The position numbers and the translations under genes are program-made. Source: Candidatus Adamsella avium (GTDB taxonomy: Bacteria > Cyanobacteriota > Vampirovibrionia > Gastranaerophilales > CAJFVJ01). From it: a stretch of DNA of 64,000 nt. Positions 1-64,000 of the stretch are shown piece after piece. A model generated the notes under the pieces. That model was not told where the DNA came from and searched no databases. It saw nothing but the letters and a program-made list of their open reading frames with translations. The stretch's first letter is position 1; each line of letters begins with the position of its first letter. The stretch is taken from positions 352,744 through 416,743 of the forward strand of contig CAJFVJ010000001.1 of assembly GCA_904420445.1 (NCBI GenBank), written 5' to 3'.

Positions 1-133
1 TGACCCGGGCTTGTTTTTGCTGGTATCTGCTGTAAGGGTGGCTGGCATTTTTGTCTGCCTGACGTTTTGCTCTTTGAGATTCTTTTCTTTTTGAAGAAAA
101 TACTATGGATGAATTCAGTGGGGTTATGTTCAT
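1..133 (-). CDS. Hypothetical protein, 5' part only (runs off the window)
   Basis: ATG at 133 with AGGAG RBS (141-145); open frame MNITPLNSSIVFSSKRKE... to the window edge. Confidence 0.6.
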   Translation of the reverse strand, partial: MNITPLNSSIVFSSKRKESQRAKRQADKNASHPYSRYQQKQARV

Positions 134-338
134 GAGGGTTCTCCTTATAGTATTCATTTTATCAGCTCAAGTTTTGATGTCTTCAGTTTTTTAGACATAG
201 TTGATAAAAGTTAATAAAAAATGATGAGAAAAATTTTCCGTATGTTATAAAAAAATTGTAATTTGACCATATTTGGAGTAAATTTCTATTATACTAGGAA
301 AGATGTAATGGAAATATGAAATGGAGGTTTATAAAAAC

Positions 339-3300
339 ATGCCAAAGAAAACGATAACAGTCGATGGCAACTACGCTGCAGCGCATATTGCTTATGCTCT
401 GAGCGAAGTTTCAGCAATCTATCCTATTACTCCTTCATCTACCATGGGTGAATGGGTTGATGAATGGGCTTCTCAACACAAAAAGAATATTTGGGGCAAA
501 GAAGTCAGCGTTGTAGAAATGCAATCAGAAGCAGGTGCAGCAGGTGCTGTCCATGGTTCTTTAGCAGCAGGTTCTTTGACTTCAACTTATACCGCTTCAC
601 AAGGTTTGTTGTTGATGATTCCTGTTATGCACAAAGCAGCAGGTGAAATGCTTCCTCATGTAATTCACGTTTCTGCCCGTGCACTTGCCGCTCAATCATT
701 GGCTATCTTCGGTGACCATTCTGATGTTATGGGCTGCCGTAATACAGGTTATGCAATGTTAGCAGCAAACTCTGTTCAAGAAGAAATGGACCTCGCTCTG
801 GTTGCACATTTGGCAACTTACAAAGCAAAAGTTCCGTTCCTGCAGTTCTTTGATGGTTTCAGAACTTCACATGAAGTACACAAAATCGAAGAAATTTCTT
901 ATGAAGACATTGCTAAGTTAGTTGAACCGAAATATATCGAAGAATTCAGACAAAGAGCAATGAGACCTGAAGCTCCTGTTTGTAAGGTTGGTGCTCAGAA
1001 CACCGATGTTTACTTCCAGGGTCGTGAAACGGTTAATAAATATTATGACGCTGTTCCTGATATCGTTCAGGAATATATGGATAAAGTTGCAGCCGTAACA
1101 GGCAGACAATATCATCCGTTTGATTATGTCGGTGCTCCTGATGCTACTGATGTAATTGTTGCTATGGGTTCAGGCTGCGAAGCTATCGAAGAAACAATCG
1201 AATATTTGAACTCAAAACGCGGTACAAAATACGGTTTGGTAAAAGTAAGATTGTACAGACCGTTTGATGTAAAACGCTTCAACGAAGCATTGCCGAAGTC
1301 AGTTAAACGTATAGCTGTCCTTGACAGAACAAAAGAACCCGGTGCTATCGGCGAACCGCTTTATCTTGATGTTGTAGCAGCTTTGGAAAACAAAGACATC
1401 AGAGTAATCGGCGGACGTTACGGTTTGTCTTCAAAAGAATTCACTCCTTCTATGGTTCTTGCCGTATACAAACATTCAGAAAACAACGGTTTCCACGGAT
1501 TTACCGTTGGTATTGAAGATGATGTTACAAACAAATCATTGAAGATAGAAGAACATATCGTCACAGAACCTGAAGGAACTACAAACTGCATGTTCTGGGG
1601 CTTGGGTTCCGATGGTACCGTTGGTGCTAACAAAAACTCAATTAAGATTATCGGTCAATATACAAATAAGGATGCTCAGGCATACTTTGCTTATGACTCC
1701 AAAAAATCTTTCGGTGTAACAGTTTCTCACCTGAGATTTGGAGATAAACCGATTAAATCTACATACTTAATCACTGCTCCTGACTTTGTATCTTGTTCAA
1801 CACATTCTTATATCGGCAGATATGATATGTTGAAAGGTATCAAAGAAGGAGGTGTCTTCCTGCTGAACAGCCCCTGGTCTAAAGAGGAAGCTTTCTCTCA
1901 CTTAACAAGAGATATGCAGGAAACTATAATCAATAAGAAAATCAAATTCTATAACATTGATGCGGAATCTCTTATCGAAAAACAACCAGGTTTGCGCGGT
2001 AAGGGAGCAAATACGGTTATGATGGTTGCATACTTCAAAGTTTCAGGTATCATTCCGTTTGAACAAGCTCTCGAAGGTATGAGAGAGATGACAAAGAAAA
2101 CCTTTAAGAAAAAAGGCGATGATGTTGTCAACATGAACTTGGCATTGATTGACGCTGCTGTTGATGCTTGTGAAGAAGTTGTTGTTCCTGCTTCTTTAGA
2201 TGGCGTAAGTGCAGCTGACCCTGTTAAATTCCTGTCTGATGATGCAAGTGAGTTTGCTAAGAAAATCATCGAACCTTCAATGAGACAAAAAGGCGATGAC
2301 ATTCCTGTATCAGCTATGTCATGCGATGGTGTAATTCCTACCGGTACTGCTTGTTTGGAAAAACGTGCAATTGCTCCTAGAGTTCCTCACTGGAATTCCG
2401 AAGCTTGTATCCAGTGCGGTATCTGCGCTTCTGCATGTCCTCATGCTGCAATCAGAACAAAACTTGTTGAATCAAAAGACCTCAAAGATGCTCCCGCTTC
2501 ATTCAACACAATACCTGCAAAACCTGCATTGGCTGATGAAAAATTCAAAGTTCAGGTTTATTGCAAAGATTGTACAGGCTGCGGTGTTTGTATCGATCAA
2601 TGTCCTGCAAACAAAAATCCTGAAAAACAGGCTCTTACTTGGTCAACTATCGAAAAAGAAGAAGCAGCAGGCGAATGTGTCAACGAAAAATTCTTTGACG
2701 AGCTGCCTGATAATGTAATGGGTAAAAACACAACCAAGACAATTAAAGGCGCTATGTTGAGAAAACCGTTGTTCGAATTCTCAGGTGCTTGTGCAGGATG
2801 CGGAGAAACACCTTATGTTAAGTTAGTTTCTCAATTGTTTGGTGAGAATGCTATCGTTGCTAACGCAACAGGTTGTTCTTCAATCTACTCAGGTACATTC
2901 CCGACAATACCTTATACAAAAAATAAAGACGGCAGAGGTCCTGCTTGGGCTAACTCGCTGTTTGAAGATAATGCTGAATTCGGTTTCGGTATGAGAATGG
3001 CTGTTGACCAGAACAGATCAACATTGAAGACTTATGTTGAAAAAGTTCTTGAAAACGAAAAAACACCTGCAGACTTGAAGGAAGCTCTTGAAGGTGCTAT
3101 GTCACACTGGGATAATTCAAAAACTGATGAAGCTATTGCTGCTCAGACAAAAGCCAAAGAAGTTCTTGCAAAATATGCTGATTGCGGATGTCCTGATCTT
3201 GCAAAAGTAAGAGAACTTCAAGACTACTTCACTGATAAATCAGTATGGATTATCGGTGGTGACGGCTGGGCAAACGATATCGGATACGGCGGTATTGACC

Positions 3301-3872
3301 ATGTTCTCGCACAAAATAAAAACGTGAATATTCTTGTTCTTGATACCGAAGTTTATTCCAACACCGGCGGTCAGGCTTCGAAATCAACACCTACAGGTGC
3401 TGTTGCGAAGTTTGCTACAGGCGGTAAAAGAACTTACAAGAAAAACATGGGCTTGATGAGCATGTCTTACGGTTATGTTTATGTTGCATCAGTTGCGCTT
3501 GGTGCTGATAGAGCTCAAACTCTGAAGGCATTCCAGGAAGCTGAAGCTTACGACGGACCGTCTATCATCTTTGCTTATGCTCCTTGTATTGCTCATGGTA
3601 TCGATATGAGCAAAACTCAAACAGAACAAAAACGTGCCGTTGAAGCAGGATATTATCCGCTTTACAGATATAACCCTGCTAATGAACAACCGTTCACATG
3701 GGATGCTAAAGATCCTAAAGGCAGCTACCAGGACTTCATCAGAAGCGAAGGCCGTTACAAACAGCTGCTTAAGACAAATCCAGATGCTGCAGAAGCTCTT
3801 TATACTCAAGCAGAAGAAGATGCAGCTAAGAGAATGGCTGTTTACAAAGCAGTCGGCGAGTTGATGAAATAA
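339..3872 (+). CDS. nifJ: Pyruvate:ferredoxin/flavodoxin oxidoreductase
   Basis: YPITPSS, MQSEAGAAG, two CxxCxxCxxxCP motifs, GACAGCGETPY, GGDGWA; GGAGG RBS at 323-327 favours ATG 339. Confidence 0.97.
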   Translation: MPKKTITVDGNYAAAHIAYALSEVSAIYPITPSSTMGEWVDEWASQHKKNIWGKEVSVVEMQSEAGAAGAVHGSLAAGSLTSTYTASQGLLLMIPVMHKAAGEMLPHVIHVSARALAAQSLAIFGDHSDVMGCRNTGYAMLAANSVQEEMDLALVAHLATYKAKVPFLQFFDGFRTSHEVHKIEEISYEDIAKLVEPKYIEEFRQRAMRPEAPVCKVGAQNTDVYFQGRETVNKYYDAVPDIVQEYMDKVAAVTGRQYHPFDYVGAPDATDVIVAMGSGCEAIEETIEYLNSKRGTKYGLVKVRLYRPFDVKRFNEALPKSVKRIAVLDRTKEPGAIGEPLYLDVVAALENKDIRVIGGRYGLSSKEFTPSMVLAVYKHSENNGFHGFTVGIEDDVTNKSLKIEEHIVTEPEGTTNCMFWGLGSDGTVGANKNSIKIIGQYTNKDAQAYFAYDSKKSFGVTVSHLRFGDKPIKSTYLITAPDFVSCSTHSYIGRYDMLKGIKEGGVFLLNSPWSKEEAFSHLTRDMQETIINKKIKFYNIDAESLIEKQPGLRGKGANTVMMVAYFKVSGIIPFEQALEGMREMTKKTFKKKGDDVVNMNLALIDAAVDACEEVVVPASLDGVSAADPVKFLSDDASEFAKKIIEPSMRQKGDDIPVSAMSCDGVIPTGTACLEKRAIAPRVPHWNSEACIQCGICASACPHAAIRTKLVESKDLKDAPASFNTIPAKPALADEKFKVQVYCKDCTGCGVCIDQCPANKNPEKQALTWSTIEKEEAAGECVNEKFFDELPDNVMGKNTTKTIKGAMLRKPLFEFSGACAGCGETPYVKLVSQLFGENAIVANATGCSSIYSGTFPTIPYTKNKDGRGPAWANSLFEDNAEFGFGMRMAVDQNRSTLKTYVEKVLENEKTPADLKEALEGAMSHWDNSKTDEAIAAQTKAKEVLAKYADCGCPDLAKVRELQDYFTDKSVWIIGGDGWANDIGYGGIDHVLAQNKNVNILVLDTEVYSNTGGQASKSTPTGAVAKFATGGKRTYKKNMGLMSMSYGYVYVASVALGADRAQTLKAFQEAEAYDGPSIIFAYAPCIAHGIDMSKTQTEQKRAVEAGYYPLYRYNPANEQPFTWDAKDPKGSYQDFIRSEGRYKQLLKTNPDAAEALYTQAEEDAAKRMAVYKAVGELMK

Positions 3873-3896
3873 GCCGTTTGTTCTTATAAAATATGG

Positions 3897-3927
3897 AGGG
3901 ATGTAAATTTTTACATCCCTCTTTTTT
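3897..3927 (+). terminator. Intrinsic terminator after PFOR
   Basis: GAGGGATGTAA/TTACATCCCTC stem followed by a T-run. Confidence 0.8.
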
Positions 3928-3949
3928 AAAGTATTTTAAGCATAATGAC

Positions 3950-3982
3950 AAAAAACCGTCCGAATATTTCGGACGGTTTTTT
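3950..3982. terminator. Bidirectional terminator
   Basis: AAAAAACCGTCCGAA-TAT-TTCGGACGGTTTTTT between convergent genes. Confidence 0.8.
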
Positions 3983-3999
3983 GTTCTATTTTTTTTCAA

Positions 4000-4206
4000 T
4001 TATTTGCCGATAGCTGCATTCAAGTCATCAATAAATTTGTTTATATCAACGCCGTGAACTTTTGCGCCTGCTTCTATATTTTCGAAACGGGCAGCAGCAC
4101 AGCCGATGCATCCAAGACCGTATTTTTGGAATACGCCGAGTGTTTCGGGATATTGCTGAACTGTTTCGATGATGCCCATATCTTTTGTTATAGGTTTGTC
4201 TGACAT
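4000..4206 (-). CDS. DUF1858 (hybrid-cluster-associated redox disulfide) domain protein
   Basis: ITKDMGI..YPET..F..YGLGCIGC...E.IE.GA.VHG pattern. Confidence 0.85.
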   Translation of the reverse strand: MSDKPITKDMGIIETVQQYPETLGVFQKYGLGCIGCAAARFENIEAGAKVHGVDINKFIDDLNAAIGK

Positions 4207-4275
4207 TTTTAATTCCCTCTTTTGTATAACATTATTCAATTATAATGTGTTTGCAATCAAATTGAAAGAGAAAAT

Positions 4276-4836
4276 TTATATTTTGAGATATTTTTTAGCA
4301 CCATCAAACATTGAGTCTATGAGGTCTGCATTAACAAAGAGGTCTATTCCGCTTGCCATAAGATACTGGCGCATTCTTGCTTCCCAGTAAGGATATATTT
4401 CCTGCGGTTTGACTTTGAGCACGTCGCAGATTGACTTCAGATATTCAAAGTCAAGAGGCATAGGAAGCGCACCTCTCCATATGTCAACTATTTCAGAGCG
4501 TTTTTGGCGGGGAAAATTTTTGAGAAATTGAACATTTGTCATATTGAGCTTTTTTTGTTTGTTTTGCAGGAATTTTACCCCGCTGTCGATAATCCTCGGT
4601 TCTCCGGAGGACTTATATTCGACAAATTCTTCCGGCGGTACGCCCATAACTGTGGCAATTCTCTCGAGGGTGGTTGCACGTGTAGAAAATGGGATTGTGT
4701 TGTCAATCAAACTGTAGACATAAGAAAGAGTGACTCCTATCATCTGGGCGAAGTCTTTTTTATGTACATCATTTTTTGAGAGAAAATCCGTCAGTTTTTG
4801 GCTGCTTTCATTTTTTTGTGTTTGTTTTGTTTTCAT
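4276..4836 (-). CDS. XRE-family HTH transcriptional regulator
   Basis: KKDFAQMIGVTLSYVYSL...TLERIATVMGV; GGAGG RBS before ATG 4836. Confidence 0.7.
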   Translation of the reverse strand: MKTKQTQKNESSQKLTDFLSKNDVHKKDFAQMIGVTLSYVYSLIDNTIPFSTRATTLERIATVMGVPPEEFVEYKSSGEPRIIDSGVKFLQNKQKKLNMTNVQFLKNFPRQKRSEIVDIWRGALPMPLDFEYLKSICDVLKVKPQEIYPYWEARMRQYLMASGIDLFVNADLIDSMFDGAKKYLKI

Positions 4837-4994
4837 TTTTCCTCCCAATTTATTTCTTTTTTTATGTATTTGAAATATCATAAAAATATATGGTGATTAT
4901 ATATAAATAGAACACTGACTTTTATTTGTAATTATCATATTGAATATATATGCAGATTAATTTTCTTTTCCCCAACCTGTGAGGAGCAAAAAAT

Positions 4995-5573
4995 ATGAAA
5001 CTTATTGCAGGACTCGGAAATCCCGGAGATAAATACGAATTTACAAGACATAATGCAGGGTTCATTGTTGTTTCGAAGCTTGCTGAAAAGTTTGGAATAA
5101 CAGGCAGGTTTGACAAAAAATTCAATGCAATTACCGGCAGAGGGAAGATTTGTGATGAGGAGGTTCTTATAGTCCAGCCGATGACTTTTATGAACTTATC
5201 GGGTGATGCGATTATTCCTCTTTTGAATTATTACAAAATGACCCATCATGACCTTCTTGTTGTTTTTGATGATATCAGTCTTGATTTGGGAGTTTTGAGG
5301 TTTCGTGCTAAAGGTTCTGACGGCGGTCATAACGGGATAAAATCAATTATCCGCAACCTCGGAGGAAAGAACGATTTTGCAAGGTTAAAAGTCGGCATAG
5401 GTCCTCAGCCGCCTTTTATGCCATCAGAGAGTTATGTTTTGCAGAAGTTTGATAAGAGCGAAGAAAGCTTGTTATCAGAGGTTGCAAGCTGTGCGCTTGA
5501 GGCGATAGAACTCTATATTTCCAGGGGGATAGAGTTTGCAGGGAGCAGATTCAACGGGCATATCAAGTCTTGA
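4995..5573 (+). CDS. pth: Peptidyl-tRNA hydrolase
   Basis: GLGNPG.KY..TRHNAGF, TFMNLSG, GGHNG. Confidence 0.97.
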   Translation: MKLIAGLGNPGDKYEFTRHNAGFIVVSKLAEKFGITGRFDKKFNAITGRGKICDEEVLIVQPMTFMNLSGDAIIPLLNYYKMTHHDLLVVFDDISLDLGVLRFRAKGSDGGHNGIKSIIRNLGGKNDFARLKVGIGPQPPFMPSESYVLQKFDKSEESLLSEVASCALEAIELYISRGIEFAGSRFNGHIKS

Positions 5574-5588
5574 TAGGGCAATAAGAAG

Positions 5589-6242
5589 ATGTCCAAATCA
5601 GTGAAGTTTTTTATTATATTTTTTACCGGCATTACTGTTTGTCTTATAGGCGGATTGTTTTTTGTTGATAAAACATTTTATCAGCAAGAAATAACAATCC
5701 CCTACATTGAAGAGCCTGTTCAGGTCAATATTTCTGCAAATGAGAAGCTATCATTGTTTTTTGTTAAGAAATATCACGACTATGACATAATAATTACTCC
5801 TCAGGCTCGTTATAAAGTTCATGCGGCTGTTTTGAGCAAACATCGTTATTTCTGGGGAATAGACGGTTATTTGGCTCCGTATGACCTTGCTCTTGGGTGG
5901 GGGAAATATGCAAAGAAAGAAAATTATTCAAAGGTGATATTTCTTCAGTTCGGGCGCTGGTATTATTATTTTTATCCTTCGGCAGAGTTCTCTGATGCAG
6001 GGTTATACTCGGCGAATACTCATGTTGTTCCCAGCAATGAGAAGGTTCTTGAAGGAATAAAAAAACTGAAAAAACACAATGAAGTTTATATGGAGGGTTA
6101 TCTTGTCTATATAGAAGCAGCAACCCCGAAGGGGAAAACGTTTACGTGGAATTCGAGCTTATCACGTGAAGACAGCGGTGATGGTGCCTGCGAGATTTTT
6201 TATGTTACGAAACTTGTGTCAAAACACGGAATATTTGAATAA
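5589..6242 (+). CDS. Membrane-anchored hypothetical protein
   Basis: N-terminal TM; PYDLALGWG, SANTH, SSLSREDSGDGACE segments look like a conserved uncharacterised family. Confidence 0.7.
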   Translation: MSKSVKFFIIFFTGITVCLIGGLFFVDKTFYQQEITIPYIEEPVQVNISANEKLSLFFVKKYHDYDIIITPQARYKVHAAVLSKHRYFWGIDGYLAPYDLALGWGKYAKKENYSKVIFLQFGRWYYYFYPSAEFSDAGLYSANTHVVPSNEKVLEGIKKLKKHNEVYMEGYLVYIEAATPKGKTFTWNSSLSREDSGDGACEIFYVTKLVSKHGIFE

Positions 6243-6251
6243 CTAAAAAGA

Positions 6252-6401
6252 GGGATTTATATAGCAAATTCCACCAAAAATTTCCAGAGTAACGTCATAC
6301 TGAGCGTTAGCGAAGTATCTAAATAAAAAGGATTCTTCGGGCTAAAACTCTCAGAATGACGGACTTTTAATAGTATCTGTGGAATTTGCTATATAGGTTC
6401 C
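6252..6401 (+). mobile_element. MITE copy 1 (150 bp)
   Basis: TIRs GGGATTTATATAGCAAATTCC / GGAATTTGCTATATAGGTTCC; perfect 8-bp flanking duplication TAAAAAGA. Confidence 0.85.
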
Positions 6402-7282
6402 TAAAAAGATGTGTTGAGTTTGCCAAGGCGTACATCTTTGTAGAAATAATTCAATATTTGATAAGCGTTGTATCCTTCTTTTGACATATTGTTGGCACCA
6501 TATTGGGATAAGCCTATGCCATGACCTTTTCTCGGGATGTTTGAGTCAAAAGACGGAACAGAGGCGAGAAAAGGCATATCTTTTGTCCAGCTTTTGCCTG
6601 AGTTGTTGGTATGTCCTCCTGCGCTTGCGTGGTAGTAGGCAGGGATGACTTTATTCTGATACATGAGCACCTGTCCGAGGGTTGACCTTACCGCAAGATT
6701 TGTTGACTTCGTTTCCGCTGATGCTCCACCGTAGGCCTGGTCTTCCGGTGTGTCTTTGAGGTCGTAGCCTCTTGAACCTCTTTTTCCCATATTTGCGACT
6801 GCGTAGCTTCTTGCTGCGATTGCCTGTGCTTTGAGAGCTTCGATATTCCATTTTGAAGGCATCTCTGAGGGGACAACACCGAGGAGGTAATATTCAAGCG
6901 GGACATCATTTATGACGGTAATTCCCCGCCCTCTGATTTGAGCAATCATATTGCCTCTGTACCACTTGCCTTTTGTGAAGATGAAGGCATTTTTATCGGT
7001 TGTGAATATCAGATTATTTGTTTTTGTTGTATAAAATTTTTTGTCATTGGGGAGTTTGATTGCTATGCTGTTGAAGTGTTTTTTAATGACATATTTTTTC
7101 ATTGGTTTGAGCTCAATGATTGTTTTTCTTTTGTTTGCGTCAATGAGCCGTCCTCGCTGTGAAACAGCAATCACTATATCATTCTTGCCTTCCATAAGAC
7201 CTATTCTTATTGCATAAGCCTGATTTATGGTACAAAGCAGAATACAAAAAAATATTAGTATATTTCTGATTGCTTTTTTCAT
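6401..7282 (-). CDS. SpoIID/LytB domain protein
   Basis: Signal peptide; LEYYLLGVVPSEMP..W..EALKAQAIAARSYA, GHGIGLSQYGA. Confidence 0.92.
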   Translation of the reverse strand: MKKAIRNILIFFCILLCTINQAYAIRIGLMEGKNDIVIAVSQRGRLIDANKRKTIIELKPMKKYVIKKHFNSIAIKLPNDKKFYTTKTNNLIFTTDKNAFIFTKGKWYRGNMIAQIRGRGITVINDVPLEYYLLGVVPSEMPSKWNIEALKAQAIAARSYAVANMGKRGSRGYDLKDTPEDQAYGGASAETKSTNLAVRSTLGQVLMYQNKVIPAYYHASAGGHTNNSGKSWTKDMPFLASVPSFDSNIPRKGHGIGLSQYGANNMSKEGYNAYQILNYFYKDVRLGKLNTSF

Positions 7283-7299
7283 GATTCCCGGTAATACTC

Positions 7300-7629
7300 T
7301 TAGTTAGTTTGATTTGGTATCTCTGTCGGATTTTGTTCTATTTTGTAGAGATAGTTGATTAGTTCTACTGCTATTTCTTTTTGTTCATTTTCTGAGGCAT
7401 TTTGCAGATATTGAAATGCCTTTGAAACAGTCTGGTGGTAGTCATACCACCTTCTTGTAAATGTTTGGAATATCCTTGAAAGTTTTGAGGATATTTTTAT
7501 GTTTCTTTTTTCCGCATTTTTGATAATAAAATCGGCAGCATTTATTTGTACTTCTTTTTGCGAATTTCTTAACAAACTTATAGCTAAGCTCAATGTCGGG
7601 TCAATATCATACCATCTTGCCGAATACAT
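7300..7629 (-). CDS. Hypothetical protein
   Basis: Internal duplicated RWYD motif; GAGGA RBS before ATG 7629. Confidence 0.65.
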   Translation of the reverse strand: MYSARWYDIDPTLSLAISLLRNSQKEVQINAADFIIKNAEKRNIKISSKLSRIFQTFTRRWYDYHQTVSKAFQYLQNASENEQKEIAVELINYLYKIEQNPTEIPNQTN

Positions 7630-7774
7630 ATAACATATCCTCTTTCTTTCCCTTCTTATAAAATAACTCATTTTGCTTGATGAATCAATACAATAAATGT
7701 TTTATGAATAGTCACTTTGACGGATGAAAAAAAACTCTTTTAAGTTGAACATGGAATATGTGAAGGAGAGTGGT

Positions 7775-8035
7775 ATGACTAAGGTAAAAATTTATACAAC
7801 GAACTATTGTCCTTATTCAAGAAAGGCAAAAGCGCTTCTTGATAAACTCGGAGTAAATTATCAAGAAATAGATATCACTGATAATGAGCCTGAAATGCGT
7901 ATTAAGTTGGGAGAGCTTACGGGAGGGGTTCAAAGTGTTCCTCAGATTTTCATAGACGGGAAGCTTCTCGGAGGATGCGACAGTTTATATGAGGCTTATG
8001 ACTCAGGCGAATTAGAGAAATTACTCAAGTTATAA
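7775..8035 (+). CDS. grxC: Glutaredoxin (CPYS active site)
   Basis: YCPYS, SVPQIFI, GGCD; AAGGAG RBS. Confidence 0.85.
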   Translation: MTKVKIYTTNYCPYSRKAKALLDKLGVNYQEIDITDNEPEMRIKLGELTGGVQSVPQIFIDGKLLGGCDSLYEAYDSGELEKLLKL

Positions 8036-8279
8036 TTCTTACAAAAGGAAAAGCCGGCGTACAAGCCGGCTAATACTTTTTTAGCTAAGAAGGAGTCAAT
8101 AGGAGAAAAATAAACGAAAATACAATTACATGAAATAATATTCCTTGAAAAGATATATTTTAAACAAATAAGTATATAAATATTACATACTTTTAACATA
8201 TTATAATATATATGCTTATCATTGTAGTTTTGGAATTTTTGTTATATGTTAGTGTACATATAAATAAGGAAACAAAACG

Positions 8280-8792
8280 ATGATGATAGAAATGTATGTA
8301 ATGGGTGTGGCGCTTGATACAAGAACGGGTTCTCCGATTGTTGTGCTGAAAGACTTTGATGATAGAAGGGCTCTTCCGATATGGATAGGGTCAGCTGAAG
8401 CAAGTGCAATAATCAGAAAAATAGAAAATATCAAAGTAATACGCCCCATGACACATGATCTTATTTGCACGCTTATTGAGCAAATGGGATATTATGTTGA
8501 AAAGATTGAAATTCATGATGTAAGCGAAGAAACTTATTTTGCAAATATTGTTTTGAAAAATGACGATGGAGATGAGAAGGTCATAGACTCCCGTCCCTCT
8601 GATGCGATTGCGATAGCATTGAGAACAGAAGCACCGATTTTTGTTTCACCTTCCGTTGTCGCAAGCGGCACTGTTTCTGCTAATGAAGAAAAAGACGAGC
8701 AGGAAACGGAAGAATTCAAGAAATTTATTCAGGATTTGAAACCGTCTGATTTCCAAAAGCTGCTTGATGACCATGGAGAGTCAAAACAATAA
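8280..8792 (+). CDS. Bifunctional nuclease family (DUF151) protein
   Basis: LPIWIG..EA, RPMTHDL, DSRPSDAIAIA. Confidence 0.92.
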   Translation: MMIEMYVMGVALDTRTGSPIVVLKDFDDRRALPIWIGSAEASAIIRKIENIKVIRPMTHDLICTLIEQMGYYVEKIEIHDVSEETYFANIVLKNDDGDEKVIDSRPSDAIAIALRTEAPIFVSPSVVASGTVSANEEKDEQETEEFKKFIQDLKPSDFQKLLDDHGESKQ

Positions 8793-8873
8793 ATTTTGTT
8801 AAGGACATAGCAACTTTTTATTTTCATGGGAGTTATAATAAAAAGTTGTGCTTTAAACATTCAGAGGTTTTTT

Positions 8874-9155
8874 ATGAATATTCAGCCTGTAGGGTATAAT
8901 TCTTATTCAAGGTCTTTCGGTTCATTTGCAGAGAAAAACGGCAATTTGAAAAAAGATGAAGAGAATAAATCTGCTGAGCCAAAGAAAGTCTTGAAAACTG
9001 CAGCTAAAGGAACTATTCTGGGAGCTGCCGTGGCGGCTGTCGGTTTAGGGCTGAATTTTCTTTATAAAATAAAAACAGGAAAGCTGATATTGGTCAGGAC
9101 AGTTAACAATGCTGGAAGAGTTGTCGGTTTGTCTTTTGCAAAACTTGTGAAATAG
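8874..9155 (+). CDS. Hypothetical membrane protein
   Basis: MNIQPV...SF N-terminus and one hydrophobic helix. Confidence 0.55.
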   Translation: MNIQPVGYNSYSRSFGSFAEKNGNLKKDEENKSAEPKKVLKTAAKGTILGAAVAAVGLGLNFLYKIKTGKLILVRTVNNAGRVVGLSFAKLVK

Positions 9156-9341
9156 TGAGTTTTTATTAAAAAAAATTAATAAAAGGCATGGTTCTTATTT
9201 TATTTTTGTAATTTTTTGGTTTTAATAAAATTATTAACAACTATTAACAAATCCCCTTGATTTTAGCAATTTATTTTTTCAGCTGTCTTTTAGAATACAG
9301 TTAATTTAAAGTTATGTTCAAATAACAGGAGTTGTTGTACT

Positions 9342-9761
9342 ATGAATTATTTGTCTAAAGAAGAAATAAGACAATGGCGAAGCTCTCTTGAGAAAATTAC
9401 TCTTGAAGAATTTGCAAGAAGACTCGGGAAACAGGTGGAAGAAAAGAAACAAACTCATGACATAGTTGATATGATAGTGAACAACGAAGCTATCTCAGCT
9501 ACCCCAGAACTGCCTGCCAAAAAACCTCAGAAGGCTATTACGTTTAAGTTTACTTTCAAGAAAAAATTGACGGAACGAGAACAAAAGATTTTGGATTATC
9601 TGACAAAACATGTCAACGAGCCTGTGAAGGCTACTGATTTGGCATCTTTAATCGGCTTGCCGAGAGATTATGTCTACAAATATATCAGAAATTTGAGAGC
9701 AAAAATTGCTGAAGAAGTTCTCTTTAACTCGAATGAAGGCGGATTTTTGCTTAAGTCATAA
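9342..9761 (+). CDS. Winged-HTH domain protein
   Basis: LTEREQKILDYL...ATDLASLIG..RDYVYKYIRNLRAKI; AGGAG RBS. Confidence 0.7.
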   Translation: MNYLSKEEIRQWRSSLEKITLEEFARRLGKQVEEKKQTHDIVDMIVNNEAISATPELPAKKPQKAITFKFTFKKKLTEREQKILDYLTKHVNEPVKATDLASLIGLPRDYVYKYIRNLRAKIAEEVLFNSNEGGFLLKS

Positions 9762-9796
9762 TTAATTCCTTTCTTATTTGATGACTTTAAATTAAC

Positions 9797-9828
9797 AAAA
9801 GCCTGCGAATTTCTCCGCAGGCTTTTTT
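9797..9828. terminator. Bidirectional terminator
   Basis: AAAAGCCTGCG...CGCAGGCTTTTTT between convergent genes. Confidence 0.75.
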
Positions 9829-9854
9829 ATTGCTATTTGTTCCGTGTTGTCTGA

Positions 9855-12017
9855 CTAACCGTTGCAAGAGCAGCAATCGCAGCAAGAACCGAGTTTTTCT
9901 TGAGCTTCGTTCATTCTTACTTTGATACGTCCGTCGACTGCTATTCCTTCGCCTGTTTTCTCTGAAATCAACAGCGGGTTGATATCGAGTTCGTCGATGA
10001 ACGGGAAGTCTGTTACGAGTTGAGATAATCTCAGCAGTGTTTCCTGAATTTGGTCTATTTGAGCAGGAGTTGTGCCTCTTGCACCTTTGAGCAATTCATA
10101 AGCTTTAACTGACTTAATCATCTCTTCTGCATCAACGTCTGAAAGCGGAGCTATTCTGAATGTTACGTCTTTCATCGTTTCGATGAATACACCGCCCAAG
10201 CCGAACATCATCATCGGACCGTATTGAGGATCTGTTGCGATACCGCAGACCATTTCTCTGTTCCCTTTGACCATTTCTTGAACGATTACGCCTTCAAGAC
10301 CGTCGAGGATATTTCTTTCTTTGAGTCTTTCAATCAGAGCTGCATATTCCTGACGGAGGTGTTCTTCCGATTGAATGCCGACGATTACTCCGCCTACATC
10401 TGTTTTGTGAGAGATTGTTTTTGATGTAATCTTCATAACAACAGGGTATCCGATGCCGTTTGCAACATTAGCGGCTTCATCAACGTTTGTTGCAAGACCG
10501 TATTTGCAAGCTCTGATACCGTAAGCATTAAGAACATCAATTGACTCAAGAGTTGTGAGCTGTGCTCTTCCTTCTGAGAGTGATTTTTTGATTACTTCTG
10601 CTGCTTTTGCTCTGTCTACGTCATAAACAGGGAACTTACCTTCCGGTCTGTTCATCCACTGTCTTTGTCTGTCAAGTCTTGTCATTGCTTCTGCTGCTTC
10701 TTCAGCATACATATAGAACGGCATATTAACGTTCATGTTTGCAATTTTTGTGAAGAATTCGCTCTTTGTCATGAATACGCCAAGAATTGGTTTTTGAGGA
10801 TTTTTGGCTTTAATTTCCATAAGCGCTTCAGCTACGTCAATATCTGCAAGACCAAGGAACGGAAGATAGATAACAGCAATCATATCAACGTTCTCGTCAG
10901 CTATAACAGTTTCAAGAGTTTGTTTGTAGTGTTCGATAGGAGCTGATGCAATCATATCAACAGGGTTTTTGACACTTGCTGCCGCAGGCAGGAAGCTTCT
11001 CAATTTATCTTTTGTAGCGTCAGATAATTTTGCCATTTGCATGCCTGATTCACAAACAGCGTCTGTTGCCATAATACCGGGGCCGCCTGAGTTTGTGATA
11101 ATTGCAACTCTGTTGCCTTGAGGTATCGGACAGTTTGAGAATGCTTTTGCATTTGAGAACAGGTTTTTCAAAGAAAATTCTCTGATAACGCCTGATTGTT
11201 TTAATAAAGCGTCAGCTGCTTTATCAGCACCAGCAAGAGAACCTGTGTGTGAAGATGCTGCTGAAGCACCTGCTGCAGAACGTCCTGCTTTAAGGGCAAG
11301 TATCGGTTTTTTCTTTGTTATTCTGCTTGCAAGTTTTCTGAAGTTTGCAGGATTTTGAATTGACTCCATATAGAGGAGGATTTGTTTTACTTCGTCGTCG
11401 TTTTCCCAGTATTCGAGCATTGTTTCGGCATTGATATCAGCCTGATTCCCGATTGATACGAACTGAGCAAAGCCGAGGTTCAAGTCTTTGAGAATATTCA
11501 AAATACCGCCGCCAAGAGCGCCTGATTGTGAAACGAAACCGATGTCACCTTTAACTGGTAATGATTCTGCGAATGTAGCATCCATTCTGATGTTGTCATC
11601 AGTGTTCAAAACACCTAAGCAGTTTGGACCTACGCATCTCATACCGTATGAACGGATTTTTTCGAGAAGTTGTTTTTCGAGTTCAGCGCCTTCTTTTCCT
11701 GTTTCTTTGAAACCTGCTGTAATGATACATATACCTTTGATGCCTTTTTCATGGCATTGGTCAATTGTATCAAGAACGAATTTAGCGTTAACTACTATAA
11801 CAGCCAGATCAACATCGCCGGGTACTTCGTTGATTGAAGTGTAAGCCTGAAATCCCTCGATAATTCCGCCTTTTGGGTTAACAGGGTAGATATTACCGTT
11901 GAATTTGTAATCTCTCAATCTTTGCATAATTTCTGAGCCGATAGTTTTCGGTTTTGTTGAAGCACCAATTACGGCAATTGATTTTGGCTTCATAATTGCG
12001 TCAATTTGTTTTACCAT
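9855..12017 (-). CDS. ADP-forming acetate/acyl-CoA ligase (fused alpha-beta)
   Basis: SIAVIGAS CoA-binding fold, GPNCLG, SQSGA, SHTGSLAG phospho-His, ATP-grasp HKTDVGGV, ELDINPL. Confidence 0.93.
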   Translation of the reverse strand: MVKQIDAIMKPKSIAVIGASTKPKTIGSEIMQRLRDYKFNGNIYPVNPKGGIIEGFQAYTSINEVPGDVDLAVIVVNAKFVLDTIDQCHEKGIKGICIITAGFKETGKEGAELEKQLLEKIRSYGMRCVGPNCLGVLNTDDNIRMDATFAESLPVKGDIGFVSQSGALGGGILNILKDLNLGFAQFVSIGNQADINAETMLEYWENDDEVKQILLYMESIQNPANFRKLASRITKKKPILALKAGRSAAGASAASSHTGSLAGADKAADALLKQSGVIREFSLKNLFSNAKAFSNCPIPQGNRVAIITNSGGPGIMATDAVCESGMQMAKLSDATKDKLRSFLPAAASVKNPVDMIASAPIEHYKQTLETVIADENVDMIAVIYLPFLGLADIDVAEALMEIKAKNPQKPILGVFMTKSEFFTKIANMNVNMPFYMYAEEAAEAMTRLDRQRQWMNRPEGKFPVYDVDRAKAAEVIKKSLSEGRAQLTTLESIDVLNAYGIRACKYGLATNVDEAANVANGIGYPVVMKITSKTISHKTDVGGVIVGIQSEEHLRQEYAALIERLKERNILDGLEGVIVQEMVKGNREMVCGIATDPQYGPMMMFGLGGVFIETMKDVTFRIAPLSDVDAEEMIKSVKAYELLKGARGTTPAQIDQIQETLLRLSQLVTDFPFIDELDINPLLISEKTGEGIAVDGRIKVRMNEAQEKLGSCCDCCSCNG

Positions 12018-12130
12018 TTTTGTTTCCTCTATTTCTTTTTAAAAAAATTTTTAAGTAAAAACTATATCTTTATTAAATTACAACCAAAGTGTCGTGTAAA
12101 TAGCAAAAGGGAAAAAATCTTACAACAATC

Positions 12131-12760
12131 TTAGTTGTAGCCCTCATCAAGCCATTCTCTGATTCTGAATTTTGCTCCAAGATTTTCTGCAATTTCTCTG
12201 CATTTTTCAACATCCGGCTTGAAGTCTTTGTAGCCTGTTACGATGGTTGCTGTTGTATCTATTCCGTTTTCAGAACATTCTTTGATGAAATCCAAAACCG
12301 CCTGATACGCTGTTTCAGCGGTATAAGTCGGCTGAGAAATTCTTCCGTACAACTCGGCATTTTCTCCATTTAAGCTGACTGATACTTTATCAATCAATCC
12401 CTTCAGCTCTGGTATAATGTCCCTTTTGTGGATAAGGTTGCCATGTCCGTTGGTATTTATTCTTATTTTTTTATCAGGATAGTGCTCTTTGAGAAATTTT
12501 GAGATTTCTTTTATGTGCTCTAGTTTGATGATTGGCTCGCCGTAGCCGCAGAAGACAAATTCACGCTGCTGTTGCGGAGAGAGTTTTTTAATTTGTTCTA
12601 TTACATCCTGAGGTGTAAATTTTTCTTTTTCTAACCACAGATTTTTGTCTTTGACTTTGGAGTTCAAATCTCTTATGCAGAACACGCAGTTGTTTGTGCA
12701 GGCATTGGTAAGATTTATGTATAACGCTCCGTCAAGAAGATATGCATAGTTATCGCTCAT
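12131..12760 (-). CDS. TatD-associated radical SAM protein
   Basis: YINLTNACTNNCVFCIR, VFCGYGEP, RINTNGHG. Confidence 0.88.
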   Translation of the reverse strand: MSDNYAYLLDGALYINLTNACTNNCVFCIRDLNSKVKDKNLWLEKEKFTPQDVIEQIKKLSPQQQREFVFCGYGEPIIKLEHIKEISKFLKEHYPDKKIRINTNGHGNLIHKRDIIPELKGLIDKVSVSLNGENAELYGRISQPTYTAETAYQAVLDFIKECSENGIDTTATIVTGYKDFKPDVEKCREIAENLGAKFRIREWLDEGYN

Positions 12761-12975
12761 GTTTATCACCTGTTTTTTCTACAAGAATATTTTCACATGA
12801 GTTATACTTTTAATTCAACTTTTTTAATCCTTTTTGATAGCCAGCCGGCTAATTGAAAGGTCAATCAAAATCTTTTTTAATATAATTAATCTTTTTCATA
12901 CTTCCAGCTATTCTTAATTCCAGAGCTTGAACCTTAGTAAAATAAGGTTCTTTTTTTTATTTGCGGGATTTTCAT

Positions 12976-13125
12976 GGAACTTATATAACAAATTCCTCAG
13001 ATACTATTAAAGGTCCGTTATTATGATGGATTTAGCCCGAAGAGTCCTTTTTGTTTAGATACTTCGCTAACACTCAGTATGACGTTGTTTTGGAAATTTT
13101 TGGCGGAATTTGATATATAAAACCC
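12976..13125 (-). mobile_element. MITE copy 2
   Basis: Reverse complement of copy 1 with substitutions; flanks ATTTTCAT/ATTTTCAC (7/8). Confidence 0.8.
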
Positions 13126-13137
13126 ATTTTCACTGCG

Positions 13138-13166
13138 TTGACTCGCTTTCTTGCTTTATTTATAAT
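13138..13166 (+). promoter_or_regulatory. Sigma70-type promoter of the his operon
   Basis: TTGACT-17 bp-TATAAT. Confidence 0.75.
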
Positions 13167-13188
13167 ATGGCGAGAGATGAGGTGTGAT

Positions 13189-14913
13189 ATGGTAAAACCT
13201 AAAAAACAACTGAATGGAGTGTCAGGATATGACCACCAGCTCTATATCGAAGATTGGAAAATAAAGTTAGATTCCAATGAGAATCTCCTCGGACCATCTG
13301 AGAAGGTTGTCGATGTGTTGAAGCATATTACGGGCAATGATGTGAAATTCTATCCGGCTTACGGCGAGTTGATTTCTACGATTGCCGGGGCAAATAATGT
13401 TTCTGAAGATATGGTTTTGCCGACAAACGGCGGAGATGAGGCAATTTGCTATATTCTCAATACTTTTCTTGAAGAAGATGAGAATGTTGTGACAGCTGTT
13501 CCGACGTTTGTAATGTCGAAGATTTATGCGAGAATTTCAAATTCATCATATAAAGAAGTGCCGTATAAAAGAAAATGGGTTTACCCGATAGATGATGTTC
13601 TTTCTGCAATTGATGAGAAGACAAAGATTGTTCTTGTCACAACTCCAAACAGCCCTACGGGGGATAGTATTTCTGAAGATAATCTTCTGAGAATAATCGA
13701 AAAAGCGCAAACGCAGAACACTCTTGTGATGATAGACCAGACTTACGGCAGTTATTCTGATAAGAGTTATGTATCTTTTGCATCAAAATTTGATAATGTA
13801 GCGATTGTACGTTCGATGTCAAAAGACTTTGCTCTTGCAGGGCTGCGGCTCGGGTATATTATTTCGAACGCTGAGAATATCAATCACATAAAGAAAATAT
13901 TCAATCCTTTCAGCGTAAATATTATTGCTGCAAAAGCCGGCGTTGCATCTTTGAGAGATACCGATCATTTCAAATTTGTACGGGATGAAATCTTGCGCTC
14001 GAAAGATATTGTTACGGAAGGTTTGAAAGATGTAGCGACTGTTTACCCGAGCGATGGAAACTTTTTGTGCATAGATTTCGGCGAAAGAGCTTCATATATT
14101 TATAAAAAACTTTTGAAACACGGAATAAAGGTCAAGTTTATGCATGACGGGCTTGTGAAAAATTGTTTCCGGGTGACAATGCCTTCGAACAAAGATGCAC
14201 ATGAACTTGTTGAAGTGATAAAAAAACCTTCAAAACTTTTGATTTTTGACATAGACGGTGTTCTGGTAGATACATCAAAATCCTATCGTATGGCGATAAA
14301 ATCCACATTTGAATTTTTTGCTAAAAAAGAGCTCTCTTTTGATAAAATCCGTGAAGCTAAGAATTTGGGCGGATTAAACAATGATTGGGATTTGACGGAG
14401 TATCTCCTAAAAGAAGAGGGAATCCGTGTTCCGAAACAGGCAATAATCGATAAATTCCAGACGCTTTATTTCGGGCATGGCGGTGACGGGTTAATCAGAA
14501 ATGAGTCTTTGCTTATCTCAAAAGAAGAACTCGAAGAGTTATCAAAGGATTTTGATTTAGCGGTCTTTACCGGTCGTCCGAGGGCTGAGGCTGAGTTTAT
14601 ATTGAAATATTTCGGTATATATGATTTGTTCTCTCCGATAATAACCATGAATGACGTACCTGAGAACAGACAAAAACCTTATCCTGACGGCATTTTGAAG
14701 ATTGTTGATATTGTCCGTCCCTCAGAAACATATTATCTCGGAGATACTCAGGATGATATGCTCTCAGCCAAAACAGCCGAGGTAAAAGGGATAGGAGTTT
14801 TGCCTCCTCAGGACAAGAGCGAAACCCTCAAACAATTGATGTCAAATCATCAACCTGTGGTAATATTAGAGAATACAAAAGATATTATCAGCTATATGGG
14901 AGCAAGAAGATGA
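13189..14913 (+). CDS. hisC: Histidinol-phosphate aminotransferase fused to a C-terminal HAD phosphatase (TIGR01548-like)
   Basis: KLDSNEN, TPNSPTG, RSMSKDFALAGLRLGY; then FDIDGVLVDTSKSYR, FTGRP, KPYPDG, GDTQDD; upstream of hisB/hisH. Confidence 0.88.
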   Translation: MVKPKKQLNGVSGYDHQLYIEDWKIKLDSNENLLGPSEKVVDVLKHITGNDVKFYPAYGELISTIAGANNVSEDMVLPTNGGDEAICYILNTFLEEDENVVTAVPTFVMSKIYARISNSSYKEVPYKRKWVYPIDDVLSAIDEKTKIVLVTTPNSPTGDSISEDNLLRIIEKAQTQNTLVMIDQTYGSYSDKSYVSFASKFDNVAIVRSMSKDFALAGLRLGYIISNAENINHIKKIFNPFSVNIIAAKAGVASLRDTDHFKFVRDEILRSKDIVTEGLKDVATVYPSDGNFLCIDFGERASYIYKKLLKHGIKVKFMHDGLVKNCFRVTMPSNKDAHELVEVIKKPSKLLIFDIDGVLVDTSKSYRMAIKSTFEFFAKKELSFDKIREAKNLGGLNNDWDLTEYLLKEEGIRVPKQAIIDKFQTLYFGHGGDGLIRNESLLISKEELEELSKDFDLAVFTGRPRAEAEFILKYFGIYDLFSPIITMNDVPENRQKPYPDGILKIVDIVRPSETYYLGDTQDDMLSAKTAEVKGIGVLPPQDKSETLKQLMSNHQPVVILENTKDIISYMGARR

Positions 14914-15494
14914 GAACATCGACCCGTGAGAGAAAGACTCTTGAAACAGAAATCAAAATCAGCCTGAATCTTGACGGCACAGGAAAGAGGAATATATCTA
15001 CAGGTATAAAATTCTTTGACCACATGCTTGAGCAGTTTGCTGCCCACGGGCATTTTGATATTGATATAAATTCAAAATCTCTCGATGGTGATTCTCATCA
15101 TGTTCTTGAAGATACAGCGATTACTCTCGGGGAAGCTTTCAAAGAGGCTCTAGGTGATAAAAAAGGCATTAAACGCTACGGGCATGCAATTATCCCTATG
15201 GATGAGGCTCTTGTGTTGAGTGTTGTTGACCTTAGCGGGCGACCTTTTTCGGGTGTTGATGTTGAGATAGAAGAACAGATTGTCAGCGATTTTGAGACCG
15301 TTTTGCTGAAGCATTTCTTCAACAGTTTTTCTGTTGCAAGTGCTTCTACCATACACATAAAGTTGTTAGCCGGCGAGGACACTCATCATAAAATTGAAGC
15401 TGTTTTTAAATCTTTTGCACGTGCTCTTTCTCAGGCTGTATCAATTGATGAAAAGCATTCTGATATCACTCCTTCGACGAAGGGAATTTTATGA
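14910..15494 (+). CDS. hisB: Imidazoleglycerol-phosphate dehydratase (monofunctional)
   Basis: FFDHML, HHVLED, PMDEAL, HHKIEAVFK. Confidence 0.96.
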   Translation: MRTSTRERKTLETEIKISLNLDGTGKRNISTGIKFFDHMLEQFAAHGHFDIDINSKSLDGDSHHVLEDTAITLGEAFKEALGDKKGIKRYGHAIIPMDEALVLSVVDLSGRPFSGVDVEIEEQIVSDFETVLLKHFFNSFSVASASTIHIKLLAGEDTHHKIEAVFKSFARALSQAVSIDEKHSDITPSTKGIL

Positions 15495-16078
15495 AAATAG
15501 CTGTAATAGACTATGGAGCAGGCAATTTGTGCAGCATAGCAAATATGCTTGATAATTTTGACTGCGAGTATGAACTTACATCTGATGAGAAGAAGATTTT
15601 GTCTGCTGATAAAATAATCTTCCCCGGTCAGGGACACTTTGCTCAAGCAATGAGAAACCTTGATGAAAAAGGGCTTGTTCCTGTAATAAAAGAGTCTATC
15701 AATTCGGGAAAATATTTCTTGGGAGTGTGTTTGGGGCTTCAGGTTCTGTTTGAAAAAAGTGAAGAAGCTCCGAGGGTTGAGGGTCTTGGTGTTTTCAGAG
15801 GTGAAGTTTTGAAATTCAAAGAGGGGAAAATTCCTCAGATAGGCTGGAACAAACTTCGTACCACTTCAAATAACAGAGTGTTGTCAGATGATTATTTTTA
15901 TTTCGTAAATTCTTATTATGTAAAACCTGAAGATGAGAGTATAGTGTCCGCTTATTGCAGTTATTATATTGATTTTGCTGCATCCGTTGAGAAAGATAAC
16001 ATTTTCGCCATGCAGTTTCATCCTGAAAAAAGTGCAAAAGCAGGGTATGATGTCTTCAGAAAGTGGATAGAGCTGTAA
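15491..16078 (+). CDS. hisH: Imidazole glycerol phosphate synthase glutaminase subunit
   Basis: IDYGAGN, PGQG, GVCLG, QFHPEKS. Confidence 0.96.
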   Translation: MKIAVIDYGAGNLCSIANMLDNFDCEYELTSDEKKILSADKIIFPGQGHFAQAMRNLDEKGLVPVIKESINSGKYFLGVCLGLQVLFEKSEEAPRVEGLGVFRGEVLKFKEGKIPQIGWNKLRTTSNNRVLSDDYFYFVNSYYVKPEDESIVSAYCSYYIDFAASVEKDNIFAMQFHPEKSAKAGYDVFRKWIEL

Positions 16079-16169
16079 ATATTATTATTTAATTTAACTG
16101 AATGATTACAATATATGAAAAGTATTATTTAATTAGTATGAGATAATTGTAATTACATTTGGAGCAAAG

Positions 16170-16910
16170 ATGAATATAGTAGCCTTAATAGGGGCAGTTG
16201 CCGGCGTCGGGTTTATTCTAATCGGGCAGGCTCTCGAAGGTGGTAATATTAATCAGCTTATACAGATTACGGCTGCATTTATTGTATTCGGGGGTACTTT
16301 TGGCGCAATACTTCTGAGCTTTCCGCCGGAAACTTTGATGGATGCTTTGAAGAGCACAAAAATCGTTTTCTTCTCAACAAAGATAAACTATGAAGTTATC
16401 ATACAAAAAATAATAACTTATGCGCAAAAAGCACGTAAAGAGGGCGTTATATCTCTTGAACAGGATGCAAAGACAGAAGACGATGAATTTTTGAAACTGG
16501 GTCTTGAACTGGTGAGCGATGGTACTGACCCGAAACTTGTCCGTGAAATGCTTGAAAATAAAATGACTCAAGAAGAAGCAAAAGAAGCAGGGGCTGCAAA
16601 AGTTTGGGAATCAGCAGGCGGATTTTCTCCGACAATCGGTATCATCGGAGCTGTTCTCGGTTTGATTCAGGTTATGCAGAATTTATCAGACCCTTCAAAA
16701 CTCGGCGCAGGTATTGCTGTTGCGTTTGTTGCAACTGTTTATGGTGTTGGTTTTGCAAATTTAATCAGTATTCCTATGTCTACAAATTTGCGTTTTAAAT
16801 CAAAAGAAGTGATGATTGCAAGAGAGATGATTCTCGAGGGTATACTTGCCATTCAGGCAGGTGAAAGCCCTGCGTTGATAGAAAGAAAGCTCCAGACATA
16901 TTTACTTTAA
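16170..16910 (+). CDS. motA: Flagellar stator MotA
   Basis: ARKEGVISLE, PTIGIIGAVLGLI, AFVATVYG. Confidence 0.93.
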   Translation: MNIVALIGAVAGVGFILIGQALEGGNINQLIQITAAFIVFGGTFGAILLSFPPETLMDALKSTKIVFFSTKINYEVIIQKIITYAQKARKEGVISLEQDAKTEDDEFLKLGLELVSDGTDPKLVREMLENKMTQEEAKEAGAAKVWESAGGFSPTIGIIGAVLGLIQVMQNLSDPSKLGAGIAVAFVATVYGVGFANLISIPMSTNLRFKSKEVMIAREMILEGILAIQAGESPALIERKLQTYLL

Positions 16911-16948
16911 TATTTTTATTAACCGAGGGAGTATAAACAAGGCTCAGT

Positions 16949-18157
16949 ATGGCGAAAAAAAAACATCAGGAAGAACATGAAAATTTAGAAAGATGGCTTG
17001 TGTCATATGCTGATTTTATGACATTGCTGTTTGCCACATTTGTTGTTCTCTATGGTCTTGCCATGTCAAATGCTCAGGATTATACAAACCTGCAGGATTC
17101 TCTTGAAAGAGCTTTCTCGGCATCATCTTTGTTTGATGGTTCTCCAAGCATTATGGGAGAAGGAGGAAATGATGAAAGTGTATTTGACAACACTCCCGGA
17201 GATTCCGTTGTTCCTCCACTTCTTGAACTGTTGAGTCCCAAGTACGAGCAGGAGTCTTTTGAGAAGATTAAAGAAGCCATAGAAAAAGATAAGGACCTTA
17301 AAGATGATATTGATGTCAGCATAGATGAAAGAGGGCTTGTCATCAATATTTTGGACTCTGATTTGTTATTTGAGTCATCAAGTACAAAACTTACGCTTAA
17401 ATCGACGAAAATTCTCGATAAAGTAGGAGGGTTGATAAAGAGCAAATTCAACCTGCATAATATAAGAGTTGAAGGACACACAGACAGTGTGCCGATGGCG
17501 TCTGCCGTTTATCCGTCGAACTGGGAACTTTCAGCTGCGAGAGCAGGAAGTGTCGCAAGATATCTCATAACAAATTTTTCTTTCAAGCCGAATTTGTTTT
17601 CAATTGTCGGTTATGCAGATACCCGCCCCATTGCCGATAACAAAAAACCTGAAGACCGCAAGAAAAACAGACGTGTTGAGATTATTGTTTTGAAAAATAA
17701 GGTAGCAATGAGCGATCCTGAGTCATCGGTTCATCAGTCTTTGAATATTTATAATAACAATCCTAATGCCCCTGTATCAGACAACAAAGACAATCTTAAA
17801 AACTTGGGGAATCCTCAGACACAGCGAGTTAACCCTGAGCTTCCCGTGTCAGATAAAACCGCTCCGGAGCACAAAAACAGTGCGGCAGTAAACGCCATTC
17901 TTGAAGAAGGCGACTCAAAAGATGCGATTATTATCCAGGACACATACAAAAAAGAATCTGACGATATTGAAAATCAAATTTTCCAATATGAACAGTCAAT
18001 AAAAGGTCAGGTTCAGGAAAATAACAACAAAACACAGCCGATAACTCAATATTCAGCTGACGAAAAAGTTTTGAACGAATCTGAGTCAGAGTCGTTTTTT
18101 ACCCAGCTGTATAATTCGTTGTTCAAACCTAAAGATTCATCAGGGGCAAAAGAATGA
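16949..18157 (+). CDS. motB: Flagellar stator MotB with a long C-terminal extension
   Basis: WLVSYADFMTLL, OmpA-like EGHTD, NWELSAARA, NRRVEI. Confidence 0.93.
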   Translation: MAKKKHQEEHENLERWLVSYADFMTLLFATFVVLYGLAMSNAQDYTNLQDSLERAFSASSLFDGSPSIMGEGGNDESVFDNTPGDSVVPPLLELLSPKYEQESFEKIKEAIEKDKDLKDDIDVSIDERGLVINILDSDLLFESSSTKLTLKSTKILDKVGGLIKSKFNLHNIRVEGHTDSVPMASAVYPSNWELSAARAGSVARYLITNFSFKPNLFSIVGYADTRPIADNKKPEDRKKNRRVEIIVLKNKVAMSDPESSVHQSLNIYNNNPNAPVSDNKDNLKNLGNPQTQRVNPELPVSDKTAPEHKNSAAVNAILEEGDSKDAIIIQDTYKKESDDIENQIFQYEQSIKGQVQENNNKTQPITQYSADEKVLNESESESFFTQLYNSLFKPKDSSGAKE

Positions 18158-19455
18158 GAATAGTTGATTTAATAGAAAAGAAAAAAAAAGGTTCCACCTA
18201 CACCCGTGATGAAATACAGTTTATTATAGACGGGATTACCAACGGGACGATTGCTGATTATCAAATTTCTGCATGGTTGATGGCTGTTTGGTTCGCCGGA
18301 ATGAATGATGATGAAACGGCTTATCTGACAGAGGCGATGGCGAAGTCGGGAGATATGCTTGATTTATCATCATTGGGTAATTATATTGTAGACAAACATT
18401 CAACAGGCGGAGTGGGCGATAAAATTACACTTGTGCTGATACCTCTTCTCGCTGCAGCAGGGCTGCCTGTTGCAAAGTTATCCGGACGCGGGCTCGGGCA
18501 TACCGGAGGAACAATTGACAAGTTAGAGTCAATTGATGGATTCAGAACGGATTTATCTATCGACGAATTTTTGGCTCAGGTGAAGAATATCAACGTGGCT
18601 ATTGCCTCACAAACTCTTGAGCTGACGCCTGCAGATGGAAAGCTTTATGCTCTGAGAGATGTTACCGCAACTGTTGATTGCCTTCCTTTTATATGTTCAT
18701 CAGTTGTATCAAAAAAAATTGCATCAGGCGCAAACATAATCATACTTGATGTAAAATGCGGAAGCGGGGCATTCATCAAGACCAAAGAGCAGGCAGAGAA
18801 GTTATCTGAGCTTATGGTATCTGTCGGTCACAGGCTCGGGCGTGACATCACGGCTGTTATAACAGATATGAACCAGCCTCTTGGTTTTGCTGTCGGAAAT
18901 TTGCTTGAAGTAGTCGAGTCTGTTGATGTCTTGAAAGGAAAAGGACCTGATGATGTCAGAGATTTGTCGGTTTATTTTGCGGCGCTTGCTCTTGTGAAAG
19001 CGAAGAAGTTTGAAAATCTGGAAGATGCTGAGGTTTATTTGTGCAAACTTCTCGATGACGGGTCAGCTTTCAGAAAATTTGAAGAGATGGTATCAGCGCA
19101 GCATGGAAACCTTTTGTCCATTGAAAAAGGAACATATGATAAGGCAAGATATATTCTTGATGTGAAGTCTTTTAGCGATGGATATGTTTCAAGATGTGAT
19201 GCATTGAGTATTGCAAAAGCCTGCAAGATGTTAGGAGCAGGCAGAGAAAAGAAGGGTGATGAGATTAACCATAGAGTTGGAGTTGTGCTTGCAAAAAAAA
19301 TCGGAGATGAGGTCAAGAATGGAGAGGTGCTTGCTTATGTCCATGCCGATGATGAAAATTTAGGAAAAGCGGTCTGTGAAGAGGTGGCAAAGGCTTATGA
19401 AACTGTATCAGAGCATGTTTATGCTGAAAAGTTGATTTATAAGACAATATGTTAG
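18154..19455 (+). CDS. pdp: Pyrimidine-nucleoside/thymidine phosphorylase
   Basis: DKHSTGGVGDK, SGRGLGHTGGT.DKLESI, LYALRDVT. Confidence 0.95.
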   Translation: MRIVDLIEKKKKGSTYTRDEIQFIIDGITNGTIADYQISAWLMAVWFAGMNDDETAYLTEAMAKSGDMLDLSSLGNYIVDKHSTGGVGDKITLVLIPLLAAAGLPVAKLSGRGLGHTGGTIDKLESIDGFRTDLSIDEFLAQVKNINVAIASQTLELTPADGKLYALRDVTATVDCLPFICSSVVSKKIASGANIIILDVKCGSGAFIKTKEQAEKLSELMVSVGHRLGRDITAVITDMNQPLGFAVGNLLEVVESVDVLKGKGPDDVRDLSVYFAALALVKAKKFENLEDAEVYLCKLLDDGSAFRKFEEMVSAQHGNLLSIEKGTYDKARYILDVKSFSDGYVSRCDALSIAKACKMLGAGREKKGDEINHRVGVVLAKKIGDEVKNGEVLAYVHADDENLGKAVCEEVAKAYETVSEHVYAEKLIYKTIC

Positions 19456-19501
19456 AGATTGACCGATTTTGATTAGATGATAAACTTGAATATAGAACTG
19501 A

Positions 19502-19589
19502 GGAGAAGTGTCCGAGCGGTTTAAGGTGCAGTCCTGGAAAGACTGTGTACCTCAAAAGGGTACCGGGGGTTCGAATCCCCCCTTCTCCG
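19502..19589 (+). tRNA. tRNA-Ser(GGA)
   Basis: GGAGAAG/CTTCTCC acceptor stem, loop CT-GGA-AA, long variable arm, GGTTCGAATCC; CCA not encoded. Confidence 0.95.
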
Positions 19590-19844
19590 TTTTTTTGTGT
19601 CGGTTGTAATATATATTTTATTAAAGTTTGGAGTTCTTTGCAGGTTTGTTCTAAGTCAGCCGTCTTGAGTATAAACATGTTGAAGAAAAACTTTGATGAG
19701 CAGAGTTTTTGTAGCAAGAGTTGTCAAAATTTTGGAAAACGGTTGAGTTATTTTGTTTGAATACTGCAAAATAAATATTAATATTTAGTAATAAATATAA
19801 TATAAAAAGAGAAATTTCTTTAATTAAAATTTTTTATTTTAAAT

Positions 19845-20951
19845 ATGGACATTAATGGCAACATATTTCAAAATTTTCTTCTGACAAACAGAGCGGGAAG
19901 TATACGACCCAATCCGACAGGTCAAAATTCAGCTCCCTCAATCAACAGCCAGCCTGTAAAGGATGAGTTTGTCAGAACTTCCGATGCTCAAAAAATTACT
20001 CAAGTTGAAAGAACACCTGAGGAAGTTTATATCGAGCGCCTTTACAACGAAACATATGATGAAGTTATGGGGCTTATGCCTCCGATAGTCAAAGATTTGA
20101 ATATCTCAAAACCGAAGCTTGTGTTCGAAAAAGATACTGACCCAAATTCGTTTACACTTGCTGCATATGATTTTAGAAAGAACACGCTCGATGTTTCGGA
20201 ACATTTGATGAAAGAAAATATATATTTGTATTATGAAAAAGATGGAACGCTCCCTATTATGTGTTATGGAGAAGAAGGTCTCAGAAAAACAATAATGTCC
20301 CAGGACGCTCCTTATGAAGGGAGAGTTGTAAAATTGAACGAAGAGGAGAAAGAACTTGTTGTGAAGTCAAGTTTTGCCCATGAACTCAGACATTGTGTTC
20401 AGGAGCATCTTCTTGCTTCGTGTGAAAATATTGGAGATGAAACAATAAAAATATATGATAAAAAGAATGCTAAAATTATAAACTTATATGATGAGCTAAT
20501 ATCTCTTGATGAGTCAATGTTGCAAGATGGCATTGAAACGGATGAAAACGGAAAAAGTATTGCTGAGAATCTTGCAAGACTGAAAAAAGAAAAAGAAGAA
20601 AGTATCAATGCGTATTATAAGAGTTACAAACCAAAGAAGATGTTAGATGAAAATACAATGTTGAAATTCAGCATTTTCCCTGATGATAACAAATATTTAT
20701 CAGTGAAAGAACATTTTTTGGCAAATCTGAAGAACAAAATTGGAGGAACGGAAGATTCGGAAACAGAATATTATTCAGAACCTATGGAAATAGATGCATA
20801 TAATTTTACATCGGAGTTTATTATATACAGCGGGACAAAACCCGGTATAAGAAAAGATGTTTTAATCGGATTAGGTTTATCCCCAAGAATACAGTCTGAC
20901 ATGGGTTTTGAACATCTCAAAGAAAACGGATATCCGCCTTTGATAGAATAA
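19845..20951 (+). CDS. Hypothetical protein with a zincin-like HEXXH motif
   Basis: FAHELRHCVQE and downstream EIDAY; low-complexity N-terminus. Confidence 0.7.
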   Translation: MDINGNIFQNFLLTNRAGSIRPNPTGQNSAPSINSQPVKDEFVRTSDAQKITQVERTPEEVYIERLYNETYDEVMGLMPPIVKDLNISKPKLVFEKDTDPNSFTLAAYDFRKNTLDVSEHLMKENIYLYYEKDGTLPIMCYGEEGLRKTIMSQDAPYEGRVVKLNEEEKELVVKSSFAHELRHCVQEHLLASCENIGDETIKIYDKKNAKIINLYDELISLDESMLQDGIETDENGKSIAENLARLKKEKEESINAYYKSYKPKKMLDENTMLKFSIFPDDNKYLSVKEHFLANLKNKIGGTEDSETEYYSEPMEIDAYNFTSEFIIYSGTKPGIRKDVLIGLGLSPRIQSDMGFEHLKENGYPPLIE

Positions 20952-21143
20952 AAAAATCAGTTTGTGATGAGCTTTGTATTCAGGTTTGTCAGGTCAAGGA
21001 TAATGATTCTGTGCTTCATCATATCAGGGATTAGGAGCTGTTTGTAAAGAAACACCGTAAATGATTATTTGTAACAGTTAAAATGACTATCAGAAGATTT
21101 TTAGGCAAATTTTAATTATTACTATAAAAATATTTCTTACATC

Positions 21144-21172
21144 TTGAATAAATCAAACGTTTGTTTTATAAT
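21144..21172 (+). promoter_or_regulatory. Sigma70 promoter with a TetR operator-like palindrome in the spacer
   Basis: TTGAAT-17 bp-TATAAT; spacer contains CAAACGTTTG; ATG 7 nt downstream. Confidence 0.7.
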
Positions 21173-21178
21173 AAAAGT

Positions 21179-21802
21179 ATGAAACAGAAATTTGATGAAA
21201 ATTCAAAAGAAAAAATTTTAAATACCGCGATTAAACTCTTTGCTCAAAAAGGCTTTGACGGTACAAGTATAAGAGAAATTTGCAAAAGTGCAAATATAAA
21301 CATTTGTATGATTTCTTATTATTTTGGTGGCAAACAAGAATTGTATCAAGAAATAATTAGCAACTTGATAGAATCACAAAAAACTTATATGGAAAGTTTT
21401 TTGGATGTTAATGAAGATTTTTCTAATAAATCTAAAAAAGAACTTATTGAAAAACTTCAAACAGTCTTAGAAAAATTTATAGATTACTTTTATTCAAATA
21501 TTTCAAATGATTTGATTGCATTCTTAGTTAAAGAACAACAAAAAAGTGATTTTGAAATAAAACCTCCTGCAATAATTTATTTAAGAAGATTAGTTGCCGC
21601 AATATTAGACAAACCGGCTAACGACAAAGAGGTAATATTTAAAGTATTATTTTTAATATCACAAATAAATTCTCCTAAAATACTAACCACATTTTCGCTT
21701 AAAGTATTAAATCAGACAGAATTTACAGATGAAGATATTCAAGTAATTAAAAATAATATCAAAACTTATGTGAAAGCAACTTTCGGAGATGTTGATGATT
21801 AA
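21179..21802 (+). CDS. TetR-family regulator (YbiH/CecR-like context)
   Basis: KILNTAIKLFAQKGFDGTSIREICKSA...ISYYFGGKQELY. Confidence 0.92.
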   Translation: MKQKFDENSKEKILNTAIKLFAQKGFDGTSIREICKSANINICMISYYFGGKQELYQEIISNLIESQKTYMESFLDVNEDFSNKSKKELIEKLQTVLEKFIDYFYSNISNDLIAFLVKEQQKSDFEIKPPAIIYLRRLVAAILDKPANDKEVIFKVLFLISQINSPKILTTFSLKVLNQTEFTDEDIQVIKNNIKTYVKATFGDVDD

Positions 21803-23114
21803 AAAAATAATTTCTGCATTTATTATACTAATTTGTTTAAGTCAAAGTGTTTTAGCTTACGATTATGCCAACTTGAATTTAGAATTTTTTAATAAATTCA
21901 ATGATAATAATTTAAATTATTATATAAATTCTGCACTGGAAAACAACCATGAATTAAAGAAAACTGAATATAGAGTCGAGCAGTATCGTCAGCAAGTGAA
22001 GTATTCTTTTTCTAAAGAATTGCCAACTTTTAGCGTTGGAGCAAATTATCTAGGGATACACACTCCTAAATTTGGAAGTTATGGGCTAAGTGATAACGCT
22101 TTTGTACTTCCTTTTGTCGCAAGTTATGAAGCTGATTTTTTATTAAAAAATAGGGATAAAACTAAAAGTTATAAAAAATCTTATGAAGCTGCAACTTATG
22201 AACAAAAAGCAGTGTATTTATCACTTCTAAGTGATTTAGCGACTGTTTACACAAATATTTTGCAGTATGAGAATTTAATCCTTAACCAAAGAAAAATTGT
22301 ATCTAACAATGAAAAGATTTTATTACACAGCCAAAAATTATTTAATCGTGGAATAATATCAACAAGTGAATTGAATAATTCAAAAAAACAAGTTGAAGAT
22401 TCAAAAACTCAATTAAATAAGTTAGAAAAAGAACAAAAAATTTTATTAATGCAACTGGCAATCCTTTCAGGAATTTCTCCAGAAAACATTAACGATTTAA
22501 AATATAGTAATCTCAACACTTTTGAATACAGTGGAGATATACCAAGTGAAATTGCATCAGATGTAATTTTTTCTCGCCCCGATGTAATGGCTGCTGAAGC
22601 AAAGTTAGAAAAAGCAAAAATTGATATTCGTGTTGCCAGAAAAGAATTTTTCCCACGATTTAATATAACAGGAGTTTGGGCATTTAACACTATATTCCCT
22701 GGAAATTTCTTTTCTTGGGAATCTTCTTTAGCCTTACTTTTAGCGGGTGCAACTCAAGATATTTTCCAAGGCGGAAGAAAAGTTGCTAATTTAAGATTTC
22801 AAAAAGCAAAATATGAAGAACTTTTTGAAGATTACAAACAAACAGATTTAAACGCAATCAAAGAAGTAAACACAGCACTTTGTTTTGTTAAATATGATAC
22901 CAATACAGAGAAAAACGTAAGACAGAAATTATCTTATCAGAATACAAATTTCCAAAACGAGCAAAAGAAATATAACAGAGGAATAATTTCAGCTATTGAG
23001 ATTTTAGAAATGGAAAACCAAAAGCTTGCAGTAGAAAATGAACTAACAAAAGCAAAAACACAAAAGTTAATTAATTATTTTACACTCTATAAAGCTGTTG
23101 GAGGTAAACTATGA
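21789..23114 (+). CDS. TolC-family outer membrane efflux protein
   Basis: Signal peptide, RPDVMAAE, ARKEFFPRF, C-terminal LYKAVGG. Confidence 0.9.
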   Translation: MLMIKKIISAFIILICLSQSVLAYDYANLNLEFFNKFNDNNLNYYINSALENNHELKKTEYRVEQYRQQVKYSFSKELPTFSVGANYLGIHTPKFGSYGLSDNAFVLPFVASYEADFLLKNRDKTKSYKKSYEAATYEQKAVYLSLLSDLATVYTNILQYENLILNQRKIVSNNEKILLHSQKLFNRGIISTSELNNSKKQVEDSKTQLNKLEKEQKILLMQLAILSGISPENINDLKYSNLNTFEYSGDIPSEIASDVIFSRPDVMAAEAKLEKAKIDIRVARKEFFPRFNITGVWAFNTIFPGNFFSWESSLALLLAGATQDIFQGGRKVANLRFQKAKYEELFEDYKQTDLNAIKEVNTALCFVKYDTNTEKNVRQKLSYQNTNFQNEQKKYNRGIISAIEILEMENQKLAVENELTKAKTQKLINYFTLYKAVGGKL

Positions 23115-23974
23115 AAAAAATAATACCTATAATATTGATTTTAGTAATACTTGTATCTACAGGAATATTCTTCATTCTAAAAAATAAGAAAAATCCTTTT
23201 GAGCTAACTTTGTACGGTAATATTGAAATTCGACAAGTTGATTTGAGTTTCCAAGTTGCAGGACAAATTGAAAAAATGCTTAAAGAAGAAGGAGATACTG
23301 TAAAACAAGGGGAACTTGTTGCAAAATTAGATAATAAAGATTACAACGCTAATCTTACAAAAGCAGATGCAGAAGTTTCAAGAACTCTTGCACTATATAA
23401 TGATGCAAAATCAAAATATGAAAGAAAAGCTCCTTTGTGCTCAGATAATACTGTATCCCAAATGGAGTGTGAAACTTTACTAAATACAAAAAACAAAGCT
23501 GATTCAGATTACAAAGCAGCTTTAGCTAATAAACAATTTACCAAAAACCAACTTGATTATACAAAGCTCTATGCTCCCGATGATGGTATTGTGACAGTAA
23601 GAGCTCAAGAACCTGGTGCAACAGTTAATAAAAGTCAACCTATTTATACAGTTGCCAAAAACAAACCTGTATGGATTAGAACTTACATTAGTGAAAAAGA
23701 TTTAGGTAATGTTAAATATGGACAAAAAGTTCAGGTCTTAACAGATACAATCGATCCGAATACAAAGAAAAATAGAGAATATGAAGGGCAAATCGGATAT
23801 ATTTCACCTGTTGCGGAATTTACACCAAAAACAGTTCAGACAACTGATTTAAGAACTGATTTAGTTTATCGTATAAGAGTTTATGTTGATAATATTGACG
23901 AATACTTGCGTCAAGGTATGCCTGTAACTGTTAAAATCAATTTGGATAACAAAAATGCAAACGGTAATAATTAA
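23111..23974 (+). CDS. HlyD-family membrane fusion protein (YbhG-like)
   Basis: LYGNIEIRQVDLSFQV, ISPVAEFTPKTVQT..LRTDLVYR, LRQGMPV. Confidence 0.92.
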   Translation: MKKIIPIILILVILVSTGIFFILKNKKNPFELTLYGNIEIRQVDLSFQVAGQIEKMLKEEGDTVKQGELVAKLDNKDYNANLTKADAEVSRTLALYNDAKSKYERKAPLCSDNTVSQMECETLLNTKNKADSDYKAALANKQFTKNQLDYTKLYAPDDGIVTVRAQEPGATVNKSQPIYTVAKNKPVWIRTYISEKDLGNVKYGQKVQVLTDTIDPNTKKNREYEGQIGYISPVAEFTPKTVQTTDLRTDLVYRIRVYVDNIDEYLRQGMPVTVKINLDNKNANGNN

Positions 23975-25436
23975 AAACTTAAATAAAAGTTTTGGAAATA
24001 TACAAGCGATAAAAGACCTTTCACTAAATATTGAAAAAGGCAAAATTACAGGTCTTATTGGTGCAGATGGTTCAGGAAAAACAACATTAATAAGACTTAT
24101 TTCAGGCTTGTTAGTTCCTAATAGTGGAGAAATTTCTGTCCTTGGGATTAATCCTGCAACAGAAAAAGAAAAGTTAAATCCTAAAATAGGTTATATGCCT
24201 CAAAAATTTGGATTATATGAGGATTTAACAGTTGAAGAAAATTTGAAATTATATGCAGATTTAAAAAATCTTCCATACGATTTTGATAAACTTCTAAAAT
24301 TCACCAAACTAGCACCATTTACTGACAGACTGGCAGGAGCACTATCTGGTGGGATGAAACAGAAACTGGGATTAGCTTGCGCGTTGATGGGTAATCCTGA
24401 ATTTTTACTTTTAGATGAGCCCTCTGTTGGAGTAGATCCTATATCAAGGCGTGATTTGATGGAAATGGTAAGGAATTTAATTTCACCGGAAACAACAGTT
24501 CTATGGTCAACTGCATATTTAGATGAAGCTCATAGCTTTGATATTTCGGTTGTATTAGACAAAGGACAGGTTATTTATGATGGTACCCCTGAAGATTTAG
24601 CACCAACAACTCAAGAATTTGAGAATAAAGTAATTGAATTAATGGGAGGGTATAAAGAAATTCCTTCTCAAATTGCTGAAAATTATCCAGAATTAAAATC
24701 AGATATAGAATGTACTGTGCTGGCTGATAATTTAGAGAAAAAATACGGAAATTTTTATGCTGTAAAAAACAATTCTTTTTGTATAAATAGGGGAGAAATC
24801 TTTGGACTTTTAGGACCAAATGGAGCAGGAAAATCAACTTCTTTTAAAATGATGTGCGGACTAGCTAAACCTACATCAGGAACTGCAAAAATTATGGGGA
24901 TAGATATTTTGAAAGAGCCAAGTAAAGCTCGTTCAAATCTTGGTTATATGGCTCAAAAATTTTCATTATATGGTAATTTAACTCTGCGACAAAATCTCGA
25001 ATTTTTTGCATCAGTTTATGGAATAAAATCAAAAAATAAGCAAAAAAAAGTAGATGAAATAATTGAAATTTTTAATTTTCAAGATGTTGAAAACCAAAAA
25101 GCTGACGATTTACCACTGGGGTTTAAGCAGAGATTATCTTTAGCCTGTGCAGTTATTCATAATCCGCCTATTTTATTTTTGGATGAGCCGACATCAGGAG
25201 TTGATGTAATCGCAAGAAAGGAATTTTGGAATCATATAAAATCACTATCAAAAAAAGGGGTAACAATCCTTGTTACAACACATTTTATGGACGAAGCGGA
25301 ATACTGTGATAAAATAAGCCTATTTTATAAAGGTGAAACTATTGCAGTAGGAACACCACAAGAGTTAAAAACACAATCAGGTGCAAAAAATATGGAGGAA
25401 GCTTTTATCAATTTAATTAAGGAGAGTGAAAAATGA
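23955..25436 (+). CDS. ABC transporter ATP-binding protein with two NBDs (YbhF-like)
   Basis: GADGSGKT and GPNGAGKS, LSGGMKQK, LLDEP twice. Confidence 0.93.
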   Translation: MQTVIIKNLNKSFGNIQAIKDLSLNIEKGKITGLIGADGSGKTTLIRLISGLLVPNSGEISVLGINPATEKEKLNPKIGYMPQKFGLYEDLTVEENLKLYADLKNLPYDFDKLLKFTKLAPFTDRLAGALSGGMKQKLGLACALMGNPEFLLLDEPSVGVDPISRRDLMEMVRNLISPETTVLWSTAYLDEAHSFDISVVLDKGQVIYDGTPEDLAPTTQEFENKVIELMGGYKEIPSQIAENYPELKSDIECTVLADNLEKKYGNFYAVKNNSFCINRGEIFGLLGPNGAGKSTSFKMMCGLAKPTSGTAKIMGIDILKEPSKARSNLGYMAQKFSLYGNLTLRQNLEFFASVYGIKSKNKQKKVDEIIEIFNFQDVENQKADDLPLGFKQRLSLACAVIHNPPILFLDEPTSGVDVIARKEFWNHIKSLSKKGVTILVTTHFMDEAEYCDKISLFYKGETIAVGTPQELKTQSGAKNMEEAFINLIKESEK

Positions 25437-26542
25437 AAACACTTTTTGCTCTGATAAAAAAAGAATTTCGTCAAATATTAAGAGATCCAAGCAGTATTAT
25501 AATAGCTTTTATTTTGCCACTTATTGCAATTTTAATTTACATGTACGGGATTAATTTGGATACTGTAAAAGTTACAATAGGGATTAAAAATGATGATGCA
25601 AATCCTGAAATCTCAACTCTTATTAAATCTTTTGGGCACAGTAAATATGTAAAATCAAAAATTTATGATAATGAAAAAGAACTTCAAGAAGATATTGTCC
25701 GCTCAAAATTAAAAGGTGCAATTATTATTCCAAACGATTTTTCAAAAAACTTATCAAATCGAAAACCTGCAGATTTTATAATTATAACAGATGGCAGTGA
25801 AGTAAATACAGCAAATTATGTTCAAAATTATGCACTTCAAATTACAAATCAATGGCTTGCAACAAGCAAATACAAAAATGCATCTACAATGCCGATTGTT
25901 ACTCCAACAGTCAGAACTTGGTACAATCAGGATTTGAATAGCCATTATTTTATTTTGCCAGGATCAATAGCAATTACAATGACGCTGATCGGAATATTGC
26001 TTACAGCTCTTGTAATTGCAAGAGAATGGGAACGCGGCACAATGGAAGCTCTTTTAACAACAAGAGTAAGGAAAATCGATATTGTATTAGGTAAATATAT
26101 TCCATATTTTACACTTGGAATGTTATCTATGACCTTTAGTGTATTTATGTGTCTTGTTGTTTTTAAAATACCATTTAGAGGGAATCTTTTAATACTATTT
26201 TTTGTAAGCGGATTATTTTTATTTACATCTTTAGGAATAGGCTTGTTAATTTCTTCAAAACTAAAAAATCAGTTTTTAGCAAGCCAGGTATCTTTAGGAA
26301 TAGGCTTTTTACCTGCATTATTACTTTCGGGGCTAATGTTTCCTATAAATTCAATGCCTTTAGTTTTTCAATATTTAACAATGATTTTACCGCCCAGATA
26401 TTTTATAACTTTTATTGAAAGTGAATTTATGGCAGGTACGGTTTGGGAAATAGTTATCATAAATTCATTATTCCTATCTATTTTAGGTTTAATCCTTTTT
26501 GTAGCTGTTTATAAAAACACAGATATGAGGCTCAATAAATGA
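25433..26542 (+). CDS. ABC-2 permease (YbhS-like)
   Basis: KEFRQILRD, AREWERGTMEALL. Confidence 0.92.
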   Translation: MKTLFALIKKEFRQILRDPSSIIIAFILPLIAILIYMYGINLDTVKVTIGIKNDDANPEISTLIKSFGHSKYVKSKIYDNEKELQEDIVRSKLKGAIIIPNDFSKNLSNRKPADFIIITDGSEVNTANYVQNYALQITNQWLATSKYKNASTMPIVTPTVRTWYNQDLNSHYFILPGSIAITMTLIGILLTALVIAREWERGTMEALLTTRVRKIDIVLGKYIPYFTLGMLSMTFSVFMCLVVFKIPFRGNLLILFFVSGLFLFTSLGIGLLISSKLKNQFLASQVSLGIGFLPALLLSGLMFPINSMPLVFQYLTMILPPRYFITFIESEFMAGTVWEIVIINSLFLSILGLILFVAVYKNTDMRLNK

Positions 26543-27648
26543 TAAAAGATGTTTTAAGAAGAGTTTTTGCTCTAATAAAAAAAGAATTTATAACTATTTG
26601 GAAAGATCCCAAAAGTCGAGGAATTATTATTGCTTTACCATTATTGCAGCTATTTGTATTTTCAAATGCCATTACAATGGAAGTTAAAAATATTGATGTT
26701 GCAGTCTTAGATAGATCAAATACTTACGAATCGAGAGAATTGCTATCAAGATTTGAAAATTCTCCAAGGTTTAGAAAGTTTTATTATGTAAATGACGAAA
26801 AAGTTTTAAAAGAAAAAATTGATAATCAAAAAGTTCAACTTGGAATATATATAAACAATGATTTTTCAAAAAATATTAAAAATAAAAAAATGACTGATAT
26901 TTTAGTAATTGCAGATGGTAGGCAAACCAATTCTGCATCTATCGCTTCAGCTTATGCCTCTCAAATTGTAAATGACTACAACAATGAAATTTCAAATACT
27001 ACTCCTCAATTAAATCCTACAATCAGAAATTGGTATAACCCTAATTTAGAATATCGTTGGTATTTGCTGACCGTTCTTGTAGCAATGCTTGCACTCGTTA
27101 TAACATTATTGCTTACAGCCCTTTCTATCGCAAGAGAAAGAGAAATGGGAACTTTTGACCAGCTTATTGTAAGTCCATTAACTTCTTTTGAAATTTTATT
27201 AGGAAAAACAATTCCGCCATTAATAATTGCACTGTCACTCACAACAATTATGACAACATTTGTAATCCTATTTTTTAAAGTACCATTTATAGGTTCGCCA
27301 ATTTTATTTTTTACCGCAATTTTTGTATCGTTACTTTCAATCACCGGAGTTGGACTTTTTATATCATCAATATGTAAAACTCAACAGCAAGCAATTTTAG
27401 GGGTTATAACTTTTCAAATGCCTGCAATTTTGCTATCTGGTTTTATTTCGCCGATAGAAGATATGCCACAAATATTGCAATACCTAACCTACTTAAACCC
27501 TATAAGATTTTTTATGATATTAGTGCGTGGAATTTTCTTAAAAGGAATGAGTTTTGAAGATGTATTCTATAATTTAATCCCACTAATTATTATTGCAATT
27601 ATTACCTTGAGTTTAGCTTCAATGACATTCAAAAGAAAACTTGATTGA
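26539..27648 (+). CDS. ABC-2 permease (YbhR-like)
   Basis: WYNPNL, AREREMGTFDQLIVSP, LLSGFISPIEDMP. Confidence 0.92.
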   Translation: MIKDVLRRVFALIKKEFITIWKDPKSRGIIIALPLLQLFVFSNAITMEVKNIDVAVLDRSNTYESRELLSRFENSPRFRKFYYVNDEKVLKEKIDNQKVQLGIYINNDFSKNIKNKKMTDILVIADGRQTNSASIASAYASQIVNDYNNEISNTTPQLNPTIRNWYNPNLEYRWYLLTVLVAMLALVITLLLTALSIAREREMGTFDQLIVSPLTSFEILLGKTIPPLIIALSLTTIMTTFVILFFKVPFIGSPILFFTAIFVSLLSITGVGLFISSICKTQQQAILGVITFQMPAILLSGFISPIEDMPQILQYLTYLNPIRFFMILVRGIFLKGMSFEDVFYNLIPLIIIAIITLSLASMTFKRKLD

Positions 27649-27656
27649 TTAAAAAT

Positions 27657-27944
27657 AATCGGATTTAATTTACTTAAAATATCCAGTTTTATCCGTGTAA
27701 GTTATATCATAAGGGCAAAATAGGCAATAATATAAATTCATTGACAGTAATTGGACAAGAATGATTAATAAAAAAAATTATTTCAGACACTCAATATTCA
27801 AATATAAAACCACAAATAACTAATAATTTTTGTACGTTTAGATATAATATTTTCTTAAAGTTCAGCTAAATTACTGTTAATTAACATGAAAAAACACTGT
27901 GGTTAAAGAAATTTATCCAAAAATTAAAAAACTATATCCACACA
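27657..27944. repeat. Degenerate direct copy of the element right end (41805-42126)
   Basis: Co-linear blocks: TTTACTTAAAAT, GTTTTATCCGT, AGGGC..AATAGGC.ATAA, GACAGTAAT..GACAA; ends ATATCCACACA versus ATATCCGTACA. Confidence 0.7.
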
Positions 27945-28025
27945 TAATATAACTTTTTTCAGTTTTGTATAAAAATATATTTAACATGTTTGTAATACAA
28001 TTATATAATAATAGGAGTGTGTTAA

Positions 28026-30170
28026 ATGAGTTTTTTATTGTTTATTATTTTAATAATTGTCATTGTTACAGTTTCAAATAATAATAAAAATACTCAAAAT
28101 AACAATGCTAAATATCAAACGCCTACGTATTCTAATCCAACATATAATCAACATTATTTTAGCACGAGCTCTATCCCAAAACTTAAATTTTATTCAAAAA
28201 AAGATACTCTTGAGTTATTTGGCTATACAATTACAAATTCTTTATTTTATACCAGTACTTCTAAATCAGATATGCCATTTGCTATATATACAAAATCAAC
28301 TCCAAATTTTGGAGAGACTCCTTCAGAAGGACTAAATTACTGGCCAAATTATAATCAGATAAGTAAAACTCAACAAGGTTATTTTATAAAGTGGTTAGCT
28401 AACGGAAAGCCTTATATTGAAGAATTAGGCTATGCTTACATTTACTATTATGGTTTAGAATATAGAGCTCTTGTAGAAAAACAGGATCAAAAGGAAGTTT
28501 TATTTGAAATTATAGATTTAGTTAATAAGTTTAAAAGATTAAGATATGGATACGACTTAATAGTTTACTTGGCATTATCAATTAAGAATTTTTCACAAGA
28601 TGAAATAGATAAAATATTAGTGTTTTTAAAAAATAACGAACTAGAATATATGTACAATCCTGCATATAATTCAATAATTAAAAATTTAACACCAAGCGAA
28701 GATTATCATGTAAAATTCTCACCTTATCAATTCTTAAATAATGATGAATACAATAATTTAAGTGATAGAAAAAATGAGTTACTATCTTATTATTTTGAGA
28801 AGATAACAGAAAACCTTGAGGAATCAGAACTTTATAGTGTAAAAACACAAACATATAATTATTATATGGCTATGGCGTACTATCATACTAGTAACCTTGT
28901 CACTTATAACGCAATTGTTCCATCAACAAAGGTAAAACGTCTTTGGAATCAGGCTCGTAAAATAATAAAAGATGAAATTAAGCAAACTGTTAAAAAATTT
29001 GACAGTTCTAGTAATCCTTTGACAGAAATTGAAAAACTTGCATACTTGCCTTCTAAATTAAGAAACAATATAAATTATTCATCTAATCATTTTGATTTTG
29101 GAGAAAAAACAATTTCTGACATAGGTACAATTGCAGAAAAATTAGGATTTAAAATGCAAGATAAAACAACGTTAAGACAATCTTCTTTAATTATAGATGC
29201 TTGTGAAGCATTTGGATATGAAATTGAACCAAATGTTAATGTTGACCAAAAGCCATATAAAAAGAATTCGAAAGTTATGATATATAAAAGCCAATTTCCT
29301 ATAAAACTTTCGCCTATTGATTATCATATGGCTGCATTATTTACAGATATTGGTTTAAAAATAGCATTAGAAGATAATGAACTTCTTCCAATAGAAATGT
29401 CATATATTGAAAACTATATAAAAAAGGAATTTACATTATCTCCTTCTGAAAGACTGCGTTTGCAAATGAGAACAGAATTAATTGTTCATACAAAAGAAAT
29501 AAACACAAATGATACAATCAAAAAGCTAATTAAAATGTTAAATGATAGTAGTAAAGAAACTGTTTCTAAATTTATAATCTCTGTAGCCAAAGTAGATGGC
29601 ATTATCAAGGATAGTGAATTAAAAATTTTACAAAAAATATTTAAACAGCTTGGTCTTTCTGAAGATTATTTGAATTCGTCTCTTTCTGAACTTATTAATA
29701 ATACAGAAGAAGTTGTTATAGTTGAAAAAGGGACCGGGACAAAGAGAAAAGGGTCGAAAATACCTACAAACATTGAATTAAATGAAAAAGTAGAGTTAAA
29801 ATTAAATGCTGAAAAATTAGAAAAAATAAAAATTAATACTTCTGAAATTCATAGTGTATTACAAGAAATTTTTGCCGAAGAACAAGCCGAAATATTAAAA
29901 GCTGAGCCAATAGAAACTACTAACTCAGAAGATATGGATAAAACTGAAATAGAAAATGGTTTACAAAACATCGTAAACATCATTATTGAAAAAGAAAACT
30001 GGACTCGTAATGAACTCCTAAATGTTATTCAAAATAAAGGAACGATGTTAAGTAGCACAATAGATGAAATTAATGAGTGGAGCAACGAAGAATTTGGTGA
30101 TTTTCTTGTTGAAGAAGATGATGATGTATATCTTGTAAATAAAGACGTTGTTAATTTAATTAAAAAATAA
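28026..30170 (+). CDS. sngA: TerB-N/TerB/TerB-C protein, Shango SngA-like
   Basis: N-terminal TM; YWPNY..IS..Q..YFIKWLANG, GYAYIYYYGLEYR, AKVDGII..SE, IDEINE. Confidence 0.8.
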   Translation: MSFLLFIILIIVIVTVSNNNKNTQNNNAKYQTPTYSNPTYNQHYFSTSSIPKLKFYSKKDTLELFGYTITNSLFYTSTSKSDMPFAIYTKSTPNFGETPSEGLNYWPNYNQISKTQQGYFIKWLANGKPYIEELGYAYIYYYGLEYRALVEKQDQKEVLFEIIDLVNKFKRLRYGYDLIVYLALSIKNFSQDEIDKILVFLKNNELEYMYNPAYNSIIKNLTPSEDYHVKFSPYQFLNNDEYNNLSDRKNELLSYYFEKITENLEESELYSVKTQTYNYYMAMAYYHTSNLVTYNAIVPSTKVKRLWNQARKIIKDEIKQTVKKFDSSSNPLTEIEKLAYLPSKLRNNINYSSNHFDFGEKTISDIGTIAEKLGFKMQDKTTLRQSSLIIDACEAFGYEIEPNVNVDQKPYKKNSKVMIYKSQFPIKLSPIDYHMAALFTDIGLKIALEDNELLPIEMSYIENYIKKEFTLSPSERLRLQMRTELIVHTKEINTNDTIKKLIKMLNDSSKETVSKFIISVAKVDGIIKDSELKILQKIFKQLGLSEDYLNSSLSELINNTEEVVIVEKGTGTKRKGSKIPTNIELNEKVELKLNAEKLEKIKINTSEIHSVLQEIFAEEQAEILKAEPIETTNSEDMDKTEIENGLQNIVNIIIEKENWTRNELLNVIQNKGTMLSSTIDEINEWSNEEFGDFLVEEDDDVYLVNKDVVNLIKK

Positions 30171-30182
30171 GGGATAATTATT

Positions 30183-31457
30183 ATGGAAAAAATAAAAATC
30201 AAATCAAAAGAAAAGAATGCAATTATAGAATCTCTAAAAGCAGGTATTGTTCCACGAATTGGATTACAACATATTCAAGTAGGTAGGGCTGATGAAATTA
30301 AAGAAATGATAAAAGATTATGAATTAATTTCTGATGGCGGAGCAAAAACAAGATTTATAATTGGGGAATATGGCTCAGGCAAAACTTTTTTCCTAACATT
30401 ATCCAAATTAATTGCTCATGAAAAGAATTTAGTGGTAGTTTCTACAGATATTACAACAGAAAAGGTATTATGCTCGTCAGATGGGAAATCACAAAAATTA
30501 TTTTCTGAGCTAATATCAAATATGTCTACCAAAACTAAACCTGATGGTGGTGCATTAAGATCTATTATTGAGAGATGGGCATCAAAAATATTAAAAAGTA
30601 ATGAAAATATTACGGAAGAAAATATTTATAAAGAATTGAAGCCATTAGAAAAATATGTCGCATGTTATGATTTTTCAAAAGTTTTAACAACCTATATTAA
30701 TGCATACCAAAATGGTGATGATATAAAAATGTCACAAGTCTTAAGATGGCTAAGAGCAGAATATACAACAAAAACTGATGCTCGTAACGATTTAGGCGTA
30801 AGAACAATAATCGATGATAATAATTTCTATGAATATTTAAAATTGTTTGCAGGTTTTGTAAGATTAGCAGGATATTCTGGTTTAATAGTTAATATTGATG
30901 AATTGGCAATTTTAGCAAGGCTGAAATCAAACATTAGAAATAAAAATTTTGAAAGAATTTTAAATATAATTAATGATTCGTTACAAGGGACAACAGAATA
31001 TCTAGGGTTTATATTTAGTGGAACACCAGAATTTTTGGAAGATAAATACAAGGGTATGTATAGTTATGGTGCTTTAGAAACTCGACTTGCCGATAATCCT
31101 TTTGCAAAAGGAGGTATGAAAGATTTAACTGGACCCGTGATAAGATTAGACAACTTATCACAAGAAGAATTGTATATGTTATTTTTAAATATAAGAAATG
31201 TTTTTGCAGAATATGATGAAACTAAGTATTTGGTTTCTGAAAACGATATTAAAACATTTATGCAATGGCTTATGAACAGGTTGGGTGCTAAATCTTTTCT
31301 TTCACCGAGAGAATCTATTAAAGCATTTATAGGTTTACTAAGCCAATTACAGAATTATCCTGATACAAATATCTCAAATTACTTATCAGGAGTAAAAATT
31401 CAGGAGTATAAAGAACCAATTGATGAAGAATTGGTATCACTAAAATTAGGAGATTAA
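30183..31457 (+). CDS. sngB: DUF2791 P-loop ATPase, Shango SngB-like
   Basis: SLKAGIVPRIGL.HIQVGR, GEYGSGKT, AGYSGLIVNIDE, YGALETRL. Confidence 0.85.
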   Translation: MEKIKIKSKEKNAIIESLKAGIVPRIGLQHIQVGRADEIKEMIKDYELISDGGAKTRFIIGEYGSGKTFFLTLSKLIAHEKNLVVVSTDITTEKVLCSSDGKSQKLFSELISNMSTKTKPDGGALRSIIERWASKILKSNENITEENIYKELKPLEKYVACYDFSKVLTTYINAYQNGDDIKMSQVLRWLRAEYTTKTDARNDLGVRTIIDDNNFYEYLKLFAGFVRLAGYSGLIVNIDELAILARLKSNIRNKNFERILNIINDSLQGTTEYLGFIFSGTPEFLEDKYKGMYSYGALETRLADNPFAKGGMKDLTGPVIRLDNLSQEELYMLFLNIRNVFAEYDETKYLVSENDIKTFMQWLMNRLGAKSFLSPRESIKAFIGLLSQLQNYPDTNISNYLSGVKIQEYKEPIDEELVSLKLGD

Positions 31458-33592
31458 TGGAACCTTTTTATTTATTAAATAAAAAAATACAAAAAGTTAT
31501 TCATGAAATGAAATGGGAAAATTTTAGACCAATTCAAGATGAAGCTATTTTACATATGGTTAATAATCCTAGCGATATGATAATATCTGCTCATACTGCA
31601 AGCGGGAAAACAGAAGCTGCATTTCTCCCAATTATTTCACAAATAGCAGATAAAGGAAAGGATTCTGTAAAAATATTATATATATCACCATTAAAAGCAC
31701 TTATAAATGACCAGTTTTCAAGAATAGAAGCTCTTTGTAAACATATAGACTTCCCAATTACTAAATGGCATGGGGATGCAAACCAATCAAAAAAAGTCTC
31801 ACTGATTAAAAATCCTGCAGGTATATTACTCATAACACCAGAATCAATTGAATCTTTATTTATAAATAAGACAGAATTTTTAGGATCATTGTTTAATAGT
31901 TTAGAATATATTGTAATTGACGAAATACATAGCTTTATTGGTAATGAAAGAGGATCGCAATTAAAGAGTTTAATTAACCGTTTAGAACACACTGTAGAAA
32001 TACAACCTTATAAAATTGCATTATCTGCAACAATAAGTAACCTTTCTGATATCGCAGAATGGTTAAATCCCAGTAACCCTAGCACTGTAAAAATAATTGA
32101 AGATAACGATAAATCTAAAGATATTGTTGGTTTAATAAAATGTTATAAAAACATTCCTCCTATTGTAGGCGTTGATAAAGATGAATTTTCCGAATTAAAA
32201 CAGGATCTATTTAATGTCATAAAACAAGGTAAAAATCTAATTTTTGCAAATGCAAAAATGACATTGGAAGAATATTGTGATTCCATGCAAAATATTGCTT
32301 ATGAAAACAGTTACCCTAATAATTTTTATATCCATCACGGCTCTTTGGCTAAAAATATCAGAGAGCAATGCGAAAACTTACTAAAAAAAGAATCAAATAT
32401 TTCAGTATTTTGTACTAATACATTGGAATTGGGTATTGATATTGGAAATATAGATAGAGTGATATTTTTAGCTCCGCCATTTTCTGTTGCTTCTATGGTG
32501 CAACGACTTGGTCGTTGTGGTAGAAAAGAAAATGCAAGAAAAGAGTTTAGATTTTATATTGAAGAAAATGATATCGATGATAATGCTACTTGGCAAGATA
32601 TGTTCAGGGTTCAATTGGTTCAAAGTATTGCTATTGTTGAATTAATGTTAAAAGAAAGCATTGAACCCCTTGAAACTAATACCTTTGACTATTCAACTTT
32701 TATTCACCAAATTTTATCATATTTGGGACAAACTGGCGGTGCCGATGCTTCTAAAATATATTATAACATCGCAGATATCTCTTTTAATAATTATTTTTCT
32801 AAAGAGGATTTTATAGCTATATTGCAAAAGCTTAATTCAGATGAAATTATTTATCAAATGCCTAATGGAATAATTACATTAAGCAAACTGGGAGAGAAAA
32901 TTGTTGAGAATTATGAATTCTATGCCGCGTTTATAACTCCAAAAGATTGGAAAGTTGTTTGTAATGGTAAGGAAATAGGTCAAATATCTGGAGGAAATTT
33001 ATTATTCTTAAAAGAGGGAAGTCATTTTCTTTTAGCTGGTAAGCGATGGGAAATAGTTGAGTTCAAAAATAAAATTCAAACGATAATTGTAAAAAAAGCA
33101 TATGGGAAAAAACCTATTAAATTCCAAGGGGGATCTCAAAATATACACAGGACAATTCATCAAAAAATGTTAGAAATTTATGAAAATTGTTATATCCCGA
33201 AGTATTTATCTCAAGCATCAATTCCAATCTTAGAAGAAGGATTTGAAAATTATAAAACATATGTAAAAACTAATGATAGTAATATCCTTACAGTTTTGGA
33301 AGGGACTCGAATCCAAAATACAATAGGTTTGCTTTTTAAATATTGTGGTATAGATATTGAAGATGGAGGAATTGGTTATTATTCAACCTGTAGAAAGCAA
33401 GAACTAATTAAAATTTTAAAATCAATTAATTTTTCAAATCTTGATAAAAATTCCATAATTGATTTAGTTGATAAATCTTTAAAATATAAAAAGAAATTTG
33501 ATTATTTGCTACCAGATAATATTCTGAATAAAGCATATGAAAAACAATGCCTAGATTTTAATGGAGCTAAGGAATTTATAAATAAATTGTAG
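31457..33592 (+). CDS. sngC: Lhr-like DEAD/H helicase, Shango SngC-like
   Basis: TASGKTEAAFLP, DEIH, LSAT, HHGSL, TLELGIDIG, QRLGRCGR; TAATG coupling to the ATPase gene. Confidence 0.85.
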   Translation: MEPFYLLNKKIQKVIHEMKWENFRPIQDEAILHMVNNPSDMIISAHTASGKTEAAFLPIISQIADKGKDSVKILYISPLKALINDQFSRIEALCKHIDFPITKWHGDANQSKKVSLIKNPAGILLITPESIESLFINKTEFLGSLFNSLEYIVIDEIHSFIGNERGSQLKSLINRLEHTVEIQPYKIALSATISNLSDIAEWLNPSNPSTVKIIEDNDKSKDIVGLIKCYKNIPPIVGVDKDEFSELKQDLFNVIKQGKNLIFANAKMTLEEYCDSMQNIAYENSYPNNFYIHHGSLAKNIREQCENLLKKESNISVFCTNTLELGIDIGNIDRVIFLAPPFSVASMVQRLGRCGRKENARKEFRFYIEENDIDDNATWQDMFRVQLVQSIAIVELMLKESIEPLETNTFDYSTFIHQILSYLGQTGGADASKIYYNIADISFNNYFSKEDFIAILQKLNSDEIIYQMPNGIITLSKLGEKIVENYEFYAAFITPKDWKVVCNGKEIGQISGGNLLFLKEGSHFLLAGKRWEIVEFKNKIQTIIVKKAYGKKPIKFQGGSQNIHRTIHQKMLEIYENCYIPKYLSQASIPILEEGFENYKTYVKTNDSNILTVLEGTRIQNTIGLLFKYCGIDIEDGGIGYYSTCRKQELIKILKSINFSNLDKNSIIDLVDKSLKYKKKFDYLLPDNILNKAYEKQCLDFNGAKEFINKL

Positions 33593-33602
33593 GAATGTAA
33601 AT

Positions 33603-34292
33603 ATGAAAAAACAAATTGATAATTTTTTAAACAATAAAATTTGTGAAATGTTTTTAGTAATAATCATTATTATTAATATTATATGTCTTGGTTTTGAAAC
33701 TGATAAAACAATATATTTACATTACAAAACTTTATTTAATCAAATAGAATTAATTTCTGTAATTATATTTACTATTGAATATATTCTACGTTTAATATCT
33801 ATGGAAAAATTAAAAGATGCCCTAAAACCTTTGATGATAATAGATTTATTTGCGATTTTACCATTTTATTTACCTTTGAAGGGGTTAGATTTAAGAATAT
33901 TAAGAACTTTTAGATTGCTGAGAATTTTTAGAATGTTCAAATTAGCTCGTTATTTTGATGCTCTACAAATGATAGGTAAAGTCATTTATAGAAAAAGATA
34001 TGAATTAATAAGTATATTTGGAGTATTGCTTTTGCTAATGTTTATAAGCTCATTTTTTATGTTTTATGCGGAGGCAGATGCCCAGCCTAATGCTTTTCAC
34101 AATATTCTAGATACTTTTTGGTGGTCATTGGTTACTTTTACAACGGTAGGATATGGCGATGTTTACCCAATAACAGCTATAGGAAAAGTTTTATCAGGTA
34201 TTGTGGTACTAATAGGAATTATGCTTTTTGCACTTCCTACAAGTATTTTAACAGCTGAATTTATGAATGAATTTAATAAAGATAAGAAATAA
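33603..34292 (+). CDS. Six-TM voltage-gated potassium channel
   Basis: S4 RILRTFRLLRIFRMFKLAR, filter TTVGYGD; no cytoplasmic regulatory domain. Confidence 0.92.
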   Translation: MKKQIDNFLNNKICEMFLVIIIIINIICLGFETDKTIYLHYKTLFNQIELISVIIFTIEYILRLISMEKLKDALKPLMIIDLFAILPFYLPLKGLDLRILRTFRLLRIFRMFKLARYFDALQMIGKVIYRKRYELISIFGVLLLLMFISSFFMFYAEADAQPNAFHNILDTFWWSLVTFTTVGYGDVYPITAIGKVLSGIVVLIGIMLFALPTSILTAEFMNEFNKDKK

Positions 34293-34434
34293 TAGTTTTA
34301 TATATTAACAAGTATTATATTTTTTTGTTTTAATATAAATTATTCTATTAATTGTTTTGTGACATATTTTAACATATATACTTCTATTATATTTTTGTTT
34401 AAGTGATGAATACGACACCTAAAAAGGAGGTCGT

Positions 34435-34668
34435 ATGAGTAAAAATAAGAAATATAGGATTAAACAAAAAGATTTTAGAGAGTTAGAAAAACTAGCTGAG
34501 CGAATTTATAACACAGCCACTGTAATCGATTATTTTTGCAGGACTCAACAAGATATAGAAGAGCTGTATAATCTTACTCCAATCGTCGAAAATTTAAGGC
34601 AAGATAGTGATACTGTAAACGCTTATTTTATAAATTACCCGAAAGGTAATATTCAAATAAGATTTTAA
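34435..34668 (+). CDS. Small hypothetical protein
   Basis: AAGGAGG RBS, 77 aa ORF. Confidence 0.65.
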   Translation: MSKNKKYRIKQKDFRELEKLAERIYNTATVIDYFCRTQQDIEELYNLTPIVENLRQDSDTVNAYFINYPKGNIQIRF

Positions 34669-34893
34669 TACCGTTCAAAAAGTGTTCAAAAAGCTCTGTA
34701 TTGAATTTTATACTAATAAGATATAGGAAATTATACTTTACTTAAAAACTTTGCTTAAAAAGCCTGTTATCCGTTTTTATATAATTGCTCATTACAAAAA
34801 TACTTTTTATGTCTAAATGATACGTTTTGAGTGTCTTTGCTTGATATTTAACTTATTGAGAGTGATATATGTTATTGCTGATAAGAGGTAGCA

Positions 34894-35109
34894 ATGATTG
34901 AATTAGGCAAAAAATACAAACTTAAAAAGATTAGAGGTTTTGAGAACTCTGATAATGAGTATTACAAAGTAATTGGATTCTATAATTTCGATACTGTCAT
35001 TTGCGAAAACGCTTGCGGAGAAAGATTTATATTTATGAAAGAGTTTTTAATAGACCCACAAAAGCCCGAGGATATCTATTCAAATTTAATACTTGAAAGG
35101 AAAGAATGA
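34894..35109 (+). CDS. Small hypothetical protein
   Basis: GAGGT RBS; ATGA overlap with the next ORF. Confidence 0.65.
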   Translation: MIELGKKYKLKKIRGFENSDNEYYKVIGFYNFDTVICENACGERFIFMKEFLIDPQKPEDIYSNLILERKE

Positions 35110-35309
35110 TGACAGAAAAAGACTATGCACTTTATGGAACAAAGGTTTTGAATTTAAAAACACAAGAAATCGGATTACTAATTTGTATATGGAAAAACAA
35201 GTTTGCCGATGGTGAAGTTGATTTTGCAACTTGTGTTGATAAACAAGGCAAAAGATACAATATAGAACTTGATAACATACGAGGGTTTGAAGATGATTTT
35301 GAAAAATAA
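35106..35309 (+). CDS. Small hypothetical protein
   Basis: Translationally coupled 67 aa ORF. Confidence 0.6.
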   Translation: MMTEKDYALYGTKVLNLKTQEIGLLICIWKNKFADGEVDFATCVDKQGKRYNIELDNIRGFEDDFEK

Positions 35310-35526
35310 GCTGACAAGAGAAACATTAGAGATAACTTATCCTGAATTTAGAAAAAAGTTTGCAAAAGAAATTAGGACTGCTTTTGAAAGTTATCGCAGA
35401 ACACAATTAAATAGGTATTCTTACAATTTTAAAGATGATAACTCAATGGAATATAATTTTTATTTCCAATTACAATGGAATTTCAATCACTTTGGAAATT
35501 CTAATTGGTATATTGAAAAGTTATAG
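35293..35526 (+). CDS. Small hypothetical protein
   Basis: Overlaps the previous stop region; GAGG upstream of ATG 35293. Confidence 0.55.
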   Translation: MILKNKLTRETLEITYPEFRKKFAKEIRTAFESYRRTQLNRYSYNFKDDNSMEYNFYFQLQWNFNHFGNSNWYIEKL

Positions 35527-35530
35527 ATAA

Positions 35531-35944
35531 TTAATCACTATCCGTCAAATTATCCACAATTTTATCAATAATGTCTTTATCTATATTTGTCCTTTTTTCT
35601 ATTGTTCGAATAAAACTTTCAATATTCATCGGTTCTTTTTCTTTTCTTACAACACTTTCAAGTAAGTTTGTAAATTTATATATTCTTGAAGGCTCTATGT
35701 TGTGATTATTCTGTAGATCAACATTAAAACTTTGAAGCATATATTTGGCTTGTATAAATGTATCCTCTTTGGAAAGACTAAAATGTTCAATAAATTCTTT
35801 TCTTTTACCAGACCAATCTCCGTCTTTTTTCCAACGTTTTATAGTTCTTTCGTGTACACCTATTCTTCTTGCAATTTCAGCAACTGTAATAAATTTTTCA
35901 ACATACATATTTTCTGCAATTGCATAATACTTATCTTTTTTCAC
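35531..35944 (-). CDS. HTH protein resembling Mu gp27/DUF1804 small-terminase-like proteins
   Basis: AENMYV...TVAEIARRIGVHERTIKRWKKDGDWSGKR; GAGGA RBS, GTG start. Confidence 0.6.
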   Translation of the reverse strand: MKKDKYYAIAENMYVEKFITVAEIARRIGVHERTIKRWKKDGDWSGKRKEFIEHFSLSKEDTFIQAKYMLQSFNVDLQNNHNIEPSRIYKFTNLLESVVRKEKEPMNIESFIRTIEKRTNIDKDIIDKIVDNLTDSD

Positions 35945-35953
35945 TTTTTCCTC

Positions 35954-37903
35954 TTAGTTAATATACTTTTTATTTCGTTCTGCTAATATTTTATCGGTTT
36001 CATAAAGGTATAAGGTTTCTTTTGGTTTAGGTTCTTCTTGCAAAAATATTGATAAATCAAATTTTCCAAAATCATCTTGCTCTTTCTTTTTCCTAACTGC
36101 TTTATCCATATTTGTATTTGCAATCTTTGAAACTTTAACATCTGTATCGAACTCTTTTTTTGCACTGTTATAAGCAGCTTTGTAATTTTCATATTGTTCT
36201 TCAGGAGATATTGTAAGAGTTTGTTTAATATAAGCCTTGGCAACTTTGCTATTGCGTTTTTTAATAGACATAGCCTCTTTAAATTCTTCTTTAGATACTT
36301 TATCTGCATGTAATGCAGCAACAGCTTTTACAGCATTCACTGTTCCTATAAATTCATCATTATCGCATCTGAATGCCCAAGCTTCTTTGTAATCTTCTAT
36401 ATCTCTGCGTAAATATACTCTCAAGCCCATTTTTGAAATCATCCAATCAGCCCAATAAGTTATCCCAAGAGTTGTATCTTTTATTCCGTTTCTTCTGATT
36501 GTAAAATCTTTTGAAGTTCTCATACAAAATAGTTTTAGAGCATCTTTTGTAGTTGTAATTTTTTCTTTAAATTCAGAATAGAAAAGTTCATCAGGACATA
36601 ACCCGTTTAAAGTTTTCCCTTGAGATGGTCTTTTATTTAAAATATCTAAAATATATTTATCAAAAAGAAGTTTGAAATCTTCAAATTTCATAATTTCCCC
36701 GGATTTAATTTCTTTTGCGAGCTTTTGAGGTCTTTCGACAACATTACCACCTCTATAACCTATAAAATGTTTTGAAAGGATTTCCTTTATCTTCAAAAAA
36801 TCCCTTTCAACAGGTTTAGTCTGAGCATTATAAGGCAGAGCAAAATGAACTTCTATATTCAACTCTGCCAACATAGACTGAGTTTTTGTTTTATTGGTTG
36901 AAATTTTTATACTTCTACGACCACCTGCAAAATCCTTTGAACGGTAATCTTTACCATTATCAATGATAACATCTTTAGGCAGTCCATACTTTTCAGCAGC
37001 ATAGTAAAAAGATTGGAAAATATAGTCAGAATTTGGATTTCCTGTTTGTAAAATCCAACCAAGCCATTTACCTGATTTATAATCACGCCACACTGTAACC
37101 CAAGGAAAAACAACTTTATTATCTGAATCAAAACAGGCAACATCAATTTGAGCGTGATCTGATACCCAGACCTCATTACATAAAATATTTGAATAATCTC
37201 TTTCTATATACCCGCCATATTTTCTATTCCAAGCAGTTTCTCCCATTCGTGCAAGATAAATACTTTGTTTTGGAATTTCTTTATCTAATCGGCGTTTGAA
37301 AGTCATATAACTTGGAAATGTTTCTCTTTTAGCATCAAACATTCTGATGGCATAACCAAGAGTTAAATCCCAACAAGTTCTTATAGATGGTGCTCCTTCA
37401 ACTAAATACAAATTTTTAAAGTACTCAAAGAAATTATCAGGAACAGTGGAGCCTGATAAATGTTTGCCGTGTTGCGATAACAAACCGCTCAATCCATACC
37501 GAAAGAATCTTCTTCGCATTTTTATAACAGACGAATAAGATGTGTTTAACCACTTTTCATGTTCAAAATTCCATTTATCTATAAAATCTTTTAAAGCCTC
37601 TCCCCTTAATCCTTTTGATGCATTTATTATTGGTAAATATTTTTCAGCCTGGGCTTTTGCCCAATCGGGAGCTTCTGAATATTTAGTATTTATAACATCT
37701 TCTTTAAGATACTTATCTTGTGCAAAATCAGGCAAAGATTTTAAAAGAAGAAAGTAATGAGTTCTTTTTCCCCGTCTGATAATTTTAAAAGTATAGTAAC
37801 CTCTCCTACATTGCTTTTTAAGAGTTTGGATGCTAAGTCCTAAAATTTCAGCAGATTTTTCTATATCTAACCATATATTTGTTTTGTCTTTATTTTCTTT
37901 CAT
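35954..37903 (-). CDS. MuA-like DDE transposase (copy 2)
   Basis: N-terminus resembles the MuA I-alpha domain (WLDIEKSAEILGL...SLPDFAQ); WVSDH / IIDNGKDY / TKPVERDF triad. Confidence 0.9.
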   Translation of the reverse strand: MKENKDKTNIWLDIEKSAEILGLSIQTLKKQCRRGYYTFKIIRRGKRTHYFLLLKSLPDFAQDKYLKEDVINTKYSEAPDWAKAQAEKYLPIINASKGLRGEALKDFIDKWNFEHEKWLNTSYSSVIKMRRRFFRYGLSGLLSQHGKHLSGSTVPDNFFEYFKNLYLVEGAPSIRTCWDLTLGYAIRMFDAKRETFPSYMTFKRRLDKEIPKQSIYLARMGETAWNRKYGGYIERDYSNILCNEVWVSDHAQIDVACFDSDNKVVFPWVTVWRDYKSGKWLGWILQTGNPNSDYIFQSFYYAAEKYGLPKDVIIDNGKDYRSKDFAGGRRSIKISTNKTKTQSMLAELNIEVHFALPYNAQTKPVERDFLKIKEILSKHFIGYRGGNVVERPQKLAKEIKSGEIMKFEDFKLLFDKYILDILNKRPSQGKTLNGLCPDELFYSEFKEKITTTKDALKLFCMRTSKDFTIRRNGIKDTTLGITYWADWMISKMGLRVYLRRDIEDYKEAWAFRCDNDEFIGTVNAVKAVAALHADKVSKEEFKEAMSIKKRNSKVAKAYIKQTLTISPEEQYENYKAAYNSAKKEFDTDVKVSKIANTNMDKAVRKKKEQDDFGKFDLSIFLQEEPKPKETLYLYETDKILAERNKKYIN

Positions 37904-38204
37904 AAATATCCTTATTTTAGCGTTATTAAAATCTCTTTTAAAGCCCACTTAACATTCCGACATAAAATTTGTGACAATTTTAAAAGCTAAAATGCAGTAA
38001 TAATAAGATTTCTTAAAAATGCTATTTTTATAAAATTTCCCTCAAATACTTTATCTATCTGCTTTATAAAAAAGACAAATATTTGTCCTGTTTTTTACGA
38101 AGAAATATGAAGTGGTCTTGACGAAATTTGTATTTGTATATAATAGCTACCAAATTTTATTATATTTACTTCTACAGAATAATAAATAGGTAACATTTTG
38201 TGGT

Positions 38205-38220
38205 CGGGGAAATTTCCCCG
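38205..38220. promoter_or_regulatory. Perfect 16-bp palindrome between the transposase units
   Basis: CGGGGAAATTTCCCCG; half-site TCGGGGAAA repeated at about 38327. Confidence 0.5.
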
Positions 38221-38354
38221 CAAGTAAACTTCAAAATCCGCTCTATACTTAAAAAAATATTTTCAAGAAATAAGTATAAACACTCCAAAATACACGTTGC
38301 CAAAGGAATACAACCCAAAAATAAAATCGGGGAAAAGTTTATGAAGTTCTATTA

Positions 38355-39020
38355 CTAAAATCCAGCTAATAGTTTTAAATCATAATACAAATCCTTAAAC
38401 TCTCTTTTTCTTCGCCATAAGGTTTCTGCTATTTTACAGTTCAAATTAGTAGCCATTTTATTATGTGTTAAATTCCTTGAAAGATAGCAATAAATAGTTG
38501 TAAACTCTGCTTTTTGGTCTGTAGAAAAGGTTTTATCCTCAGATGATTTTAAAAGATTTTCAGATACAAAAATTTGATTGCAGTATAGGTATAAATATAC
38601 TTCTTGATTAAAAAACTTTCTATAACGTGCTTTTTGTGGAGATTTTAGATAGTAAAAATCTAATTTTTGTTTTTGCCTTTGGTAAATCAAAGTTCTGAAT
38701 ATTGTATAAAAGCTTTGAATTTGGTTTTCACCAATATTTGCAATATTAGATGCTTTTATCGAATTTATATTTTCACAAAAACACCTTAATACAATATCAT
38801 TTATTATTGCAGGGTATGTTTTAAATATAGAATATTTTTGAACTGAAACTTTGCTTTTTTGAAACAAATATTCATTTTCTTGCTTTATTAATTTATTTTC
38901 ATCAACAAATTTTGACAATATCGGTAAAAGTTCTGCTTTAGGGATTTCAGATAAAATTTCTAAATTTTCAAGCGTAAATTTGTTGAGCCTTTTGCAAAGT
39001 TTCAATATTTGATCTTCCAT
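38355..39020 (-). CDS. Winged-helix protein with an IS1595-transposase-like C-terminal part (no evident DDE)
   Basis: Overlaps the ATPase 3' end; KRLNKFTLENL wHTH-like; VLRCFC...KASNIA...QIQSFYTIFRTLI; AETLWRR tail. Confidence 0.55.
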   Translation of the reverse strand: MEDQILKLCKRLNKFTLENLEILSEIPKAELLPILSKFVDENKLIKQENEYLFQKSKVSVQKYSIFKTYPAIINDIVLRCFCENINSIKASNIANIGENQIQSFYTIFRTLIYQRQKQKLDFYYLKSPQKARYRKFFNQEVYLYLYCNQIFVSENLLKSSEDKTFSTDQKAEFTTIYCYLSRNLTHNKMATNLNCKIAETLWRRKREFKDLYYDLKLLAGF

Positions 39021-39696
39021 ATAATAATTTCCTTAAAATATTTTCATCAATCTGTTTTAATTGATTTGTAATCGCAAGTTTTTCTATTTTATTTATCAAT
39101 TTAACAATTTGTCTAAATTGGTTAACTCTTGTTGCAAGATATTCTACACCATCAGGTGTAAAAGGGATTTGCGTTAATTCATTCAAGATCTGTTTCACAT
39201 CTTCAAAATCATATCGTTCAAACTTAAATGACTTATAAATCCTGTCTATAATATGAGGATATCTTGAAAGTTTTTTATCAATGTTGCCCATTCCAACAAG
39301 CACTAAAGGACAAGAAGTTGTATCATACAAATCTCTCAGTGTTTCTATTGTATTTCTTTCAAGCAAGTAATCTACTTCGTCAATTATTATAGGTTTTGGA
39401 TTTTCTTGAAGTTTCTTCTCTATTAAATTAAAAGTTTCCTGAATATGCCAAAACGGTTCTTCTTCTAATTCTTCTGCAATTTCAGATAACAGCCACCGAC
39501 TTGTCATACCTTGGTTTGCTCTTACATATATGCAATCATTTTTAAAAGTCCACCACTTTATAGTTTCTGATTTTCCGAGTCCATATTCTCCATAAACAAG
39601 AATAATTTTAGGTATATTATTAGGTAGTTGTTTTACCTCCTCCATTAATGATACAAAGTTTTTGACATTCTTTGTTTTTACAAATACTTTATTCAT
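38968..39696 (-). CDS. MuB/TnsC-like AAA+ ATPase
   Basis: FVKTKNV, Walker A GEYGLGKS, Walker B IIIDEVD, LRDLYD...LVLVGM. Confidence 0.9.
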   Translation of the reverse strand: MNKVFVKTKNVKNFVSLMEEVKQLPNNIPKIILVYGEYGLGKSETIKWWTFKNDCIYVRANQGMTSRWLLSEIAEELEEEPFWHIQETFNLIEKKLQENPKPIIIDEVDYLLERNTIETLRDLYDTTSCPLVLVGMGNIDKKLSRYPHIIDRIYKSFKFERYDFEDVKQILNELTQIPFTPDGVEYLATRVNQFRQIVKLINKIEKLAITNQLKQIDENILRKLLYGRSNIETLQKAQQIYA

Positions 39697-39698
39697 CT

Positions 39699-41720
39699 TT
39701 ATACTCCTTCTTGGGCAAATACATTTTTCTCATTATGTTCACAATCTGCGTATAAATTGGCATATTCATTACTATTTAAATACTCCTCAAGCCATTTTCT
39801 TTGTTCAGGATTGGTACAACCGTATTTCATTAACCATTCATATTTTTCATAATCAGCGTTAAATACTGGAATATTCATTTGCTGTTCCCGAAAGTTTAAT
39901 TTGCGTTTTAGTGGTGTTTTAGTCTGTTCAAATTTTTCAATTTCAATAACTTCTTCCTGTTCAATCTCTATAGCTTCTGCTTTTTCTTTAGGGAAATACT
40001 TTAAGAACTCTTTTTTCACTCTCTTAAATCTGCGTTGCTGTTTTTGTATTTGTTGCTTAAATTGTTCCATATCTTTTACTGTTCCTAAATGATTTGCCAT
40101 TGGATGAACTTTTTCAACTTGTCTTGCGATACATAAAAATTCACCTTTTATTGAATATACAAGGACTTTTGAAAGGTCAAACAAACTGTATTTTATAAAT
40201 ACTTTTTCTCTTAAATCCAATAAATAATCACTCCTATAATGCATTCCAAGAAATGTTATTCCATGCTTATTTATCGTTCTTGCCTCAGTTTTCATCATTA
40301 AATCATTTAAAATATTTTTATCGATTTGATGGCGTTGAACACTGTTTAAACATTGTTTAATTGATATTTGAGGAGCGTTCGGACAAGGTTTTGAATTGTG
40401 AAAATCTAACCAACAATCAATGTATTTTATTAATTCTTGTATAGTTGGAATGTAATTATTGGAGAGTTTTTTATGCATATCTCTATGGAGTTTTTCTCCT
40501 CGTTTCATCCAAGCCGGTTTATTTTCAATACTTGTTCCTATATAACTTGTCATCATTTTTTCAAACTCTTCTTGAAATTCAAGGAAGAATCTTTCAATAA
40601 CTTTTGCTCTAGCATTGTAGGGTTTTGCAAAAACTGATTTTATTCCAAGTTTTGCATAAATTCCATTAAATCCTGCTTCATCAAAATCTATATTTTGGAA
40701 ATATTTTGCTTTAAATGCTTTTCCGTTATCTTGATAAACTACTTTAGGAACCACGCCGAGATTTAAAATAGAATTTCTTAATGCACTTGCTATGCATTGA
40801 GTATTTTCACTCATCATAATTTCATATCCGACTAATGCTGTTGATTTCCAATCTAAAAAGCCGACCAAAGTTGCTCTGGTCGGCTTTCCTGTAAATGGAT
40901 TAATTATTTGAAAATTAAGAACATGTCCATCAGCTATCAAAACATCTCCTACTTCAATTTTAGAAATATCTCGTTCTATATACGGTTCAATTTTATCGTG
41001 ATATGCTTTTTCACCTTCTCTAAATAAAATCCACTTTGAATAATTGTTTTTCTTAAAATTCTCCACAAATCTTCTGAATGTTAGATTACATGGAATATTT
41101 TCATATCCTCGCTTTTCTAGAATATGTTTTGTTAAATTTATAGCTTTTCCGATACTAAATTTATTCGGGTGTAACAAATATTTCAAAAATATCTGTTTCA
41201 TTTCATCATTCAAAATCGTATTATATTCACCTTGTTTATTAGTTTTGCGTTTTTGTAGAAGTCCGTCCGTTCCATAATTTTCAAATGTCTTTACCCAACG
41301 ATGAAGTGTACCTATAGAAATTGAACCTACAAACTTATATATTTGTGGTAAATACATTCCGCTATTGTATAAATCTAAAAATACTGAATCAGCCTCTTTT
41401 TTAGTCGAATATTTTTTACGGAGATTATATAAGGCAGTTACTATATCCACTCTTGCAAGTGCTGTTAATCTTGCATTTTCTGATACAAAATTCACCTTGT
41501 TTTCAAACGGAACAATTGCTGTTGTTTTTAATTCTTCTTCATCTAATCTATCTTGTATCTCAGGTTCTAATGAAGAATAAAGAATTTCATACGATTTCCC
41601 GCCTCTTACTTCAACTTCTCTTGCAATATACTTACCTTGGTTAATTGCAAGTCTTATCGAACGGGTACTTTTTAAGCCTTTTAATTCTGCGATTTTATTA
41701 ATACTTATATAATCGTCCAT
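39699..41720 (-). CDS. MuA-like DDE transposase (copy 1)
   Basis: I-alpha-like N-terminus (ISINKIAELKGL..RSIR...RGGKSYEI..SSL); IADGH / YQDNGKAF / AKVIERFF triad. Confidence 0.92.
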   Translation of the reverse strand: MDDYISINKIAELKGLKSTRSIRLAINQGKYIAREVEVRGGKSYEILYSSLEPEIQDRLDEEELKTTAIVPFENKVNFVSENARLTALARVDIVTALYNLRKKYSTKKEADSVFLDLYNSGMYLPQIYKFVGSISIGTLHRWVKTFENYGTDGLLQKRKTNKQGEYNTILNDEMKQIFLKYLLHPNKFSIGKAINLTKHILEKRGYENIPCNLTFRRFVENFKKNNYSKWILFREGEKAYHDKIEPYIERDISKIEVGDVLIADGHVLNFQIINPFTGKPTRATLVGFLDWKSTALVGYEIMMSENTQCIASALRNSILNLGVVPKVVYQDNGKAFKAKYFQNIDFDEAGFNGIYAKLGIKSVFAKPYNARAKVIERFFLEFQEEFEKMMTSYIGTSIENKPAWMKRGEKLHRDMHKKLSNNYIPTIQELIKYIDCWLDFHNSKPCPNAPQISIKQCLNSVQRHQIDKNILNDLMMKTEARTINKHGITFLGMHYRSDYLLDLREKVFIKYSLFDLSKVLVYSIKGEFLCIARQVEKVHPMANHLGTVKDMEQFKQQIQKQQRRFKRVKKEFLKYFPKEKAEAIEIEQEEVIEIEKFEQTKTPLKRKLNFREQQMNIPVFNADYEKYEWLMKYGCTNPEQRKWLEEYLNSNEYANLYADCEHNEKNVFAQEGV

Positions 41721-41832
41721 ACATACAGATTAACTCTGAAGTCGGAAAGGTGTTCCTTTTTTCCTTCTTTTGTATCATTAGGACATAATTTTATTCTATA
41801 TACGAACCGGACTTTATTTACTTAAAATGTCA

Positions 41833-42126
41833 AATAATCGTTTTATCCGTACAAATTAGATTATGAGGGCGGAATAGGCTATAACATTGGTTTTAAAATA
41901 GAAAAATTAAGACAATTCTTGGACAGTAATCAGACAATCAAGACCAGTAAAAGACCATTTTGTAACATATAAAACGATTACTTCCGACCGCTAAAGGTCA
42001 AACACAAAGCCAACTTTGCCGAATAATCTTTTTATGCGTGCAGATAAAATGTCCCGTTAAATTACACTGTTTTTTCAAGCTGGTCGAAATACACAGACTT
42101 TTTTTAAATAATCAAATATCCGTACA
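41833..42126. repeat. Putative transposase-binding sites at the element right end
   Basis: TGTACGGATAAAACGATTATT-like motif on the minus strand at 41833-41853, 42022-42042 and 42107-42126, and inverted at 41961-41982. Confidence 0.7.
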
Positions 42127-42137
42127 AGCCGAAAATC

Positions 42138-42222
42138 CGGAGAGGGAGGGATTCGAACCCTCGGTGGGTTACCCCACACAGACTTTCGAGATCCGCACCT
42201 TAAACCACTCGGACACCTCTCC
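42138..42222 (-). tRNA. tRNA-Ser(CGA)
   Basis: GGAGAGG/CCTCTCC acceptor stem, loop CT-CGA-AA, long variable arm, GGTTCGAATCC. Confidence 0.95.
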
Positions 42223-42265
42223 AGCAAACAAAAATATTTTAGCACAATCAAAATTGAAATATAAT

Positions 42266-42529
42266 TTAGTTTAAGAGTTCTTTCAGCCTATCTGATTTGT
42301 AGAGTGCTTCGAGATTGTCATAACCTCCGACGTAGTTTCCGTTGATGATAATCTGCGGAACGGTTGATATCCCCGGTTGATTGTATTTTTCAGACAGGTT
42401 TTTGCACATCTCGTCAAAAGAATCTTCGACGTTATGTTCTTCATAAGCAAGCCCTAAAGAGGTAAGCAATTTTTTTGCCCTCATACAATACGGGCATGTT
42501 TGTGTTGTGTAGATTTCAATTTTGTTCAT
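42266..42529 (-). CDS. Glutaredoxin (CPYC)
   Basis: TCPYC, TVPQI, GGYD; GGAG RBS before ATG 42529. Confidence 0.9.
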   Translation of the reverse strand: MNKIEIYTTQTCPYCMRAKKLLTSLGLAYEEHNVEDSFDEMCKNLSEKYNQPGISTVPQIIINGNYVGGYDNLEALYKSDRLKELLN

Positions 42530-42573
42530 TGTTTTTTCTCCGTAATCTTTGACCATGTTAGCATATAAGTCTT

Positions 42574-43476
42574 TTATCGACAATCACCCGTGCATTCATT
42601 ATCAATTGTCTTCCCGAACAGGAGCCTCAGTCCGCCCATTCTTTTTTGGAGGGTTTTTGAAATTCCGCAGGTTATTTCGTTGAGGTTTTTCAGTATGCTG
42701 TTTGTCTGGTTGATTGTGCAGTCAACTTTGGGCATTGTTTGGTTTAAAGAAGAGGAGAGGGTGTTTATGTTTTTGCTTAACTCTTCCACGTTTTGGGAGG
42801 TTATATCAATGCTTGATGTTGTGTTGTCAAGTTTTTGGCTGCTCAGCGAGCGGTTGAATTTGTTTGTCATATTTTCTATGTTTTGAGAAGTACGGGCGAT
42901 GTTCGAGGTTGTCGTTTTGATATTTGTACGGTTCTCGTTCAGGGTTGCTTGTACGGTTGAAATTAGCTGTGATAATTCGTTCGTCGCTGTTTGCAGATTT
43001 TCAATTGTTTCATTGAGGTTGTCTTTCAACTGGTCAAGTGACTCAGGTTCCTGGCTTGCAAAGTATGATTCGATATCTACTGTTGCCTTGCCCGCTATAA
43101 TATCACCGTTTTTCAGAAGATATTCAGATGGTTTTTCAGGGTAGATGAGTTCGAGAAAGTCAATTTTCCGGTCATGGTGTTTTTCCCGTTTTAGTTTGAT
43201 TGTTATGTTATAAGGAAGTTTTAAATCCTGCGGGTGAAGGGCTATTTTGACTAGAGTGGTTTTATAATCTTTATCAGGCATGACTTTGATGGTGTGTCCG
43301 ATTTCAAAACCGTTGTAAAACACCTCTAGTTTTTCCCTAAACGGGCGCAGGTTATCAAACTGAACCGTTATATAGGTGTAGTTCAATATTTGATAGATAT
43401 ATACCCCGAGAAAAATTATTATTCCTATCAGCAAAAGCAGGAATAAAGTCTTGTATTTTGAGAGAAATTGTTTCAT
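42574..43476 (-). CDS. MlaD/MCE-family protein
   Basis: N-terminal TM, V.YNGFEIG MCE-like segment, long helical region. Confidence 0.7.
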   Translation of the reverse strand: MKQFLSKYKTLFLLLLIGIIIFLGVYIYQILNYTYITVQFDNLRPFREKLEVFYNGFEIGHTIKVMPDKDYKTTLVKIALHPQDLKLPYNITIKLKREKHHDRKIDFLELIYPEKPSEYLLKNGDIIAGKATVDIESYFASQEPESLDQLKDNLNETIENLQTATNELSQLISTVQATLNENRTNIKTTTSNIARTSQNIENMTNKFNRSLSSQKLDNTTSSIDITSQNVEELSKNINTLSSSLNQTMPKVDCTINQTNSILKNLNEITCGISKTLQKRMGGLRLLFGKTIDNECTGDCR

Positions 43477-43529
43477 AACCAAGACATTAAATTCTCCATC
43501 AAATGGAGTCTATTCCCCGGGTGGTGAGT

Positions 43530-44204
43530 TTAGTGTTTTTCCTGTTTATTGAAGAGGTTAAAATTTAGTTTTTTGTTATGAATATTAATTTCAAGAGCAG
43601 GGAACATCTCGTTGTTTGCTTTGAAGTGTGAGAAAACAAATCTGCGGGGATATTTTGCTTCGAAGAGTCCTCTTATGAGTTCGTCCTGTTTGTATCTCTC
43701 AAATTGATATTTGTAAAATTCTTCATCTGTGTCATTCAGCAGCATAAAAGTTTTTCTTTTGAACCATGGTTTCTCTATGTCAAGTTTATTATCTTTCAGC
43801 TCTGAGATTTTGATTATGTCAACATCAGGGAAGTATTGTTCGACTTGCTCTTGAGATAGTTCTTTTTTGTTGATTTTCTGGTTCGAAAAAGTCAATTCAT
43901 AGAACTTCAGCTTGTGGGCGTTGTATCCTATGAGTTTGTTTCCATCAAGAAATTCGTAGGTTGTACCGGTGTCATAGAGATTGCCTCTGTAAGCAAACAC
44001 AGAGAAGCTGCCTGTTCCTGTTGTTATATATTTTTTGAAATGTATATCTCTGAAAGATTTGTCTTTTGACCATTTTGCGCTTTTTTGCTCATAAAATATT
44101 TTATCTCCTGCCGATAAGCCGTCTTTAACATTTTGTTTGTATTCATAGGCATAAGCAGGCAGCATGATACACATCATCAGTAATACAAGAAGAAACTTTT
44201 TCAT
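43530..44204 (-). CDS. Secreted hypothetical protein
   Basis: Signal peptide MKKFLL...PAYA. Confidence 0.7.
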   Translation of the reverse strand: MKKFLLVLLMMCIMLPAYAYEYKQNVKDGLSAGDKIFYEQKSAKWSKDKSFRDIHFKKYITTGTGSFSVFAYRGNLYDTGTTYEFLDGNKLIGYNAHKLKFYELTFSNQKINKKELSQEQVEQYFPDVDIIKISELKDNKLDIEKPWFKRKTFMLLNDTDEEFYKYQFERYKQDELIRGLFEAKYPRRFVFSHFKANNEMFPALEINIHNKKLNFNLFNKQEKH

Positions 44205-44469
44205 AATTCCCGATACCTCTTTGTTTGTATTGAAATTATTTTAGCATATTCATTTTTGTTTTTTACCCAGTTTTATGCCCGAGAGAAAGAGTTCCATTTT
44301 GTCGACCGCTGCATCGTCGTTGAATACATCAAGTGCAAGTTTGATAAAATCAAGATACTGTTTGTTGTCGGACACGGTTTTTTAGAGCAGGTATTTTCAC
44401 TGAAAAATTTCTGCGGATACAAATTTGTGTGTATTTTAGGTATAAAGATGAAAATCAAAAATCAGTGAT

Positions 44470-45378
44470 TTACTTCAACTGTTTTTTCATATCGTTTCTG
44501 ACATCAGATAGCGGTCCGTTGTTTGGAGCACGCAGGTTATTGTAATATTTCTTTGCATATGTGAACGGGAACTTCGGTATCCATCCGAGTTTGATAAAGA
44601 TTGATACTGTTTCAGCTCCCTGTGACAACATCAGCTCGTCAATGGTTTCTTCATAAGCCGGTGAGATTGATGAGAAGATTTTCAGTGTATAATCAGCCAG
44701 CGTCAATGCCGAATAACCTGATATTACCCCTGTGTTGGCAATCAGGTGTGTGACTTTGTAGTCTTTATTATCAACGGTAATTTTGTGAACACCTTCGGGG
44801 AGGATAATTTCGTCCTCAGCGAGACGTTCTATTTCGTACCATTCGCCGTCGTATTTTATTCTCATCGTTTTTGGCGTCGGCATATAGATGTCGTCGTATT
44901 CATTTTTCAAAAGAATTTTGCCTGTTTCATCCGATATCCCGTATTTATAATCCTTGCAGGTCAGGAACATGCGCCCGAACAACGGGTCAATTTTTGTGTA
45001 TTCGGGGGCAATTACAACTTCACCCTTCTGGTTATACAATCCGAAATCCTTGTCGTTTCCCAGTTTGACATATTCGCCGAAAACTCTTTCGACATGTCTG
45101 TATTTTGGTTTTATCAAATAGTTTCCTGATGAGTCCATGAGTCCGAATTTACTTTTTCTCTGGATAATCCAGGATGTATTCCCGAGGCGTATTATTTTTT
45201 TGTATTGCGGTTCGACAACAACGTTGCCCTGTTTATCTTTCAGACCGAATAATCCGTCTTCATCAGAGAACACCTCAACATCAGACATTTGAAGCACGGG
45301 TTTTTGGTCTTCGATTGCCTGTGCCGGCGTTTGCAAAATAAAAATTAATAAGCTTAAAAACAATAAAATCTTTTTCAT
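44470..45378 (-). CDS. WG (KWG) repeat protein
   Basis: Signal peptide; repeated FGL.D..G..V..P.Y units. Confidence 0.8.
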   Translation of the reverse strand: MKKILLFLSLLIFILQTPAQAIEDQKPVLQMSDVEVFSDEDGLFGLKDKQGNVVVEPQYKKIIRLGNTSWIIQRKSKFGLMDSSGNYLIKPKYRHVERVFGEYVKLGNDKDFGLYNQKGEVVIAPEYTKIDPLFGRMFLTCKDYKYGISDETGKILLKNEYDDIYMPTPKTMRIKYDGEWYEIERLAEDEIILPEGVHKITVDNKDYKVTHLIANTGVISGYSALTLADYTLKIFSSISPAYEETIDELMLSQGAETVSIFIKLGWIPKFPFTYAKKYYNNLRAPNNGPLSDVRNDMKKQLK

Positions 45379-45432
45379 AATAGAATAATATCATAAAATT
45401 AATTATGTTATAATAACAACTGGGAATTTAGT

Positions 45433-48207
45433 ATGAAAAAATCAATAAAAATTTTAATAAGTCTGGTCGTTCTGTTTGTTATCTTACTGGGACTGCTTGC
45501 GGGGATTTATCTCAAGGTGCTGCCGGGAGCTGTTTCGAACAAACATATGATAAGTCTTGTTCAACGCTCGCTGCATAAAGCGGCAGGTCTTGATTTAACG
45601 GTGAAAAATCCCGTGTTAAAGACAGCTCTGTCTCCTGATGTTTCTTTTTCGGTTGATGAGCTTTCTTTGCTGAAGAAAAAAGAAACTCTCCTTTCTGTCA
45701 AAAAATTTGATGCGGCAATTTCTTTTGAAGAAATTTTTCAAAAAAGAATAGTTGTTGACAGGCTGGGAGCTGATTATATCTTTGCCGATTTGAACAAATT
45801 GAGCGAGCTGTCTTTCTCCGGGAGCAAAAAAGAAAAGAAGAAAAGCGGGTGGTTTGTTGACCTGTTTGATTCTCTTCTTTATGTCAAAGAATGCATAATC
45901 ATATTTGACCCTGCAGAAGATATGAAAATCAGAATAGCGGGCAAAGACCTTGCAATCACAGACACCAGAAACCCCAAGTTTGTTCATTTCAAGCTTGCTG
46001 TTTATGTTGAGAAAAACAAAGAAAAATTTTTCATGACAATCGCCGATAAAAACAGGGTTTATACAAAAAATCGTAAACTCCATATCGACGATGTCGAACT
46101 CAGCATAAACAAATCTAAAGTTCTGATTAACTCGACTCTCGCACAGGGCAAAAAGTTTGATGTCAAAGTTCACTCAAAGAATTTTAATATTCAAAATATC
46201 GTCGGTTTGCTGTCGTCAAATCTTATTATTGGCAACGGTGAAGAGCTGATGTCTTTGTTTGATGATATCAAAGGAGATTTTGATTTCTATGTAAATCTCT
46301 CAAACGACGGAATAAAAGGTCGTGTTGACCTCCAAGACCTTGCATTGAAGGTTATTATGGTGAATAATATCCCGATATTCCTTACTCAGGGGTATCTTGA
46401 TATTCAGGATGATACCGTTTTTGTAAAGGATTTCAAAGGGTATTACGGGAAAAATAAGAAAAATACAATAGAGTTTGCAGGTACAATCAAAGACTATATG
46501 AAGTCTTTTGATACGGATATCAAGGCAAAAGCTCTTGCGACAAAAGAGTTTACGAATGATTATCTGACAAAGATGGTAGGTTATCCAATAGAGCTTGTCG
46601 GAGAGGCGCCAACGTTGATTCCGATAAAGATGAAAAACAACAAGATTGATTTGTCGGTTATGTTCAAACTCGAACATGGCGAAGACATCCTTGTCGGCGG
46701 GTCATCGCTCAGCCCTGTGAATTATGACAGAGCGTTCAAGGCTGATTTGGGACTTGTCGGAACAAACCTTGAGATAAAGACAATTGACTATTACATCGCA
46801 TCTGTTATTGACAGAAACAGCAAGATAAAACCTATTTTGCGTGTATTCGGCAATATGGATGTTGCTACGCTTAACATAAAAAATCTCGGCTTTGAGATTC
46901 CAAAACCTCTGCCGAGCGAATTTTTGAACGTGCTTATCGGGCAGAAGGTCTTCAAAAGCGGGACGATAGCGGGTTATCTCCAGATGGTAAATACGGGTAA
47001 ATATCCTGTCCTTGACGGTCATCTTGCAATGAACAAAGTTCGTGTTCCGAGCCAGCGACTTTTTATAAACGACGGCCAGCTGAAGACAAACTCAAAGACA
47101 GTTCATCTGAATATATTCGGAAAATATAAAAAGTCTGATTATAAATTCACCGGTGATATAGCAAATGCAATGGTTCTGCCCGTTGTGGTGAAGGATATTC
47201 ACCTTACGGTTGATAATATTGATATTGATAGAATATTGAAATCATTCAACAGCCAGAATCCGAATGAAATTACTGCGCAGACAAATGCAGCGGAGATGTT
47301 TGCTTCAACTGAAGAAAATGAAGCAAAGAGCGATGATGAAGTTACTTTCAACACGGGTTTGATTGTTATTGAACGCTGTATACTTGAGGTGGTCAAGGGG
47401 ACTTATAAACAAATTAACTTCGGTAATGTCAAGGCTAATATGACTCTTGATAAAAACGGTATTTTGCAGATTCATTCAAACAGATTTGATATTGCGGAGG
47501 GTATTTCTTCGCTGAAAGTTTTATGTGATTTGAAAAAACATGAATACAGTATAAAACTCGGCATAAAAGATGTGAACTCGGATACTATGGCGACATCTCT
47601 TCTTGCATTGCCGAGAGAAATCTCAGGTAAAGCAAGCGGGCTGATTATGCTCAACACGGATGATTCACTCAAACTTAACGGGCTGATAAAATTTGCAATT
47701 AAAAACGGAACTATCGGCAAAATAGGGCTTGTTGAGTATGCTCTCAAGTTTGCTTCATTGTTCAGAAATCCGATGGCGATGATTAGCCCTGCAACACTTG
47801 TTGATTTAGTGAACGTTCCTGAGGGGAACTTTGATAAAATTAACGGTGACCTAGAATTGAAGGATAACGTTGTCGAAAAAATAATGATTAAATCATCGGC
47901 GCCTCAACTCAGTTCGTTTATTGTAGGGAGATTTGATTTGGAAACACGTGATGCCACGTTGAGAATTTATACCAAATTTTCGAACAGGAATAAAGGTGTT
48001 GCGGGATTTTTGAGAAATTTCTCTCTCAACAGTCTTGCAAACAGAGTTCCTCTTAGCAGCAGGAATGACAGCAACTATTATGCAGCAGAGCTTGCGCTTC
48101 TGCCTCCGATTGATGCTGATGAGAAAGATTGTCAGGTATTTTTGACAAAAGTTGACGGCGATGTTGAGAAAAACAACTTCCTGTCTTCTTTGAAGAGAAT
48201 AAAATAG
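45433..48207 (+). CDS. AsmA-like family protein
   Basis: 924 aa, N-terminal anchor, beta-rich, AsmA-like C-terminus (NGTIGK..FDKINGDLEL..G.FDL). Confidence 0.65.
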   Translation: MKKSIKILISLVVLFVILLGLLAGIYLKVLPGAVSNKHMISLVQRSLHKAAGLDLTVKNPVLKTALSPDVSFSVDELSLLKKKETLLSVKKFDAAISFEEIFQKRIVVDRLGADYIFADLNKLSELSFSGSKKEKKKSGWFVDLFDSLLYVKECIIIFDPAEDMKIRIAGKDLAITDTRNPKFVHFKLAVYVEKNKEKFFMTIADKNRVYTKNRKLHIDDVELSINKSKVLINSTLAQGKKFDVKVHSKNFNIQNIVGLLSSNLIIGNGEELMSLFDDIKGDFDFYVNLSNDGIKGRVDLQDLALKVIMVNNIPIFLTQGYLDIQDDTVFVKDFKGYYGKNKKNTIEFAGTIKDYMKSFDTDIKAKALATKEFTNDYLTKMVGYPIELVGEAPTLIPIKMKNNKIDLSVMFKLEHGEDILVGGSSLSPVNYDRAFKADLGLVGTNLEIKTIDYYIASVIDRNSKIKPILRVFGNMDVATLNIKNLGFEIPKPLPSEFLNVLIGQKVFKSGTIAGYLQMVNTGKYPVLDGHLAMNKVRVPSQRLFINDGQLKTNSKTVHLNIFGKYKKSDYKFTGDIANAMVLPVVVKDIHLTVDNIDIDRILKSFNSQNPNEITAQTNAAEMFASTEENEAKSDDEVTFNTGLIVIERCILEVVKGTYKQINFGNVKANMTLDKNGILQIHSNRFDIAEGISSLKVLCDLKKHEYSIKLGIKDVNSDTMATSLLALPREISGKASGLIMLNTDDSLKLNGLIKFAIKNGTIGKIGLVEYALKFASLFRNPMAMISPATLVDLVNVPEGNFDKINGDLELKDNVVEKIMIKSSAPQLSSFIVGRFDLETRDATLRIYTKFSNRNKGVAGFLRNFSLNSLANRVPLSSRNDSNYYAAELALLPPIDADEKDCQVFLTKVDGDVEKNNFLSSLKRIK

Positions 48208-48221
48208 TTTTTGCAGAGAAA

Positions 48222-48254
48222 AAATAAGCACCGGTAACAACGGTGCTTATTTTT
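48222..48254. terminator. Bidirectional terminator
   Basis: AAAATAAGCACCG...CGGTGCTTATTTT. Confidence 0.75.
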
Positions 48255-48267
48255 GTTTGCGGAATTT

Positions 48268-48702
48268 TTATTTTTTGAAGTTGTAGACTCCTGTTTTTGC
48301 TATGACCATGCCTGCGTCAGTGCCTGTAAAATGAACAATGTCAGGTTTGTTTGATGTGCCGAAGTCGAGGTAAATCAATTTCTCGTCTTTTGACGGGTTT
48401 GAAATGACATGCGAGCCGTTTTCATTTGCAGGGAAGCAGATTGCATCTCCTGTTTTCAGGTTTATATCTCCTTTCGGGGTTTTGACAACAGCTTGCCCGC
48501 TGATAATATAGAAAACTTCTTCGTTTTCTTCATGATAATGGTATCCGTAAGCATAGTTCCCCGGCTCTACCTCAACAAAATTTGCCTGACATTTGTCTGT
48601 CTGTGATTGAGGGATAATGGTTTTTACCTCAAAAGAGTTGCCGTTTTGAGAGTTTATCTCAGGTGTGATATCTTTGTAGTTTTTTACAATAATTTCTTTC
48701 AT
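48268..48702 (-). CDS. Cupin domain protein
   Basis: YHYHEENEEVFYIISG, GDAICFPA...H. Confidence 0.88.
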   Translation of the reverse strand: MKEIIVKNYKDITPEINSQNGNSFEVKTIIPQSQTDKCQANFVEVEPGNYAYGYHYHEENEEVFYIISGQAVVKTPKGDINLKTGDAICFPANENGSHVISNPSKDEKLIYLDFGTSNKPDIVHFTGTDAGMVIAKTGVYNFKK

Positions 48703-48827
48703 AAGAACATCTCCTTTTGTTTTCTACAATGTTATGTTATATTGCTTGCAGTAATAAAGTAAAGTAGACACTTTTTTGTAATGCAGTATTAAAAAAGTAA
48801 CTATTGTGAAAATAAAGGATTTTGTCG

Positions 48828-49148
48828 ATGATTGAAAGTAAAGATTTGCCGCCATGCCCTGTTCAAATTGTCTTAAAAATGATAGGCAACAAGTGGAAGA
48901 TATTGATTATAAGAGATTTGCTGACAGGAACAAAGAGATTTAAAGAGCTGCAAAGAAGCGTTGGATGTTCACAAAAAGTGCTGACAGAAAATTTGCGGGA
49001 ACTCGAGCAGCACGGGCTTGTTAACAGGCAGGTGTACGCTGAGGTTCCGCCGAGAGTAGAATATTCTTTATCTCCACTTGGAAAGACTCTGTCGCCGGTT
49101 CTTGATGCTATGGCGCAATGGGGTGAGTATTACAGAAGTATTGTTTAG
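48828..49148 (+). CDS. HxlR-family transcriptional regulator
   Basis: CPV..L..IG.KWK, KVLTENLRELE, EVPPRVEYSL. Confidence 0.92.
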   Translation: MIESKDLPPCPVQIVLKMIGNKWKILIIRDLLTGTKRFKELQRSVGCSQKVLTENLRELEQHGLVNRQVYAEVPPRVEYSLSPLGKTLSPVLDAMAQWGEYYRSIV

Positions 49149-50086
49149 ACTTTTTTGATATTTATATTCTTCAATTTGTTGACTATATGTTGATAATAGG
49201 GCATATAGTTTTTCTTGAAGCCGCCATGCGGTTTGGTGTTTGAAATTTTTGTCTTTGGAGTTTGGGAGTAGAGGTTGAGAAAGACTATTTCAGGCGGATT
49301 GAATAACCTCATGGCGCTTGATGTCCCTATTCCACCGGATACATAGAGATGTTTGTTGTTTTCGACAACATAGCCTTTTTTGTAGCGCTGGTTGTACTTT
49401 GATGAAACAACAGGTGCTCCGAGAATCGGGAAGCAGACTTCGCCGCCGTGGGTGTGTCCGCTCAGAGTAAGGTTTGTTCCCTGAGGGATTTTCGGGAACA
49501 GGTCAGGGTTATGTTCGAGGACAATTACAGGGGTTTTATAAGGCGGTTTGCCTATTGTCTTAATCGGATTCGGGTTTGAGTGCCACAGGTCTTTGAAGCC
49601 TACGACTCTGATAGTTTGTCCGTTGATTGAGAAATATTTGCTCTCATCTTCAAGCAGAGGGATATTGGCTTGTCTGAGAATTTTTTTTATGACACATGGC
49701 GGTTTGTAGTCATGGTTTCCGAGGATGGCGACTGTTCCGTATTTAGCGTCGAGGTCGTCGAGGGTTTCTGATATTTCTTTTTTTGATATTTTTGAGTCCT
49801 CTATGCTCTGGGCGTCAAAATCACCGAGGAGAAAAATTAAATCAGGTTTTTGGTCATTAACTTTTTCTACGATATTTTCAAGCTTTTTGATGTCAGTGAA
49901 ACCATGCCCGATGTGGGGGTCTGATACGACGCCGATTTTGAGTCCGTTTAGTTTTTTATTCCAATTCGGAATATAGAGGGTTTCATGTGTTGTGACAAGC
50001 AGCTGAGGTTCTACGAATATCATATAGACGATGATTGAACATATTGTGAAGAATATGGCAGTTGTTAGCAGAAGAAGTTTTTTCAT
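49145..50086 (-). CDS. Metallophosphoesterase (YkuE-like)
   Basis: SDPH, GD, GNHD, HNPD, SGHTHGG. Confidence 0.9.
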   Translation of the reverse strand: MKKLLLLTTAIFFTICSIIVYMIFVEPQLLVTTHETLYIPNWNKKLNGLKIGVVSDPHIGHGFTDIKKLENIVEKVNDQKPDLIFLLGDFDAQSIEDSKISKKEISETLDDLDAKYGTVAILGNHDYKPPCVIKKILRQANIPLLEDESKYFSINGQTIRVVGFKDLWHSNPNPIKTIGKPPYKTPVIVLEHNPDLFPKIPQGTNLTLSGHTHGGEVCFPILGAPVVSSKYNQRYKKGYVVENNKHLYVSGGIGTSSAMRLFNPPEIVFLNLYSQTPKTKISNTKPHGGFKKNYMPYYQHIVNKLKNINIKKV

Positions 50087-50107
50087 TTCTGTTTCCTCAT
50101 GTTTGTA

Positions 50108-50410
50108 TCAATCAGAAAATATATAGCCCCACAGCGGTTTTTTGTCGTTTTCCATAAGGCATGCGTAGTTGAGAGTTTTTTGTCTTTTGCCAAGTCCTCT
50201 GATGCGGGCTTTGCCGTAGACTATGGAGGAAACAAACCGATTTCCGATGCGGTCTTCGAGTTTGTCTGTATGTTCGTTGTTTTTTTGTGTAATTTCTATT
50301 TTTTTTCCGTGTTGGGAAGAGTAAATTTCAGAAAGATAATCGGTGCATACCGAAGCATGTGCCGTATTGATGAAGATGAGATTTATCAGAATAAGGCGCA
50401 GTATTTTCAT
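50108..50410 (-). CDS. Secreted hypothetical protein
   Basis: Signal peptide ending AHA, two Cys. Confidence 0.55.
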   Translation of the reverse strand: MKILRLILINLIFINTAHASVCTDYLSEIYSSQHGKKIEITQKNNEHTDKLEDRIGNRFVSSIVYGKARIRGLGKRQKTLNYACLMENDKKPLWGYIFSD

Positions 50411-50458
50411 ATATGGATTATACTACAGAAGTTATATTTCTACCCGTCAAAATTCTCT

Positions 50459-50596
50459 GGAACTTATATAGCAAATTCCGCAGATACATCATTCTGAGGG
50501 TTTTAGCCCGAAGAATCCTTTTTATTCAGATACTTCGCTAACGCTCAGTATGACGTTGTTTTGGAAATTTTTGGAGGAATTTGCTATATAAATCCC
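50459..50596 (-). mobile_element. MITE copy 3 (138-bp variant)
   Basis: Same TIRs; flanks AATTCTCT/AATTTTCT (7/8). Confidence 0.85.
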
Positions 50597-50603
50597 AATT
50601 TTC

Positions 50604-51386
50604 TTATAATATTTTTCTCAAATTTTCTACCATTTTGTCTGCTGTTTGGAGTTTTTGCGAAACAGAGCCGATTGCGAGAGCTTCGACATCTTTTTCAAAG
50701 TTATCCGGCAGAATTTTGCAGTTTTCGAGGGCAAAAGATACGAGTTTTTTTTCTCCCGGGTGGAGGAGTTTGTTTCTGGCAAAGATTATGTCAAAATAAC
50801 TCGCCAGAAATGCTGCGCTTCTGTGGTTTATGCTGACACAGTCTTTTCTCTCGACGGCAGACTCGAGCTGGTCATAATATGAAAACATTACATCTTTGAG
50901 GTAGGCAAAGTTTTTTTTGATGATATTTTGAGCGAGTTTGTCAGGATAAGGTATTTGCGTCTTTTCCTGCAGCTTTCTGAACCAGCCGTTTCTATCGAAC
51001 AGGATTTCCGATTTGTTCACATTGAAGACAAAACAGGTGGTATATCCGAGAGAAGCGTTTCCTTCTTCCCACACCCATTTGATGTTTCCTTCTATGCTGT
51101 TTGGATGACGATACATGATATCAACGGGCTTGTTTGTTTCTTTGAGAGTATAGACATCGCCTGTTTCAAAGAAGTGGTTGTCAATTTCAGGAGAATCAGA
51201 GTATTTTTCGGCAATTTGTCTTCGTTTGGTGACATCAGGCTCTTTGGTGCAGTAGATATATATATCAAAGTCAGAGCGGTTATCAGATTGTTTTGCCGTT
51301 GATGAACCGCTGATTGCTATTGCTTCGACTTCGTCAAATTGTTTGTAGTCTTCTGTCATCATGAGAAGAAATTGCCTGTTGTCCAT
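50604..51386 (-). CDS. Nucleotidyltransferase-fold / DUF4037-like protein
   Basis: AIAISGS..D..SDFDIY, GYTTCF, HPGEK. Confidence 0.8.
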   Translation of the reverse strand: MDNRQFLLMMTEDYKQFDEVEAIAISGSSTAKQSDNRSDFDIYIYCTKEPDVTKRRQIAEKYSDSPEIDNHFFETGDVYTLKETNKPVDIMYRHPNSIEGNIKWVWEEGNASLGYTTCFVFNVNKSEILFDRNGWFRKLQEKTQIPYPDKLAQNIIKKNFAYLKDVMFSYYDQLESAVERKDCVSINHRSAAFLASYFDIIFARNKLLHPGEKKLVSFALENCKILPDNFEKDVEALAIGSVSQKLQTADKMVENLRKIL

Positions 51387-51459
51387 GTTTTTGTTCCGTT
51401 TTATTTTTTACCTGTATTATTATAATTTGATTTGATTAGTATTGAAAGAGTGTTTTTTC

Positions 51460-51597
51460 GGGAATTATATAGCAAATTCCGCCAAAAATTTCCAAAACAA
51501 TGTCATACTGAGCGTTAGCGAAGTATCTAAACAAAAAGGATTCTTCGGGCTAAAACCCTCAGAATGACGTATCTGTGGAATTTGCTATATAAGTTCC
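51460..51597 (+). mobile_element. MITE copy 4 (138-bp variant)
   Basis: Same TIRs; flanks GTTTTTTC/GTTTTTCT. Confidence 0.85.
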
Positions 51598-51635
51598 GTT
51601 TTTCTTGACTTTTATTTTTGTCTTTCATAAGATTA

Positions 51636-51667
51636 TGTTGGAATTACAACAGGTTGGAATTATAACA
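51636..51667. promoter_or_regulatory. Tandem MarR operator-like sites
   Basis: TGTTGGAATTACAACA followed by GGTTGGAATTATAACA, directly before the marR start. Confidence 0.6.
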
Positions 51668-51669
51668 TA

Positions 51670-52146
51670 GTGTCTGATAGAGAAGATAATTTGCTGAATT
51701 GTTATGCTGACAGGCTGCCTTATAAGATAGAGAAAGCTGCGATTTATATGAAGCTGAGAGGGTCTTGTGTCCTGAACGGGTTTGATGCGGGGTTGTCGAT
51801 AGACCAGTTTATTACTCTTGAGACAATAGCGTTCAATCCGGGGATATGTCAGCGTGATTTATCGAAGATAGTGTTGAAGGATCGTTCCAACATTACGAGA
51901 ATTTTGAACATACTTGAAGACAGAGGGCTGATAATCCGAGAACTTTCTGTCAAAGGGCGCCGCCCCGTCAAGACCATGAAGCTTACAGAAAGCGGGGAAG
52001 AGATGATAAAAAAATATTCATCTCCGCTTGAGAAAGATATGGATGTTTTTTTGAGTGATTTCAGCGAAGAAGAACTCGAGGTAATGAAAAGGGGTCTTGA
52101 TAAAATTATCGGTAAGATAAGCGAAACGGTCAGCATACAGATATAG
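51670..52146 (+). CDS. MarR-family regulator
   Basis: QRDLS...KDRSNITRILNILE..GLI.R, LTESG. Confidence 0.9.
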   Translation: MSDREDNLLNCYADRLPYKIEKAAIYMKLRGSCVLNGFDAGLSIDQFITLETIAFNPGICQRDLSKIVLKDRSNITRILNILEDRGLIIRELSVKGRRPVKTMKLTESGEEMIKKYSSPLEKDMDVFLSDFSEEELEVMKRGLDKIIGKISETVSIQI

Positions 52147-52159
52147 GCGAGAAGAAGAG

Positions 52160-53698
52160 ATGACAGAAGAGAGCAGAGAAGAACAGATGAATCCGTGGCT
52201 GACGACGATAGCCGTAATGAGTGCGACGTTTATTTTTGTTCTTGACGGAACAATTGCGAATGTTGCGCTGCCTCAGATGGCAGGAAGTTTTTCTTCGAGT
52301 AATGATGAAGCGACGTGGATTTTGACTAGTTATCTGATTGCAAGCGGGATAGTTGTGCCCTCTGTTGACTGGTTCAGCAAATTGTTCGGGCGGAAGATGT
52401 TTTTTATTGCATGTGTTTTGCTGTTTACCGTAGCATCACTCCTGTGCGGGATGTCGACATCTCTTGATATGATGATTTTTTCACGAATTTTGCAGGGATT
52501 TGGCGGCGGTGCGCTGCTGCCTGTTTCTCAGGCAATATTGCTTGAAGCTTTTCCTAAAGAGAAAAGGGCGCTTGCGATGTCTATTTTCGGTTTCGGAGTT
52601 GTTGTTGCTCCTGTTATAGGTCCTGTTCTCGGGGGATGGCTTACTGATAACTGGTCGTGGAACTGGATATTTTTCATAAACATTCCGTTTGGCATATTTG
52701 CGGCGATTGCTTCATGGCTGTGGATTGTTGACCCGCCTTATGCAAAGAAGCAACCGAATCCTTATATAGATTACATCGGATTTACTTTATTGATTATATG
52801 GCTTGTTACTTTGCAGGTTGTTCTTGATAAGGGGAATAATGCGGACTGGTTTAATGCGACGTGGGTTTGTGTTGTGAGCGGGATATCTTTTGTTGCGATG
52901 GTTTTGTTTATTTATTCCCAGCTCAAGCAAAAGAGGTCTATAATTGACTTATCCGTGTTCAAGGATATGAATTTTTTGCTCGGAACGCTGATTCTTGTTC
53001 TTGTGAATACTGTTTTGTATGCTTCGACAACGATTATGCCTTTATTTTTGCAGAATTTGCTCGGTTACAGCGCTTTTTGGAGCGGTTATTCTTTAATGCC
53101 GAGGGGCATAGGGAGTGTTACGATGATTGCTTTGTACAGTGTTACGAGTGATAAAGTTGATTTCAGAATTTATACGGCTTTAGGGTTGATTTTGCTCGGG
53201 GTATCAGGTCTTATGTTCGGCTTTTTGAATTTGGAGATATCCATGTTCAATATAGTACTTCCGAATTTGTTGTTTGGCGCCGGTGTCGGGATGACCATGA
53301 CGGTGTTGACAACCGTATCGATGGAGACAATCAGCAATGCGCAGATGACAAATGCAAGCGGTGTTCAGAATTTGTTGAAAAATATCGGTGCGGCTGTAGG
53401 AACTTCGCTTGTTGCAACAATGGTTTCGAGGTATTCTCAGGCATTTCAGCATTATTTTGTAGAGAATTTGAGTGATTTGAACGGTGTTTATTCTGACAAG
53501 TTGAATTCGCTGATATCATCATTTTCGGTATATGAGAATTATCCGGTTGCTTTTGAGAAGGCTATGGGTACGTTATATCAAGAACTTATACAGCAGGCGA
53601 TGTTGTGTGCTTATATTGAATCATTCAGAATTTTCGGGGTTGTATGTTTCTTTTGCCTTCCTTTGTTATTGTTGTATAAACGTAAAAGGCGGGTATAG
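52160..53698 (+). CDS. DHA2/EmrB-family MFS efflux permease
   Basis: LDGTIANVALP, WILTSYL, RILQGFGGG, GPVLGGWLTDN. Confidence 0.93.
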   Translation: MTEESREEQMNPWLTTIAVMSATFIFVLDGTIANVALPQMAGSFSSSNDEATWILTSYLIASGIVVPSVDWFSKLFGRKMFFIACVLLFTVASLLCGMSTSLDMMIFSRILQGFGGGALLPVSQAILLEAFPKEKRALAMSIFGFGVVVAPVIGPVLGGWLTDNWSWNWIFFINIPFGIFAAIASWLWIVDPPYAKKQPNPYIDYIGFTLLIIWLVTLQVVLDKGNNADWFNATWVCVVSGISFVAMVLFIYSQLKQKRSIIDLSVFKDMNFLLGTLILVLVNTVLYASTTIMPLFLQNLLGYSAFWSGYSLMPRGIGSVTMIALYSVTSDKVDFRIYTALGLILLGVSGLMFGFLNLEISMFNIVLPNLLFGAGVGMTMTVLTTVSMETISNAQMTNASGVQNLLKNIGAAVGTSLVATMVSRYSQAFQHYFVENLSDLNGVYSDKLNSLISSFSVYENYPVAFEKAMGTLYQELIQQAMLCAYIESFRIFGVVCFFCLPLLLLYKRKRRV

Positions 53699-53805
53699 AA
53701 ATCTTTTATATAAATTTATGGATATAATCTTATTTCTTGTATAAAATATTTTTAAGATTAGTTTGTAAAAATTTATACGGTCTTGAGCAGGGCAGGAAAA
53801 TTTTT

Positions 53806-55197
53806 ATGATAAAGGACATGACAAAAGGCGACCCTCTTGGTTTGATAATGTGGTTTTCTGTTCCTTTGTTGATAGGGAATATTTTCCAGCAGCTTTATAA
53901 CATAGCTGATATAGCAATTGTAGGCAGGACTCTCGGGGTAAATGCGCTTGCTGCTGTCGGTGCAATTTCTCCGATTTTTTTCTTTCTTATGATGGTGCTT
54001 GTCGGGATGACTAACGGGTTTGCTGTTATTACGGGGCAGCGGTTCGGGGCGAAAGATATTGTCGGAGTAAGGCGTTCCGTAGCAATTTCCGTAATATTAA
54101 GTTTTGGATTTACCGTTGTATTTTCTGCTGCACTTGCGTTGTTTATGGAGCAGGTTTTGTCTTTGATGAATGTACCGGAGGAGATAATGCATGATGCTTA
54201 CTGGTATATTCAGATTGTGGTAGGCGGGCTTGTTATTACGACTTTGTATAATTTGCTTGCGAGTGTAATAAGAGCACTCGGTGACAGCAAGACGCCTTTA
54301 TATTTTTTGATTTTTGCTTCATTGTTGAATATATTTCTTGCGTTATTGTTTATTTTGCAATTTCATATGGGTGTGCCCGGGGCAGCTGTTGCGGTTGTTT
54401 TATCTCAGACCGTGTCCGCTGTTTTATGCATATTTTATGTAAAGAAGAAGTTTCCGATACTGCATCTGAAGAAAAGTGATTGGGTTTTTAATTATTCAAT
54501 AGGGCATAAAGATTTCAATTTTGCGATGGATCATATGAAAGTCGGTTTTCCTATGGCGTTGCAGTTTTCTATTCTCGGAGCGGGAATTTTGATAATTCAG
54601 AGTGTTTGCAATACTTTCGGACCGAATGTTATAGCTGCTCTTACGGCTGCTTTGAGGATTGAGCAGATTGCGACCATGCCTATGATTTCTTTTGGTGTTG
54701 CGCTTGCTGCTTATGTTGCACAAAATTTCGGGGCAAACAGTTTTGCAAGGATAAGGCTCGGAGTAAAGCAGGCGTCTGTTATTTGTCTTGTATTGAGCAT
54801 TGTGATGGCGTTTATTATGCATTATTTCGGCAGTGATATAGTCAGAATTTTTATAGGAGATACCAAAAAAGAGATTATAGATATTGCTCAGCAGTATTTA
54901 TTTATAAGCACGATGTATTATTTCTTTTTAGGTCAGATTTTTATTTACAGAAATGCGCTGCAGGGTATGGGAGAGGCTGTTATTCCTCTTTGGGCAAGTG
55001 TTGCAGAGCTTGTAGTGCGTGCGTTTGCTGCTGTTTATCTGGCTGTTCACTTTGGTTATATAGGTATTTTCTATTCAGGACCTATTGCATGGGTAAGTGC
55101 TTCTCTGGTTGTTGCGATAGGTTATTATATGAGCATAGGGAAGATTGTGCATAAGACAATCTCCTCAATCAGAGAACAGCGTAAGATGGCTGCATGA
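53806..55197 (+). CDS. MATE-family efflux transporter
   Basis: DMTKG.P, GNIFQQLYNIAD, RALGDSKTPLYFL. Confidence 0.93.
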   Translation: MIKDMTKGDPLGLIMWFSVPLLIGNIFQQLYNIADIAIVGRTLGVNALAAVGAISPIFFFLMMVLVGMTNGFAVITGQRFGAKDIVGVRRSVAISVILSFGFTVVFSAALALFMEQVLSLMNVPEEIMHDAYWYIQIVVGGLVITTLYNLLASVIRALGDSKTPLYFLIFASLLNIFLALLFILQFHMGVPGAAVAVVLSQTVSAVLCIFYVKKKFPILHLKKSDWVFNYSIGHKDFNFAMDHMKVGFPMALQFSILGAGILIIQSVCNTFGPNVIAALTAALRIEQIATMPMISFGVALAAYVAQNFGANSFARIRLGVKQASVICLVLSIVMAFIMHYFGSDIVRIFIGDTKKEIIDIAQQYLFISTMYYFFLGQIFIYRNALQGMGEAVIPLWASVAELVVRAFAAVYLAVHFGYIGIFYSGPIAWVSASLVVAIGYYMSIGKIVHKTISSIREQRKMAA

Positions 55198-55223
55198 GTT
55201 TAGCGATAAAGGAGTAAAGAATT

Positions 55224-55565
55224 ATGATAGAAGAGCAGAATAAAAACGGAGAAGAGAAAGTTTTGTTAATAATCACAATTTTGGTGTCGATTATTTTCGG
55301 TTTTCTGCTTCCGCTTATTGTGTGGTTTGTGAAGAGGGACAGTTTTTCCTCTTATGCTGATAATATAGCAAAGGGTACGCTGAATTTCCAGCTAACGATA
55401 TTTATAGCTGAGATTATATGCGGTCTGTTGTCATTTACCGGTATAGGGTGTATTCTTCTGCCGATAGTTCATGTGGTGAATATTGTTGTTCTTGTGATGG
55501 CAGCTGTTGCCGTTAATTCTTGGACAGAGTTCAAGTATCCGATGACAATTCCTTTCATAAGATAA
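55224..55565 (+). CDS. DUF4870 membrane protein
   Basis: PLIVW, LNFQLT, FKYPMTIPFI. Confidence 0.8.
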   Translation: MIEEQNKNGEEKVLLIITILVSIIFGFLLPLIVWFVKRDSFSSYADNIAKGTLNFQLTIFIAEIICGLLSFTGIGCILLPIVHVVNIVVLVMAAVAVNSWTEFKYPMTIPFIR

Positions 55566-55593
55566 TGTGTGAAGCAAAGAAGCTTTGAGATTT

Positions 55594-56991
55594 CTATATG
55601 TATTCCGGTTCTATGTCATAGAGGTTTTTGCCGCCGACGGCTTTATAGAGTTCTATGGCGCTCAGCAGGCAGTTTATTTTGTTTGATATGTCTTCCTGCT
55701 GTGTCATGAGAATTATTTGTTGATATTTCAGTCTGTCAAGTTTTGAGGCGGCGCCTATGTTCAATTTTTTGTCCATGAGGTCGAATTTTTCGTTTTCGAG
55801 TTTGAGTCTTTCCGTGCTGTTCTGGTAATTTTTGTTTGCCGTTTTAGCGCTTACGAGGCTGTCGTTGATTTCCTGCATGGAGGTAAGGATTGTTTTTTCG
55901 TAGTTTTGTGAAGCTTCTTCAAGCTCGTATTTTTTGAATTTCAAATAGGCAAGTTTGCGTCCGCCTGAGAACAGGTCAAAGACCGGAGCAACTCCTGCAT
56001 TTGATAAGAATGCAGGGTTCGAGAAGATATTCTTCCATTGATAAGCATTAAACCCTATTTGACCGAAGATTATAATTTTCGGGAGGAAGTTTCTTCTTGC
56101 TACTTTGACGTCTATGCCTACTCTTTTGAGGTTTTGTTCGGCTTTTAGCATATCCGGTCTGTTTTGAATCAGTTCTGATTTTATGTTTGCAGGAGTTTCT
56201 ATCAATTTGATATCTTCGTAGGCAATTGTTTGTATGTTATCGGAATTTTTTTGTGCCAGATAAACCGAGAGCTGGTTTTTGACGACGTCTTGTTTTTCTT
56301 CAAGGCTGTTGAGGTCTTCTTCAAAATATTTCAGCCTTTTTTGTTCGTCGATTAGTTCGGTAATCGGACATAGTCCGCTTTTATATTTTTTTTCGGTCAT
56401 GGTAAGAACTGTTTTTTGAGAGTCAATGAGTTCTTTTTGGATTTCAATTAACTTGTTGAGTTTGACCAGATTGTAGTAATTTGCGGCAAGTGCTGAAGTC
56501 AGGCCTATATAAGTTGCTCTTTCATCCTGTTTGAGCATTTCGAGTTTTTGTTTTGTACTTTTTGTCCGGAGGTGATTTTGCCCCCACAAATCAAGTTCGT
56601 AGTTCATTGTCAGCGGGAGCAGGAAATTGCTCTGGTTATAATTCGGGATGAACATATCTCCAAAGTATGTGTCGCTTGACCTGAAGGTTCTTGCAAAATT
56701 TCCGGAGAATTGTATTGACGGCAGTTCTTGCGAGAGAGATTGTTTTACGATTTGTTGACCCTGCTGGACTTTCAGCGAGGCAATCTTCAGGTCATGGTTG
56801 TGCCGGTAAGCAATGAGAAGATACTCGGTCAGAAGAGGATCTTCGAATTTGTCCCACCAGTTGAGGTTCAGGTATTCTATTTTGTTATCAGCATTTTTTT
56901 GAGGTTTATTTTTTACTTTTGACTTTGCAAAAGCTGTTGTAGTGCTGAATATCAACAGCATGCACAATAAAATAATCTTAACTTTTTTCAT
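55594..56991 (-). CDS. TolC-family outer membrane efflux protein
   Basis: WWDKFEDP.L, YELDLWG, RPDML.AE, LYKAVGG. Confidence 0.92.
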   Translation of the reverse strand: MKKVKIILLCMLLIFSTTTAFAKSKVKNKPQKNADNKIEYLNLNWWDKFEDPLLTEYLLIAYRHNHDLKIASLKVQQGQQIVKQSLSQELPSIQFSGNFARTFRSSDTYFGDMFIPNYNQSNFLLPLTMNYELDLWGQNHLRTKSTKQKLEMLKQDERATYIGLTSALAANYYNLVKLNKLIEIQKELIDSQKTVLTMTEKKYKSGLCPITELIDEQKRLKYFEEDLNSLEEKQDVVKNQLSVYLAQKNSDNIQTIAYEDIKLIETPANIKSELIQNRPDMLKAEQNLKRVGIDVKVARRNFLPKIIIFGQIGFNAYQWKNIFSNPAFLSNAGVAPVFDLFSGGRKLAYLKFKKYELEEASQNYEKTILTSMQEINDSLVSAKTANKNYQNSTERLKLENEKFDLMDKKLNIGAASKLDRLKYQQIILMTQQEDISNKINCLLSAIELYKAVGGKNLYDIEPEYI

Positions 56992-57017
56992 ATTTACTTG
57001 CTCTCATGAAATCTTTT

Positions 57018-57037
57018 TGTGTTATTATGATAACACA
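57018..57037. promoter_or_regulatory. MarR operator-like palindrome between divergent tolC and marR
   Basis: TGTGTTAT-TATG-ATAACACA. Confidence 0.6.
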
Positions 57038-57059
57038 AAAAGAAAAGTGTAAAGAGATC

Positions 57060-57518
57060 ATGGACGAAATTAATCAATTAAGGAAAAAGGCCGGTGTTAT
57101 GCTGATTAACTCCGGAACTTTGATGAGAATATGCAAAAGACAGGTTTTTCGCGAGAAAAAATTTGCGATAACTCCGGAGCAATTTGAGGTGCTTGCAATA
57201 CTCGCCGAGGAAGACGGTCTTTATCAACGTCAGATAGCAGCCATCATGTTGAAGGATCGTCCGAATATTACGAGGATAATCAATATTCTTGAATCGGGCG
57301 GTTATGTGAACAGGGTCGAAGACACGAACAGAAGAAAGGTCTTCAAGGTGTTTTTGACGGAGAAGGGGCATGCGATTTATGAGCAAATACAGCCAGCAAT
57401 ATATGAAATGCGAAATGAAATAAATGTCGGAATTGAGAAAGAAGACATCGAAATTTGTCTTGAAGTTCTCGGAAAATTTCAGGCAAATTTGGAAAAGAAA
57501 GTAAATATGCAGATATAA
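57060..57518 (+). CDS. MarR-family regulator
   Basis: ITPEQF.VL, KDRPNITRIINILE, RRKVFKVFLTEKG. Confidence 0.9.
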   Translation: MDEINQLRKKAGVMLINSGTLMRICKRQVFREKKFAITPEQFEVLAILAEEDGLYQRQIAAIMLKDRPNITRIINILESGGYVNRVEDTNRRKVFKVFLTEKGHAIYEQIQPAIYEMRNEINVGIEKEDIEICLEVLGKFQANLEKKVNMQI

Positions 57519-57540
57519 ATATATATAAGAAGAGGAAATT

Positions 57541-58719
57541 ATGAGCGATAATTTGAATAGTCCTAAACAACCTGAGCAACCGGAACAATCTGGAGATAAA
57601 CCGTTTTTGCATCAGGGTCAGCCTGTGAAAAACGAAAAAAATCAAACTGAAGAGAAAGTTCAAAAAGAGCAAAAAGACCCAAAAGAAAATAAAAAATTAA
57701 AGAAGAAGATGAAGAAAAAAAGAGTTCTTCTTCCTATTCTTGCCGCCGTTCTGGTATTTTTGGCGGGAGTATATTTTACCATCCATGCCTATTTTTATCA
57801 GTCAACGGATGATGCGTTTGTTGAGGGGCATATTATTTCAGTTGCCCCACGTGTTGAAGGGCAAATAATCAATCTATATGTAGATGATAACCAGCATCTT
57901 GAGGAAGGCCAGCTGATAGCTGAGATTGACCCGAAGGATTATGAAGTCAAACTTGCACAGGCCGAGGCAAAATTGCAGGAAGCAAAAGCGTCTTTGAATA
58001 TGACAGATAAGCAGGTTGAACAAAATGAAGCAACATTAAGCCAGTATTCGCAAGATATCCATTCTACTCAGTCCAAGCTGAATTTTGCAAAAGAGGACTA
58101 CAAGAGATACAACGATATGTATAAAGAGGGAATAGTGTCAAAGCAGGATTATGACAACAGCATGACAAATCTGCATGTTGCGCAGGCGAATTATAATTCA
58201 GCAAATGACAGAGTGAAAGCAAGCGAATCTTCTCTGCAATCATCGAAGGCAAGGAAGGCTGCCGTTGAAGCTGAGATAAAAAGACTCGAAGCAGAGGTTG
58301 AGCAAGCTAAGCTTAATCTTTCTTATACAAAGATTTATGCTCCTCAGGAGGGAAATGTAACTGCGAGAAGTGTTGAAAAGGGAAATTATGTAAATGTAGC
58401 ACAGCCGCTTTTGGCTATAGTGCCGACAAAAGTGTGGGTAGTTGCGAACTTCAAAGAAACACAGCTTGAGAGCATGAAACCAGGGCAGCCTGTGTCAATA
58501 AAAGTTGATACTTATCCTCATAAGGTTTTCAGAGGTAAAGTTGACAGCATACAGAGGGCAACCGGAGCAAAAGCAAGTTTGTTTCCTCCTGAGAATGCTG
58601 TCGGAAGTTATGTAAAGATAGTACAGCGTGTGCCCGTGAAGATTGTGTTTGATGAAGACTATTCTCAATACAATATAGTCCCCGGTATGTCAGTAATTCC
58701 GGAAGTAAAAGTAAGATGA
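57541..58719 (+). CDS. emrA: EmrA-like HlyD membrane fusion protein
   Basis: STDDAFV, WVVANFKETQL, PPENAVGSYVKIVQRVPV. Confidence 0.9.
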   Translation: MSDNLNSPKQPEQPEQSGDKPFLHQGQPVKNEKNQTEEKVQKEQKDPKENKKLKKKMKKKRVLLPILAAVLVFLAGVYFTIHAYFYQSTDDAFVEGHIISVAPRVEGQIINLYVDDNQHLEEGQLIAEIDPKDYEVKLAQAEAKLQEAKASLNMTDKQVEQNEATLSQYSQDIHSTQSKLNFAKEDYKRYNDMYKEGIVSKQDYDNSMTNLHVAQANYNSANDRVKASESSLQSSKARKAAVEAEIKRLEAEVEQAKLNLSYTKIYAPQEGNVTARSVEKGNYVNVAQPLLAIVPTKVWVVANFKETQLESMKPGQPVSIKVDTYPHKVFRGKVDSIQRATGAKASLFPPENAVGSYVKIVQRVPVKIVFDEDYSQYNIVPGMSVIPEVKVR

Positions 58720-60281
58720 GCAGCAGTGTTTCAGAATTACCGGAAATAAAACAAATTCCTGTATGGCTTGTGGCACTTGCAATAATGGTGCCTACATCAT
58801 TTGCAATGCTTGCAACATCAGCCACCAACGTTGCGCTTCCTCATATCGCAGGGTCATTCGGTTCGACTCATGAAGAAGTGAACTGGGTTATCACGAGTTA
58901 TATGATTGCAAATGCTATTTTGCTGCCGCTTACGGGATGGTTTGAGAATATTATGGGGAGGAAAAACTTCCTGAAAATTTTCATAATGATTTTTATATGC
59001 GGTTCTATAATTTGTCTTATGGCGCAGAATTTGAACATGCTTATTTTGGGGCGTGTAATTCAGGGTATTGGCGGCGGTCCTATGATGCCGATATCGCAAT
59101 CCATTTTGCTGCAGGCATTCCCATCAGAGCAGAAGGGACGTGCGATGGCGGTGTTTGCATTTGCCGTAATGACAACATCTATTCTCGGTCCTACTGTCGG
59201 AGGTTTTCTGGTTGATAATCTGTCATGGCAGTGGATATTTATAATCAACCTGCCTGCCGGAATTGTATCACTTATGCTTGTAGAACGGGCGATAAAACAG
59301 GAGAGAACAAGACGGGTAAGCAAGAGAGTTGATATTGTCGGGCTGTCTTTCCTTGTGTTATGGCTTTTGAATATGCAGATAGTCCTTGATAAAGGTCAGC
59401 AGTATGACTGGTTTGGAACGCCTTGGATTTGCGTGTTGACTTTTATATCTGTGTTCTCAATGATATTTTTCTTTGTTTGGGAGCTTGAGTATGAGCATGC
59501 GATAGTAAATTTGAGGGTATTCAAGGATAAAAATTTTGTTATAGGCACCATATTGGGTTCTTTCATCAATATGATAATTTATGTCACAATAGTTCAGCTG
59601 CCGGCTTATTTGCAGAGTATAATGGGTTATACTGCCACATTGAGCGGTTTATCTCTGGCACCGAGGGCAATTTCCTGCATTGTCATGTTGTTTATTGTCG
59701 GAGAGCTTGTAAATTATGTTGATAACAGATTGTTAATCTCGATAGGTTTTGCAATATTGGGGATATCAACGTTTATGTATGCGGGTATTTCTGTATCAAC
59801 GTCGTTCAGCTATATCGTTTTCCCGAATGTATTGCTCGGTGTTGGAGTTATTCTGACATTCATTCCTATATCAGCTTTAACCCTCGGAACGCTTCCAAAG
59901 TCTGAGATGTCTAACGGCGCAGGTTTGCATAGTTTGTCGAAGTGTGTTGCAACTGCGTTTATTACTTCGTTGTCATCGACTTTTGTTGCAAGGTTATCCC
60001 AGCTGCATCAGACTTATCTTGTTGATAATATGAGTCATTTCAATCCGATATTTTTACATCGTCTTGAGGCAATGACTTCTTCGTTGATGACAAATTTTTC
60101 TTCCGTTGTAGCTGCTAAGAAGGCGAATGTTATGCTTTATAATCAGCTGTTGGAGCAGTCGAAGGTTTATGCATTTGTTGATGTTTTCCAGCTGTTTGCT
60201 CTTATTGCTTTTTTGCTTACGCCTCTTGCGTTTTTCCTCAAGATAAAAAAAGAAAAGAAAGAGAAGCAGGCGCAGTCATAA
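58716..60281 (+). CDS. emrB: EmrB-like DHA2 MFS permease
   Basis: NVALPHIAG, WVITSY, RVIQGIGGG; ATGA overlap with emrA. Confidence 0.9.
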   Translation: MSSSVSELPEIKQIPVWLVALAIMVPTSFAMLATSATNVALPHIAGSFGSTHEEVNWVITSYMIANAILLPLTGWFENIMGRKNFLKIFIMIFICGSIICLMAQNLNMLILGRVIQGIGGGPMMPISQSILLQAFPSEQKGRAMAVFAFAVMTTSILGPTVGGFLVDNLSWQWIFIINLPAGIVSLMLVERAIKQERTRRVSKRVDIVGLSFLVLWLLNMQIVLDKGQQYDWFGTPWICVLTFISVFSMIFFFVWELEYEHAIVNLRVFKDKNFVIGTILGSFINMIIYVTIVQLPAYLQSIMGYTATLSGLSLAPRAISCIVMLFIVGELVNYVDNRLLISIGFAILGISTFMYAGISVSTSFSYIVFPNVLLGVGVILTFIPISALTLGTLPKSEMSNGAGLHSLSKCVATAFITSLSSTFVARLSQLHQTYLVDNMSHFNPIFLHRLEAMTSSLMTNFSSVVAAKKANVMLYNQLLEQSKVYAFVDVFQLFALIAFLLTPLAFFLKIKKEKKEKQAQS

Positions 60282-60287
60282 AATATT

Positions 60288-60314
60288 AAAAAGCAGGCTT
60301 TTTAGCCTGCTTTT
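60288..60314. terminator. Bidirectional terminator
   Basis: AAAAGCAGGCT...AGCCTGCTTTT. Confidence 0.75.
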
Positions 60315-60354
60315 GACATTGGAGTGTCAGGTTCAATGGACTTATTTGAAAATA

Positions 60355-60894
60355 TTAGTAGTTTTTTGCTTTGATGAAGAAGTAAGCTTTCGGATGTGCG
60401 CAGACAGGACATTTTTCGGGAGCTGATGTTCCTTCAAAGCTGAAGCCGCAGTTTGAGCATTCCCATACAACTTTTTCTTCTTTTTGGAATACTTTTTCGT
60501 CTTTGATGTTTTGCAGAAGTTTTCTGTAGCGTTCTTCATGCTCTTTTTCTATTTGTGCAACTTTTTCAAATAGGAATGCTATGTCGTTGAAGCCTTCTTC
60601 TTTTGCTTCTTTGGCAAATGTTGCATACATATCTGTCCATTCGTAGTTTTCGCCGGCTGCGGCATCTTCGAGGTTTGCCATGGTATCTGCGATTTTTCCG
60701 CCGTGGAGAAGTTTGAACCAGAGTTTTGCGTGTTCTTTTTCGTTGTTTGCTGTTTCTTCAAATATTTTTGAAATTTGGACAAATCCGTCTTTTTTTGCCT
60801 GTGAGGCGTAGTAAGTGTATTTATTTCTCGCCTGTGATTCTCCTGCGAAAGCTGTTTGCAGGTTTTTTTCAGTTTTGCTTCCTTTGAATTCCAT
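60355..60894 (-). CDS. rbr: Rubrerythrin
   Basis: [19 protein letters not shown]-terminal CSNCG..CPVC. Confidence 0.95.
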
Positions 60895-60895
60895 C

Positions 60896-61348
60896 TTAAT
60901 TCTCCTTCTTTTTTCCATTACATTTGTTGCAAACTCCTCTTATCTGAAGGTTCGCATCTTTGATCGTGCCGATTTTAAATGCTTGTTGAGGGATTTTGAT
61001 TTTATCCTGTTCGCTGATGAAAACATCAAATACCTCGCCGCATTGAGTGCAAATAAAATGGTGATGCGGTGTTTTATCAGCATCAAATCTCGCTTTCGGA
61101 AGCTGGTTGTCTACTCTGAAAATCATATTCAAATCTTCGAGAGAAGTAAGAGTCCGATATACTGTATCGATTGATATGTTCGGGAGCTTTGATTTGACGG
61201 CTTCAAAAACAGCCTCAGCATCGGGGTGTGAAGTTGAAGAAGCCACCTCTTTGAGAATTTCGATGCGCTGATTTGTCACCCGCATATGTTGTTTTTTGCA
61301 GGCTTCTTTCAGCTCTTCGATTTTTTCTTCAACCATTTTATTGTTCAT
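60896..61348 (-). CDS. perR: Fur-family regulator, PerR-like
   Basis: [32 protein letters not shown]; directly upstream of rubrerythrin. Confidence 0.85.
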
Positions 61349-61351
61349 TGC

Positions 61352-61390
61352 CTATACTCTTAATAAGAATTATTCTTATTAAGAGTATAG
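61352..61390. promoter_or_regulatory. Perfect 19-1-19 palindrome containing a Fur/Per-box-like core
   Basis: CTATACTCTTAATAAGAAT-T-ATTCTTATTAAGAGTATAG immediately upstream of perR. Confidence 0.75.
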
Positions 61391-61490
61391 CATTTTATTT
61401 TAAAAAAGCAAGAGTTTTGATTTTGTTTTTATAAAACAGAGGGAACTCCATTATTTAGAGAGTTCCCTTTTTATTTTGGTCGGATTTTTT

Positions 61491-62672
61491 TTAAGCTTTA
61501 TTTGAATTTGATGAAAAGAACGGTCGGTAGACTTTTGATATATTCTTTCTTGTAACGGTCATATTCATGTGAGGCGCACAAGTTTTTTGTTTTTCGATAC
61601 GGTTTGAGTGATGGCTGGCATGGCGATGATGGTCTTTGTTGTTGTTTCTATACCCGGTACCTGCCCGGTATCCTGAAATCAGGTACATAATCGGCAGGGC
61701 AGGTTCTATCCATTTGAATCCTGAGAGTACGCCTGCTGTTGCGATATCATCGGCATGCAGTGCGACATCAAGAGGTTCTGGTTTTCTCTCCGCATATAGA
61801 CTTTTGCCATGCCCTTTATGGTGTTTGTCTTTATCAAACATCGGGTCGAGGAATTTTTTGCTTATGAAGTTGGCTATATAGCTTCCGCCGATAATGCCGG
61901 TAGCGGTGATGCCTCCTAATATTACGCCGAGTTTTTTTGTTGGGGTAAGTTTTTGTATTTTACCTGCTTTCTGGAGTTGTTCAGCACCGAATAGAGCCCC
62001 TGCAGCTCCCACATTGCACATAAAAATATTTGCAAGATATTGATATACGCCTTCTTTTATTTTGTTTGCTTTTGATTCTTTTGTTTCTGTTTTTGTTACT
62101 TTGTCGGCTAACATGCCGCCTGTTATCCCTCCTGCAACAGGTACTGCCCCCATTAGAGATAATCTTCCTATTTCGGAGAAAATTTCTTTTGAGGTTATGT
62201 CTTTGTTCTGAGAGAAAATGACATTAAAGAGTTCCTGTTTTCCTTTTGTGTCTTCTGGAATTTTGCTGATGAGGGTGTCTGCTTCTTTCAGGTTCAGGAT
62301 TTTTGTTTTTGCTTTATTTAGTATTGTAAGTATTTCATTGTCTTTCGGGGTTGATGTTTTGATGAAGTCATTGATTGCATCTGTTTGTTTTTTGACTACA
62401 TCTGACTTTGGCACATTTTCCATAAGCCCTGGAATAATGCGTTTCCCGTTGATTTTCAACCCACGTGTTCCGAGAAGAGATGCGGCTACAGTGACAGCGA
62501 GTGTAATAGCATTTTTTGTTGCCGCTGTTTTCCGTTCTTCTTTGGGCTTTCTCAGGGTATCAACTGCTCCGAATGCTGCTGCGCTGCCGATGAGAATAAC
62601 GGGCATTTTACGCTGAAGGGAGTTAACTATCAACGGTTGGTCAATAAATTTACCGATAGAAGATATTTTCAT
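61491..62672 (-). CDS. Uncharacterised membrane protein with His-rich segments
   Basis: Gly/Ala-rich hydrophobic helices; KHHKGHG, LHADD, DHHRHASHH. Confidence 0.75.
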   Translation of the reverse strand: MKISSIGKFIDQPLIVNSLQRKMPVILIGSAAAFGAVDTLRKPKEERKTAATKNAITLAVTVAASLLGTRGLKINGKRIIPGLMENVPKSDVVKKQTDAINDFIKTSTPKDNEILTILNKAKTKILNLKEADTLISKIPEDTKGKQELFNVIFSQNKDITSKEIFSEIGRLSLMGAVPVAGGITGGMLADKVTKTETKESKANKIKEGVYQYLANIFMCNVGAAGALFGAEQLQKAGKIQKLTPTKKLGVILGGITATGIIGGSYIANFISKKFLDPMFDKDKHHKGHGKSLYAERKPEPLDVALHADDIATAGVLSGFKWIEPALPIMYLISGYRAGTGYRNNNKDHHRHASHHSNRIEKQKTCAPHMNMTVTRKNISKVYRPFFSSNSNKA

Positions 62673-62692
62673 TAAATAATCCTTTAAATAAG

Positions 62693-62729
62693 AGTTAGTT
62701 TTTACTAATTTAGTTAGGCATGACTAACT
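62693..62729. promoter_or_regulatory. Two tandem DtxR/MntR-type boxes
   Basis: AGTTAG-N6-CTAATT and AGTTAG-N6-CTAACT upstream of 62672. Confidence 0.7.
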
Positions 62730-62767
62730 TTAAAACAAAAAAGAATCATTGTCAACTATTAATGAGT

Positions 62768-62891
62768 GGAACTTATATAGCAAATTCAACAACGTCATAC
62801 TAAGCTACCTGAACAAAAAGGATTCTTCGGGCTAAAGCCCTCAGAATGACGGACTTTTAATAGTATCTGTTGAATTTGCTATATAAATCCC
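62768..62891. mobile_element. MITE copy 5 (internally deleted, ends swapped)
   Basis: Same TIRs; flanks TAATGAGT/TAATATGT (6/8). Confidence 0.8.
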
Positions 62892-62899
62892 TAATATGT

Positions 62900-63331
62900 T
62901 TATTTGTATAGATTTTGCAGTTTTTCTTTCATTTCGGGATGTTCTGAAGATAAATTCTGTATAAACTCCGAGAGTTTTGTCATTCTTTCAAACATTTTTT
63001 CGCTCATTATATGCTCCATTTTGCAGGCATTTTCAGCAGCTTCTTCTTTTGAGAGGCATAAAATATTTATGAGAAAATTTGACATGATTTCATGTCTGTT
63101 GAGAATTTCTTTTGCTATTTTTTCGCCTTCAGGGGTCAGAGTGATGGATGAATAGGGCATGTAGTTAATCAGTTTTTTTGACGAAAGCTGATTGAGTGCA
63201 CCTGTTACGGAGGCTTTTTTTACATTCAGCATGTTTGAGATATCTGTTACTTTTGCGTATCCCTGTTTTACAACTTCGTTGTAGATAGCTTCCAAATAGT
63301 CTTCAAGACTTGATGATAATTTTTCCATCAT
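62900..63331 (-). CDS. DtxR/MntR-family metal-dependent regulator
   Basis: SLEDYLEAIY, VKKASVT, LTPEG, RH, ACKMEH. Confidence 0.93.
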   Translation of the reverse strand: MMEKLSSSLEDYLEAIYNEVVKQGYAKVTDISNMLNVKKASVTGALNQLSSKKLINYMPYSSITLTPEGEKIAKEILNRHEIMSNFLINILCLSKEEAAENACKMEHIMSEKMFERMTKLSEFIQNLSSEHPEMKEKLQNLYK

Positions 63332-63346
63332 AGCTCCTTATGCTTG

Positions 63347-63922
63347 TTATAATGCATCGTATGCCTTTTTTATTTCCTGAATATCCTGCCACATAAGCCA
63401 TTTTGGACTTCCTTTTCCTCTTGAGTCGTTCCTCAGCAGATAAGAGGGGTGAAACACGGGCATCATTTTTGAGTTGTAAGGTCCATCGAACCATTTTCCC
63501 CGGACTTTTGTTATTCCGAGGCTGGTATCAAGAAACGATTGGACGGCTGTTCCTCCGCAGAGAAGGATTATTCGAGGTTTCAGAAGTTCAATTTGCTCAT
63601 CCAGATAGCTGCGGCATGCCGCTTTTTCTTCCGGGGTCGGCACTCTGTTTTCAGGGGGGCGGCATTTTACGGTGTTTGTAATATAAATATTTTTATTTCT
63701 TGAAAACCCTTGACATTCAAGGATTTTGTCAAGAAGTTGCCCTGCTTTGCCGACAAAGGGAATGCCTTTTTGATTTTCCCAGTATCCGGGTGCTTCCCCG
63801 ATAAGCATAATTTTATCATTAGGTATTCCGCAGCCGAAGACAAGTTTGGTTCTTGTTTTGCCGAGAGGGCAGTTTTGACAGTTTTCACAATTTTTTCTTA
63901 TTTTTTCGAGCTCTTCATACAT
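63347..63922 (-). CDS. Family-4 uracil-DNA glycosylase
   Basis: CQNCPL, IGEAPG, PFVGKAG, KCRPPENR, HPSYLLR; ATG 63922 overlaps the upstream TGA. Confidence 0.93.
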   Translation of the reverse strand: MYEELEKIRKNCENCQNCPLGKTRTKLVFGCGIPNDKIMLIGEAPGYWENQKGIPFVGKAGQLLDKILECQGFSRNKNIYITNTVKCRPPENRVPTPEEKAACRSYLDEQIELLKPRIILLCGGTAVQSFLDTSLGITKVRGKWFDGPYNSKMMPVFHPSYLLRNDSRGKGSPKWLMWQDIQEIKKAYDAL

Positions 63923-64000
63923 TTGCCGGTACCGGAGGAGTGTTGAGTTCTTCTGGGTTTTCAACAGGTTTGAGTTCTGCGAGTTTGCAGATTTGTTCCG
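63915..64000 (-). CDS. 3' end of an upstream gene (partial)
   Basis: Open frame ...EQICKLAELKPVENPEELNTPPVPANV-stop, overlapping the UDG start. Confidence 0.5.
   Translation of the reverse strand, partial: EQICKLAELKPVENPEELNTPPVPANV

What the first reader, a model, noticed from the sequence alone, without database searches (positions are those of the whole stretch)
35531..42126. Mobility module with two MuA-type transposases, a MuB-like ATPase and no phage structural genes, beside a tRNA
Seen: co-oriented minus-strand genes in the order transposase 1, ATPase, wHTH protein, ~400-bp spacer, transposase 2, terminase-like HTH. Both transposases are full length, clearly diverged from each other, and keep a DDE triad (DGH/DNG/IER and SDH/DNG/VER). 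Both have an N-terminus like the MuA I-alpha domain. The element ends in ...ACA 11 bp from tRNA-Ser(CGA). Known: Mu uses one MuA plus MuB with little target specificity, and tRNA-targeting Tn7-like elements use TniQ/TnsD, which I cannot recognise here. Inference: this may be an undescribed phage-derived, possibly site-specific cargo transposon using two transposases (a heteromer, or one per end).
Basis: partly seen in the sequence, partly recalled or inferred. Interest (0 to 1): 0.85.

Follow-up and report, generated by a model that had tools for sequence, protein, structure and literature searches.

The report
tRNA-homing phage-derived transposon, two transposases
This is the gene end of a 21-kb mobile island, descended from Mu-like "jumping" phages of gut Melainabacteria, that lands just downstream of tRNA genes, carries a phage-defence system and an efflux pump, and unusually keeps two different Mu-type transposases.

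Summary
The gene order is real: Tnp1 (39699-41720), AAA+ ATPase (38968-39696), winged-helix protein (38355-39020), 406-bp spacer, Tnp2 (35954-37948) and an HTH protein (35531-35944), all on the minus strand. Both DDE triads are invariant.

The element is larger than reported. It spans 21043-42066 (21,024 bp), with TGTAA...TTACA tips and a 5-bp duplication (CTGTT). It ends 70 bp, not 11 bp, from tRNA-Ser(CGA). Cargo is a complete Shango defence system, an ion channel and a TetR/ABC efflux operon.

The same genome holds a 53-kb relative beside tRNA-Phe, also with a 5-bp duplication. That copy is a complete myovirus prophage with Tnp1-ATPase1-selector followed by ner-Tnp2-MuB-GemA-Mor.

In 80 related loci, 39 of 43 assessable have Tnp1 upstream of Tnp2. 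Of 30 with enough flank, 25 follow a tRNA gene, all in one orientation, covering 14 anticodons. Tnp1 and Tnp2 co-diverge (r=0.90), and Tnp2 is under purifying selection (dN/dS 0.06-0.11).

Best reading: a phage-less cargo derivative of tRNA-homing transposable phages. Tnp1-ATPase-selector does the homing, and Tnp2 is the retained phage MuA. An obligate heteromer is not shown. I found no published description.

The parts
21038..21042 (.). Left copy of the 5-bp target-site duplication, CTGTT
   Evidence: Read. The same 5 bp stand at 42067-42071. Homology with the same-genus genome G001 ends at 21043.
21043..21080 (+). Left (L) end. The tip is TGTAAAGAAACAC, followed by a GATTATTT repeat core.
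   Evidence: The same tip, TGTAAAGA(A/G), is found in locus 2 of the same genome (C1:721111), in L039 and in L026.
21161..27648 (+). Cargo 1: TetR regulator, outer-membrane efflux protein, HlyD-type adaptor, double ABC ATPase and two ABC-2 permeases
   Evidence: Pfam. A 68% identical paralogous operon lies at C1:795611-802118.
27660..27880 (+). Internal relic of a second right end, in the same orientation as the true one
   Evidence: It aligns with 41805-42066 at 72% mean column identity. The tip reads AAATTAC-TGTT, which lacks 2 bases.
28026..33592 (+). Cargo 2: Shango anti-phage system sngA, sngB, sngC
   Evidence: PADLOC: SngA 5.9e-44, SngB 5.9e-153, SngC 4e-211. Pfam: TerB_N/TerB/TerB_C, BrxC_BrxD, and DEAD plus Helicase_C.
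33603..34292 (+). Cargo 3: ion-channel protein (229 aa)
   Evidence: Pfam Ion_trans 8.4e-32.
34435..35526 (+). Four small ORFs (77, 71, 67 and 85 aa) conserved among related elements. Function unknown.
   Evidence: 85-88% nucleotide identity to C3:364674-365469. Homologs occur in L024, L025, L026, L029, L035, L039 and L040. No Pfam or PADLOC family was hit.
35531..35944 (-). 137-aa HTH protein resembling a small terminase subunit (TerS)
   Evidence: Pfam Terminase_5, 23.8 bits against a cut-off of 20.3, and a weak DUF1804 hit. Its distant homolog in the sister prophage (tblastn E 2e-8, 20% identity) lies directly before the large terminase.
35954..37948 (-). Tnp2, a MuA-type DDE transposase. 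It is the ortholog of the A gene of Mu-like early regions.
   Evidence: Pfam DDE_2, I-gamma and Mu-transpos_C. PDB: ShCAST TnsB 3.4e-9 and MuA 8e-8. The triad is invariant in 12 of 12. dN/dS is 0.11 and 0.06.
37949..38354 (-). Spacer. A hairpin lies after the selector gene, and there is no credible ORF. In relatives this position holds a ner-like HTH gene or a CI/LexA-type repressor.
38355..39020 (-). Candidate target selector: a 221-aa protein with a winged helix, a second three-helix HTH and an unmatched C-terminal domain
   Evidence: AF2 pLDDT 89.6. Residues 1-57 match a winged helix at Z 9.6. Residues 62-221 folded alone (pLDDT 93.2) match only a 45-residue HTH at Z 5.7. 168 homologs were found, none with a Pfam domain.
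38968..39696 (-). ATPase1, a MuB/TnsC-type AAA+ ATPase
   Evidence: Pfam AAA_22 7.4e-17 and TniB 8.1e-8. Profile against PDB: MuB 8xvb 3.3e-11, VchTnsC 4.1e-10, ShTnsC 3.6e-8. Walker A GxxGxGK and Walker B DE are invariant.
39699..41720 (-). Tnp1, a MuA/TnsB-type DDE transposase
   Evidence: Pfam. Profile against PDB: MuA 4fcy 4.1e-6, ShCAST TnsB 3.8e-4. The triad is invariant in 16 of 16.
41721..42066 (-). Right (R) end. The tip on the minus strand is TGTAATTTAACGGGACA. Three copies of ATAAAAnGATTAyT lie at 42022-42035 (-), 41969-41982 (+) and 41833-41846 (-).
   Evidence: The homology boundary with L025, L038 and L035 falls at 42066. The repeat occurs 5 times against 1.32 expected, and 0 of 100 shuffles reach 5.
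42067..42071 (.). Right copy of the 5-bp target-site duplication, CTGTT
42137..42223 (-). Target landmark: tRNA-Ser(CGA). Its T-arm GGGTTCGAATCCCTCC lies at 42145-42160.
   Evidence: ARAGORN. T-arm comparison.

Best explanation
The finding is the transposition-gene end of a 21,024-bp transposon (window 21043-42066). The transposon is a phage-less, cargo-carrying descendant of a lineage of Mu-like transposable phages of Gastranaerophilales (Melainabacteria). It carries two separable MuA/MuB-type modules.

Module 1 is Tnp1 + ATPase1 + the 221-aa double-HTH protein. It works like TnsB-TnsC-TniQ/TnsD. The DNA-binding protein reads a feature of tRNA genes, most likely the T-arm sequence. The AAA+ ATPase couples it to Tnp1. 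The element is then inserted, right end first, about 40-95 bp downstream of the tRNA 3' end, with a 5-bp duplication.

Module 2 is Tnp2, the ortholog of the phage's own MuA. In full phages it stands in a repressor/ner - A - B - gemA - mor early region. There it presumably drives replicative transposition during lytic growth.

The window's lineage has lost the MuB-like partner and all structural genes, but keeps Tnp2 and a TerS-like gene under selection.

Shown: anatomy, tips, duplications, tRNA association, conservation and co-divergence of the pair, and selection on Tnp2.
Inferred: which protein does what, T-arm recognition, and division of labour.
For: Boundaries:
- TGTAA...TTACA tips with a CTGTT duplication.
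- The right boundary is shared with three relatives.
- Same-genus genome G001 lacks 21044-42131.
- A second element in the same genome, C1:721111-774218, has the same left tip, a CTCAA duplication and 3+1 end repeats. Its right tip lies 72 bp from tRNA-Phe.

Phage origin:
- That second element encodes portal, major head protein, protease, large terminase, sheath, tape measure, baseplate and fibre.
- Relatives have ATPase2 (HTH_3+AAA_22), GemA, Mor and an S24 repressor beside Tnp2.
- Tnp2 relatives at 40-50% identity on viral contigs are ordinary one-transposase Mu-like early regions.

The pair is a unit:
- 39 of 43 assessable loci have Tnp1 upstream of Tnp2.
- Identity matrices of Tnp1 and Tnp2 correlate at r=0.90, and 0 of 5000 Mantel permutations reach that value (12 loci).

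Homing belongs to module 1:
- 25 of 30 paired loci follow a tRNA gene, all 25 on the same strand, with 14 anticodons.
- 4 of 5 Tnp1-only loci also follow a tRNA gene.
- Elements with 92-98% identical selectors sit at Ser(CGA), Ser(GCT), Met and Arg(ACG). All 7 target tRNAs share GGGTTCGAATCCC, which 8 of 43 tRNA genes of this genome have.

Tnp2 is still functional:
- The triad is invariant.
- dN/dS is 0.11 (against L024) and 0.06 (against L039).
- 29 of 80 loci are of the window's type.
- 97-98% identical copies sit at four different tRNA genes in different species-level genomes.
Against: - No experiment or model shows which transposase binds the ends. Only one family of end repeats is evident, so two enzymes 25% identical would have to share it, or one may not act on these ends.
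- Tnp2 is dispensable for persistence. L025 has an internal 1871-bp deletion of it, and L035 has it frameshifted.
- The nearest genome has no clean empty site. About 800 bp of an unrelated gene stand there.
- T-arm recognition is loose. Of the 7 target tRNAs, 5 have the exact 16-mer and 2 have one mismatch.
- The tRNA-to-tip distance varies from 38 to 70 bp for the same selector type. A Tn7-type ruler would not give such variation.
- The selector shows no likeness to TniQ/TnsD.
- One Tnp2-only viral contig (L171) also lies 0.7 kb from a tRNA.
- The internal right-end relic shows the island is a composite whose history I could not fully resolve.
Confidence: 0.6

Rival explanations
1. Obligate two-transposase machine. 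Tnp1 and Tnp2 form one heteromeric transpososome or each serve one end, so both are needed for every move.
For: - The pair is conserved and co-diverges.
- The two tips differ beyond TGTAA: the left is TGTAAAGAAACAC and the right is TGTAATTTAACGG. No inverted copy of the right tip exists in the window.
- In three loci (L076, L078, L082) Tnp2 lies at the left end, with cargo between it and the Tnp1 module.
- Tnp2 is kept under selection after loss of its own ATPase.
Against: - Tnp1-ATPase1-selector elements without Tnp2 are common and also sit at tRNA genes.
- Distant Tnp2 relatives work in ordinary one-transposase Mu-like phages.
- 46 of 80 loci give Tnp2 its own MuB-like ATPase.
- A Tnp2-deleted copy persists at a tRNA.
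- Mu itself has unlike left and right ends with a single MuA (textbook knowledge, recalled).
Confidence: 0.15
2. Transposable satellite. The window's type is a parasite of the full phages. It homes with module 1 and keeps Tnp2 and the TerS-like gene. When a helper phage is induced, the helper supplies MuB-like ATPase2, capsids and lysis, and the element replicates and is packaged.
For: - The same genome holds a complete helper-type prophage whose left tip and repeat core resemble those of the window's element.
- The TerS-like gene is retained without a large terminase.
- The Tnp2 C-terminal tail motif is invariant in elements with and without ATPase2.
- Near-identical copies occur in several species-level genomes, although the element has no transfer genes of its own.
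Against: - There is no evidence of packaging or induction.
- The helper's TerS-like protein is only 20% identical.
- Helper and satellite Tnp2 are 64% identical, and their right tips differ.
- A 21-kb element in a headful of about 40 kb is possible but untested.
Confidence: 0.15
3. Decayed prophage remnant. The island is an immobile leftover, and Tnp2 and the HTH gene are relics on their way to loss.
For: - Structural genes and MuB-like, GemA and Mor genes are missing.
- Tnp2 is deleted in L025 and frameshifted in L035.
- There is an internal end relic.
Against: - Both tips are intact with a perfect 5-bp duplication.
- dN/dS of Tnp2 is 0.06-0.11.
- 29 of 80 loci share this architecture, with Tnp2 identity down to 67%.
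- 97-98% identical copies sit at different tRNA genes.
Confidence: 0.07
4. Chance neighbours. Two independent elements, one Tn7-like and one Mu-like, merely share an integration hot spot.
For: Tandem arrays at tRNA sites do occur (L039, L026 and the window's internal relic).
Against: - The same order and strand occur in 39 of 43 loci.
- The two transposases co-diverge.
- No second set of ends lies between the selector gene and Tnp2.
- In two elements the duplications flank the outermost tips.
Confidence: 0.03

Closest known systems
Bacteriophage Mu and Mu-like transposable phages (MuA, MuB, c, ner, gemA, mor)
   Same: - DDE transposase with Mu I-gamma, DDE_2 and Mu-transpos_C domains.
- MuB-type AAA+ ATPase.
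- TG...CA tips and a 5-bp duplication.
- In relatives, the repressor/ner - A - B - gemA - mor order and a myovirus late region.
   Different: - Mu and every hit among 50,697 phage records carry one transposase per record. Here there are two pairs.
- Mu inserts almost anywhere (textbook, recalled). These elements sit downstream of tRNA genes.
- The window's copy has no structural genes and carries cargo.
Tn7-like transposons without TnsA (Tn5053 type, type V-K CAST): TnsB-TnsC-TniQ
   Same: - Gene order transposase - AAA+ ATPase - DNA-binding selector at the right end.
- One fixed orientation downstream of a conserved gene, including tRNA genes.
- A 5-bp duplication and repeated transposase sites in the ends.
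- Defence systems as cargo (passages of PMC8649781 and PMC10293859).
   Different: - The selector has no TniQ/TnsD domain and no guide RNA.
- Insertion distance is variable (38-70 bp for one selector type).
- One selector type serves several tRNA species.
- A second transposase is present.
- By profile, the proteins are at least as close to MuA/MuB as to TnsB/TnsC.
TnsF of Tn6022 and Tsy elements (selectors derived from tyrosine recombinases; PMC10293859, passages read)
   Same: In some relatives (L043, L033, L036) the gene after ATPase1 is the same N-terminal winged helix fused to Phage_int_SAM_3 and Phage_integrase domains. This is a recombinase-derived candidate selector beside a TnsC-like ATPase.
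   Different: - The window's 221-aa protein has no integrase domain.
- TnsF has zinc fingers, needs TniQ and targets comM.
- No TniQ is present here.
'Mu transposons' with I-A or V-F CRISPR-associated transposases (mentioned in PMC11656645, passage read)
   Same: Phage-like Mu-family transposons that have gained a dedicated targeting device.
   Different: Those are RNA-guided. No cas gene or array was seen here. I read one passage only, not the primary paper.

Membership tests
Mu-like transposable phage | MuA-type DDE transposase | tested here: met
   Tnp2: Pfam DDE_2 1.9e-9, and PDB MuA 8e-8. Tnp1: profile to MuA 4fcy 4.1e-6. Triads are invariant.
Mu-like transposable phage | MuB-type AAA+ target DNA activator | tested here: met
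   The best PDB hit of the ATPase1 profile is MuB 8xvb at 3.3e-11. The N-terminal HTH typical of MuB is present only in ATPase2 of relatives, not in the window.
Mu-like transposable phage | 5-bp target duplication and TG...CA tips | tested here: met
   CTGTT in the window. CTCAA in the 53-kb sister element.
Mu-like transposable phage | Head, tail and lysis genes (a virus) | tested here: not met
   0 of 35 sister-prophage proteins hit the window's element, and Pfam found none. The feature is met in the sister element.
Mu-like transposable phage | Little target specificity | tested here: not met
   25 of 30 loci lie downstream of a tRNA gene, all 25 in the same orientation.
Tn7-like transposon | TnsB-type transposase and TnsC-type ATPase | tested here: met
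   Tnp2 to ShCAST TnsB 3.4e-9. Tnp1 profile 3.8e-4. ATPase1 to VchTnsC 4.1e-10, and Pfam TniB 8.1e-8.
Tn7-like transposon | TniQ/TnsD-family target selector | tested here: not met
   No Pfam family at E up to 0.1 for the 221-aa protein. 168 homologs have no Pfam domain. The fold search shows a winged helix and an HTH only. Likeness to TniQ by fold is inconclusive.
Tn7-like transposon | TnsA endonuclease (heteromeric cut-and-paste) | tested here: not met
   None of the 19 ORFs of the element scanned with Pfam hit a TnsA family. The second ABC-2 permease was not scanned.
Tn7-like transposon | Orientation-specific insertion beside a conserved host gene | tested here: met
Tn7-like transposon | Fixed distance from the recognised sequence | tested here: not met
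   The tRNA end to tip distance is 38, 50, 50, 51, 60, 61 and 70 bp for elements with 92-98% identical selectors.
Shango defence system (cargo) | SngA (TerB), SngB (ATPase) and SngC (helicase) in one operon | tested here: met
   PADLOC 5.9e-44, 5.9e-153 and 4e-211. The genes are contiguous at 28026-33592.
Phage satellite | Packaging by a helper phage | not testable with these tools
   Only circumstantial evidence: a TerS-like gene and a helper-type prophage in the same genome.

The most novel reading that the evidence does not exclude
Gut Melainabacteria harbour transposable phages, and their phage-less offspring, that run two MuA/MuB-type machines on one pair of ends.

One machine carries a double-HTH protein that reads the tRNA T-arm. 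It can therefore home behind many different tRNA genes. This would be a bacterial counterpart of the tRNA-gene homing of eukaryotic Ty3/TRE elements.

The other is the classical Mu replication machine.

The window's type would be a transposable satellite. It keeps Tnp2 and a TerS-like gene to exploit a helper phage, and ferries defence systems between species.
Probability: 0.3. Interest if true: 0.85.

Novelty: new variant of a known kind. Interest (0 to 1): 0.7.

Why it matters
- Mu is the textbook example of near-random transposition, and Tn7 of targeted transposition. This lineage joins the two in one element, so the question of how a MuA/MuB-type machine is made site-specific becomes directly testable.
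- The selector is a small protein of an uncharacterised family (168 homologs, no Pfam domain). With near-identical sequence it serves at least four tRNA species. If it reads the conserved T-arm, it is a compact, protein-only, broad-host 'safe harbour' targeting device for large cargo (21-53 kb here).
- The two-transposase arrangement is conserved, co-evolving and under selection in an understudied gut phylum. It is a natural experiment on division of labour between paralogous transposases.
- It also shows how defence systems such as Shango travel in these genomes.

Tried and rejected
- The motif TGTACGGATA near 42105-42125 looked at first like the terminal repeat. A scan gave 9 matches against 6 expected. 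The same-genus genome has a similar flank, so it is host DNA. Rejected.
- blastn-short of the end regions against the window gave only AT-rich noise.
- A search for an inverted copy of the right tip in the window found none. The left tip was found instead through the G001 boundary and the duplication.
- L031 against L032: homology ends inside a tail-fibre region, not at a transposon end.
- I could not find the left end of the Tnp1-only element on C3 or of other Tnp1-only loci. So I could not test whether the left-tip type depends on Tnp2.
- A search for a second set of ends between the selector gene and Tnp2 in the sister prophage found only AT-rich chance words.
- The promoter/terminator scan of 35400-42200 found no more sites than shuffles give.
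- phmmer of Tnp1 alone against PDB gave nothing. A profile was needed.
- Foldseek of the selector model gave no match at E up to 0.001.
- Complex prediction of ATPase1 with the Tnp2 C-terminal 80 residues gave no verdict (score 0.00). It is neither support nor evidence against.
- No phylogeny with MuA, TnsB, TniA and Tn552 references was built, because no reference sequences were at hand as ids.
- Five literature searches and passages of three papers gave no description of a tRNA-homing Mu-like phage or a two-transposase Mu/Tn7-type element. Supplements were closed, and subscription journals are not in the library.
- The look-up of sequencing runs and read laying were not used, because the element with both flanks exceeds the 20-kb limit.

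Full report
**What is at the coordinates.**
- Tnp1, 39699-41720, 673 aa.
- An AAA+ ATPase, 38968-39696, 242 aa.
- A 221-aa protein, 38355-39020.
- A 406-bp spacer.
- Tnp2, 35954-37948, 664 aa.
- A 137-aa HTH protein, 35531-35944.

Tnp1 hits Mu-transpos_C, the Mu I-gamma domain and, weakly, rve. Tnp2 hits DDE_2 (Bacteriophage Mu transposase), I-gamma and Mu-transpos_C. The ATPase hits AAA_22 and TniB. The 137-aa protein hits Terminase_5 above its cut-off. The 221-aa protein hits nothing.

The two transposases are 25% identical. Their DDE triads are invariant in 16 and 12 aligned homologs. No hit supports a MuA I-alpha-like N-terminus. tRNA-Ser(CGA) lies at 42137-42223 on the minus strand.

**The element is larger than the finding, and its end was misplaced.**
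- GC falls to 0.25-0.31 between about 21000 and 42000, against 0.36-0.43 outside.
- DNA homology with three related elements stops exactly at 42066, where the minus strand reads TGTAATTTAACGGGACA.
- A same-genus genome, G001, matches the window up to 21043 and again from 42132. About 800 bp of an unrelated gene lie between.
- At 21043 the plus strand reads TGTAAAGAAAC.
- The 5 bp before it (CTGTT, 21038-21042) recur right after 42066, at 42067-42071.

The element is therefore 21043-42066 (21,024 bp). Its right tip lies 70 bp from the tRNA 3' end. The ACA at 42126 is host flank.

The right end holds three copies of ATAAAAnGATTAyT. The window has 5 copies against 1.32 expected, and 0 of 100 shuffles reach 5.

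**Cargo.**
- A TetR regulator with an OEP-HlyD-ABC-ABC2 efflux operon.
- A complete Shango system: SngA, SngB, SngC at E 6e-44, 6e-153, 4e-211.
- An ion channel.
- Four small conserved ORFs.

A 220-bp relic of a second right end lies at 27660-27880. It shows the island is a composite of two tandem elements that last moved as one unit.

**A sister element shows the origin.** The same genome has two more Tnp1 loci.

The first, C1:721111-774218, has these features:
- the same left tip (TGTAAAGAG);
- a related right tip, 72 bp downstream of tRNA-Phe(GAA);
- a perfect 5-bp duplication (CTCAA);
- the repeat TGATTATTTnGGGCAA three times at the right end and once, inverted, at the left.

Its genes, in order, are Tnp1 (67% identical to the window's Tnp1), ATPase1, selector, a ner-like HTH gene, Tnp2 (64%), a 292-aa ATPase with an N-terminal HTH, GemA and Mor. 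A myovirus late region follows: portal, protease, major head protein, large terminase, sheath, tape measure, baseplate and fibre.

The window's 137-aa protein has a distant homolog directly before that large terminase. It is therefore best read as a TerS-like remnant.

The second locus, on C3 beside tRNA-Leu(GAG), has Tnp1, ATPase1, a 186-aa protein and an HTH137-like gene, but no Tnp2.

**Distribution.**
- In 61 genomes of the order, Tnp1 relatives occur in 42 and Tnp2 relatives in 14.
- A scan of one genome per species found 176 Tnp2 relatives. The best 80 are almost all labelled Gastranaerophilales or Melainabacteria gut MAGs.
- Of these 80, Tnp2 is followed by the MuB-like ATPase2, GemA and Mor in 46. 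It is followed by the HTH137 gene, as in the window, in 29. Five are cut by contig ends.
- Of 43 loci with at least 4 kb upstream, 39 have Tnp1-ATPase1-selector upstream on the same strand. The exceptions are L076, L078, L082 and L090.
- Of 30 paired loci with at least 1 kb upstream of Tnp1, 25 have a tRNA gene upstream. All 25 are on the same strand, 16 lie within 700 bp, and 14 anticodons are represented.
- Four of five Tnp1-only loci also follow a tRNA gene.
- On viral contigs, Tnp2 relatives at 40-50% identity stand in ordinary Mu-like early regions (repressor, A, B, GemA, Mor) without a Tnp1 module. Those at 58-65% have the module wherever the upstream stretch is long enough to show it (L140, L141, L143, L144, L145).
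- No record among 50,697 phage genomes holds two places. The best hits are Mu-like transposases at 23-30% identity.

**Is the pair one unit?**
- Across 12 paired loci, the identity matrices of Tnp1 and Tnp2 correlate at r=0.90. None of 5000 Mantel permutations reach that value. Related loci are not independent, so this shows long common descent rather than a probability.
- No second set of ends lies between the selector gene and Tnp2.
- In both fully delimited elements the duplications flank the outermost tips.
- Tnp2 is under purifying selection in the lineage that lost ATPase2: dN/dS is 0.11 against L024 and 0.06 against L039.
- Against an obligate role: one 95-99% identical element (L025) has an internal 1871-bp deletion of Tnp2 with 7 bp of microhomology. 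L035 has Tnp2 frameshifted.

**Targeting.** Tips lie after the tRNA terminator, about 40-95 bp from the tRNA 3' end. I read these distances by eye.

Elements whose selectors are 92-98% identical to the window's sit at these tRNA genes:
- Ser(CGA) (window, L062);
- Ser(GCT) (L063);
- Met (L038, L064);
- Arg(ACG) (L025, L065).

Five of these seven tRNAs carry the exact T-arm 16-mer GGGTTCGAATCCCTCC, and two carry it with one mismatch. The common core, GGGTTCGAATCCC, is in 8 of the 43 tRNA genes of this genome, and the 16-mer is in 2. Other selector clusters go with other T-arms. For example, one cluster of four loci has TTGGTTC(A/G)A(A/G)TCCA.

Distances for the window's selector type range from 38 to 70 bp, so there is no strict ruler.

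The selector model is confident (pLDDT 89.6). Residues 1-57 form a winged helix (Z 9.6, rmsd 1.4, 56 residues aligned). The rest, folded alone (pLDDT 93.2), matches only a 45-residue three-helix HTH (Z 5.7).

In some relatives the same winged helix is fused to integrase SAM-like and catalytic domains. This recalls the recombinase-derived selector TnsF (passages of PMC10293859).

**Family placement.** By profile, Tnp1 is closest to MuA (4e-6) and then ShCAST TnsB (4e-4). ATPase1 is closest to MuB (3e-11), then VchTnsC (4e-10) and ShTnsC (4e-8). Tnp2 hits TnsB (3e-9) and MuA (8e-8). Both modules therefore belong to the MuA/MuB-TnsB/TnsC superfamily. Module 1 is arranged and behaves like TnsB-TnsC-selector. 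Module 2 is the phage's own A (and, in relatives, B).

**Verdict.**
- It is unproven, and on balance unlikely, that the two transposases form one obligate machine.
- The most likely mechanism has module 1 homing to tRNA genes. Tnp2 would be a retained, still selected Mu-type transposase, whose partner in this lineage is either ATPase1 or a helper phage's MuB-like protein.
- I found no published description in five searches.
- I rate it a new variant of known kinds (Mu-like phages, Tn7-like targeted transposons), of high interest to transposon and phage specialists.

Noticed in passing
window 28026-33592: A complete Shango anti-phage system (SngA, SngB, SngC) rides as cargo of the transposon.
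   Followed up: yes
window 27660-27880: An internal, same-orientation relic of a right end, 72% like 41805-42066. Its tip lacks 2 bases and is followed by TGTT. The island looks like two tandem elements fused. The order of events is not resolved.
   Followed up: partly
window 21178-27596 and G000:C1:795611-802118: The TetR/efflux operon of the island has a 68% identical paralogous operon elsewhere on the same contig.
   Followed up: no
window 34386-35300 and G000:C3:364674-365469: The small ORFs (77, 71 and 67 aa) are 85-88% identical in DNA between two elements whose transposases are only 48% identical. This points to recent module exchange. Their function is unknown.
   Followed up: partly
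L090 5737-7663; L170 8997-11230: In two loci a Tnp1 N-terminal piece runs directly into a Tnp2 body just downstream of a tRNA gene. ATPase1 and the selector are missing. These may be deletion chimeras between the two paralogs.
   Followed up: no
L043 7134-8228; L033 11005-11874; L036 5157-8432: In these relatives the gene after ATPase1 is the selector's winged helix fused to integrase SAM-like and Phage_integrase domains. L036 has two such genes (543 and 544 aa) in tandem, and these also carry a transposase-like N-terminal region.
   Followed up: partly
G000:C1:771700-773950 (L011 17821-19797): A low-GC 658-aa ORF (PHROG of unknown function) is inserted inside the right-end region of the sister prophage. 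It is flanked by a duplication of about 50 bp of end sequence. L062, L063 and L065 likewise have 1.5-2.6 kb between the right tip and Tnp1.
   Followed up: partly
L039 15500-15540 (oriented); L026 about 9516 (oriented): Tandem arrays. The left tip of one element lies 15 bp from the right tip of the next. In L026 a transposase-less element with a proper left tip sits between the tRNA and the autonomous one.
   Followed up: partly
L030 5003-11544: Two Tnp1-ATPase1 modules stand head to head about 1 kb apart, with no tRNA between them.
   Followed up: no
L171 8090-11899: A Tnp2-only Mu-like viral contig has tRNA-Ala 0.7 kb upstream of its repressor gene. This may be chance, or a hint that tRNA proximity is not wholly due to module 1.
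   Followed up: no
G001:C1:209870-210670 (L044): At the site that is filled in the window, the same-genus genome carries an unrelated gene of about 800 bp with a signal-peptide-like start. A clean empty site is therefore not available.
   Followed up: partly
G000:C1:721111-734260: The left 13 kb of the 53-kb sister element, beyond the phage late genes, hold large ORFs (871, 623, 514, 288, 1046 and 433 aa) that I did not annotate. They may be more cargo, possibly defence genes.
   Followed up: no
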